The notes beneath the pieces were generated by a model. The model did not search any database and had not been told where the DNA came from. It was given only the letters and a program-made list of their open reading frames with translations. A DNA stretch of 59,266 nucleotides, the filler included, from Dugesia japonica (lineage: Eukaryota): NCBI GenBank assembly GCA_001938525.1. It is 6 parts of 6 records of this genome, joined end to end, with 100 filler letters (N's around TTAATTAATTAA, not from the genome) between each part and the next. Parts side by side here need not be neighbours in the genome. Positions count along the whole stretch, not along the records: positions 30,048 to 39,311 come from MQRL01336937.1; 5 more parts are not named here. One strand, written 5' to 3'. This document shows positions 1 through 59,266 of this stretch, piece by piece; positions within the stretch are counted from its first letter, which is position 1; every line of letters begins with the position of its first letter. A program made the translations under genes and the position numbers.

Positions 1-2551
1 GGTTTTTAAGACTCGACCAGTCCGAGTTCAAAATTTAAAAAACTCGTCGAGTCCGAGTCCGTTGTCTTTAACAAAAAATTTGGAAAAATCTGAAAAGATA
101 ATATTTTTCAAAACTTAAAAGCTTTTAAACTAGATACATAATATAACTATTTGAACATTAACGTAATTTAGGTAATCATTTAATTAATGTTTTTTTAACT
201 ACTTTTTTTATTCTTTGGCTTAAGGTACAAATAATTCAGAAAAACCAATAAATTTAGAGATTTGCCCACAAGTCTTGATCTGATTTCAGTGCAGAAGTTG
301 CCACTAATTGAAAACGATCTTTCATTTGAAGTTGTAGTTGGTTTTGTAGACGAAAGTACGCTGCACAGATCATCAAGATTACTAGTTTGTTTTCCAGGTT
401 TTCTGAAAAGCAAAAATTCTTGTTTTAGTTTGCTATAAATCGCGGACTCTTTTGTAGGTTGAGGCTCAGCTGCATTTTTCAAAATTATTTCAAGCTCTTC
501 TTTCATTGTCAAAGTTTTAGCGTTTTGATTTTCAACTTTTTATTAAGTCTTGGTCTGGTGAAGTTGTCGTAGATTCATTATTATTATCTACTTGGTAAAG
601 TCTTTTTAATAATTGTGTGGCGAAGTCTAAAGCCTGTTTAGAAGGTACAAATTTTGGATCTTAAAGCGCTTTGAACAAATTTATTAAATTTAAATTTACT
701 TGCTCAATAATTCTCTTCTCCATATTATCTAATAATTCCAACGCTATTTTACTTTTACAGTTATATTCGATGTAATATCAGCTGAATGCAGAGTCGTATC
801 GTTTCGGCTTAAAACCTAATTGCTAATTTGGCAGGTTCAAGTGATTTCTGAAGATCTTTGAGTTCGGTAAAATCGATTTGATCAAGCATGTGTGAAAAGT
901 TGAGATCCACCAAGGCTTCCTCGATGAATTTTTGTAGTTTAACAAACATAATTATCATATTAGCAAGAGAACTCCAACGAGTTTTAAAATCTAAATATAA
1001 CTCAAGATTGTGGCCCAATTTAGCTCTGATTTTGTCTTGTAATATCCCATTTCTGACAGAAGAAAATCTAAAACATTTACCTACTTTTCGAATATTCTTT
1101 ATTATTTCATCGATACAATCGATTTCTTGAATACTCTCCTTTGTTGTTGTTTCAATTTTAATTTCAATATCAGCTCCTGCTCCATCACAAAAAACATCTT
1201 TATTCTCATCTTCAGTTTCAGAATCAATTAATTCCTCATCATTTTCGCAGTTCGATTTTTTCTTATATTAAGTATCCTATACAGCAAGATGTAGTATATA
1301 ATTGAGGCACTATTGATAAGAAGTTGGACACTACTTTCTAAATTTCATTATCAACGAAGCGCCATCTCTTGTTGTGCCAACAATATGTTGCTCATAATTT
1401 ACTTTAAACGAAGCTAAATATTCAGTAACTACTTAAAGTAATTTTGTTGCTGTACACGATCCAAATATACGAACTAGTCCAAGATTGGATGATTTTTCGT
1501 ATGGATCTGGGGCACTATGGAGAATTNNNNNNNNNNNNNNNNNNNNNNNNNNNNNNNNNNNNNNNNNNNNNNNNNNNNNNNNNNNNNNNNNNNNNNNNNN
1601 NNNNNNNNNNNNNNNGACAATCATTTTCTCTTTCATTGCTTTAAAATAGTCATGTATTAATTGCATTACATCGGTTTCATTTTAATGCAACTTATATCTA
1701 TGATTAGAAATAGATTCACGTATAAATGCAGATCTGGTAATCGCTCTTATTGAAATCCCATCTACTGCTGCCAATTTCAAAATAATTTCTTCTAAACTTG
1801 AACGTTTTAAAAAATCCATAATTGTCCTTGGTTTTTTAATTGAACATTCAACTTCAGAATCAGCATCCTCCATTTCACATTTGTCTAAATTTGGATGAAT
1901 ATCAATAGTTTTAAGATGCTTGAAAAGTGATTTTGTGCTTGAATCAACAATACCTATAATCATTTTAGATGCATTACACTCAGCTTTTCTTTCTCCACTT
2001 GAGTGTAATATTCCCAAACATTTGATGTTTTTTTGTGACATCGTTTCTAAGCTGAGAAGAAAAATAAATAAAAAATTTATAATAAATCGATTTCAATAAT
2101 TCTAAAACAGATTCGTCAATTATAATAATTGGCTTGGCAACAACACAAAAACAAAAAAAATTGAATTATTTTTCGAAATTAATTTTATTTTTACTACACT
2201 TATTACACTCTTACCTAGTATGAAATAGATTTGACTTTTATTTTCATTCAATATTGAGTTTTAAAGTCTTCTGATCGTTTTTTTGTTTCTTACGTGGAAA
2301 AATAAAAAGTGCCGTTGTTCTGCGAATTCGTAAAAAGAAATTTGTTGCCAAACCAACATTTTAGAATGAATATTAATATAGGTGCAAATGACAATGAAAT
2401 TTAATAAATCGATTGACTTATTTTTTGTTTAATTTTAAAAATTTGGTCTCGGGACTCGTCGAGTATTAGAGTCGAGTCCCGAGTCCGCGTAACTACCCAA
2501 ATACTCGTCAATCAAGTTCGAGTTCGAGTCGAGTTGAGTCCAGAAACCCTA
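1..2551 (-). mobile_element. hAT DNA transposon (TAGGG-terminus type) with decayed transposase; left end clipped by the window
   Basis: Right end reverse complement TAGGGTTTCTGGACTC resembles window start GGTTTTTAAGACTC. GAGTC/GACTCG subterminal repeats occur at both ends. Minus-strand fragments: BED-like (AEC..SSTKSLFKHLK), DFKTRWSSL, and dimerisation-like PTTTSNERSFSISG...RSRL. Many stops and frameshifts. Confidence 0.85.
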
Positions 2552-2804
2552 ATATTATAATATAAATATCAATAATCTAAATTTTGGCGCTAAAATAAAT
2601 AAAGAATTAGATTTTAATCATTTTATTTAAATTATTTATTTTATTATCCGAGTTCATTGTCGCCATATTTGAATTGTTGCTTTAAAAATAGCAAAAACTT
2701 TAAAAAAAGAAAACCTTTATTTAAACAAAATTATTATTCATCTTTAAAATAAAACCAATTTTTTAAAATTACTCTAGTTGTTTATCCGAGCATATCGATA
2801 TACA

Positions 2805-4137
2805 CAGTAGCGTAGCCAGGAATATATGAAGTGGGGGTTTTAATTTTTGTCAAAATTTTTGTTTTTGTTTACTAATATAAAACAACAAAGACGTCAAAGG
2901 TGTGAGCGCACGCGATTAGGGGGTTTGCAAAATTGTTTAATTATTATTTTACTGATAGTATGACACTGTACCTATTAATCATCATCAAGCTTGGGTTGGT
3001 CGGCTGCTCCTCAACAGCAAGACAGATAGCCAATTAAACCTTTAACTACAACTTTTAAACAACCATATACTTGGCTTGGGAAGCTGGTCGGTCAATCAGG
3101 TATACTGGGGAATGCAAAGCAAAGTATTACGCCGTATGCTCTTCCTAAGCAACCTTATTTCGAGGAACTGAATATCCTAAACAGTGAAAACAATGTATAA
3201 TTTTATGATGGCACAAACTTAAGATGTAAAAGAAAGTATAACAAACATATGATGCCTAAAAAATAGGAATTTTACAAAGAAATAAGCAGATTCCATTTAA
3301 ATTAAATACTTCACATTTATTTATTATATACTTTTAAGTTCGACTTTCGAGTAAACCACAGTCATCAACCAGCACCATTTATGTCATTTTAGGCTATAAT
3401 GTAAAGTCCAAACGTCTTTTCTGTTTGATAAATTCATTGAATATTTCAACGGTAGTTGGGGTATGTTCGCGATGTATATTTATAAGGGTCAGTCTATTGG
3501 GTCGTGTTTCGCTAGTAGTGTTTTGTAGATACGTTTTCAAACGTCGGAGAGTTGAAAATGAACGCTCACTACTACATTTCGATACTGGTAGTGTGGCTAA
3601 AATTTGCAGTGCTTTCTGATATTTGGTTGCAATGTAACATTACAGACTGTTAGGGCTTCTAAGGCATTTCTTGGAATACCATTTTGGCTCACACGTGACA
3701 GACGACGATACCATAGTTTCATTTCTGTAATAGCCGAATCTACATCAAAATCTAAATCTTCAAAATAAAAATCAACAAGATGCTTAATGTCCTCCAACAG
3801 TTCACAAGATGGTGAATTATTCGGATCTTTAGGAAGAAAATACTGGAAACCTCCAAGAATTCTCTTGTGATTCAAGAATCTTGATTGAAGTTGACTTATT
3901 AACGAGTCCAAGAGTAGAATGAAAATTGAAATCTTGTAATATTCTTCATCAGATATACTTGAAATGTTACATCGTTTAGTTGGTTTGGCAGTTATTCTTG
4001 GTCACTTTAATGAGAAATCATGTTTTTCTGCAACTTCAGATACAATACCATACAACTTCTTAAATTCAGAATCTGCTTCTATTCTCTGCTTCTATTGTAT
4101 ATCATATACAAATATAACATTCAATTTTCAAATATTT
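2805..4137 (-). mobile_element. hAT (Tip100/ZMYM-like) transposon 3' part
   Basis: Terminus CAGTAGCGTAGCCAGG at 2805. Minus-strand C-terminal motifs DSLISQLQSRF and LATLPVSKCSSERSFSTLRRLKTYL...IHRE, split by frameshifts. Confidence 0.8.
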
Positions 4138-6779
4138 NNNNNNNNNNNNNNNNNNNNNNNNNNNNNNNNNNNNNNNNNNNNNNNNNNNNNNNNNNNNNNN
4201 NNNNNNNNNNNNNNNNNNNNNNNNNNNNNNNNNNNNNNNAAAAAAATTTATATTGAGTTTTTATGTATTTGTAAATGAGTCGAAAATGAGTAGCCTGGAG
4301 CATTTTACATCTTGTTCCAAAATAGATTCGATTTTCTAAGAAGTATTTTAGGAACAAAAGATTCATTATGGGTATACAAAATAACTAATTAAGAGCTGGA
4401 AAAGGCCATTTAAAAATTACCAACAAACTAAAATTCACCACAGAAATCTTATTCGTTAAGCAAATGCTGCAGCTGACAACAGGCAATGTCAAGCGCAAAA
4501 GTTAACTGTTTAATGATGCTGATAAAGTTGAGCTTTTGAACAGGAATGTTAAAAAACTCAAAATATTTTTATTAAATTACTCTGACTTAAATTTTCTTAA
4601 AAGAGTTGGATCTCATGAGAAAAAGTCTCGCCACATTTTGATTTAGAAGCAAAAAAACTCACGAGAACATAGAGAACATCTGGCACACATACATGATTTT
4701 AATATAGATGAGAAGTTAAAGAAATCATGCCGTTTGAGAAGCCAAAAAGTAAGTTACTATAATTGATGTTATTTATATAAAAGCAAATCAAGAATTCAAA
4801 AAAATGGAACGTTGTAGAAACAATCGAAAATTAAAGTAGAGAATAAGAAAAAAAATAATTATAATTTAATATATTTTCAAAAAATTCCATTTTCAATAAT
4901 ATAGGAAAATAATATTTAAAATTTTATTTTCCTATAAAAATGTAAACAATACTCAATACAAAAGTTAATTAAAATTTTTTTAAAAACAAAATAGTTTCCT
5001 AAAATTTCTAAAAAATTATATAAAATTTTTTCTAAAAAGAAAAAATCAAAATTGCGACACACCAATTTTTTTTCTGTATCTTCTGTCATTTTTCAAATTT
5101 ATATTTTGTTTAAATATTCGTTTTGATATTAATTTCATTAAGTATATTGAATTTTCTGCTGACTTATTGATTCGGTTAACATGACGCTAAATATTATTTA
5201 TTAAGTGCATCTCTGTTAAGTTTAAATTCTAAAAAAAATTAATAGACAGATTCAATTTTAATTTTAAATTTAAATAATTCCTAAAATATCAATTTTCTGT
5301 TAAAATCAAATTTCTTATCTTCACTAAAATTAAAATTTCTGAAAAATATTTTATTTGCGTGTTAAGAATTGTCTAATCTGAGACTAGAGTCTTCATAAAT
5401 TACATCAGCCATCAAAATATAACAAAAAATAATTATGCTAAGTATATAGTAGATAATTAAATCAAAATATAATATTGCCAGAAGATAACTGCAAAAATAC
5501 CACCTAGAAGAAAACATAACTTAAAATAAATAATTAATAGCTCTAAAAGCAACTCTAACACTAAACTAGATCACAATTGGAAAATTATTTCTAAGATTAT
5601 AAATAATTGCAGATTATTAACGGGAAAGGAAATTATTTCATTAAATTAAGCTCAGTACAATCAACAATCAATTGAAATCAACAAGTTCGTCAAATAGATT
5701 AAATCTAAATTCTTACTCGTTTCAGCCAAATTGATAATTTTCAAATAAAATTTTACTTTTAGATAGTAACATAAACAAAACACTGAATGCCAGTAAATAA
5801 TTAAACTCTACTTTTGGCATATTTCAACAAATTAATAGAGACTTTTATTTACCCTTGAGTGAAATTTAAACGCCTAAAACACAAGGTGTATTTTAAAAGT
5901 AGTGAGATCGGTTCAATAAAACATTATATAAACAAAGAAACGAACACAAATGCATGTATTTTAACCAAGAAACTTGGCTCCTTCAAAATATTCACCCTCC
6001 GATAATGAACATAATGAATCTAAGTGACCCATTTTAGTATTTGGATGTATATACTTTGAATTTCTTTTTACCAATGACAATTGGGTTTACTTCATCAGGT
6101 TTTCAAGGATAGCAACTAAAAGGAATTCACGTGGTGACCAATCCGGAGAGAACGGTAATGCGTTTCTGAGTAATATATTCCCTTATTTCTAACAATTATT
6201 ATTTCTCTTAGCATCCCATTCCATTATAATTTAAGTTTAGATTTCCCGATACACTTTTCTAGTTTTTTAGAAAATTAAATCTTCCTATCATTTTCCACCC
6301 ATAATTCTTTTGCGTCTCGTTTCATTAACATATCAAACGCGAATGATAGTTCTATTTGATAAAACGCAGCAAATTATTTTGTCGTCTTAGTCCATTCATC
6401 TGCTGCTTCAGTAAAACCCTCGAAGAAACTTAGTTTGGGATAAGCTATTCTTAAGTTGAAGATGGCAACTTTGCAAAAACCCTCTAACGATCATCTTTTT
6501 TTTCTTCATCAGTACGCTTATTTTGGTGTGGTCGTCAGTTAAAAGACTTGAACTTTCCATAATTATTTATTTAATACCAAAAAACTATTTATTAATAATG
6601 AATTATATTAAACAAATAATATCATTTAATTTTAATAAATTTAAAACTTTATGTTATTTTAAAAATGATTTAAATGATCTATAAAAATGATATAAATGAT
6701 ATATAAGGTTCTTATCGAATAATTGAGAAAATGCACGAAAGACGGTATGTGATACAAAGAGAAAATAAACAGCGATTAG

Positions 6780-7165
6780 AAAGAAATTTGGAAAAACGTG
6801 AAAAGTTTCTTAAGAATGCGGATATAAAGACAAGGTACTATGCGGCTATGTATTGTCGTGCAATAATTTGAAATGCCAAGACGTCCATAGATTAATCCCT
6901 TTCTTCCTCATCTTCCAGATAAACATGTTGATTAATTGTCTGGGTCTCAGGAATAAATTCATAATGTATGAGATCCTTGAAATCAAAGAAAATTATAAAC
7001 ATGCATTTGATTTTTGATTGGAATATCCTTGCAATATTTTAGACGGGTGACATTTCCACTCACCAATCCAGATTTTGCATTTTCGTTTCAGATTCACTAT
7101 CAGAAATCCATGTCTCATCTCTCGTAACAACACTCTCAATTACCAAGTTGTCATTAAATTTAACT
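6780..7165 (-). mobile_element. mariner transposase relic
   Basis: Minus strand reads VVTRDETWI...SKIKCMFIIFFDFKDLIHYEFIPETQTIN, matching mariner TGDETW and SKIKxMxxxFFD motifs. Contains stops. Confidence 0.75.
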
Positions 7166-7199
7166 AATAGGTACAAAGTCATATATAGGCAAATTAAAG

Positions 7200-8557
7200 A
7201 CGAAGGGGCTTAATGAAATTAAGGAAATATATTGGAAGTGCGAAACAGAATTGGACTAGAACAACTTCACGAGAAAGAAATAACCGTTTTTGAATTGGCA
7301 GTTAGTAGGTACTTCTGAAAACTATTCTACAGTTTTCTTTGAAACAATCGATTTGTGCTATTCTTCTCTGCTAATTTTCTTTCCAAATGCTTATTAACTG
7401 CTTTTTCAAGTTGATTACTAGTTTGTGGTACAATACAATTTTATTTCTGGTAAATGTTTGCCTAATCTGATGTTCCTGTCTTCAGAAATGTGACAAATTA
7501 AATCTCGAAATAATATCATTCTCAACTGTATTTTATTAGATTGCACTATGATAAAACGGAATTGAAAAGCCATGTTTAATGTCTTATATACAAATCATCA
7601 AATAACCTTTTAATCAAAGGCTTTTCCATAATATAGACTTATCTCTCTTGGGAATCTAAATCTAAATATCTACACCTTAAAAAAGCATTCTGTAGTGCTT
7701 TCTCGTTTTGTCCAGGTGATGTCATAAGATACAAATATTTAATGAACCGGTTTATAATTCTTTAAACGTATTTTTACCCATTTGTTTCATGCATCGGTAT
7801 ATATATATATGAATACGACTTAAAGAAGTTTCTCAGTTTCTAATCTTTTCATATCTTTCTTAACTATTGTCATCATTACTTTGACTCTCTGACAAATTTC
7901 ACAGCTAAAAACATTTTCCTGTAATTTGTTCCGAAAATTCATTACTATGTATTTGTCTCATATATTTGTACAACCTTGCTATTTCTGCAAAATGGTCGCC
8001 ATGTTAGTTTTGTTTGTTTTCTTCATTTAAATAAACTAAAATAAGACTTTTGATTCAATACTTTATTTAAAATACAAACAATTCTTTTTTGAAATTCTTC
8101 TTGCTTTTATGAATGCTTTTTCCCAGTTTACAAAGTTTTAATATTAATATTAATATTAAAATAAAATTTTAAAAAATTCTGGAAAAAATTCAAACCAAAA
8201 TTATGATAATTAAGTAAATGTAAAAATGGATTAACTTCAGACAATATGAATAAACCTAAATTGTGTATATAAATAGTAGAAATGTTAAATATTATTCAAA
8301 GTAAGATTAGTGTCTTGATATCTAGCTACTTACAAATAAAATATTCACACAATTAATTTAAGTATATGAAAACTTTTAACAAACTTGGTTGCCAGTAATG
8401 ATAGTTCCATAATACATCACCTAATCGGTTATAATGCAAGACCATCCAGAATGCTAGTAAATTTGTTGTTTAAGTAGTCACTAGAATTATATAATTGTTT
8501 TTTATTTAATTCATTTTGATTACTTAATCGATTATGTAATATTTTATCGATTACACA
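7200..8557 (-). mobile_element. Internally deleted Gypsy element: LTR (~8002-8557), PBS and integrase relic
   Basis: 7993-8130 is the reverse complement of the LTR end/PBS seen at ~17130-17264 (...AACTAACA|TGGCGACCA). The PBS is followed directly by an integrase zinc-finger remnant (SCEICQRVKV) and core-like fragments. The outer LTR boundary is approximate. Confidence 0.7.
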
Positions 8558-9439
8558 TTTTTTTTTCATTTACTTTGTCTGATTTTTCGATCGCATTGCG
8601 TGCAGTCTTAAACGTATCAATAAAAATTTGGTATTAATAGATGAGGAGGTAAAAAGTTATTTAAGATTAAATACTAAACCAGGTGCCATTTTGAAAGTTA
8701 TGGCTTTAACATTTATACAATTCAAAAGAGAATTAAAAAAACTTTTTATACATCATCTGAAGTACTTGTTTCAAAAATTGCTTTTTTCCTATGAAAATCA
8801 CCTTTCAAAGTATGAGTGAACTGAAACATTCCTCCCTATTCATTATGGATTTCCTTTAAATTTAAGGGTTAGATAGAAAATTCAAAAGTAAGATACGATT
8901 GTATCTTAAAATGCTTAGTCTCCTATAAAATTGAATTTTTTAATTTTTTTTGAAACATATTCGTCCCACTACTAAAATTTATTTAATAGCATATAATTAA
9001 TGGTAATGTTTATTATTACAATCAAAACTGATTGCACCTACAGATTTCCTTTTCAAATTTTTCTTCTTATCAATGTACCTTTCGCCATTGTTATCTTCAT
9101 TATGATATTTTTCAAATATTTCATTACCAATTTAATAAATATATTTTACCTATAGCTTCAACAAATTTTTCCTTCTCTTCTTCTGACGATGCATACCATT
9201 CTTCTTTTTCAATCATTTCTATATCATTTTGTTTAACTTTTTCAACATCTACTAAAATATCGTTACACATTTGTTTTGAAATAATAACTTTAATAAAATT
9301 GTATTCCTAATATATATGTTTTAACAACTAATTAGAATTATCAACCAATCATATGTAAATTAAACATATAATTCATAAACACATAAATGTATATAAGTCT
9401 TAACTTGTAGAAATAAAGCACCTTTTAAAAAATGAAAAT

Positions 9440-10004
9440 ATTAAATACCTCATCGTTAAAACAGGAAGAAATGTTGAAAGAAATAAAGCTTTGGGTACGA
9501 GATAATCAGGAATCAAGTAATGCATATATATGGAACAGATTGCTCGATAAAACATTGGAAAACTGTTTTCAACGTTGAATAATTACTTAACCCTAAATTA
9601 TGAGGATTACATCAATACATGCAAATCAAAGGAAGCCCAAACTCCTAAGATTATAAATATAATTTAAAACTGTTCATCAACAAATTTATGAAGATGTCAA
9701 ACAATGTGGTATTGTTATATAGATATCGGTTAGAGAAGAAATTAGAAGCTGGTCTACACGCGTTCCTTAAAATCCAGATTTTAGACAACTTAGTTATCCT
9801 TCGAAAAGAAGAGTGTAATGAAAAACTTGCATTTAAAATGGAATCATTGGAAAACAACAAAAAAACAATACCTGACATAGACAAACTCAAAAATTAGAAT
9901 TATTATAAAAAACAAGAAAAACTTTGATCGACGCTTTTATTTAAATGAATTCTGAAAAACTATCAATGGTTACATCCAACAATTATTCTCGCAATATTTG
10001 TAGT
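9440..10004 (+). mobile_element. Penelope-like element 3' relic: degenerate GIY-YIG tail plus pseudo-LTR
   Basis: IYE..KQCGIV(YI) and GLHA...LDNLVILRKEE...ESL resemble the PLE GIY-YIG C-terminus. It is followed by a repeat (TCAATGGTTA..CAACAATTATTCTCGCAATA) shared with 14150-14245 and with the hammerhead-bearing element at 54280-54608. Confidence 0.45.
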
Positions 10005-10978
10005 TATTAAAATATAAAATTAAATTTATAAAAATTAAATTTCATACTCAAGATTTTACTATAAAAGTTAAACAGTATAGTTTATAGTACTATACTATAC
10101 TATAGTACTGTTATCAGTGCAATTCAATTCAGTTAACAGTATAGTTGTATTAAAAACCGTTTGTATTTTTATGCTTACTTATGTTTTCTGTGATAATTTA
10201 GAATTATATTAAGAAGCATAAAATCGGTTTAACTAAAACTTTAGGTTTATCTTATTAAATAATTTCAATAATTTTATTAACACGATTTATGAGTAAATCA
10301 ATTATAGTGTTGATAATTTAATTTTAAAAATATTTATTTCTAAAATAAACTTGATTAAAAATATATTAAATATACTAAAGCTTATTTTCTTGGAAAAAAC
10401 AGACACTGGTTATTTATTCAATTCCGATTAATTTCTGAATAATTGCTCAAAACTATAAATTTATTATTAACAATTGGCGCAGAAAAATATTGAAATTATT
10501 AATTACTACCAAAGAATTTCATGAACATAACGATAAAAGGAACCGCAATCATCTGATGATATTTAATTAAACTTCTGTTAATGTGAAATTCTATTAATTT
10601 TCCACACTTCTGCACAGAAAATAATTTACAATGTTAATATGTTTCTGTTATGTTAATTAAAAATAAAATAATATAATTAATCTGCTTTTTCATTTCATAA
10701 CAAGCTGAATTGCTTTCTTAAAAACATGGAAATTTTAAATTAAAAAAAATTATTTTAATTTCAATTTTAAAAATGATTGTTTGGGAATGTAAAATTTATC
10801 GGTTATTAAAGTTATAATTAATTTATTGTTAATTTATTAAACCGTGTCCCGCATAATTATGAGAAATTAAATAAATGGAATTGGTGCAATTGAATATAAA
10901 TGTTACGAAAAAGAATTAAACTACAATACAATCATTTGTTTAAATATGAATTTGTTTTTAAATATAATATAATATAAT

Positions 10979-11023
10979 AGTAGATAGATAGTGGAGCATT
11001 GGAACATTTACGTAATCATCTAA
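10979..11023 (+). repeat. Maverick-like terminus at a contig end
   Basis: AGTAGATAGATAGTGGAGCA matches the terminal motif at 27664, 33328 and 42425. Confidence 0.5.
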
Positions 11024-11123
11024 NNNNNNNNNNNNNNNNNNNNNNNNNNNNNNNNNNNNNNNNNNNNTTAATTAATTAANNNNNNNNNNNNNNNNNNNNN
11101 NNNNNNNNNNNNNNNNNNNNNNN
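11024..11123. other. Artificial contig linker (N44-TTAATTAATTAA-N44); others at 20245-20344, 29948-30047, 39312-39411, 48207-48306
   Basis: Identical 100-nt structure five times; the 12-mer gives stops in all six frames. Confidence 0.95.
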
Positions 11124-11990
11124 CGTTTAAAATCATAACACGAAAATGAAGACGAGTTTATTTCATTTTAAGCAGAAATGACAAATTTTAAATTGAAAAT
11201 ATTCAATAATGAATATTTAAACAAACGGTAAAAATCATTAATGTTGATAATAAGAGTTACACTTTATCAAGATAAATACCAGATCGACCCTCAGCTAAAG
11301 TAGTGTTACCAATGCGCAATATAAATCGAGCAATGCACGTATAAATCAAATTTATTTGTCCTCATTGATCTGAAAGGTTATATAGAAAATGGTCATCATA
11401 CAGATTAACATATAAATCAATCGGAATAATCAGAATTGAAAATATTCACAATGCAAACAAACAATGAAGTACAACATTAACATGTAAGCAACATTATGGA
11501 TTCAATGATTTGAGTACTGATCGAAGCAGTTGGATCAATTCATTTCAACATAATACCAATATATTAAAAATAATTCGAAATTCTATTTTTTTGCGCTAGT
11601 TTATCGTCGTGTTTGAATTCATGATAAATATTATCTTTTTAGTTACGTTGTTATTCAGTTAATAAAGGTATTCAGGGTTTATTGGATGCTAGGCATCGCC
11701 TGTCAAAAATGTCAGTGTGTAAATGAAATTAAATAGTAGTATAAATTCCAAAGTTCTGAAAAACATAATAAACACTTTTGTTAGAAATCCAGCTTAAGTA
11801 GGAGCCTGGCTAATTTCAAGATTATTTGTGGTCCTAATTTTTTACGTTAAGCTGGTTTAACTGTATATAATATTATATTAGTTTTACTAAATATTAATGT
11901 CAATTGGTTTATTATTTATAAAATGTAAACAAGAAACATACCATTTAAACAAAAATTAGCATTTTTAAATTTAAATCATATTAATAGTAC

Positions 11991-12652
11991 TTAATAAAAC
12001 TTTTTCTCGGAAATATGTAATCCATTTATTATAATATTTAGCAAGATTGTTTGAATAGTCTAAATCTTCAATAAATTCAAGTTCAATAGCCAAACACGAC
12101 GCAGCATAGTATTCAAGAAATGATGCTTCGGTTGGTTTGAGAACATTCCAATTGAAATGCTAAAATAAGCATTAATTATAAAAATTGTATATTTATAAAA
12201 TTTTACTTGTAAAACCAGAATTTCGGTGGATTTTAATAAACAACTTTGCATTACATTTTCAAATGGTGCAAGTCGAAGTATTTTTGAAGCTTGCGGCACG
12301 TTAATTTCCACATCATTAACTTTACCTAAATGTATTAATTATTTACTGGCCTTAGAGACCTTTTACTCTTACAAGCGACAGAAAAACAAGCTGCTCCAAT
12401 TAAATACAAACCTTGAGCGTCAGCTTGATGGTCAGCAATAAAATAATCAAACAAAAATACAGCTAAATGATGAGCTTCTACTCCGATTTTGAATGATTTC
12501 ACTAATTTACTTATCCACTGTACAATTATTTTACGATCTCCATTTGTAAAATGCGGAGATTCTCTCACCAAAATTGGGTTTTTTTCTTCAAGGTTTTTCA
12601 AATAACTCAAAATCAATTCATAAAGCCAAACATCATCAACTTCAACAGACAT
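11991..12652 (-). CDS. CCNJ: Cyclin J-like protein, 5' three exons (12373-12652, 12207-12325, 11991-12159)
   Basis: Two 47-nt GT-AG introns give MSVEVDDVWLYE...ESP...AHHLAVFLFDYF...LYLIGAACFSVACKVNDVEINVP...EILVLQHFNWNVLKPTEASFLEYY...YFREKVL. This is collinear with cyclin J as I recall it (QSP..ARHLAVYLLDLF..ASKFEE..VP..FQWNL..PTAAHFIEYY). Further exons not identified before the linker. Confidence 0.8.
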
Positions 12653-13489
12653 AACAAACCATTAATAAATCGTTTGGAGAAATCATTTTAATTAACAAAA
12701 TAATTTTATTAGCAATTTATTTTCAATGTTAAATTTATTGATATATTAAATTGGAAACTAAAACAAACTTATTTGGTTTTTGGCGGAATTTAGTGTTTTT
12801 ATTTTTTATCATACTCTGCATGATAAAATAGTAAAATTCCCTAAGTTTTCTTTAAAAAATAACTATACTTTGAAATTTTTAAGGAAAATAAATTTCTTAA
12901 TCAATTAATCATAATATAATATTACTATGTTGTATATAATGTTAGTATTTGTTCTATACAAAATTTAAAAATAACTTATAAATTACTTATAAAATGTAAT
13001 TTGAAATTTAAAAGAATTTATACAATAATTTTAATTAGTTAAAAAAAAACACTTTTCCAACTCTACATCAGGAAAAAACAGTAATTCTCAATTAGATGCG
13101 GATCCAGGCTATCTTGTAAGGAGCGATTTGAACAAATACTTATGATAAAATATTATTATTATTCGTTACTACTATACAGTGCTTCTATAATTAGTAATGT
13201 CAATTAAAATAATAATATATTACTGCAATATCCTATAAAAAAAGATGGCGAACATATGATACGCGTGTCAGAGGAGACACTCAAAGTCATCGATAGAGAC
13301 NAAAAATTACATAAAACAAATATTTGTCTCTACCAATGGCCAGTAATCATTCAAACAATATAATTACTCACGCTATTCATCATCAATAATGCAATTCTAA
13401 AACCGTCTCTGAACGTGTACATCGGTTTTGCGTACATTGTTTGAATATTGACATTAATATGTAAAAGTTAAGAAATGCGCTAAAAAGAG

Positions 13490-14110
13490 ATTAAATCTTT
13501 ACTNAGGGCATTTTATTTCTACTTGCACTTGACGAGCCCGAGTTTCCCTCTGGCATTAATTTTCTCGACTTGCCCGTAATCACAGGCCATGTTTGGGAAA
13601 ATCGTATTTCAACTTGTCACGCTATTTTTTATTAGTTTTGACTGATATATGAGTGATATATGACATGATACAAGTTTTATTTACTGCAGGCACATAGTAT
13701 ATTAGTCAATGACTTCGTTTTTTATTTATAGTTCTTTTCGTGTTAAGTACGTTGCGTGTTTTTGCTATACGAATTTAGCCACTTTTGTCATTTTTGTGGA
13801 CATTTTAGACGTAAGTATAAGTATAAGTATATAAAATAAGTATATATTATTCATAAATATTTAGCTTCATTTTTATTTTAGCCCAAAGTGTTTCGTGAAA
13901 GTGTAGTTCATGAACGTAACGATGAAATATTGATAAGTAAATCATACCATGAAAGCGATTTTTCGTAATCATCTGACAATGATAGTACTTCGGAAAACGA
14001 TGATATTCATTTAGAGATTTCGTTGAAATAAAGATAGAAAATGCAGCACCTTCCCCTCCAAGATTTCAATTTAGTAATACACCTGCTCTGAAATTGCATT
14101 TGTCATAATG
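13490..14110 (+). mobile_element. Possible piggyBac-like 5' relic
   Basis: Starts near a TTAA; decayed acidic stretch followed by PPRFQFS.TP. No catalytic domain seen. Confidence 0.3.
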
Positions 14111-14149
14111 GTGGTAAAGTAACGACTTTATTATCAAATATCAATAAAA

Positions 14150-14245
14150 AAACCAAAATTTTGATTAAAGCTTTTATATTAAAGGAATTCTATAAAACGA
14201 TCAATGGTTATGTTCAACAATTATTCTCGCAATAATTGCAATTGT
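14150..14245 (+). repeat. Copy of Penelope-like pLTR repeat
   Basis: Near-identical to 54457-54608 and similar to 9900-10004. Confidence 0.7.
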
Positions 14246-28320: not shown

Positions 28321-29599
28321 TCGTAATTATCATTAGAAAATGAAATAAAACCATTAATATTTAATAAGTAATCATTCTGAATAACGGGGTTTAAATAAAA
28401 TTAACATCTAAAAAATATTTTTTAGTACTCAACTTGGTAGCATTTCACAATTGTTATCAAATGTCTAAAACCAAACNTAATTTAACCTAATATCGCTTGA
28501 AAAATGTCAATTTGGATATAAACGACAATTAATTTAAATTCAAACGAATAATATCAGATAAATTTAGTTCACAGATTATTCAATATTTAGAACTTCATAA
28601 CTTCTATAATCTTTCAAATATAGTTTGTATTTCACTGAAAAACGTCAGTTAAATAATTTTGGAATACTAAAAGAAATATTTATTTATACAAGTTTTACTT
28701 CATTCTTATCCATCAATTTGGCATAATTCAGTGTCAATTTTAATGTTTATTGAAGAGTTTACGAAAAAAATTAATTTTTCCCACTTTTGTATCTAAAAAC
28801 AGCATCACAAAGAAATTAAAGGTTTTCGTCCCATGGAGAAAACTATAAGGTTGTGTTATTAAGATAAACATAAAAGTGAAATTATTGCTTGTAATGTATT
28901 TTTTAAACTTAATTATATTTATTTTAAAATACCAAAACTTCACAATCGATTTTCGTAGTTTTACAAAATTTCTACTTAATTACCATTAAATAAGTTATTA
29001 AATAAATAAGAATGAAAATAAAATTACTTCAAAATCACTATCTGTCATGTTGAGTGAATATTATTAAGCAATGGATATTTTCAATATTTTATTATAAATT
29101 ATAAAATAAATATTAAAACAAAGTTTTTTTATATTTTCAAATAAGATTTTAATTACATTCATGAAAATATTTGAAATTAATCTTTTCTCAAAAAATAACC
29201 AAGTGCTTAATTACAAAATGCATAATCATTTCTTAAATTATCATCCAGTTTTACTTGTATGTTTTTAATTTTCAATCTTTGAAGTATAAATATTCTCATT
29301 AGTTAACATAGCTTCTATTATTTACAATTCATTAATTATTACTTTTTTCTTGATTTTTCACTAAAAATTACTTTCTGCTGTCAAATTCATATCAAATTTC
29401 TGATCTACTGCTTACATTAGCTGTTAATATCATGCATTCAGAGTTTTATCATTTATCTGTCTAAGTATTGAACGACTTACATATCTACCTATACTTACTA
29501 AAAATTTTGAGATCGTTTATAGCGTATATCGAAAAAACTAATTTAACAGGGGAATAAAATTGCAGAAAAACAATTGAATAACAAAAAACAAAAATTTTA

Positions 29600-29947
29600 A
29601 TAGAACTCAATGAAAACAGCTTCAACTAAATTCATATTCTTTATTTTACATCTCTCACATCCCATTTTAAGAATGTTTTAGGTTTCTTTGCATTCCGCGC
29701 CAATTTTTTGATATCTTGTCCTACTATCGCATATCCCTTGTTATGGATGTTTTCCACTACTTGGCAAGGGCTTTCATACCTATAACGGCTTTTGTGTCTG
29801 TTATAATTTTTTACCAGAACTTCTTCTACCAGTTTAAATTGTCTCTATCGGAATCTTGTCTGTCCCATGATTCTAACATCCTCTTATTATCTATTATTTT
29901 TTTTGATCTCCAACTTTCTCAACTATTTTGGGGTTAAAACTGCACTT
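29600..29947 (-). mobile_element. Gypsy integrase C-terminus, polypurine tract and start of 3' LTR
   Basis: RQFKLVEEVLVKNYNRHKSRYRYESPCQVV parallels FQVGDEVLIKAENRSKDKERYTGPYEVI at 45457-45684; followed by a purine-rich tract and TGT. Confidence 0.6.
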
Positions 29948-30059
29948 NNNNNNNNNNNNNNNNNNNNNNNNNNNNNNNNNNNNNNNNNNNNTTAATTAAT
30001 TAANNNNNNNNNNNNNNNNNNNNNNNNNNNNNNNNNNNNNNNNNNNNTGATTTATTCAG

Positions 30060-31190
30060 ATATGGAATGTTACCAAGGTCGAGATGAAAGAAAGTAAAGT
30101 TCTGCTGTCAAAACTATAATGTATTAACAAAACACCTTCGGATCACCAGAAAACTTCATTCGTAGAAAATTTAGTTAAAAAGCAGCAAATGTCATTGATG
30201 AGAAATACCGAAATGAAAAACAGAGAGCACTATTGCTACTCATGCTACCCAAATACTTGCATAAATTAATCAAAGATATGGCAAAATCTGAATTTTATTT
30301 CTTTGGAAGTAAAGATGAACCAGACAAGTTAAAGTGTATATACTGATAAGGCAACTTGTATAAATATGAAATAAACGATAAACCAGAATGAGGGCATAGA
30401 AAATCTTTTTTTACTTGTTCATTTGTATTAAATATTGATGTAAAAAATATATCAATACTAGTTAATGGTAAAAATCCAGAGGTTGAAAATATTTGTAAAG
30501 CACCTATCAAACTTTATTGCAAAATAATAAAAAACCTAGCTGAAGTATTATTAACAGATAACATAGAATGAGACATAGAAGCTCAAATGAAAACCTTTAA
30601 AGATACACCTAAGCTGATAGAAAAAGCAATAGAACGATTAATTATTATCAAGCTGGAAAATATTAAATTTATTCAGTGTACAACATGTGAAAAGAAAGTA
30701 TAAATACTGAATGGTGTGAAAACATTAAACCAAAATGTATTCTATCAACCAAGGTGTTCAAGACTAAGCTATCAACATTACAGCAATTTACAAAAAACCG
30801 CTTGTAAAGTCAAATGGAGCATGTCACAAGAAAGAATAGAAATGACAATCGATCTCCAAACGATCAAATTGTCAGAAATGCTCAAATTAGGAAAGGAAGC
30901 TTCGAAGGAACTAATCACAAAAACAGCCTAAGAAAAAGGAACTGAAATACTAAAAATGTACGAAGCTTATCATCAATTGCTCCAAGATCTACTCAAAGAA
31001 GGCATCACAGAAGAAGAGTGGGTTCTAATGGATAGTACATCGTAGTATGTCTAGACCAGTTGACTCAAGTTATATTCATTCTATACGGACATTTAAAAAC
31101 TTGTTATAACTCCGCACTAAAACTATTTGAATGTCCTCTTTGTAGAGATCAAATTATACGAAGGGTATGTGGAATAAAAGTTAATCAATA
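30060..31190 (+). pseudogene. Inhibitor-of-apoptosis (BIR + C-terminal RING) pseudogene, apparently intronless
   Basis: ~30203-30430 reads KYRNEKQR...DMAKSEFYFFG...KCIY**GNLYKYEINDKPE*GHRKSFFTCSF, with exact BIR spacing C-x2-(C to stop)-x16-H-x6-C. ~31040-31170 reads VVCLDQLTQVIFILYGHLKTCYNSALKLFECPLCRDQIIRRV, an IAP-type RING. Confidence 0.85.
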
Positions 31191-31789
31191 AAATTGATAA
31201 AATAATGAAGACTATATTTTGTATTTGTTATAAAAAAATTTATTTAAATAAATATCTTTGTTATTTTATTTAAGTAGTTTTTTTTATTAAATGATATGAA
31301 TTATTTTCAAATACGTTTCTCGCTTAAAGAAATATAAGGTATTTATACAGTAATTTATCATAAACTCTATATTACACGGTTGTTATATAAATAATAAAAT
31401 CATAATCCTTATAATTCATGGGTTTCATGTTTTTAAAATTAAATATGTATTTATGAAAAATGTCTTGTTAATTTTATTTAAAATACATTATTTTAAAAAC
31501 TAAATAAATAAAACAAAGACTAAATAATAATACATTTATTTTTTATTAATAATAACAAAAATAGTCTTTATAATGATTACGTTCATCCAAGTGATTCTCC
31601 ATGGCTACCATTAGATTAAACTTTGCACAACCGATACAGTCAAGGTGTGCAAAGATCCGATGCCATGTACTGATTGAAAATAAAACCAGGGAGCCTCGGT
31701 TGACATTCTTTGTCTAATAATCCTCGTTTCTCCAATATGTCTTTAAAAATTCCTAAATTAAATTTATTAATAGAATTTAAAAACCTTAT

Positions 31790-32520
31790 TAAAAATCAAA
31801 CCTGTTGTTATGTAAATAGTAGACTCATAACCCATATAGTGCATAGTTGATAAGTAAATAAAACAATGTAAATATACAAATATTAAACTCATAAACCATA
31901 TATTACCTGGTTACTATGTAAAATTACCTTCATAAGTCCTAAATTACACGTTTGCTATGTAAATAATTCAATCAAAAGTCTTATATTTTACAGTTGTTAT
32001 GTAAATAATACGGTTAACTGTGCAAATAATACCCTCATAAGCCTTATAATACAGGGTTACTGCGTAATAATACACTCATAATCCTTATAATACATGGTTG
32101 TTATATAAATATTACAAGGTAACTAAGCAACAAAATACACACAAAAACCATATTAAACGGTTTTTGTGTAAATATTCCATAAATAATATACTAAGCAAAA
32201 AATATACTCCTAAACATTATATTGCACGGTTAACTTGCAAATAAGAAACTTATAATCTTTTAATACAAGGTAACTATGCAAATAATATACTCAGAAACCC
32301 TATAATACAAGGAAACTATGTAATAATAAACTCATAATCTTTATATTACATGACTGTTGTGTAAATAATACAAGTTAACTATTCAAAAACAAATACACAC
32401 AAAAACCATATTAAACGGTTTTATATGTAAATACTAAATGGTAAATAAGCAAATAATATACTAGTAAACATTATATTACACGGTTAATATGTAAATAATA
32501 AACTAATATATTAAACTCAT
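31790..32520. repeat. Degenerate tandem minisatellite (~40-45 bp unit, TAATACACGGTTACTATGTAAATAATACACTCATAATCCTTA-like)
   Basis: Recurring GGTTA..ATGTAAATAATA..CTCATAA.CC motif; additional units at ~31340-31430. Confidence 0.8.
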
Positions 32521-33237
32521 GGATGTATTATTACATAGTTACAAAACGATTTTAAATTTCCTGGCAAAAAAATTCAGAAAATATCAAGACTCCTCTCTTC
32601 CTACATCGCAAAATATTAAAAACAACCCTTCCCACTTAAAAATACTCAAAATTATCAAAAATACCATTATTTTCTAATAATTCATCGATTTAACCAAAAT
32701 ACAGCATTTTTAGTCCAAATAAAGATAACAAAACATAATTACGTCACACCAGTTCAGTAGAATAATTTCAAATAATTCTTATTAATTTGATAATTGATTG
32801 TTTTTCCAAACATACAATTCTCCCCTTCCATCACATTACCTTTCCAACAATTCATCAACCAAAAAAATACATCAATCCCATAAAAACCTACAGCAACTCA
32901 GAAACACGCTCACAATAACTCATCTTAAAAACTCTAAAAAACTTATTTTCAAGATCTCTAGTTCCTCCTCGAGTCCAAAATTCTTTTTTCACACATACAC
33001 ACACAAAAACCACACACACAAACTCAACTTGGCTTCTTTTTAAAAACCCCTTAGCAACCCAAACACACACAAATTTTAAAAATTAAAAATACACACACAC
33101 TTTCAGGATAAAAACAAACTGATCCGATCAAACAAAATTTTAATGCGATCAAAACCTTTTTGATCCCAGAAATCTTAGAAAAAAAAATCATAACACAAAA
33201 TCATACAACAAAAATTCTTACCACAATCGTAATTTGT

Positions 33238-33328
33238 TTCCGAGCCCACCCCATCCCCGGTTGGTGGGAGAGGTTGCGCGATAACTGCTTTTAAAAAAAA
33301 GTGGGTGATGCGCTAATATCTACCTACT
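33238..33328 (-). mobile_element. Maverick/Polinton-like terminus inserted into a Gypsy RT gene
   Basis: Minus strand reads AGTAGGTAGATATTAGCGCATCACCCACT...GCAACCTCTCCC (AGT start, GC-rich subterminus). Gypsy sequence resumes at 33329 (CGCGATTAATCTGTGTT vs CGCCATTAATCTGTGTT at ~18676). Confidence 0.6.
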
Positions 33329-33970
33329 CGCGATTAATCTGTGTTAGGAAAAACGAAAAGAAAGATATACGATTATTCTTAGATTTTAGACAGCTTAATG
33401 CAATAACAGAAAAACAAGCGTTTCCTTTTCCAAATGTGGACGAAATGCTAGATGTTTTGAAAGGTTCGCAGTATTTTAGATCAATAGACTTTGGAAATGT
33501 ATACTACCATGTGGAACTCAGTGAAGATTCTCAAGAAAAGACGGCTTTTTCGACCAAACAAGGGCAATTTTGTTTCAATAGAATGCCTTTTGGAATTGTA
33601 ACAGCACCAGGTACGTTCCAGGAAATGATGAATAAAGTAATCAGGCAAATAAAAGGAGCGATAGTTTATCTAGATAATATTCTCATATTTACCGAAACAA
33701 AGGAGCAACATTACGAAATAATCAATAAAGTATTAACATAAATTAAGCAGGCTAGTCTAAGAGTTAATCCGGAGAAATGTCAATTCATGAGAAAGGAGAT
33801 CAAATTTTTATGAAACGTTATCAAAAATAAATGTGTCAAAACAGATCCAACTAAAATAGAAGCAATTATTAACTTTAGTAAACCAAAATGCGTTAAGAAG
33901 ATGAGAAGCTTTCTGGGAATTTGCTATTACTATCGAAAGTTTAGTAAAGATTATTCAAAGATTATTAAAG
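33329..33970 (+). mobile_element. Gypsy reverse transcriptase fragment (same family as 16798-20244)
   Basis: LDFRQLNAIT...KTAFSTKQGQFCFNRMPFG...YLDN; high DNA similarity to 18676-19300. Confidence 0.92.
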
Positions 33971-33974
33971 ATTG

Positions 33975-34490
33975 ACTGAATCCCACAGAAAATAAGAAAA
34001 ACTTAACCATTTCCGACTAAATAATTTACCAATTTGCCCTACAATTACCAAAATTGACCATTACCAAGGAAATGATTGATCGATATGGTCTAAACCTAGG
34101 AAATAATGGACCAATATTGTCAAAACCGAGTAAATATTTGACCAAATTGTCCAAAGCTGACCCAAATTAACCATTCATGAGGAAATAAATAACCAATATT
34201 ACCTAAGCAGGGTAAAAAATTGACCAAATCACTCAAAAATGAACCAACTAGACTAATCCCTAGGAAAATGTCAACCAAATCACATAAGAAATTAACCAAG
34301 GTAACCAAACCTAAAGAAAATTTTAACCAATTTTACCTGATTCACCCAAACATTACCAATCCAGAAAAAATAATGGACGAAAATTATCCAAACCAACCAA
34401 CATTTGACCAAAATAACAATTCCCGAGTAAATTTTTGACCAAATCAATCAAAAATTACCCAAATTGACCAAACCCGAGGAAATAACTGAC
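33975..34490. repeat. A/C-skewed low-complexity repeat (CCAAATTGACC-like)
   Basis: Recurrent ACCAAA / TTGACC / TTACC words. Confidence 0.6.
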
Positions 34491-34739
34491 TGACAGTATA
34501 GGGAAAGGAGGATACGAGGACAGACGGGGGTAATCGTAACCATTGGTAACGGTTCCGCGACCGTGATCGCGATGGAAATCGCGACCGTTTCCAAGTTGAC
34601 GGTATCGAAGCCGTGATCGGGACTGTTTCCACGGCAACCGTAGCGGTGACAGAAAAAATAATTTTGCTCAGTAACTAAGGGTGGTGCGTGGAAACATATT
34701 GCGTAATGTGTAACTAAGGTGTTATGGTTTATTTTATTT

Positions 34740-35345
34740 TCGATTTTTGAAAATTTTAAAATGTTAAAAAATTTAGAAAAATATTTGGAATTTAAGGATA
34801 TTTTTTTAAAATTTCTTTTTAGAAAATTGGTGACGATATTAGGTTCTAAATTTTCTATCCTCGTGTCCTCTCATTTTTTTGAGTGACTTGCGATATAGTT
34901 TTTTGAGACATTATTTTTGTAAAGTGAAAAAGATTTTTTTGTGAACTTGTTGACGAAGAATGGGACGGTTGCTATGGTAACATGGAAAGTTATGGTTTTA
35001 TGGGTTTTTCTCGGGAACAAAGAGTACTGGAATTTAGGTAATGGTTAAAGTAGATGAATGGTGTGTGGCCGGAGACAGATGATTAGTTTTAATTGGAAGA
35101 AAAAATTTTTTAATATTTTTGAAAAATCAAAAATATTTTTTAGAAATTTGAAAATTTTAAAATGTGAAAAAACTAAGAAAAACATGTGGAGATTTATGGT
35201 ATTTTTAAAATCTTTTTATGTTGAATGTTAATGACGATATACTGTTCTAAAGATTCTGTCCTCGTGTCCTCCATGTTTTTGAGCAACTTGCGAAATAGTT
35301 TTTGAAAAATTATTTTTGTATTGAAAACAAGATTTTTTGTGAGAA
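34740..35345. repeat. Direct repeat of ~200 bp (34740-34945 and 35147-35345)
   Basis: Shared TTTGAAAATTTTAAAATGT...TGACGATAT...TCCTCGTGTCCTC...ACTTGCGA.ATAGTTTTT. Confidence 0.8.
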
Positions 35346-35849
35346 GAAATGAATAGAAAAAACTTGAAAAAGTTAAATTTTATTTTTGAAAAATTTTATT
35401 TTTTGATAAATTTTAAATGTCCAATATCTAGGACAAATGATATAATTTTATGTCCAAAATTTAGGACAAATTATAAATTAAATTTAAAAAATAAAAAACC
35501 TTTATTTTTGAATTTAAATTTTATTGTTTTAATTTGATTTTTTCTAGGTTAATTATAATGTCCCTTTTCTAGTTAAATTATATAATATTTTCCAAGTTTT
35601 TTTACAGTTCTATACACACACACATTAACAAAATAATGTATTTTTTTATGTATTTAATAAATGACATATGTTTGTCTTAATGTTTTTATTATTATTATTA
35701 TTATTATTATTTACATTTAATTTTAATTACTATTAATAAAAAAAGACATAAAAACCAAATTAATAAAAAAGAAATAAAAACAAAATTAATACATATATTT
35801 GATCTATTTAATCATATTCACATAATATATAAATACATACATACATTTG

Positions 35850-38800
35850 CTCATTCGATCAATATAGAATGGTGACCATATGCCACACTGCTGTTTTTCC
35901 CAGTCCATTTCCTCTTGTCATCAAATGGATCTAGCGCTTTCTTTGATGATTTAATGGTGAAGAGCTGGTGATCACCGATCCAATTCTTGTTTGGTCCACT
36001 CTTTTTTCTTTTCCATTTTCATAGGCATCCACGAAATCTTGATGCTTTATCGATGTTTGTTTTAAGGATACACCTTTACTTTTCATCTTGGTTTTGGTAT
36101 TCGTTTGCATTTAATACGATTTCGGACGAAGACAAATCCATTCATTGAAATTTGATCGGCCTTCATTTTCATCTTTAAATTTACCGATGACCGCAGTTAA
36201 TGTTGATAAATAAAGCGGATCATCTTTTTTGAAATTGGAGGTGTCCAAAAACCGGTCTTCTATCATTGCTGGGAGTAACTGATTTCGCTGATCGACATTT
36301 TTACATTCGAGAAAGAAGCTATCTGTATNNNNNNNNNNNNNNNNNNNNNNNNNNNNNAACCTTTCTCTATAAGTCTGTAACTCCTCATATTGAAGCTTAT
36401 ACATCCTGACTTTCGATAGATCAAGGACAGCTTGACCAATATATGATGGCCTATCTAATGTCACTATATCTTTTACCATCAAAACTGCCACTAGTTCATC
36501 ATCAATTTCGACTGTATCCTGGAATTGTGGCTTGCTGGCATAAGTCAATAACTTCTTAGCATTGTTACAGAGCTTCAAATTAATTCTTCTTAATAAATTT
36601 TCGACAGTTTTTCCATATAAACTGTGGTTTTTCAATTTATAAAAGTCTTTCTCGAACGCGTTGAAACTTTTTGCTCTTTTTTCAGAATTAAATTCAATGT
36701 ACGATTTGAAAATACACACTTGACTGAATGATACTGCTCTTTGTATCTTCTCAACTTTTGCACCCAATTTCATAAATAACTCTGAGAGACGATAATGAAT
36801 GACATAATCTTTCTTCGTTTCATGGGCCAAAAGTAACTTTTTGACTCTACTTCCTGGTGGACATTTATTTATAGAAGTAAGTGGCAATTGGTCCAACTTG
36901 CCGTGTTCCTCAGGTGACATTTCTAAATTTACCTTGAAAAAAGTCCACGTTCATAATTTTCAATATCCAAATAAGGCAGGATTTCAATCAGAGTCTTCAA
37001 ATGTTCTTCGTCGACAATCCATTTGAAATTACCATATGGTAATGGCTGACTCAACGCCCAGCCGTACAGGTTGTTGATGTCAATATATAAGAGACTTGTA
37101 TTGTCATCTGCAATGACCCTATGTTTATTAACAAAGGTCATCCCTCCTCTTATACCTGACTGGAAAAAAAGGGCAACTCCGGGTCTTGTAACAATTCAAT
37201 TTTAAGTGTGCATGTTTTGATCGCCGTAGCCTAACATAAAGCTGGAATTGAAATAAAGTTGGCTGGTTCGAGTCCATCTAGTTCCTTGACTTGAGATCGA
37301 AATTGTTCAATAATATCAGCCAATAAGTATATGTCCAATTTCATATATATTAACATATACTGCAACAAATTAGCACATTTATATTGCTCCCAAACTTGTT
37401 TGGCATCATCATATTCTTCATCGGTGATATTATCCCATTTTGATGGTAAGCTGATGATTGATTTCAGTTCTTGAAATGGTTTAGCTAACGTGTATGGAAA
37501 CACACCTTTTCCTTTTATGATATTTGTGGTGAATGCTCTTTTTGTCTGCGGATAATCTTGCAAGTTTGATGCTAGTGTCTTCAACGATGCTGATAAAAAT
37601 TGAAATAAATCCAAAAATCTGATGGATATGGTTTTTCCTTTGTCCATTTTGATGTATGCAGTTAGTGTTGAAAACATTTCTTTCGTTTGCGGGATCACAC
37701 TTAAATTATAACTGGCAAACTTGCTGATTGCAAGCTTGAGGATATGGTGTAGATCATATCCTTTAAAATTGTGACAAAATACTGGCAACATGCATCTGAT
37801 TTGTCTGCTTATGTTGCATTTATTGCAAGAGGCTCCAAGATATTAACCGCTAATATGACAATTATCTTTTACAAATTTATTATAAATTGTCGTCTTTTTC
37901 TTCTTACATAAATAACATTCATTCGCATTCTCAAAATCATTTGTTGAGATGTTAGAGAAGACATTGGCACTTTTGCATTTTCATACCATGTTGTGACCTT
38001 GGTTTTTGCTATTGACTCTAATGCTGAAATGAAATTTATAATGCATTCTGGTCCAGTAAATTCTTGATAACTGATTGCTCCATTTGGCCCCAGAAGCAAC
38101 AAATCCGCCGATGCTGGCATATGAATACTTTTATGTATTTCTGATGGAATCAACACCGATTCAAAGTCGGCATAAACGATATAAGGTGGGCTGATTGTTT
38201 TGGAAAAATCAGAAAACTCACAATACTTGTTACCTGGCATTTTGTATAATGTTGTAAATTTGTCTTGAGAATTACACATGGTAAAGGTTTGTCGTAGCCA
38301 ATTTTATATCTGAACCCATGCAAGCATTTGTGGCACCAGAACTGACATTGAATTCGGAATCCACTTTCTTTATCTCTTAAATTGAGGAGGCTGTTCAAAT
38401 TTGTTATTGCCAAATAATGCTAGTTGTTGTTATTCTCTAAAAGAAGCAAGTTGATTTGTGTTCCATCTTGATTCTTGCTTCTATAAAACAAGTCAATATA
38501 CAGATTTTTGATAATATCCACTTCATCGGAAATATCCACTTCGTTATTGTATTTGAAGACATTGATGGCATACTGCGGATTATTTCTTTCGAACTTTGGT
38601 ATATTTTTTATTTTCATTGGCATATCTTCTTCTTTTGAAAAATAAATCTCTTATAAATACGGCTCATAGTTGCTCACTCTTTCCCTATGATGTTTGATTA
38701 TGGAATACTTTTAAACAGCTAAAATGCTGTAAATAAAACACAAATTGTCCTCATTCTGTACATTGATTGTTGCATTTGATTTGACCAATGTTTCTGGCGA

Positions 38801-39311
38801 TTTGATGAAGCTTCGACCAGAGAGATACAGAATTACACTAATATTGATTAATTTGAAGCAATAATGGAGGACTTTTACGATTTTCCATCCACTTCCCATT
38901 TCACTGTATTTTCTACCTTCTCTGCCAAAACTGGAGAAATGTTTTCGATGAAGTTTGGGTGAAATTCAACTAGTTTATGAGACACATACCATTCTTTTGT
39001 GTCACATTCTAGATTTTCGAATAGAATTTTGAGACCATGAACGATTTTTCAATTTTCGAGTTTTTCTGCTTGTTCACACACTTTTTCAATAAAGCTTGTC
39101 GGAAGCATAATTTCTCTGGTGTTGTTTCGACTGATATCAAAACACATTTCGATATGGTTGCCGTTCATAATTATTGTGATTTTCTGATAATGGCAGCTTG
39201 GTTTTGATGATTTCGCTACTACCGATCCTTTTCGTTACCGATTATTTTCAAGAACTGTTTGAACTGGATTGACTGATGGACCTGGATTGACTGATGGAAT
39301 TGGATTGATTG
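35850..39311 (-). pseudogene. Maverick/Polinton (adintovirus-like) protein-primed family B DNA polymerase, near full length, disrupted
   Basis: Exonuclease motifs VYADFES and HNFKGYD; KGVFPY; IRGG; LLYIDINNLYGWA; KLKNHSLYGKT; (D)TDSF; LRPKSY; KGV; FDDKR...AYGH. Endonuclease VII-like DNCHISG.YLGASCNKCN insert and N-terminal NEDNLCF motif. Several stops and frameshifts. Confidence 0.93.
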
Positions 39312-40750
39312 NNNNNNNNNNNNNNNNNNNNNNNNNNNNNNNNNNNNNNNNNNNNTTAATTAATTAANNNNNNNNNNNNNNNNNNNNNNNNNNNNNNNNN
39401 NNNNNNNNNNNATAATGCAGTTCATAATTACAATTTATAATCATCGAATAAGAAAATTACAAAAGTGAAATCTCTGTTGTAAATTATTATATTTTAACAG
39501 CTATTTATTATTATCTACCACAGTAGTTACCAGACGTTTGTGGTTTGCTACGCTTTTAGTATATCAATATTTTTTCACGGTACCCAAAATAAAAATATTG
39601 ATCTATTATTATGCAAGTTTTTAATTATAACTTTACCAGTTATTCATTCTTCTTTTATAGCAAGGNNNNNNNNNNNNNNNNNNNNNNNNNNNNNNNNNNC
39701 GGCTCTAAAAAAGTTTGTTGATTTGCTTGAATTTATGATTGTAAAATATAGTAAATGAATCGCTTTGGTTTTTTTGGTTATTTATTGTTTATAAAAGATA
39801 GTTTGATCCTAAAAGATTTTTTAATTTAGTAGTTTTTTACCGAACTTAACGAAAAATTATTTATAAAAGCTTATTGAAAATATTTGAGTGCTCTTTTATA
39901 TAGCTTTTATTAATATATCAATATTTTAGACATTCAAACAATATCACTTGTACTGTACAGCCGTTGTAAAAAAATCGATATATGGCTAACAATAGCTTAA
40001 AGGCTGTCTTTCATTGTGTTATGAGTTTGAAGTCCTCATCGGATAATTAATGTCAAAACTTATTTCCATAAGAGATTTATTCACAAAAAAAAACTATAAA
40101 CATAAACTTGCCTTTTTCAAAAATATTTAAAAATTGATACTTAAAAACGGAAAACATCAAATATCAGTATTTTGTAAAATATTTTAATTTAAAATTTGTT
40201 TAATGTCAAATTTTAAAATACAGTAAAAAACACATTTCAATGACAATATTTTATTCTATTTTTAATTTAAAATTTTATCTTATTTTATTTTATTCAAAAT
40301 TTTATTAATGTCAAATTTAAAAATACAGTAAAAAATATATTTTATTGACAAAAACAAAAATTTGAAAATTTTAACAAAATTACAAATATTTTAATACACA
40401 TTTATTAATTTTATAAATAACGAAAATGTTAATTTATTTATTTGATAAATTATTTTTATGATACAAATTTAAATATTTAACAAAACTGATTTCAATAAAT
40501 ACAAAAAATTCAAATCCGCTTGTAAAAACTATCTTACATATTGATTTTAACAACATACCTGGTTTTACTGGGAAATTCATAAGTGAACACAATTATTTTA
40601 TAAAAAATATATTTTACTAAAAATAAATTCACATTAACATTAACAATACATTGAATACATGCAAATATTATTTATTATCAAATATTATTTATAATCAAAT
40701 ATTATTCGACGAAAATAATTTCATTACATAAAAAAAAATTTACAAAGTTA

Positions 40751-43700
40751 TTATCGAAAATTTGTTAAATCACCAAACAATTTCGGTTTATTAAATCGAG
40801 AATTAACATTAAAATTTCTAACAACTTTAATATCTTCTTCTTCTTCTTCTGTTGTTGTTGTTGTTGTTGTTGTTGAAGACCACTTATTGTTGTCTCGTTT
40901 TGTGATTGGAGGAAAGAATGCACGCTTTTTACTTGAAATCGTTGAAGATGATGAAGGTGAAACTACACTGCTCTTAATGGAATCTTCAGACGAATTGGAT
41001 TTGTTGAAAATAAGCTTTGATGGTGAATTATAATTCGTTATGTTTCTATCGTATGTTGGTTTTGGTGTAGAATTATTTGATGAACTGTACGGATGAAATT
41101 CGGAATTTTCATACTTTCTTATTAGATTTGCAATATTTGATTTTATATTCGGACGAGAAAGTTTGGGATTTGTAAAAGTGTCAAAATAAAGTTGTTTCTC
41201 ATAGAAAGGATTAATATTTCTATTGTTTCTATTTTCAATATATATCTTATTCAAGCTGCTTGTTGAATGATTCTTTTGTAAACTACCTCGACTACTTGAT
41301 TTAATCAAATCAGTTGTTCCAATTAACGTGCAAATATTCGTTTGACTTGTTGATAAACTTGTTTGATGACTTGCTGGTTTCATACCTCTTGTAATGGAAA
41401 TTTTATGTGTTGAATTAGACAAACTACCTTGACCTTCTATAACAACCTCAGTTTGACTCGATGGAAACTTCCAATTTAATTCGGAATTATTGAAACTTGG
41501 TAAAGCTGCCAATTTTCGATAATCGAATTTATCGGAAGACATATTTTTCGTGACATTTTCTAAAAATTTGGATTTTCCATTATTAACATTTTTAATGAGA
41601 CAATCGAATGAATTTGATCTTTTTAATAAGAGTTTTTCTGATGATATTGTTGCGTATATGCTATTTTCTAATAATTTATAAAATATTTAATAAATTAATG
41701 AAAAAGAACAACAATACCATCTGTAGTATTTATTCCAATTTCTTTACCTTCTAGTTTCTCATTTCTGCGCATAAATTTACGTTAATTAATAATTATCATA
41801 AACAATCTATTTTTCATTACATCATGTATTCCAGTGGTCTCAAACTCAAATCATTTCTCAGACCGTTTTATATAAAATGTGGGCCACATTAATTCTGCAA
41901 CTGACTTTAACACTTTATACCACTGTATACAACGCTATTAGTATTATTAATTAAACGTATTATATTAAATTGAATTTGTTAGATATATCTTATAAAAGTA
42001 ATTTATTTTCGAACAAATTAATAATTTTAATCCATTTCTGTTTGCCGAAATTCTACATTGTGGGTCGCATTTAAGCTCTTTGTGGGACGCGTATTTGAGA
42101 CCCCTGGTGTACTGTATGGTATTATATTATATTACATTGTCAAAGTAAACTGTCTTAAAAATTGATTAAGACCGCAGTATTATTGATTACAAATGATGAT
42201 TTAGAAGGTTGCTTTAGATCAGACCTGGCGAACCCATGGTCAAGGACGAATCCACAGGAGAGCGATGGGGGATATCGCCGCCCATAACCGGATTTCGAAA
42301 AAGATATATAATGATAAGGAGCGACTATCCACGTAAATATTAGGATAGTAGTATGATAACGTAAAGAAAAATAATTAAAAACAATTTTGTATCAAAAAGT
42401 CGAAATAAATAAGATAAAATATTTGTTGATAGATAGTGGCGCACTAAATAACATCCCCGAATTACAAAGTGGTTTAGAAATTCGGTTTGAGATTATGGTT
42501 TAGTAATTTAGAATCTACATATATACTGTAAAAATATTAAATACTAAAATGATAAATTAAATAAATTTTATAATAAAAATTAACCTTATACTTGTTTGTT
42601 TTTTATTGTTATTTTCATTTATTTCCTCGGGAATACGTTTGAGCGATTTCTACCCCTGTTTTTTTTACTCAGCATAAAATTCTCTATTAAATAGATGGGT
42701 TGATGATAAAATTTGAAATACTTTTTATTTTTCGAAAAATCTATGTAAGATATTGAAAAAACCAAAAATGACCCCCGTCAAATTCTTAACAGATTGGTAT
42801 AAAAGTATTTGAAATCAGAGCAAAAAAATTATTTTTGAAAAACTTAGACTGTTCACCCGTATTCCCATGAAAATTTGATATATTGTGAAAGTTACGTTTT
42901 TGGTAATTATTCGCTTTTTTAAAATTTTTAACTATTGATCTCTGAATGATAAAATTAAATATTTTCAAAATTAAGAAAATAAAATAAGGCTTAGATCAAA
43001 AAATGTTTTTTAAAATTTTTTATCAAGTTTACACATTTCAAAAATTTAACTTACTTCCCCAAATGTTCGAGTTTATCTTCGTCGAGAGTTGTGATTGATC
43101 TATTCGATTTATTTAATCACAACTCTTGAAGAAATAAAATCGAAAAATTGGGTCGAAGAAAATTAAATTTTTGAAATTTTTTTTCATATTAAAATTTATA
43201 AAAACATTTTTTGGCGTAAGTCTTAGTTAAATTTCTTCATTTTGAAAACATTTAATTTTATTTTTTTTCTAATTAAATATTTAAACATAACGGACTTATC
43301 TACTGGATTTCCGTGAAAATTAATTAAAAATTAATTTTAGTAAATGTAAACAAAAAATCACTAATTTCCCTTTATTTAAACTAAAAATTTAATTCCCGGT
43401 CAATTGTATAATAAACTACATAATTATTTTAATATAGCCCCCTTATGAAAAATTCCTGGATTTGTCGCTGCCCACGACTCATTGCAAAATAGTTTGTGGC
43501 TCACAAAACAATTTATAAATATCTATAAAACAGAATATTACTAAAATAAAAAATGGATATCTTAATTACAAAGTTTCTTTTTTAGACCCTTTTGCGGCTC
43601 ATTAAATTTTAGAGTTTTTGTTTTCGCTCATTATTTAGTTTCACAGAGATTCCCCAGAAACTAAAGAATGAAAGTTCCAAATTAAATTGCTCTAAAGTTA

Positions 43701-46700
43701 TTAAGTGCTTTGCAACTCACTGGAATGTTGCCAGATCCGTTATAGATATACCACCGACGAATATTTGTGCCAACGAAGGGTGAATGTGAGGAAATGTATG
43801 TTTCTTAAATGTTTTAAGGGTTTTTATTTTTTATGAATGTGTAATTGATGGAAGCTTTATTTGTTTATTGAGAAATTTTAGAAACTCTTGTTTAAATAAT
43901 ATTTGTGGCGGATTTTTAAATACGGAGTAAAATTGTAAGTATTCTTTAGGAACTTTATTCATTTTTGGTCGAAATCAATACGTAAGATAAAATATTTGTA
44001 ACATTTTAATATAATATTTTGTAATATTATTTAAATTTTGTAGATAGTATTTTTATTCATTTATTTATTGTTGAACAATTGTTTTTAGAAATAAATATTA
44101 TTAACAGAAGAAAGTGTTTTTAATGTAGGGTATGTAGGCCCAACCTCTAATAATGAAATTAATGGAAGAATTGAACCAAAAAAGATAAATATTTGAATTT
44201 GAAGTTTATTTCAACTAATGTATTTCGACTGTGCTAAATACGCTTATGTATAGAATTTTCATTGTCAGTGGTGCGGAATATTTTTTATGAATTGAACGAA
44301 ATAAATGTTAATTTCTGATTCTATAAAAAAATTTCACTGATTGATACTATAGACTAAAAATGTTTTTGCTATAACCCTAATTTTATTGTATCTGCCTCAA
44401 TGACTTTATTCAATTCATCATTATCCACAACTTGATGGTGTTGACCATATTTATCATCTTTCAGATCTTCATCTTCCTGTTGGAATCGTTGAAACTATCT
44501 ACCACATTGACTTTGATTGATAACAATATCTCCAGGACATTGCATATGGTTCGGTATGATTTCGCGGTTTGTTTTTTCAAGAAACCAACTTATTCTTTCA
44601 TCAACTATATGTTTATTGTTATTATTTATGTTATTGTTTTATCTGTTTGAAAGTCAGTGTATTTATATTTGGAAAATATTTATTAATTAAAAAAAATAAA
44701 TATCAACTAAAAAATAATAAATATCAATTTTAAAAAAATTAATTTAAATTAAAAACTCTATATAATGAAATGTATAATGTAATCAAATCAGAATGAAAAC
44801 AGTAAAAAAATAGCTTTAAAATTAACAATAATTATAATATTAGGTTAAGCAAAAATGAAAAAAAAATTTTAACAAAGATTTATATTTAATCTATAATTTC
44901 CTTTATTTTCCATGTTTCTAGTAAATGAGCTATACAAATAATAAAATGTCTTTGTGTTTAGAGTCAAAGAAAGCCTTAAAAGGTGATGAAACATCGCTGG
45001 AATCAATGAATGATCTCTAGTCCAAATAATTTCGCAATGACCGAAGTAGCAATGTCAGGAAAATATACAGGATGACTAAAGGCTTTCAAATCTACTTTGT
45101 GTATTTCTATTGTGTTTGATTGTCTTCTGTGGCTTAAAATTGTTATGATGAGGAAGAACACCGTTTCTGTTTTCAAAAATCGAATAGTTATTATGTAATT
45201 CGGTGCTAAAGAAACCATCGATAGCATTACATATCTACTGAAATGGTTTTGCCAGGTGGCTACTATTCGTTAAATTCAAAATCTCGCAATTCTCCATAAA
45301 TCTTTATTTATTATTACAAGGTTTTTGATTAAAGTGACAAAAAGATGAAGAACAATTCATAGTATTCAAACAAATGATCTGAGAAATTTTAATAAAATAT
45401 TTTAAAAATATCGATTTTAATTCAACAAAATATTTATATTTTTAATCATTTTTTTTTTACATAATTTCTTTAAAATAATTTATAATTTTATAATTTTGCG
45501 TAATATAATTTATAAATATATAATGTATCATTTTGGCTTCTGAACTCTTCAGCAGATATCGTCTTTCATGAATGAGTTTTATCACCTCGTATGGACCTGT
45601 GTATCTTTCTTTGTCTTTTGATCGGTTTTCTGCCTTGATTAGCACCTCGTCTCCAACTTGGAAATTTTTCTTTGTTGGTGTCAACTCTTCAAATTATTCA
45701 TTCTTTTCTCCATTATTGAACCTTCTTTCTCTATGTATCTTCTTATCGAATATCACTTCTGCTGGACTTATCCCCAAAGTCTTCTGACTTGTTGCATTTA
45801 GTGTATATTCAATTTCTGGTATTAACTCGGTCCAATTTTTATTTTTTTTATCTTTTAATGTTGCATTGATGTTATCTTTGATCGTTCTGAATTGACGTTC
45901 TACTATTCCGTTTGTATTATGATGATATGCACTTGAAAAGCAAATCATTATATTCATTGAATTTGTCATCTCTTTAAAGGCTTTCGATTCGAAGATCTTT
46001 CCACAATCAACATGTATCGCTTTTGGAGTACTTAATGTCAGTATCCATTTATTGATAATCGTTTTCTTTATTGATTCCTCATCTTGTTTAACGAGGGCTG
46101 TTAAGCATATGTATCTGCTAAATTTATCTATACATTGGGCATCGAAAATGCCTGTCTTTCTGTGATTGCATTCAGTTTTCTAAAATCTGGACATAATCGA
46201 ACGTCTTTCCTTTCTTTTTTCAAAACATACATTAATGGAGTGTTCCATTGCAAATTACACTTTCTAATAATGCCACTGTCAAACAAATTCTTGATAGCTT
46301 CATCGATCTTATTCTCCATGGTTAAATATTTCTTGATTCTCCATTTGTGATTATTTGAGGTTCTGCCATTGTTGTTCTGCCAATAACCCAGTTGTCTGCC
46401 ATGAATATTCCTTTATAAATCATTGTAACTTTCTCTAAATTCTCATTTGGTTTGTTAATCAATATTTTAATTGACTTTTCTCAATCTTTCCCGAATTCTC
46501 AAATTCATCCCATCAACTCTTTCTTCATTGTCTAACAAGCAATCAACTTTTACGCGTTGTATTTCAACCGTTATACTTGGACTACCTTGCATCTTGTCAT
46601 AACTTATCTCTAGTCGCTTTTCTCTTCTATCATCAGAATTTCACTTATCTTCTCCTTTATATCATTGATCATCTGTGGTTAGCCTCTAATCAATNNNNNN

Positions 46701-47065
46701 NNNNNNNNNNNNNNNNNNNNNNNNNNNNNNNNNNNNNNNNNNNNNNNNNNNNNNNNNNNNNNNNNNNNNNNNNNNNNNNNNNNNNNNNNNNNNNNNNNNN
46801 NNNNNNNNNNNNNNNNNNNNNNNNNNNNNNNNNNNNNNNNNNNNNNNNNNNNNNNNNNNNNNNNNNNNNNNNNNNNNNNNNNNNNNNNNNNNNNNNNNNN
46901 NNNNNNNNNNNNNNNNNNNNNNNNNNNNNNNNNNNNNNNNNNNNNNNNNNNNNNNNNNNNNNNNNNNNNNNNNNNNNNNNNNNNNNNNNNNNNNNNNNNN
47001 NNNNNNNNNNNNNNNNNNNNNNNNNNNNNNNNNNNNNNNNNNNNNNNNNNNNNNNNNNNNNNNNN

Positions 47066-47131
<66 letters not shown>

Positions 47132-47300
47132 TGCAAAATCAATATCAATTCGCAAAATTTTCTTACAATATCTAGACAAAACAATTTTTCAAACAAAAAA
47201 ATAAATTTTTTTTAACATAATCTTACTTTGTTTGAATTTCCGTATTTGTTCTAGCTAATTTTATTACAGATTCATCTTCGACAATAGTACTCACAGATTT
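40751..47300 (-). CDS. 3' end of an unidentified host gene, Ser/Asn-rich low-complexity protein (exons 47227-47300, 41718-41764, 40751-41667)
   Basis: The 263-aa ORF extends upstream to an AG at 41668. A 50-nt GT-AG intron and a ~5.5-kb TE-filled intron join three exons with consistent phases (KSVSTIVEDESVIKLARTNTEIQTK-NEKLEGKEIGINTTD-ENSIYATISS...). No domain recognised; the distal exon is least certain. Confidence 0.65.
41832..42106. mobile_element. hAT MITE
   Basis: TIRs CAGTGGTCTCAAA / TTTGAGACCCCTG; flanks ATGTATTC / GTGTACTG (decayed 8-bp TSD). Confidence 0.8.
42220..43739. mobile_element. hAT MITE containing a nested hAT MITE (42241-43470)
   Basis: Outer TIRs CAGACCTGGCGAAC / GTTGCCAGATCCG, TSD CTTTAGAT / TTATAGAT. 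Inner TIRs CAAGGACGAATCCA / TGGATTTGTCGCTG, TSD CCCATGGT / CCCACGAC. Confidence 0.7.
42948..43262. repeat. ~315-bp imperfect palindrome: head-to-head pLTR-like arms with decayed hammerhead cores
   Basis: Arms ~42948-43097 and ~43116-43262 are reverse complements. Near the centre: TTGAAGA-AAT-AAA-ATC-GAAA (+) and TCGACGA-AGAT-AAA-CTC-GAAC (-). Confidence 0.7.
45500..46694 (-). mobile_element. Gypsy relic with internal deletions (RT start fused to integrase)
   Basis: WNTPL...DFRKLNAITERQAFSMPNV joins directly to the integrase core (HVDCGK, SSAYHHNTNGIVERQFRT) and the GPY tail. Confidence 0.88.
47066..47131. repeat. (AAT)n microsatellite next to a gap
   Basis: About 22 perfect AAT units. Confidence 0.95.
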
Positions 47301-48559
47301 CTAGACCAATTATAAAATTTATATTAATTGATTAATTATTTTCATTTTATTTTATATTATTTTTATATCAGATTTTTATTTCCAGACTACTTTTATTTTA
47401 CCACTGCTATATTCAAACTTGTGGCGATAAAAATTGTTCTAATAAAAAATATATAAATCGAAAACATAAGTTAAGCCGCTGGTTGAACATCACCATTATA
47501 TTATTCGTAAATTATAGTAATAAGTAATAAATATTTCATTAAATATTCTTACATAATCAAACCAAATTAATTTGATTGAACCTTACATATAATTTTATAT
47601 TTTAAAAAGAATATTAATTCAAAATTTTATTAATTTTTAGAAAATTAGGCATAAATATCAAGATTAACAATAATATTCCCATTCCCACTTTTTATGAAAC
47701 ACAGATATTACATTAAAAAATCTTGTTAAGCCTCATCGTTTTATTTAAATAAATATCCAATGAAAATTAAATTAACCAAATGAACTTATAAATCTTTATT
47801 TGTATTTTAAATGATATATTATTATTTTAAAAGTATTCTATTTAATACTTTTAATGTATTGTTAATATTATTATTAGTATGTATATATATATATATATGG
47901 GGTACCATGGAAATAGTTCTAGAATTCCGTGCCATTTTTATTATTTTTAGCCCTACGTACCAGTATATTTGGCATGCGTAGGGTTTAACATTAATAAAGA
48001 CCAAGCATTTTCACATAAGATAAAAATGGTAGAAAAATTAGTTGCGAAACTCAAACTAAAAATATAAAACAATTAAGATATTTTCTGCGGGGAAAACGAA
48101 AGATTTCTTAAATGAAAAAATATGAAAACATATTATTAGTTTTTGCCTTTATTTGTGTATATATATATATATATATATTGTCTAAAATTTTTTATTTATT
48201 TTTTTANNNNNNNNNNNNNNNNNNNNNNNNNNNNNNNNNNNNNNNNNNNNTTAATTAATTAANNNNNNNNNNNNNNNNNNNNNNNNNNNNNNNNNNNNNN
48301 NNNNNNATTGAAGATGAAGATGTCAGTACAAACGATGGATATGAGGAACCATATGAAAGTGATTCCGAAAGGCAGGGCTCCACCAGTAGAGGAGTTGGTT
48401 GAAGCCATCCATTGAAAAAAATTACGAGCTCAAACCAAGCATGAGCCTCAAAAGTTCGAATTTTTGGACCCCTAATTTCACGCAGTTTACATATACACAC
48501 ACATTTTATTTTACACAACTTCTTTTAACATGCCATGTTTTTATTTTAGTTCATTATAA

Positions 48560-49540
48560 TTACTGTACAGGAGAACATGCCGTGTGTNNNNNNGTTAGCG
48601 GAACTGAAATCTTATGGAAGTACTAATTCGAAGTACTTATGGAAGACAACCGCCAGGTCGTGAATCAATTTATAGATAGAAAGCTCAGTGTCTGGAAAAT
48701 GAAAGTGTAGATAAAGAAAAAAAACTACTGGAAGAAAGAAAATTTCTAAGGAAAAGTTTGATCTTTTTCGTCAATGTTTTTCCAGTAATCCCAAACAATC
48801 AGTACAATATGCAAGCAGAAATTGCATATACAGTGCACAAAGTTATTCCTATAATCATCATCATTAACTGTACAAATTTCGACTTTTTCATAAGTTACAT
48901 GTTTAATGACAAGATTACTCGAGCTAATTTTGCTGTGAATATGCTGAAACGATTAGATAACGATCCGCATTTCATTGAAAAAATCATGTTTGCTGATGAG
49001 GCAACCTTTCATTTGTCAGGAACAGTAAACATAGATAATTGCAGAACATTGGGTTCTGAGAACCTGTCTGTTATTTCAGAGAATGGAAGAGATACTCCAA
49101 AACTAAATAAGTGGTATGGCCTTTTTCATAATGAAATTAATGTTCATTTCTTCTTTGCGGAGAAAACTGTAACATCTGCCAGTTACCATCCTATGATCCA
49201 ACAAAATGTCGTCAAAATTCTCCAAGGAAATAACACTTTCATTCTAAAAAAAAATGGTGCGACGAACAACATGAGTCTTTTGGTTCGTATTTTCCTGGAT
49301 ATGAAGGCGCGGCCCCGTTGCTTTACCACTACGATATATGGATATAATGCGACTGGATTTTTTTCTCAGGGGTTATGTAAAAGATCGAGTGTATTCAAGC
49401 AAGATAAAAACATTTGAAGACTAGGATTACAGATACCATTGCAGCAGTCACCCCGGAAATTCTACAAAATACCTAGGTGAGATTGAATAGAGGCTTGGCA
49501 TGGTATGCACAAAAATTGGTTACAATGTTGAAAATTATTG
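48560..49540 (+). mobile_element. Tc1/mariner-superfamily transposase relic (DD41D/rosa-like)
   Basis: IMFADEATFHLSGTVN..NCR..GSEN...RDTPK...FFFAEKTVT and a downstream LDFF..G remnant; frameshifted. Confidence 0.8.
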
Positions 49541-49760
49541 ATTATAATGAAGGTGCTATGAATTTTAAACTTTCTGCTAAATTGTTATGGAAATGAATTA
49601 TGTAATTTGTTCCTCTAATAAATTTTATAGATTTTTATTTATGCACGATTCTTTTATTATAAATTCGATATTATTTCACAATAATTTACTTGTTAATATT
49701 ATTGATTTTGATTGAAATATTTTGTATTTTCCTGATCCGTTTTTATTTAAAACGATAAAG

Positions 49761-50155
49761 CAGTGTTTCCCAACCTAGGCGATCAAAAATGAATGCAGAG
49801 TTAGTGGGCGATGGTGAGCNATGAAAGGTTAGTTTTTATAACTTGTATGTCTCATGAAAGTAGGCCATTTGAGCATTAATATATCATTAGCATAAAACTT
49901 TTCTTTTTGCACAAACATTCGGCCAAAATGGCAAACTTTGATTTTTTTGTTCACAGACTTCATTAAAAAAGATGTCTCATCATATCTTTGCTTTTTCTGA
50001 TCCTTATTTATCCGTGTGTTAATTCAACAGTAACATTACAATTCAATGCAGTTCTAAATGGGTAGTAGAAATTGACTAATCTTTATCGATGGGTGATGGA
50101 GTCAGTGTAATATGCCGAAGTGTGCGATGCCGAAAAAAAGAGTTGGGAAACACTG
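49761..50155. mobile_element. hAT MITE
   Basis: Perfect 14-bp TIR CAGTGTTTCCCAAC; TSD not preserved. Confidence 0.8.
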
Positions 50156-50225
50156 CTTAAGTATTATTTTTTAATTATATTTTTTCAATGAAAATGTTAA
50201 CAGTGAATATAAAAGTTCAACTTAC

Positions 50226-53200
50226 AACTCTGGTATTTTCAATGATGGCAACAAAAATGTTGTTAACATATGAGATAATTTAGAAACATGTTTCTTTTCA
50301 CCATCCAAAATATGATTAACAATCTATAAATGAATTATATATTAAGATCTAAATTCAATTATATTTACATCTGCTTGAAAAGTTAACAAATGACTGTCAC
50401 TTGATGTTTTAACATCTGATTGAGGTGATCCATCTTTTTCCTCATCTACAATTTATAGATTATTTCCTCATTTTCATGCATTTAATTCTAATTAATAGAA
50501 TATCAAATGAAATTAATCGAGATCAATTTGTATGTTCAAACAAAAACTACCATAATATAATTTATATTTTTCACAAATTCATTAAGTCGAATTACAATGG
50601 AGTACCTTATTGAAAATTTTTCCAATTACCAAAATTAATGGAAACAACAAAAAATTGCATAATTTTTTTAATAAAATGTGAATTTGTTAAGTTTTCTTTA
50701 AATTTAATTTTATGTTAAAATTTTCTTTAAATATAAAATACAGTATAAACATAAAAACCAAATTAAATACCGATTATTTTGTATTTGTGAAATATTGGAA
50801 AAGATTTTGTTAAATATTATGATTCGTTTGATTTCTACCTAAAATGAATACTTTAATTAAGCAGATAAAAAATGGGAGCTCCAATTTAGAATTTTATTAT
50901 TTTCATTTTTGGTAAAAATATGTATCATCGTGGTATTTTTAGATAATACATTAATCATATTGGGTTGTCCGGAAAGTTCGTGACGAGTTATAACAAAAAT
51001 TCCAAAGTAACACATTTAAATTTCAAAATGCATTTATTAAATTAAACATTTGCCATTTTGATTCGCAGCCTTTCTCCATCTTTCATGCAACTTAAAGATT
51101 TCATTTTCCCCGAATATATCAGGTTTTCTGGCGAAAAAAATATCAAGATGATTTTCTATATCAATCGAAGAGGTAAATTTTCGACATTAAGGGAATCTTG
51201 ACAAGATATATATATATATATATATATAAGTGGAAATATGTAAGTGGAACCCGCATAAAGTGAATAAGGCGGATGGAGTAGAACTTTCCAACCGAGCTCC
51301 AAACCCTTTTCTAGTAGCCAAAGACGCACAAGGGCGTTTATTGTCCTGAAAAACCAGAACTCGGCTCTATTGCCAAGAGCTCGAAGTTTTCTTTCAATTT
51401 ATTTGTTTAATTCGTCTAATTACAAATAATACGTTTCGGAATTTATCGTCTGATTAGTTGGTATAAGCTCATAAAATAAAATTATTTGCCAGTCCTATCA
51501 AACACCAATCATAACTATTTACGAATGAAGACCGGCTTTTGCGGTGGTTAATGATCTTTTCCGCTGAGCATTATTATAAATGATCCATTTATCATCTCCT
51601 GTCTCTACTTGCTTCAAAAATGATGTCACTTTGTTTCGTTTATAGAGCGACTGTTAGATGTTGATGTCATCCATCAAGTTCGTGTTGAATCCATATATCT
51701 AAACGGTTTATATATCCAAGCTTCAATTTTAACTAAAATGGTGGTTTTCAGTATATTTAACCTTTCTACTGATTCTTATTCTCGATAAGTGTTTTGCTTT
51801 GATCTTCATCAGTGGTGCTGGGTCGTCTCAGAAGTTCCTTGTCGTCAAGGTTAAACTCATCAGCTTTAAACCTAGCAAACCCCTTCCGAACAATTCTCAG
51901 ATAAAGCACATTTACCATAAACAGCTCATAATTTTTTTGCTGCTTGTGTAAAAAAAACCATCAAATTCTTATAATGAATTTTATTTTCTTCAATATTTAA
52001 ATTGGTGTAATAAATTGTGATGATTATTTTACCAAATCATTATATCTTTATTAATTCACATGTCATTTGCCTTTTAGATAATGTATATATGTAATTTGTT
52101 TTCATTCATTCCTTTATATTAAAACCTGTTTAATTCAACACACTGACAATCAGCACGAACTTTCCGAACAACCCAATATTAATTCATTAATTACTTATAA
52201 TTATACTAGCAGTTTATATAACATCGCATTTATAGTTGAAAACGTAGCATGTGTAGAGCCATTAACTTTTAGAATTTAATTGAAAATAGTTTTCAATAAA
52301 ATATTACCTATATTTTTAAAGAACTATTTATAAAATATTTATTTAATAAACACCAAGTGGTTTGAGAAATCTCCTTAAAATAAGAAAATAGATCATAAAA
52401 AAATTTCAATGAAAATCGATTTTCTGATTGTGAAATTTTGTTATTGGGTTGCAACATAATTTTAAATGATTTTATTTTTTATTGCAATTTGTAGTTTATT
52501 TATCCACAACATTTTTATTTTTGAAAAAAACATCATTAGAAATCCTTTTTGGGCTCTACAAAATCTCAGTAATTTTATGTCAGTAAATTTTATTCAAATC
52601 CTAAAGCTTTTAGAAATGTAATGCCAAGTAGATAAGAAAACAATATTTTAGATATCTACTTTTATTTGCTTTTAATGAGGTCTAAAAGTTTCAGAAGTGG
52701 TCCGAGATATTTGTGCTGTGTACGGAGAAAGTGCAATGGCCGGGAGTACTACAAACGATTGCTTCACAAAGCTGCGAAATGGCACATTCAACCTTCAAGA
52801 TAATGGCCACTCCGATCGACCACCCAAGTTCGATGAGTTTGGAAAACTCATCTGATCATTAATATCAGAACTCGAATTCATTACAAAATTTATTCAAACA
52901 AAAACTATGCTTAACACTATTTGTTTATTCAAACAACTTAAAATCTCGTATTTTCATTGGTGATCATTTATTTAAAATTTTAAATCGAAATTTTATTTAT
53001 TTAAAATTAATTTACATTAATTTATTTAAAACATTTTATTTATTTATTTAAAATTTAGGACAAAATTTTCGTTCACGTTAAAAATTTTATTTATTAAAAA
53101 TTTTACTTTATAAATTCAATCGTTATTTTTGAAATTTAAAATTGAAACTTTTATTTATTTAATTAGCCAAATTTCCGTTTACTCAAAAAATTTAATTTAT

Positions 53201-56200
53201 CATTAATTTATCATTATCATTTAAAATTTTCATCAATAATTTAAATCTCTCTTAAACAAAATATTTTAAAAATATGATCACCAATCACACAAAAATCTCA
53301 ACTTGCTTTTCAAAACACACTGACAATTATTGTAAAAAGAATTGTTCTAAATAAATGTTTTAAATTATCATGTTTTAAAAAAATCATATAAAATTATGTT
53401 GCAACAAATAAAATCGATTTTTAACTGGGAGTGAATGCACTCCAAGGAGAGCGAGAAAGCATTATTTGAAATTATCAATGAAAATTATAGACAGTAAGAG
53501 AAAGAAAATATTAACTTAGAACAACTGGCAAAAGCAGCATTTCAAGCGCTTTTACAATTAGCAACTACTTACTTCTGTGAAATCGGTTTTTTATCACTGT
53601 TTAAAGAAATAACTTGAAATGAATTTAACTTTTTAATAAAGATATTATGCAACGAAAACTTATTTTGAAGTCAAAAGAGATGTCCGCCTACTAAAAAGAT
53701 AAAGAACCACTGTTATAAATTAGTAAAAATAATCGCATAAAATTTATTAAACGTAAGGAGGCTTCACATCACTTTAGACCAGGGATGTCCAACCTGCGGC
53801 CCGCGGGCCGCATTGCGGCACACTCAATGTTTGAATGCGACCCACTATCGACTCATTAAATTTTTTTATTTTTTTAGCAAATTTATCAAGTAGTGAGCAC
53901 AAGAGTCTTCATGTAATTTAATCAAAATACTNNNNNNNNNNNNNNNNNNNNNNNNNNNNNNNNNNNNNNNNNNNNNNNNNNNNNNNNNNNNNNNNNNNNN
54001 NNNNNNNNNNNNNNNNNNNNNNNNNNNNNNNNNNATTTTTAAATTTTCTTTGTTGTTGAAATAAATACATTTTCAGTAAACTACGGCTCAGTATACCTAT
54101 TAATGGTTAATTTCTTTTTCAGTTTTGCGGCACAGTTAAATATTTAAGTTTGCAATGCAGCCCATTAAATTAAAAGGTTGGACATCCCTGCTTTAGACTT
54201 AAATTTATAATATAAAAGATTAATTTCCTGGTAAATAACAGAAACCCAGATGTCTATAAGGATTAGATATTCATAAAATTGAAGTTTATAATCAATTCAT
54301 TTAATATAAAAGCTTTGATCAAAATTTTGGTTTTTTTATTGATATTAGATAATAATTCGATATTTCGACCTTGTCTTCGTGGGGAATTGACTTTTAAAAA
54401 ATTGACTTTTATAAAAAGTCAATTCCTGACGAAGACAAGGTCGAAATATCGAATTGTTATCCAATATCAATAAAAAAACCAATATTTNNNNNNNNNNNNN
54501 NNNNNNNNNNNNNNNNNNNNNNNNNNNNNNNNNNNNNTATATTAAATGAATTCTATAAAACGATCAATGGTTATGTCCAACAATTATTCTCGCAATAATT
54601 GCAATTGTTTATATAGAATATCAAGAAAAGAAAAATATGATATGAAATTTTTAAATATAACAATAACTTAAAAAAATTCTATTTTTAGTAAAGAAAACAT
54701 CATCATGTGATTTAATAAATATTTTCAAGTAAAGATAGAATTTTTACTACGTAGTGTAACTAACTAGATTTTGGAATAATTACTAACCTAAAATAAGATA
54801 CAAATGAATGTTAAAATGGAATTTTGTTTACAAATACCGATACACGAAAGGTTATTTAAAATTTATAAATTAAAATCAAAGATTATATTACAAAACCTTT
54901 TGCGTAATCACTGTATGAGTTGTATATTACTTCTGAAATCGTAAAAATACCAAAAATATTGTGCTGAATAAAAAAAACAACAAGAAATCGAATACAGAGA
55001 AATAATTTCACCTTGGAGATAATAAAAGTAGCATTATTAAAATATTCCTAACAAGTACACTATGATAGGTTGAAACTGTCACAGAACTTATTGATCAACC
55101 TATTATGTGATTATTAGGGCAATTTTTAGACCTAAAAAAGTACGATTTTAGAACTTAAATTAAACCTAAAAAATATATTGAACTGTATTTACATTTAAGT
55201 TTAGCGTTCAAAAATAGATTTATTACCGAATATAAATATGGCCTAAAATACATTGTATTATTGTTATTAGAACAATCAATTACGACATTAAAACATTAAA
55301 ACAACAGTNATATAATGAATTTTATTGACTTATTTAGANCTAAAAACATTTTTTTAGACTATTTAGACCAGGGATCAGCAACGTGNACCCNCCGAAATTT
55401 TTATTTCAGAAATATGTCCGACTACTAAAAAAGGCTGCCGACCCATGCTCTAATGACAGTGAAACCCACTTCTACTGAAATCGTTAATTTTTCTTATCGA
55501 AACGTATAAATCGAAGTATTTCTCTGAACTAATCTCTACACATTGTTCAGAAGCTCCTCTAGCGTACAAAATTGCTATAAAGGCCCCATAATTACGATTT
55601 TGTTACTGTCCAGTCTTTTTTCAAAACTTTACGAGCTTCAGTGCACGANNNNNNNNNNNNNNNNNNNNNNNNNNNNNNNNNNNNNNNNNNNNNNNNNNAT
55701 AATGAATTTTATTGACTTATTTAGAGCTAAAAACATTTTTTTAGACTATTTAGACCAGGGATCAGCAACGTGCACCCACCGAAATTTTTATTTCAGAAAT
55801 ATGTCCGACTACTAAAAAAGGCTGCCAACCCATGCTCTAATGACAGTGAAACCCACTTCTACTGAATTCGTTAATTTTTCTTATCGAAACGTATAAATCG
55901 AAGTATTTCTCTGAACTAATCTCTACACATTGTTCGGGAGAAAAAAGGATGTCATCCCCTCAGAACCTCCTCTAGCGTACAAAATTGCTATAAAAGCCCC
56001 ATAATTACGATTTTGTTACTGTCCAGTTTTTTTTCAAAACTTTACGAGCTTCAGTGCACGATTTGATATATTCCATTATAGTTTCGTCGATTATCAGATT
56101 AAAAGCACTCTTTACAGTACCAAGTATAATATTTCATTTGGCATAGGAAGTTGGCCCCGATACGTCTTTGAATTTGGTATTACCGATAAATTTACGAGTA

Positions 56201-58300
56201 TTTCTACCATCTTTCACTGTTTTCCATAATGTCCCATCAGCAACGTTTTGTGTTGAAATTTCTTCATTATCAGATCCATCTGCAGTGTCTAATTCACTTT
56301 CCGTTTCAAAATCTGGAATATATCGTACTCGGTTTATGCCAGGAGTTATATAACGATCACTATCACAATCACTTGATTCACTTTCTGATAGAAAACAAGC
56401 TCTTCTTTTTCTCGGAGTTAGTAAATTGAGAAGTTTGAACATGAAAACTCTCGCATCAGAGTGTTTACAAAATTTTTTATGCTCAAGAAATAAGTTACAT
56501 ATGTAAAATGGCAAACTTTAAAAGTATTCAATGAGTCAAATCGACTCGCTCCGTCAATCCAGTGTCAAAGTGATCTACTGTTTCCGATTGACATCAGTAT
56601 TGACATTTGTTTGCACCTATTTGCGATGAAACTTGCAAAAATAAATTGTAGAATTTATTGATCATCATGAAAAGCCTCAGAATGTTGCGACCATCAGTTT
56701 CAAGAATAGTAATTCGACAGAAAAAATCTTGGAACATCTGAAAAGAAAGTTTGTCCAGGACGCCCACGCAATATTCATACAAAGCAATTCAAACTGAGTG
56801 CATCGAAATCTACAACTGAAGTGTCGTAAAATGACTGAAGAGCTTCGAAAAACTCGAATGACGATTCATCGAGTGCTGAAAAATGATCTTCGATTGAAGG
56901 TCAAACAAGCAACAAATTCGACAAGAGATTATCGATGAGAATAAGATAAATGCAAGCAGGCACGAGAAAGGTAGATTCTCTTCTAAGACGAGAAAATCTT
57001 CTCCATTTCTCAAAAGTTGAATAAGCAAAATGATAGAGTCTATGCCATTGCCATAAAGGTTTGTTGGGAAACAACAATCGGCGAATCAATCATGGTTTGG
57101 CTAGGAATTTGTGGGGATGAGAAAACTCACGCTATTTTGATACCTCAAGAAGCAAAACTCAATGCTTAATTAGTAAATAGATCCACACTGGGCCACCTCT
57201 CCACCCACCCTGCCATTGACCAATGAGATTGAGTTGAGCCGATTACTGTGTTATTAAGTATTAAACTGCATAAATTAATAGGCTACTTTGTATGTGATTT
57301 CGAATTTTGAAAATTATGTGTTACGTAATCGACTAAACTCAATCTCATTGGTCGCCGGCAGGGGAGGGCGAGAGGTTGCTTAGTGCGGACGTATCTACTT
57401 AAATCCTATCTGAGCTTCAATTTGGAGAAAGGAGTGAAGCTTTTTGTGTTTTAATTGCCATGATTTGCTTCGATTGTTCAAGTTTTAAACAATCTTACGC
57501 CGGCGTTCGTTCGTTCAAGCTGCAAATTTAATATTTTACTCTCATTATTGCAGACCATTATCGAATTTTTAGACTACTAATTTATTTCTGGCGGTTGATA
57601 TACTTAGCTAGTGAATATATTTACTGAATCAGATTCCATAATCGATTTTTAAACATAATGAATTAGATTATTTCGTTTATTTAAAATAGAAAACAAATAT
57701 TTCTTTATTAAAATATAAACAAAGTTTCATAATCTCCTAATTAAGAATTATTAAATCAATATCAGTAAGAAATTCAAAATTGAATAATATTTAAATTTTA
57801 TAAATTATTTTTTTCGTGAATATTTTGTCATTCTTATTTCTCATTGGATAATTTCATCATTTCAAACTATATTATTCTAGTTAATAACAATTAATTATTA
57901 TAATGAAAAGTATCAATTAGAAAAAAACAAATTTATTGGTATCTATTTTTGCAATCAAATTAGAATTTTACATTATTACAAGTTTGTTAAAAATTATAAA
58001 CTAACCTATATCAGTAACATAATTACTCGGAAACCATCCTGTGACTTGATCTAAAGTCCCTTCCCACCAGCCACCATCAATTTGTTGAGTAAGCGTAATA
58101 ACATCATTTTTATTGAAAGATAGCTAAATTACATTGGTCAAAAAATACTGTGTAAAAATGTAGAAACGTCATTTTATACAAAATATTAATTGACTTCATG
58201 AAAACGCTAAGATCTAAAATCCTGAACATCTTACTTCATCATTATGTCTTCGAATATAGTCAAATAAGGCAGTCACTTTTTTAATTTTATTATTTGCCAT
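50226..58300 (-). CDS. ARHGEF7: PIX/Cool-like Rho GEF, N-terminal exons: 58235-58300, 58006-58123 (SH3), 50369-50445, 50226-50323 (start of DH domain)
   Basis: GT-AG splicing with consistent phases gives [71 protein letters not shown]...[32 protein letters not shown]. The SH3 matches beta-PIX (DELSF.KGDVI...GGWWEGTL...GWFPSNYV) and is followed by a DH helix-1-like segment. Later exons not found before the linker. Confidence 0.78.
50960..52176 (-). mobile_element. Full-length decayed mariner element
   Basis: TIRs TTGGGTTGTCCGGAAAGTTCGTG / CACGAACTTTCCGAACAACCCAA with TA on both sides; ~1.2 kb; [11 protein letters not shown] and [10 protein letters not shown] motifs. Confidence 0.92.
52444..53408 (+). 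mobile_element. Internally deleted mariner element
   Basis: TIRs TTGGGTTGCAACATAATTTTA / TAAAATTATGTTGCAACAAA; HTH remnant RDICAVYGE...GTFNLQD...RPPKFDE. Confidence 0.8.
53430..53712 (+). mobile_element. hAT (Buster-like) 3' fragment
   Basis: [25 protein letters not shown]; ends in AGAACCACTG. Confidence 0.6.
53780..54190. mobile_element. Young hAT MITE
   Basis: Perfect TIR CAGGGATGTCCAACCT and perfect 8-bp TSD CTTTAGAC. Confidence 0.95.
54280..54608. mobile_element. Head-to-head inverted Penelope-like pseudo-LTRs
   Basis: ~54290-54400 is the reverse complement of ~54410-54555 (partly in a gap); each arm begins with a hammerhead motif. Confidence 0.75.
54420..54456 (+). ncRNA. Minimal type I hammerhead ribozyme (Penelope type)
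   Basis: CAATTC-CTGACGA-A-GAC-AAG-GTC-GAAA-TA-TC-GAATTG: intact core, 3-bp stem II, palindromic minimal stem III, perfect 6-bp stem I. Predicted cut after C54450. Confidence 0.75.
55756..55834. mobile_element. ~80-bp hAT-type MITE (duplicate at ~55368-55447)
   Basis: Ends CAGGGATCAGCAAC / GCTGCC(A/G)ACCCATG. Confidence 0.55.
55870..56564 (-). mobile_element. piggyBac 5' half relic
   Basis: Terminus TTGA|CACTGGATTGAC (decayed TTAA); acidic N-terminus; GPTSYAK...SAFNLIIDE...FIAILYARG...[15 protein letters not shown]. Confidence 0.8.
56590..57420 (+). mobile_element. Tc1/mariner (DD37D/maT-like) transposase relic interrupted by a MITE
   Basis: ILF.DEK.F...NKQNDRVY...[12 protein letters not shown]...KLNA|KSYL. 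Confidence 0.7.
57172..57399. mobile_element. 228-bp MITE with AGT termini, ~75-bp TIRs and inferred 6-bp TSD (candidate Maverick-derived)
   Basis: Left AGTAAATAGATCCACACTGGGCCACCTCTCC...GACCAATGAGATTGAGTT; right reverse complement AGTAGATACGTCCGCACTAAGCAACCTCTCG...GACCAATGAGATTGAGTT; flanks TTAATT / TAAATC. Confidence 0.75.
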
Positions 58301-59266
58301 ATTACATAAAATAGAATCAACTTAAATTGATTTCTTGAAATTTGAATTGATAAAATTAAAATCAAAAATTGAATTTAATAAATAATTTGTAATAATTTGC
58401 TTTTTAATAATATTTAAAGAATAATATTTTTATTGTTCTTTTGAAAGTTTTACATAATCTAAACACAATTTTAAAATTTTAAACAAATTGTAAATTATCA
58501 AATTTTCCTTTTAATATTTAAATCTAATATTTTTTACTTAGAGAGCACGCGCATTTAAATTAAAACCACTTTATGATATAATTATTTCTAATAAATAAAA
58601 AATAAATTGAATAATTCACCTCGAATTTCAAAAAGACTATAAATATGGGTATTTTGTACTTAAGAAAGAAATACAACAGAAACAAATATCAATAATAAGT
58701 TGAAAATAAAAACTTTTAAAACAATTAAATTGTTACTTGCTTCATTTGTTCAGAGATTGAGATTTAATGATACGTTGATCAATATAGCTAGTACTCTGAT
58801 TTTAAAATCTTTTCTAAATTAATGCATGAGACTAGTTGTTTGAATTTGAATGTCGTCAACGAATGATATTTTCTATGAAAGAATTTTTCACATTTATTAT
58901 AACACAGTTATTATTAACAAGACCTTATAAGAACCATCCATCCCAAAAGTGGTAATATTTTATTTTGAAATATTCTACTTGTTAGATTAAATTAAACTAT
59001 TGAGAAAATGAAATATTCTATATTAAAAATCCAAAATAATTATTTAGTTAAAATCTCTTATTGTTATCAGCTTAATTAGTTTCACAAATTTTTACAAGTT
59101 AAAACATTCTTTATATCTAGGCAAAAAAAGTTCAAAAACATATAGTTGTCTCATATAATTTTCCAAATCCTAAGTTTGAGGCTCTAAAAATTATTTTTAT
59201 GTAATTTTTCATTATAATTATAAATAATGCAAATTATTTCAAAATTATGAGTCATAAAATAACCGT

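Follow-up and report, generated by a model that had tools for sequence, protein, structure and literature searches.

The segment at 30048–33328 of the window, by which we mean the whole 59,266-nucleotide stretch of Dugesia japonica DNA that was analysed, is likely the right-hand end of a repeated element, probably a Maverick/Polinton, which has a Gypsy RT gene as its insertion site and bears a decayed inhibitor-of-apoptosis (IAP) gene. We favor, with moderate confidence, an explanation in which a Maverick took a copy of a host IAP mRNA into its accessory region, kept it and spread, after which the insertion seen here decayed. The window consists of scaffold pieces of an AT-rich eukaryote, joined via N44-TTAATTAATTAA-N44 linkers; the piece bearing the IAP gene is 30048–39311 and holds one 29-N gap, at 36329–36357. 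Because the scaffold ends at 30048, no core gene, second TIR or TSD is visible for the IAP copy, and the interior of the element beyond this point is missing; TIRs of Mavericks come in pairs of 100–1,500 bp, and blastn and repeat comparison found no partner for the IAP terminus in the window.

The IAP gene occupies 30062–31191 on the plus strand, as delimited by Pfam, tblastn and alignment to the protein P0001. It is intronless and decayed, being interrupted by nine in-frame stops and shifted in frame once, near 31040, and the scaffold end at 30048 may truncate its 5′ end. In the domain search proposed by the initial annotation, the first BIR domain (30224–30427, plus strand; Pfam stretch 30269–30427, with the start taken from the P0001 alignment) matched PF00653 above the cut-off (E 2.7e-7, 31.5 bits against 22.9; frame 30050, with X at stops), and the RING finger of the C3HC4_3 type (31042–31161, plus strand), which is read in the frame downstream of the frameshift, matched PF13920 just below it (E 6.6e-6, 26.3 bits, 0.7 bits short of the curated cut-off of 27; frame 30049). 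The window IAP is colinear with P0001, at 33% identity over 326 aa plus the RING match, where identity is 50%, and no intron-sized gap was seen in the alignment of the two. These matches and this colinearity bear out the description first given of a compact BIR and RING pseudogene without evident introns, although BIR plus RING proved to be an incomplete account of its domains, since there is also a second, degenerate BIR-like domain (30572–30757, plus strand, limits approximate), aligned with the middle of P0001, P0010 and P0128, and a UBA-like helical stretch ahead of the RING (30833–31003, plus strand, limits approximate). The middle of the three proteins is assigned by hhalign to the last BIR of XIAP, and the UBA-like stretch lines up colinearly with what precedes the RING in XIAP, a protein that carries PF21290; frame-wise Pfam scans gave no UBA match for the stretch itself. 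The layout is thus, in our reading, BIR, degenerate BIR, UBA-like, RING, with the UBA label inferred from colinearity with XIAP. Several zinc ligands are missing from the window copy in its alignment to P0001, and its stops and frameshift deprive it of the open frame of a working inhibitor. Its layout appears colinear with the BIR-BIR-(UBA)-RING layout of host IAPs of the XIAP/cIAP/DIAP2 type, from which it differs in being intronless, long-branched, multi-copy, broken and without RNA reads in one run.

A phmmer search with the window IAP against 1.84 billion representatives returned 265 matches, and among the 150 listed P0001 alone spans almost the entire query; when the decayed frame was used in a word-index protein search, none of 400 candidates matched. 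The proteins P0001, P0010, P0061, P0128 and P0170 have a pre-BIR segment and/or the middle region in common with the window IAP, and a profile built from the five aligns with XIAP at an hhalign probability of 99.7, the alignment being colinear over both BIRs, the pre-RING region and the RING. A metagenome scan gave a single match, L003, a sequence of 1,170 bp and 27% GC within which no neighbouring gene was seen. The closest records to the window IAP are P0001, L003, P0010, P0061, P0128 and P0170; P0128 sits on a 15,990-bp contig and P0170 on one of 6,672 bp. In an Atlas search, the IAP and cyclin clusters recovered were generic.

The history of the gene can be read most directly from L003, which is 66% identical to P0001 and in which homology stops at a GT donor immediately 3′ of the BIR ‘GFYY’ motif, a place that the window IAP reads straight through; P0110 looks like the next exon, with read-through of the intron on either side. 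Because L003 has an intron donor where the window copy has none, the window IAP evidently derives from a spliced host-type gene. Parental introns have accordingly been lost from it, L003 being a relative and not a proven parent. Host genes in this DNA are spliced, as had been noted at the outset: the cyclin gene at 12.0–12.7 kb has a 47-nt GT-AG intron at 12160–12206. A BIR tree (67 of 167 BIR rows, 93 columns, with a rough and unsettled bootstrap) grouped the window IAP, P0001 and L003 at 98/91*, with a branch of 0.97 for the window IAP as against 0.17 and 0.34 for P0001 and L003; the comparison with host and viral IAPs suggested in the initial annotation was thus made for eukaryotic, intron-bearing IAPs, with which the window copy groups, in a tree without any labelled viral or baculoviral IAP.

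Intron loss would likewise be seen if the gene were a processed host IAP pseudogene whose copies arose by segmental or satellite-linked duplication and whose position, 2 kb from the end of an unrelated element, were due to chance, the outcome that the initial annotation had named as contrary to its proposal. The genome is repeat-dense, and intronless, dispersed IAP duplicates are described as common in invertebrates in the available parts of three reports (PMC13159474, PMC8917759, PMC8905726). Nevertheless, we consider this explanation quite unlikely, in view of both the absence of a poly-A tail, none having been found by sequence inspection 3′ of the gene, and the distribution of the gene and its flank in other copies. 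The latter was determined from contigs of three DNA runs (three studies) aligned to the window at 80% likeness, with 40 of 648 rows listed; the window sequence may itself derive from one of these runs, X1. Among the rows listed, 2–16 divergent contigs were present at every one of 18 places in the IAP gene, so that the single-copy gene allowed for in the initial annotation gave way to a family, and the IAP bin depth was 84–474, compared to ~4 for contigs identical to the window copy. Because summed contig depth is no copy number, a family of some tens of copies is a rough estimate. The gene thus shows the Maverick feature of being intronless and dispersed in multiple copies.

The copies are 80–90% identical and have in common a 3′ flank and minisatellite unit, which a processed pseudogene lying by chance near an element end would not lead one to expect. 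This flank (31192–31804, with minisatellite units at 31331–31428) is represented by 5–8 contigs at 31318, and one divergent contig, spanning 31071–31355, links the end of the RING to the first minisatellite unit. Further toward the terminus, depth at a non-repeat place in the arm (32423; 143–158) and at the tip (33292; 132–197) is of the same order as that of the gene. On the side of the pseudogene explanation, no contig among those listed, which are pieces of less than 500 nt, bridges the IAP and the terminus in another copy. In the rows listed, most or all of the other contigs differ from the window copy at the frameshift and at four of the nine stops, and these lesions are therefore private to it. 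In RNA run X10, of which about a quarter was read, zero reads fell on 30048–31103 and the Gypsy fragment had a depth of 58–111, one RNA run saying little on expression; nor did this run contain, at 80% likeness, a near-identical spliced parent. The initial proposal that the IAP is mobile-element cargo is strengthened by these data: its multiple copies with a common 3′ flank, the lack of RNA reads and the intron loss relative to L003 support a host-derived IAP that was apparently amplified in this way.

The flank is followed by a minisatellite block of 736 bp (31805–32540; period 20–21/41–42 bp, by self-comparison and contig depth), in agreement with the ~730 bp first described. With a summed contig depth of 34,000–350,000, it is a genome-wide high-copy repeat and is not peculiar to the IAP element. 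Next come an A/C-skewed subterminal tract (32550–33230; GC skew −0.64, AT skew +0.22), which is G/T-rich reading inward and matches the original description, and a GC-rich tip (33231–33328, minus strand, 48% GC), placed by junction and tip comparison, with a terminus that reads AGTAGGTAGATA inward. Compared with the Gypsy copy at 18676, the sequence has an identity of 1/10 immediately before the 33328/33329 junction and of 9/10 immediately after it, and the insertion must therefore end at 33328, just where an AGTAG terminus had been said to cut a Gypsy RT gene. The target, a fragment of Gypsy RT (33329–33955, plus strand; RVT_1), is 87.6% identical to 18676–19300; its 5′ side is cut by the terminus, and it is cut again at ~33961, where contigs have loose ends.

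The neighbouring Gypsy sequence might suggest that the IAP is itself part of a Burro-type element, one of the giant Gypsy-like LTR retrotransposons, a possibility that we regard as most improbable. Burro elements resemble the element in the window in being large, mobile and equipped with a BIR, and the planarian ones encode BIR, BCL2-like and RING-type motifs; but, according to the same accessible portion of that report (PMC6431247), their BIR lies within a polyprotein of ~4,900 aa, their ends are LTRs and they move by retrotransposition, whereas the window IAP is a free-standing BIR-RING gene, closed by a RING and a stop codon of its own, next to a DNA terminus of the AG type. Moreover, the terminus interrupts the domain of the Gypsy RT that adjoins the IAP arm, and a sister copy of this RT at 17.2–20.3 kb is compact and ordinary; the cut junction largely refutes the Burro reading. 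While LTR ends read CA, the end of the IAP element reads CT.

The IAP terminus has relatives at seven other places in the window. The 36-nt tip and the relative at 27627–27663 align with a local score of 40, the maximum in 100 shuffles being 29; further related ends were found at 10979, 42424, 43304, 57172 and 57399, along with a degenerate left end at 42902. Four of these pair into two short inverted-repeat elements, 57172–57399 (228 bp) and 42902–43304 (403 bp). Five of the seven related ends compared, the IAP terminus included, begin with AG, and their flanks all differ. Each short pair has a match of 4/6 in the 6-bp flank, which is the best or tied-best of lengths 2–10, a weak signal in an AT-rich genome. 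Lengths of 228 and 403 bp would be more usual for TIR elements of the cut-and-paste kind. According to the available portion of PMC8097293, the ends of vertebrate Mavericks are (AGT)2, (AG)3 or (AC)3A, their TSDs measure 6 bp and accessory regions adjoin the core; the IAP element likewise has an AG-starting terminus of short repeats, although not the canonical (AGT)2 or (AG)3, and the fit of the sequences is suggestive, not exact. The pattern of the terminus was also met in two viral contigs, inside coding-like sequence, and was judged there to be due to chance.

The short TIR elements with related ends would equally accord with a carrier other than a Maverick, namely a gene-capturing TIR or foldback transposon of the Pack-MULE-like kind, or a Helitron, that amplified a host IAP retrocopy. 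This explanation, which we think unlikely, is also consistent with the extreme abundance of the minisatellite, with the fact that the visible part of the IAP element is without a Maverick core gene and with the transposon-driven IAP duplication proposed for other animals in the accessible part of PMC13159474. Against it, an AG start without target preference and a flank match that is best at 6 bp are in keeping with Polintons, and a gene that has drifted and whose breaks are absent from other copies suggests a maintained element gene. Helitrons follow a further rule, that a 3′ CTRR after a hairpin or a 5′ TC is inserted between A and T, and the IAP junction offers neither CTRR followed by T nor A|TC; the ends related to the IAP terminus form inverted pairs, which also argues against a Helitron. 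On balance, we consider the tip at 33231–33328 likely to be the right TIR end of a Maverick, to judge from sequence features. The initial annotation had reached a Maverick or adintovirus arm in part through linkage to a protein-primed DNA polymerase B (pPolB); the arm remains likely from its terminal signature by itself, and the linkage does not contribute.

This linkage fails because the pPolB lies outside the IAP terminus and apparently belongs to another element. The gene, decayed and near-complete (35869–39297, minus strand; PF03175, and tblastn with P0157 and P0159), is on the same scaffold piece as the IAP, as had been stated, with only its last ~460 bp gap-free with the IAP. Between the two are the terminus, the Gypsy fragment, a separate high-copy repeat with a ~31-bp period (33961–34490; repeat scan, contig depth and blastn) that is not part of the IAP element, and a second arm-like end with a putative terminus (34495–35350, plus strand), recognized by comparison of skew and GC, which begins AGTATA and consists of a GC-rich tip and a G-skewed tract. 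At 34495 this tip has an AG start, 46% GC and inward G-skew, and the arm probably forms the left end of the element that bears the pPolB; the adjacent pPolB would then likely belong to a second, different Maverick. That the IAP arm and the pPolB represent a single, rearranged Maverick is very improbable: they lie on one scaffold piece 2.5 kb apart, and both arms have a GC-rich tip and a skewed tract, but the IAP terminus faces the pPolB, two other insertions lie between the arms, and blastn found no match between the arms at E 1e-3, although the TIRs of one element should match. Since a second pPolB occurs in the 59-kb window (15403–16759, by tblastn), Mavericks are common here; this makes a Maverick identity of the IAP arm more probable beforehand but also renders the adjacency uninformative.

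Pfam scans of the window frames and ORFs revealed no integrase, ATPase, capsid or protease/adenain gene in the IAP element, of which 3.3 kb is visible, at its ends or elsewhere in 30048–39311; long six-frame Pfam queries were less sensitive, one of them having missed the pPolB that was found frame-wise. An rve match at 45694–46179 is accompanied by Gypsy RT and SH3 pieces. No loci were confirmed when viral contigs were scanned with the pPolB ORF, with P0128 or with the IAP alignment; the pPolB alignment gave three (L004, L005 and L006), and no IAP was seen by eye among the ORFs of L004 (26% identity).

While the initial annotation took an IAP gene to be surprising cargo for such an element, adintovirus IAPs are already in print, although they have been little studied. 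The available text of Starrett et al. 2021 (PMC8502044) notes homologues of Bcl2 and IAP in adintoviruses, and its supplementary maps carry the label ‘IAP’ twice, not reliably tied to a genome, so that in these parts the record amounts to one sentence and some genome maps; ORFs of a leafhopper adintovirus include an IAP, for which the legend uses the term ‘baculoviral IAP’ (bioRxiv 10.64898/2026.07.28.741253, available part). Mavericks are reported to have expanded in Dugesia (bioRxiv 2025.12.11.693146, likewise). The element in the window resembles adintoviruses and Mavericks with an IAP in its intronless, non-core IAP, in the accessory position of this gene by the element end and in its AG-starting terminus, and it differs in that its core genes are not visible and its copy is decayed. 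Its IAP also falls in a separate subfamily, laid out as BIR-degenerate BIR-UBA-like-RING and with a relative that has an intron, a distinction in which adintovirus IAPs are compared by description only. Baculovirus IAPs are host-derived, intronless BIR-RING genes that have been retained by a DNA virus, and in these respects they are like the window IAP; they differ in belonging to free, lytic viruses. Baculovirus IAP genes are mentioned in the portion of PMC4061559 that was available. No description of the window IAP family was found in the literature on polinton or maverick IAP genes and on planarian IAPs and transposons.

We propose that an ancestral element acquired an mRNA copy of a host BIR-BIR-UBA-RING IAP, which would have lodged in the accessory region beside the TIR. 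The element-borne gene would then have been retained while drifting to ~33% identity with its nearest known relative, the IAP-bearing element may have multiplied to some tens of copies, and the copy in the window would have decayed after insertion. Because it drifted to this extent while other copies remained without the breaks of the window copy, the IAP is suggested to be a maintained gene of the element and not passive cargo. In IAPs of the XIAP/DIAP type, the BIR binds caspases or IAP antagonists and the RING ubiquitinates them; by analogy, the element-borne protein might delay death in cells where the element is replicating.

The IAP element of the window is therefore likely a new example of an already published kind of Maverick cargo, and what it adds is a traceable host origin and a multi-copy family. 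The intron-bearing host-type relative, the family of copies and the cut site together mean that natural copies could be used to measure which way the capture went (host to element) and how selection has acted on the cargo. The retention of an apoptosis inhibitor suggests that such elements meet a cell-death defence, as viruses do, and some of the ‘expanded intronless IAPs’ scored as host retrogenes may be Maverick cargo. A broader and distinctly tentative proposal is that one Maverick lineage captured the RING-type IAP of a host lineage from mRNA and has since retained it in several hosts as one of its maintained viral genes. In that case, P0128 and P0170 would be further element-borne members of the family, and the intron-bearing relative would show that RING-IAPs, which are reported as lost in platyhelminths in the available parts of PMC13159474, PMC8917759 and PMC8905726, persist in free-living flatworms. 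In the planarian, two kinds of giant element unrelated to each other, Burro retrotransposons and Mavericks, would then have acquired BIR modules independently, in an animal that is built on dividing stem cells.

The pPolB at 35869-39297 (minus strand) is a near-complete but decayed gene lying outside the IAP element, and the element that bears it probably ends in the arm-like stretch at 34495-35350. The tip of this arm is palindromic and rich in GC, and 18 nt at 34507 form a motif that recurs in inverted orientation at ~34856 and ~35255. A second and older pPolB fragment is found at 15403-16759 (minus strand), with 32-45% identity to P0159, a pPolB protein query, and it belongs to a Maverick lineage different from that of the copy at 35.9-39.3 kb. 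The viral contig L004 (1-12033) also bears a pPolB and is a distant polinton-like virus; its ORFs, as labelled by eye, include capsid-like proteins of 580 and 411 aa, one protease-like and several fibre-like products, and no IAP was seen among them.

Intact proteins of the same IAP subfamily as the window gene (P0128/P0151, P0170 and P0171) are encoded on contigs of 15,990, 6,828, 6,672 and 3,474 bp. In L003, an AT-rich eukaryotic contig from a metagenome, the BIR of a close relative of the IAP contains an intron donor (890-920). Between the IAP and the minisatellite of the window lies a GC-richer island (31549-31740, minus strand), within which divergence among copies is higher and a 55-codon open frame is without a Pfam match; a small accessory gene in convergent orientation may once have stood here, with the island as what is left of it.

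Further ends akin to the AGTAG terminus of the IAP arm occur at 10979-11023, 27627-27663 and 42424-42460, and the one at 27663 breaks into a repeat that is also present at 22928-23037. Two short non-coding elements with long TIRs and an AGTA start, of 228 bp (57172-57399) and 403 bp (42902-43304), could be miniature non-autonomous derivatives of this family. The Gypsy RT gene cut by the IAP arm is likewise cut by a second high-copy, minisatellite-bearing repeat (33961-34490; period ~31 bp).

The window also contains a 311-codon open frame without a Pfam match (40751-41686, minus strand), a cyclin gene of the host (12000-12661, minus strand), which has an intron of 47 nt, and further decayed elements, comprising two Gypsy copies, hAT pieces, a weak DDE_3 match and a mariner HTH (17231-20292, 45460-46412, 195-4001, 48680-49417 and 52679-52852).

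Follow-up and report, generated by a model that had tools for sequence, protein, structure and literature searches.

The hairpin at 54294-54608 of the analyzed window (the whole stretch of 59,266 nucleotides of Dugesia japonica DNA) is very probably a head-to-head double insertion of an abundant hammerhead repeat of about 160 bp, likely a terminal piece (pLTR plus tail) of a Penelope-like element (PLE), with a broken core in one arm that is likely neutral. Such a fold-back hammerhead insertion is of a known kind, and the locus is an ordinary, dead insertion.

The plus arm carries a complete minimal type I hammerhead (54420-54456), antisense to the host gene, that is composed of the following parts:

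54420-25 / 54451-56, plus strand: stem I, 6 bp
54426-32, plus strand, plus arm: hammerhead core CTGACGA
54433, plus strand, plus arm: extra A between positions 9 and 10.1
54434-42, plus strand, plus arm: stem II GAC/GTC with a 3-nt loop, G10.1–C11.1 being G54434–C54442
54443-46, plus strand, plus arm: GAAA
54446-49, plus strand, plus arm: helix III ATAT, palindromic and loop-less
54450, plus strand, plus arm: C17, after which cleavage is predicted

The plus arm fits the consensus CUGANGA ... GAAA ... UH with helices I and II, whereas the minus arm fails it due to U4C and G5C. The motif search proposed in the preliminary description was run with a hammerhead descriptor: on both strands of the whole window, the plus arm was the sole match, and one out of 150 Markov surrogates of the window yielded a match; no hammerhead family was matched in the Rfam search. 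With all core and stem parts found, the earlier claims of a complete hammerhead in the plus arm and of its minimal type I form with a palindromic helix III (ATAT at 54446-49, extra A54433) are upheld. The signs of the PLE type listed in PMC4209133, namely, the extra base between 9 and 10.1, the G10.1–C11.1 pair, and the palindromic 15.2-16.2, are present as well. The minimum-energy fold of the 37-nt stretch consists of stem I and stem II (-4.6 kcal/mol), a different fold is predicted to be preferred when five to six flanking bases are added, and the drawn active dimer of the motif has a predicted energy of -4.8 kcal/mol vs. -15.5 kcal/mol for the best dimer fold.

An inverted copy adjoins the 5' end of the unit in head-to-head orientation, an arrangement recurrent at other loci. 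The features of the insert and the further family copies in the window are as follows:

54413..54608, plus strand: full repeat unit with the hammerhead at its 5' end, about 159 bp if the gap is taken as 13 bases
54488..54537, no strand: assembly gap of 50 N, real length about 12-13 bases, as estimated from the mirror arm
54581..54601, plus strand: 3'-terminal stem-loop of 8 bp, predicted fold, in the full arm only
54294..54395, minus strand: inverted second copy, in the sense orientation relative to the host gene, 3'-shortened by ~56 nt
54353..54389, minus strand: core-mutated hammerhead motif (U4C, G5C), the 54353 variant being common to other copies
54396..54412, no strand: junction spacer with a further inverted copy of the first 11 bases of the unit; 15-nt tandem duplication at 54385-54414
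54284..54290, plus strand: candidate left TSD GTTTATA, partner at 54607-54613; weak, AT-rich, overlapping the unit end
14128..14245, plus strand: second family copy in the window, 5'-truncated directly after the hammerhead cut site
9860..10017, plus strand: old decayed family copy, 70-84% identity, degenerate core

The inverted repeat (54322-54401 and 54408-54487) is 91% complementary over 80 nt; seven out of 80 positions differ between the arms, namely, two at the junction, U4C, G5C, the last stem I pair (54353), and two further downstream. The core of the minus arm reads CCCACGA, with U4C at 54382 and G5C at 54381, in agreement with the earlier claim of a near-identical minus arm at 54353-54389. 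Changes of U4 and G5 abolish hammerhead catalysis. The last stem I pair of the minus arm is lost at 54353, the same change being found in the copies at 14128 and 9860, and the arms differ at sites that are polymorphic in the family (54353/54456 and 54347/54462), so that the second arm may stem from another template or from later conversion.

A palindrome had been described at 54280-54608. Its right end at 54608 was correct, but the left arm covers 54294-54395 only, and thus the arms are unequal. Extension of the left arm to 54278 was rejected as not significant (102 out of 1500 null stretches score as well); the one-sided extension of the full arm is about 56 nt, and would be 40 nt only if this extension were accepted. 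TSDs are optional in PLEs; here, comparison of 280 position pairs in AT-rich DNA gave a single perfect 7-mer, the TSD candidate listed above. In run X2, the flanks of the insert are matched by single-copy contigs, at 54173-54318 with no differences and at 54588-55213 with five. As the CC dinucleotide is seen at the locus in none of the run contigs listed, the CC core rests on the assembly.

We surveyed the family in contigs of public sequencing runs aligned at 80% identity (X1, X2, and X6, from DNA, and X8, probably from RNA), which yielded 21,895, 29,922, 28,764, and 5,998 family contigs, respectively. The points at which family contigs and reads pass into unrelated flanks accumulate before 54413 and behind 54608; these fixed ends indicate that a single arm, rather than the whole hairpin, is the mobile unit. 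About 121 nt of the unit lie 3' of the predicted cut site. The depth summed over the motif is about 150,000 times that of the unique flank, which is not a copy number, as overlapping contigs are summed, and should be taken only as thousands of copies or more. The depth at the 3' end of the unit is about 2.5 times the depth at the motif, which fits frequent 5' truncation of family copies. Exact-pattern scans of metagenome, viral, and prokaryote contigs for the family yielded nothing, and two matches to a 20-mer from the 3' end of the unit (L001 and L002) were rejected as due to chance, being 23-26 bases only, in bacterial-looking DNA.

Contigs with U4 changed and G5 intact are present in four out of four runs (depth at least 370, 963, 834, and 154), and a letter other than that of the family at G5 has depth of 67, 447, 198, and 45 in these runs. 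Stem and loop variants mostly fall in loop II or form tolerated pairs, e.g., 54439 G>A and 54442 C>T among the top ones, and 54420, 54438, and 54439 among the others listed, the linkage between variants not being shown; one core variant is among those listed (54427 T>A, three reads).

The joints listed for other loci include head-to-head ones (54337>54446 and 54341>54446, up to seven to eight contigs per run), centre deletions at 54397-54406, and one head-to-tail join (54598>54411), and the junction centres vary among the loci. At many other loci, the head-to-head junction lies at the equivalents of 54445-54453, on a small palindrome (54441-54452) spanning the cut site, and fold-back priming at cleaved RNA ends, or close to them, may be what this cluster marks.

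Family RNA was analyzed in three runs with oligo-dT or cDNA libraries. Reads matching the unit (seven in X21, 290 in X22, and 231 in X23) are in both orientations and derive from other loci, as 97-100% of them continue into unlike flanks and there is no depth on the unique flanks of the locus. U4 differs in none out of two reads in X21, three out of 49 in X22, and none out of 45 in X23, the reads having been filtered at 97% identity, which favours intact cores. At 54450, the predicted C17, six molecules end in X23 against a depth of 23, with the first mate on the minus strand; this is the only site where many molecules begin or end, and the pile-up is seen neither in X22, which comes from the same study, nor in X21. 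If the X23 library is stranded as usual, this is a weak hint of RNA 3' ends at the cut site, with the six molecules being possible duplicates of one and oligo-dT selection expected to lose such products.

The host gene is on the minus strand, and its exons, as well as the intron that contains the insert, were delineated as follows:

58300-58235, minus strand: exon 1, from GT-AG and phase
58123-58006, minus strand: exon 2, SH3 domain (Pfam E 2e-10)
50446..58005, minus strand: inferred intron 2 of the PIX-like gene, from GT-AG and phase, not spliced reads
50445-50369, minus strand: exon 3, from GT-AG and phase
50323-50226, minus strand: exon 4, from GT-AG and phase

The best PDB matches of the exon 2 SH3 domain are ARHGEF7/beta-PIX (E 7.6e-14), consistent with the claimed position of the element in intron 2 of a minus-strand PIX-like gene. 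Pfam showed no match for the open frames over exons 3 and 4, nor PDB for exon 4. No RhoGEF or PH domain was found by Pfam in 40 out of 64 short minus-strand frames at 39.9-50.5 kb; the 24 frames left out include 22 in transposon-like stretches (45.3-46.6 kb and 48.3-49.8 kb), with two overlapping-frame groups in the 40754-41686 ORF region counted among those left out. There were no RNA reads on the unique intron flanks in the 6-26% of each run sampled. Since the gene runs on the minus strand, the mutated motif is the sense one. The preliminary description was right in this respect, but it had the inactivated copy as the one present in the pre-mRNA, and the pre-mRNA holds both arms.

Several other observations on the window were made in passing. 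The gaps at 11024-11123, 20245-20344, 29948-30047, 39312-39411, and 48207-48306 are identical, each with 12 bases between two stretches of 44 N; in the last of them, these bases (48251-62) provide stops in all frames. The gaps are probably artificial linkers, so the pieces on either side of them may come from separate places, and the PIX-like gene may be interrupted at 48.3 kb. Approximately 100 bp to the left of the hairpin lies a short element (53780-54190) with 16-bp TIRs and a perfect 8-bp TSD (53772-79 / 54191-98), which we take to be a hAT-like MITE; a related terminus recurs near 55368 and 55755. The stretches 55312-55648 and 55699-56061 are 97% identical and flank a gap of 50 N; this duplication is likely artefactual, from an overlap in the assembly or from haplotypes. 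The inverted repeat at 57172-57399, with 75-nt arms (79%), is GC-richer than the intron and is probably another fold-back transposon remnant. Broken minus-strand frames at 36114-38965 encode a protein-primed type B DNA polymerase (Pfam DNA_pol_B_2, E 1.5e-11), presumably Polinton/Maverick-like, and a cyclin gene lies on the minus strand at 12063-12661 (Pfam Cyclin_N, E 1.9e-13; relative P0001, 86% identity). At 9649-10017, an 82-codon ORF (9649-9894) ends inside the old family copy, which supplies its last codons and the stop. This ORF could be a spliced host exon, as AG is just before it, or a Penelope ORF remnant; it has no Pfam match, no protein relative, and Atlas scores of at most 0.77, so that these comparisons lend no support to its possible reading as a GIY-YIG remnant.

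The preliminary description had suggested selection against self-cleavage of the host transcript, a claim that we consider unsupported rather than refuted. That the sense ribozyme cut the PIX-like pre-mRNA enough to matter, with U4C and G5C being favoured by selection, seems highly improbable. It is indeed the sense motif that is mutated, the antisense one being intact, and the only clearly private change of the minus arm strikes the core; the post hoc probability of that (an 11-nt core in the 102-nt arm) is 0.012 for two independent events, but 0.108 for one event, and adjacent substitutions may be one. Six RNA molecules ending at the cut site in one run hint at cleavage in the family. As cited at second hand in PMC2995048, processing can be aborted by fast ribozymes in introns; splicing reportedly tolerates intronic cleavage by a hammerhead, but not by a fast HDV ribozyme. 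Tandem retrozymes are depleted in Xenopus introns, yet 42-44% of them are intronic, orientation being absent from the main text (bioRxiv 2026.07.22.740005), and this depletion makes selection on genic ribozymes not far-fetched. Conserved intronic hammerheads in amniotes are a different case (PMC6155905).

However, at predicted equilibrium the pre-mRNA strand (known bases) folds at -94.4 kcal/mol, and nine out of nine stem I and stem II pairs of the sense motif have probability 0.000000, with the motif predicted to be fully sequestered by the arm transcribed first. The broken core is likely neutral, since folding of the motif in the host transcript is predicted to be prevented in any case. Moreover, activity is expected only with a dimer partner (the dimer view of minimal hammerheads is reviewed in PMC6765202), and the motif has none in cis, with no second sense motif in the window; a schistosome monomer was inactive and dimers were weak in vitro (PMC4209133). 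U4-changed copies are present at other loci, polyA RNA contains intact cores of either orientation, and the case is a single locus chosen after the fact. Given the U4-changed contigs, and since the copies at 14128 and 9860 share the stem I change, the template of the arm may already have been altered.

Two other explanations concern the origin of the hairpin itself. The unit might be a SINE-like or retrozyme-like element with its own promoter, rather than a Penelope fragment, the hairpin resulting from two separate insertions. A short transcript standing on its own is compatible with the sharp 5' end at 54413 and with the high abundance, two templates would be expected to give arms that differ at family-polymorphic sites, as these do, and no coding partner was found. 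We nevertheless regard this as unlikely, because the motif has the minimal form seen in PLEs instead of the canonical form of retrozymes, the copies are dispersed with unrelated flanks and one head-to-tail join among the joints listed, and recurrent head-to-head junctions are a PLE hallmark; besides, this explanation overlaps the preferred one if a Penelope protein mobilizes the unit. Far less probable still is an assembly artefact at the gap edge that created the mirror arm or its CC core. The insert does hold an N gap, there are duplicated gap flanks in the window (55312-55648 and 55699-56061), and no listed contig shows CC at the locus, but there are seven differences between the arms over 80 positions, a single-copy contig (54173-54318) of X2, a run that could be the source of the assembly, agrees fully with the left junction and the beginning of the inverted arm, and a letter other than G at position 5 has depth in all four runs.

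Related classes of elements were also considered and rejected. An animal non-LTR retrozyme does not agree with the absence of head-to-tail tandem units and the unrelated flanks at both unit ends, with the one head-to-tail join among the joints listed. A MITE or a microRNA hairpin is at variance with the mobile unit being one arm, hence with no TIRs, and with Rfam miRNA scores of 42.7 and 32.9 bits vs. cut-offs of 75 and 60.

The preferred explanation is a double insertion of what is likely a PLE terminal piece. The earlier reading of an inverted Penelope-like pLTR stands as to the head-to-head layout, which recurs at other loci; as for membership, no RT or GIY-YIG endonuclease ORF is found at the locus or linked to the repeat, and hence we only infer it. 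In the proposed sequence of events, an autonomous Penelope RT/GIY-YIG protein encoded elsewhere in the genome would have nicked AT-rich DNA, reverse transcription would have started near the 3' stem-loop of the unit, and self-priming or a template jump at the 5' end would have produced the inverted second arm, with the duplicated 11-mer in the spacer as its trace. For PLEs, it has been shown that reverse transcription starts in a stem-loop downstream of the hammerhead, that AT-rich DNA is nicked, and that cleavage is protein-assisted, while ribozyme mutants had no effect on insertion by the Poseidon protein in vitro (PMC11167929); self-priming has been proposed for PLE inverted copies (PMC3846280). 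In the PIX-like pre-mRNA, the antisense arm would emerge first and zip onto the sense motif, so that, whether the core is changed or not, the product of the locus would be a long, uncleaved RNA hairpin in the intron.

Unlike the locus, the family has some value as study material. The function of PLE hammerheads has been called unclear (PMC8557442), and RNA-seq ends at the hammerhead cut site were not found in PMC11167929. No test of whether intronic PLE hammerheads are inactivated with a strand bias was seen in the literature searched, mostly as listings. With thousands of dispersed copies that are nearly identical and in many cases transcribed, the family would lend itself to a cut-site search in suitable RNA libraries and to a sense-versus-antisense test, and in vivo cleavage by PLE minimal hammerheads is a question that the family could address. 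The boldest reading, in which the unit is a stand-alone ribozyme SINE at very high copy number that undergoes self-cleavage in vivo when one transcript pairs with another, as the RNA ends piled up at C17 would reflect, at a genome-wide cost, with intronic sense cores preferentially knocked out, is, in our opinion, very unlikely; if it were true, the locus would be one case of many, and strand-biased selection on ribozyme cores would be directly measurable.

In order to place the repeat among known systems, we compared it with three published groups. Hammerheads of PLEs carry the extra base, G10.1–C11.1, and the palindromic 15.2-16.2, are mostly dispersed single motifs, and have been reported in opposite-strand pairs (PMC4209133). 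The minimal hammerheads of that study (Cervera and De la Pena, 2014) share with the motif considered here type I, the conserved core, the extra base, G10.1–C11.1, the loop-less palindromic helix III, and the mostly dispersed distribution, and the opposite-strand pairs of Schistosoma mansoni, 100-700 bp apart, resemble the hairpin. The differences are helix II of 3 bp here vs. 7-8 bp in the schistosome families, helix I of 6 bp vs. 4-5 bp, and an abundance that looks above the 2,000-9,000 motifs of PMC4209133, although the figure obtained here is not a copy number; in addition, no PLE ORF is linked here.

Animal non-LTR retrozymes (Cervera and De la Pena, 2020, PMC7229834; Li et al., 2026, bioRxiv 2026.07.22.740005) are likewise short non-coding type I hammerhead repeats, probably PLE-derived. 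In contrast to those of PMC7229834, the unit forms no head-to-tail array, has a minimal rather than canonical motif, and shows no evidence of circular RNA in libraries that are oligo-dT or cDNA.

Published descriptions of endonuclease-positive (EN+) PLEs include an inverted copy next to the 5' end and a tail of 30-40 bp on one side only (PMC8557442, PMC3846280), and the Penelope, Poseidon, and Neptune elements (Arkhipova et al., 2013, PMC3846280; Craig et al., 2021, PMC8557442; Frangieh et al., 2024, PMC11167929) have in common with the hairpin the head-to-head 5' copy, the palindromic junction, the extension at one end, and the AT-rich target. The one-sided extension is about 56 nt here vs. 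30-40 bp in these elements (PMC8557442, PMC3846280), and the distance from the hammerhead to the 3' end is 121 nt, compared with 85-92 nt, as obtained by subtraction from PMC11167929, i.e., in the class of about 100 nt. Unlike EN+ PLEs, the hairpin has no ORF between the repeats, making it the smallest possible unit, and its TSD is uncertain. By analogy, the stem-loop at 54581-54601 is a candidate counterpart of the Penelope "tail" region. Since the motif type, the 5' inverted copy, and the 3' stem-loop agree with published PLE features, the layout matches that of PLEs and, by the same analogy, would work like a minimal PLE insertion.

Follow-up and report, generated by a model that had tools for sequence, protein, structure and literature searches.

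A decayed Tc1/mariner transposase gene of Dugesia japonica is interrupted by a 228-bp inverted-repeat element, and the gene has gained six bases beyond these 228. As the ends of this element start with AGT, the signature to be considered is that of the Mavericks (Polintons), and we tentatively read the insertion as a non-autonomous element that was moved by a Maverick-type integrase, a reading to which we give slightly less than an even chance. The Maverick idea is a fair lead, which rests on one worn copy and on AGT ends of uncertain identity.

The window, by which we mean the whole stretch of DNA that was analysed, consists of 59,266 nt of D. japonica DNA (GCA_001938525.1) in which 6 parts of 6 records are joined with filler. 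It is gapped, transposon-laden eukaryotic DNA of 27.7% GC. Scaffold gaps of 100 bases with a central TTAATTAATTAA spacer lie at 11024-11123, 20245-20344, 29948-30047, 39312-39411 and 48207-48306, there are gaps with duplicated flanks (55312-55648/55699-56061 and 18080-18331/18382-18595), and a near-perfect palindrome at 54322-54487 adjoins a gap. The tracts 17231-20292, 33329-34000, 45460-46243, 195-4001 and 48680-49417 contain three related fragments of Gypsy pol, remains of hAT transposases and another mariner-like frame. On the minus strand, a cyclin N-domain frame (PF00134; 12338-12661) and a frame of 311 codons, rich in Ser and Asn and without a Pfam match (40754-41686), probably belong to host genes. 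The features discussed below are collected in Table 1; papers are cited by their PMC numbers, from excerpts of their text.

Table 1. Coordinates of the 228-bp element, its host gene and related features of the window
Feature	Coordinates	Strand	Remarks
Tc1/mariner (DDE_3) transposase, decayed; portion preceding the insertion	56798..57166	+	
Putative left copy of 6-bp duplication, TTAATT	57166..57171	+	
Non-coding inverted-repeat element, 228 bp	57172..57399	.	Boundaries of the 6-bp duplication reading
Alternative element boundaries	57171-57400; 57170-57401		4-bp reading (230 bp); 2-bp reading
Left inverted arm	57172..57246	+	75 bp, 51% GC, starts AGTA
Spacer, AT-rich	57247..57324	.	78 bp, 24% GC
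Right inverted arm	57325..57399	-	75 bp, 53% GC, starts AGTAG
Putative right copy of 6-bp duplication, TAAATC	57400..57405	+	In host reading frame
Host transposase resumption, ~17 codons	57401..57451	+	Homology then lost, 3' part missing
AGT terminus of larger element	33259..33328	-	Homology to another Gypsy RT copy begins exactly at 33329
Second terminus like the 33328 end	27627..27664	-	31/37 identical, unpaired
AGTAGATAGATAG terminus, candidate junction	10979..11023	+	Runs into assembly gap
Decayed terminus, candidate junction	42424..42447	+	TAGATA-N4-CGCA and CGCACTAA
Decayed IAP gene (BIR and RING), then 41-bp tandem repeats	30098..31188	+	Inside the 33328 element
Decayed Polinton-type protein-primed PolB	35863..39168	-	Several frames; PF03175; outside the 33328 element, linked to no terminus
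Second PolB remnant	15391..16768	-	Internally deleted (~430 codons missing); no terminus found nearby
hAT-like MITEs (CAG...CTG)	21257-21877; 41832-42106; 49761-50155; 53780-54190		

The coordinates and the length of 228 bp given in the initial annotation were reproduced, and the long terminal inverted repeats (TIRs) starting with AGT that it described proved to be two 75-bp arms with AGTA at either end. The arms are complementary at 59 of 75 positions and have thus diverged by 21%, which marks the element as an old insertion. The first four bases of both ends are fully complementary and the next base outward is mismatched; the end hexamers are AGTAGA and AGTAAA, and shifting the boundaries gives TAGT or TTAG. 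In the right arm both a TAGATA-N4-CGCA motif and the 10-mer GCAACCTCTC are found. Neither an ORF of at least 55 codons nor an Rfam match was detected in the 228 bp, and fold-back of the strand is much stronger than in its shuffled versions (z -9.3, 0/200). Structurally the element is therefore a MITE, being short, non-coding, bounded by inverted repeats and able to fold back. The folding energy played no part in the choice of family, because every long TIR gives such an energy.

The reading frame of the host gene, followed from 56561, contains 7 stops in 202 codons, and among 29 candidates two DDE_3 proteins were the sole matches for the frame that flanks the insertion. The right flank was scored against the homologue residues that follow a K-I-N-T motif, at 45 restart positions. 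With the homologue P0001 the best restart corresponded to a net insertion of 234 bases (228+6) with a score of 20, the runner-up scoring 4, and the score of 20 was reached by 15 of 112,732 background 15-mers. The homologue P0002 gave the same offset, but its score was just 4. Since the homologue register puts the net insertion at 234 bases, the six extra bases are real, as is the insertion itself. This register independently backs an earlier observation, namely that removal of the element plus 6 bp restores the frame K-L-N-A-K-S-Y-L. The TIRs of the host Tc1/mariner element itself were searched for and not found.

The target-site duplication (TSD) can be read in several ways. The two hexamers that flank the element agree at 4 of 6 positions, which happens by chance in 7% of cases, while a true duplication worn as much as the arms would keep four or fewer matches in 38%. 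Likelihood ratios for the junction bases were 3.2 for a 6-bp duplication, 1.35 for 4 bp, 4.3 for 2 bp and 0.24 for none. Under the 6-bp reading the host junction is free of a stop. The 4-bp reading (TAAT/AAAT, 3/4) leaves the host frame without a stop as well and gives the ends TAGT/AAGT, with a mismatch at the terminal base. With the 2-bp (AA/AA) and 0-bp readings a stop codon falls at the junction with the host, which makes both less favoured, and a 3-bp reading (AAT/AAT) is perfect at an offset of one base. Of the 6-bp duplication that had been claimed for this element, the 4/6 match therefore stands, whereas the duplication itself is unconfirmed, as the 4-bp and 2-bp readings fit about equally well.

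PiggyBac and Kolobok elements duplicate TTAA, and hAT elements duplicate 8 bp. All three of Tc1/mariner, piggyBac/Kolobok and hAT were rejected as families of the element, given that symmetric boundaries yield neither TA/TA nor TTAA/TTAA and that 8-bp readings match at 3-4 of 8 positions; the Tc1/mariner duplication is TA in the excerpt of PMC10045372. At the four hAT-like MITEs of the window, with boundaries set mechanically, the flanks match at 8, 5, 3 and 2 of 8 positions, so worn TSDs are usual in this DNA. The MITE at 53780-54190 has a perfect 16-bp TIR and an 8-bp TSD. Fossil Maverick copies, too, often have imperfect TSDs in the vertebrate survey excerpted here (PMC8097293).

Apart from the element, four ends in the window share a core of about 20 bases (Table 1). 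That at 33328 is a true junction, validated independently of its likeness to the element. When both arms were scored, it ranked fifth among 1545 AGT sites, with a score that was reached by 1 of 1500 shuffles, and the shared 10-mer arose in 91 of 20000 shuffles of the 33328 end. The motif TAGATA-N4-CGCA occurs 4 times in the window against 0.04 expected, although it was picked after the sites had been seen. In the scoring with both arms, candidate sites 6055 and 24521 scored equal to it or above. With the right arm scored alone, 33328 fell outside the top 15 of the 1545 sites, and there are ten other exact matches of at least 10 bases to the arms elsewhere in the window. A profile built from the four other ends gave rank 15 to the right arm and rank 115 to the left arm among 114,268 positions. 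The inner 30 bases of the 75-bp arm, which are its most conserved part, match none of the other ends. Matches of this kind can arise by chance, as indicated by an 8-base inverted pair, AGTAGATA...TATCTACT, which lies at 52627-52660 inside a broken Mos1-like HTH mariner frame and serves as a negative control. The likeness of the element to the 33328 end is thus suggestive, being above chance but patchy, and their relation is not firm. The motifs that the initial annotation saw shared with the ends at 33328 and about 42425 are indeed present, but neither end is confirmed as that of a Maverick.

Among 17 pairs tested as partners for the AGT ends no convincing element was found, and the best pair (5/6) was rejected because one of its sites lies within a mariner reading frame. 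Window-wide, 30 AG-ended pairs have flanks matching at 5-6 of 6 positions, all of them AT-rich and chance-looking. The stretch 42424-43304 was rejected as a sister element on account of its asymmetric ends and flanks matching at 2/6. On the minus strand, 43291-43304 matches the right end of the element at 13 of 14 bases and ranks first of the 1545 AGT sites by likeness to the arms; it lies 43 bases past an AT-rich 313-bp palindrome (42949-43261) and is without partner or TSD. Within 27306-27926, two 230-bp copies that are 96.5% identical enclose a terminal piece of 130 bp whose end is at 27664; this may be a case of two haplotypes assembled in tandem.

The larger element that ends at 33328 (30048-33328) is represented by its right-hand end, which is inserted into a Gypsy RT and runs left to a gap. 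Besides a decayed intronless IAP gene (Pfam BIR E 1.5e-7, RING E 1.6e-7) it contains 41-bp tandem repeats, a stretch rich in C and A, and at its terminus a GC-rich box. The best HMMER homologue of the IAP gene is a stand-alone 483-aa protein of 36% identity, not a polyprotein, and a word search for the IAP carrier gave no match. IAP homologues are known from adintoviruses and Polintons (PMC8502044, excerpt), and planarian Burro elements, which are giant Gypsy elements, carry BIR domains and tandem repeats (PMC6431247, excerpt), so that the 33328 element may be either a Maverick or Burro-like. The window also holds two decayed Polinton-type PolB genes, the one at 35863..39168 with a weak endonuclease VII match (E 0.033), and from these it follows that Polinton-type elements have lived in this genome. 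A link between this PolB and the 33328 end was rejected, as the end faces left and the PolB lies to its right, past a Gypsy fragment. No PolB or integrase linked to any AGT end was found in the window, and Maverick integrase, ATPase, protease and capsid gave no Pfam match in the 18, 10 and 131 frames scanned, the 131 being drawn from 194 frames of at least 55 codons of which the rest had already been scanned or overlapped known genes. The sole rve match lies within a Gypsy pol (45697-46179). Next to the PolB 3' end, the region 34000-35350 shows a sharp switch of strand composition, from A/C-rich 31-bp repeats through a GC-rich box (34490-34650) to G/T-rich repeats, with no AGT end found.

No second copy of the 228-bp element exists in the 59-kb window. 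Searches of prokaryotic collections, which carry little weight here, gave 0 matches each for the arm pattern and the terminus pattern in 185,579 genomes, none for the element in phage or plasmid records and none for the window PolB in phage records. The terminal strings of the element had one unrelated match in literature text and none in the excerpted supplements of PMC8502044, PMC8532177 and PMC8097293. As for precedents, the literature searched for mini, MITE-sized or non-autonomous Polintons, a collection separate from Repbase, Dfam, the founding papers and preprint supplements, gave a single paper, which concerns Tlr1, and no MITE-sized Maverick derivative; the excerpts of PMC3014272, a C. 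elegans eri-6/7 preprint, PMC12220804 and PMC8532177 mention no such derivative.

Mavericks combine AG/AGT ends with a 6-bp TSD in the excerpts of PMC8097293 and PMC10045372, in agreement with what the initial annotation had stated of them. The element resembles them in its AG/AGT ends, its inverted repeats, a possible 6-bp TSD and the PolB remnants in the same window (compare PMC8097293 and PMC8502044, excerpts). It differs in that Mavericks are multi-kb elements with PolB and integrase, whereas the element has 228 bp and no genes; in that Polinton TIRs measure about 100-1000 bp (PMC4196379, excerpt) and its arms only 75 bp; and in lacking the end motif (AGT)2 or (AG)3, which PMC8097293 excerpts give for vertebrates, the group whose end motifs were compared. 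Non-autonomous relatives of Polintons, as far as the excerpts go, are Tlr1 (sometimes so called), the ~7-kb transpovirons (PMC5499653), Polinton-N1A_NV with a capsid gene still present (PMC11296320), and polB-less cargo polintons (Pannagram preprint). These are helper-dependent and have inverted ends, like the element proposed here, but they are gene-bearing and kilobases long, none of those described in the excerpts being MITE-sized. The element may therefore work like a non-autonomous Polinton, yet we do not class it as a member because it has no PolB or integrase, arms of less than 100 bp, no (AGT)2/(AG)3 and an ambiguous TSD. IS3EU/GingerRoot and Ginger1/2 use integrase-like enzymes too, the former with 6-bp TSDs (PMC10045372, excerpt). 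Their ends are TA..TA or TG..CA (PMC2836005 and PMC10045372, excerpts), while those of the element would be AG..CT at a 6-bp TSD, and membership in IS3EU/GingerRoot was rejected on this ground. Likewise, the BIR cargo and tandem repeats of Burro (PMC6431247, excerpt) recur in the element ending at 33328, but Burro has direct LTRs and the 228-bp element has inverted arms and no long direct terminal repeats, so that it is not itself an LTR retrotransposon.

The inverted-repeat element is old, retains nothing but its 75-bp ends with a spacer between them, and has entered the Tc1/mariner transposase gene. Under the Maverick reading its ends would be AGT...ACT, and the six bases would be its target duplication, with two substitutions since. 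It would be related to the large elements with AGT ends in this genome, and those would be Mavericks/Polintons, whose retroviral-like integrase would act in trans and join the element to its target with a 6-base stagger. More speculatively, a folded-back single strand might be copied by the protein-primed PolB of the helper, like a defective mini-genome, a copying step drawn from the published Polinton model (PMC4196379, excerpt). In favour of this reading are the net insertion of 234 bases, the full complementarity of the first four bases of the ends, the fit of AGT ends and a putative 6-bp duplication to the Maverick signature, the likelihood ratio for 6 bp without a stop at the host junction, the likeness above chance to a real AGT junction at 33328, including the 10-mer and the excess of TAGATA-N4-CGCA, the two PolB remnants, the IAP homologues of adintoviruses, and the imperfect TSDs that are usual both in fossil Mavericks and in the hAT-like MITEs of the window. 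Against it speak the single copy, the 4/6 TSD with its 4-bp and 2-bp rivals, the missing end motif and short arms, the weakness of the likeness when the right arm is used alone, when the profile is used and beside ten comparable matches, the want of any AGT end that is paired or tied to a PolB or integrase, the lack of Pfam matches to the other Maverick proteins, and the fact that Burro LTR elements, too, have tandem repeats and BIR domains. Mobilisation in trans by a Maverick, as it was originally proposed, thus draws on the AGT ends, the PolB remnants and the 33328 likeness, but it is held back by an ambiguous TSD, a patchy likeness and an IAP gene with no linked PolB or integrase.

An ordinary cut-and-paste MITE with a 4-bp duplication, spanning 57171-57400 (230 bp, TAGT.../...ACT(T), TAAT/AAAT) and belonging to Sola1 or AcademX, is an unlikely alternative. 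In its favour, MITEs of such families greatly outnumber Maverick minis. AcademX ends are TAG, and the 4-bp reading starts with TAG on the left only. Sola1, AcademX and hAT MITEs resemble the element in size, in being non-coding, in their long inverted arms, AT-rich spacer and fold-back; they are classified by TSD and ends, with which the element either disagrees or, under the 4-bp reading, agrees at the cost of a terminal mismatch. That reading has a 3/4 TSD and a host junction without a stop, its AAAT fits the AWWT target that is the hallmark of Sola1, whose published MITEs measure 248-709 bp (PMC3845634, excerpt), and AcademX produces 3-4-bp TSDs (PMC10045372, excerpt). Yet the mismatch falls on the very terminal base, the likelihood ratio is 1.35 against 3.2, the above-chance resemblance to the 33328 terminus is left unexplained, and the one Sola1 TIR in the excerpt starts with GGACC (PMC3845634), unlike the element. 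No such transposase was matched in the window, for which Pfam may have no models. With a probability that we set rather low, the element may instead be a MITE of an unclassified DNA-transposon family whose duplication measures 2, 3 or 6 bp, and its resemblance to 33328 may be fortuitous or due to a short binding motif in common. Before the stop codon is considered, the likelihood ratio is highest for the 2-bp reading, the 3-bp reading is perfect, the likeness to other ends is patchy with candidate sites 6055 and 24521 doing as well as 33328 or better, and the AGTAGATA pair in a mariner frame shows what chance can produce. On the other side, the 2-bp reading implies a stop codon at the host junction, an AA duplication fits no family known to us, and the 33328 junction was validated without use of the likeness.

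Some Gypsy LTRs, those of insect errantiviruses, start with AGT. This bears on a further, improbable alternative, according to which the AGT ends and the 6-bp duplication are correct and the large AGT elements are giant Gypsy elements of the Burro kind or other integrase-type elements, so that a Gypsy-type or Ginger-like integrase was borrowed. The 33328 element has BIR and RING domains and tandem repeats, of which the BIR domains and the repeats recur in Burro, and LTR elements make 3-6-bp TSDs (PMC10045372, excerpt). Nevertheless, the best IAP homologue stands alone rather than in a polyprotein, and the ~20-base core across four ends seems more like a TIR than like the tip of an LTR. Furthermore, we know of no route by which an LTR system would mobilise a 228-bp inverted-repeat element. 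That there is no mobile element at all, and that the structure arose by fold-back duplication in place or by misassembly, is hardly credible: duplicated flanks do accompany many gaps of the assembly, and one gap has a near-perfect palindrome beside it, but the element is GC-rich, unrelated to its flanks and splits the transposase cleanly in register, the nearest gap is more than 1.4 kb away and the arms have diverged by 21%.

As a MITE within a dead transposase gene the element is ordinary. More would follow if it were a MITE-sized Maverick satellite, amplified as a family and consisting of 228 bp of cis signals only (the AGT end, the TAGATA-N4-CGCA box and a GC-rich box), a proposal that is possible but towards which we remain on the doubtful side. 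On this satellite reading, the cis signals would be those required for integration, and perhaps for protein-primed copying, by a helper Maverick. It would indicate how little end sequence is enough for a Maverick integrase, and perhaps for the polymerase, in an element far smaller than the gene-bearing non-autonomous relatives described in the sources excerpted here. Surveys of Mavericks that are based on coding sequence would overlook a class of tiny derivatives; the vertebrate survey of PMC8097293 could not detect minis, because it required coding matches 4-40 kb apart, as its excerpt states. If the satellite reading is true, virus-like self-synthesising elements give rise to defective parasites of minimal size, and a minimal Maverick end would thereby be defined.
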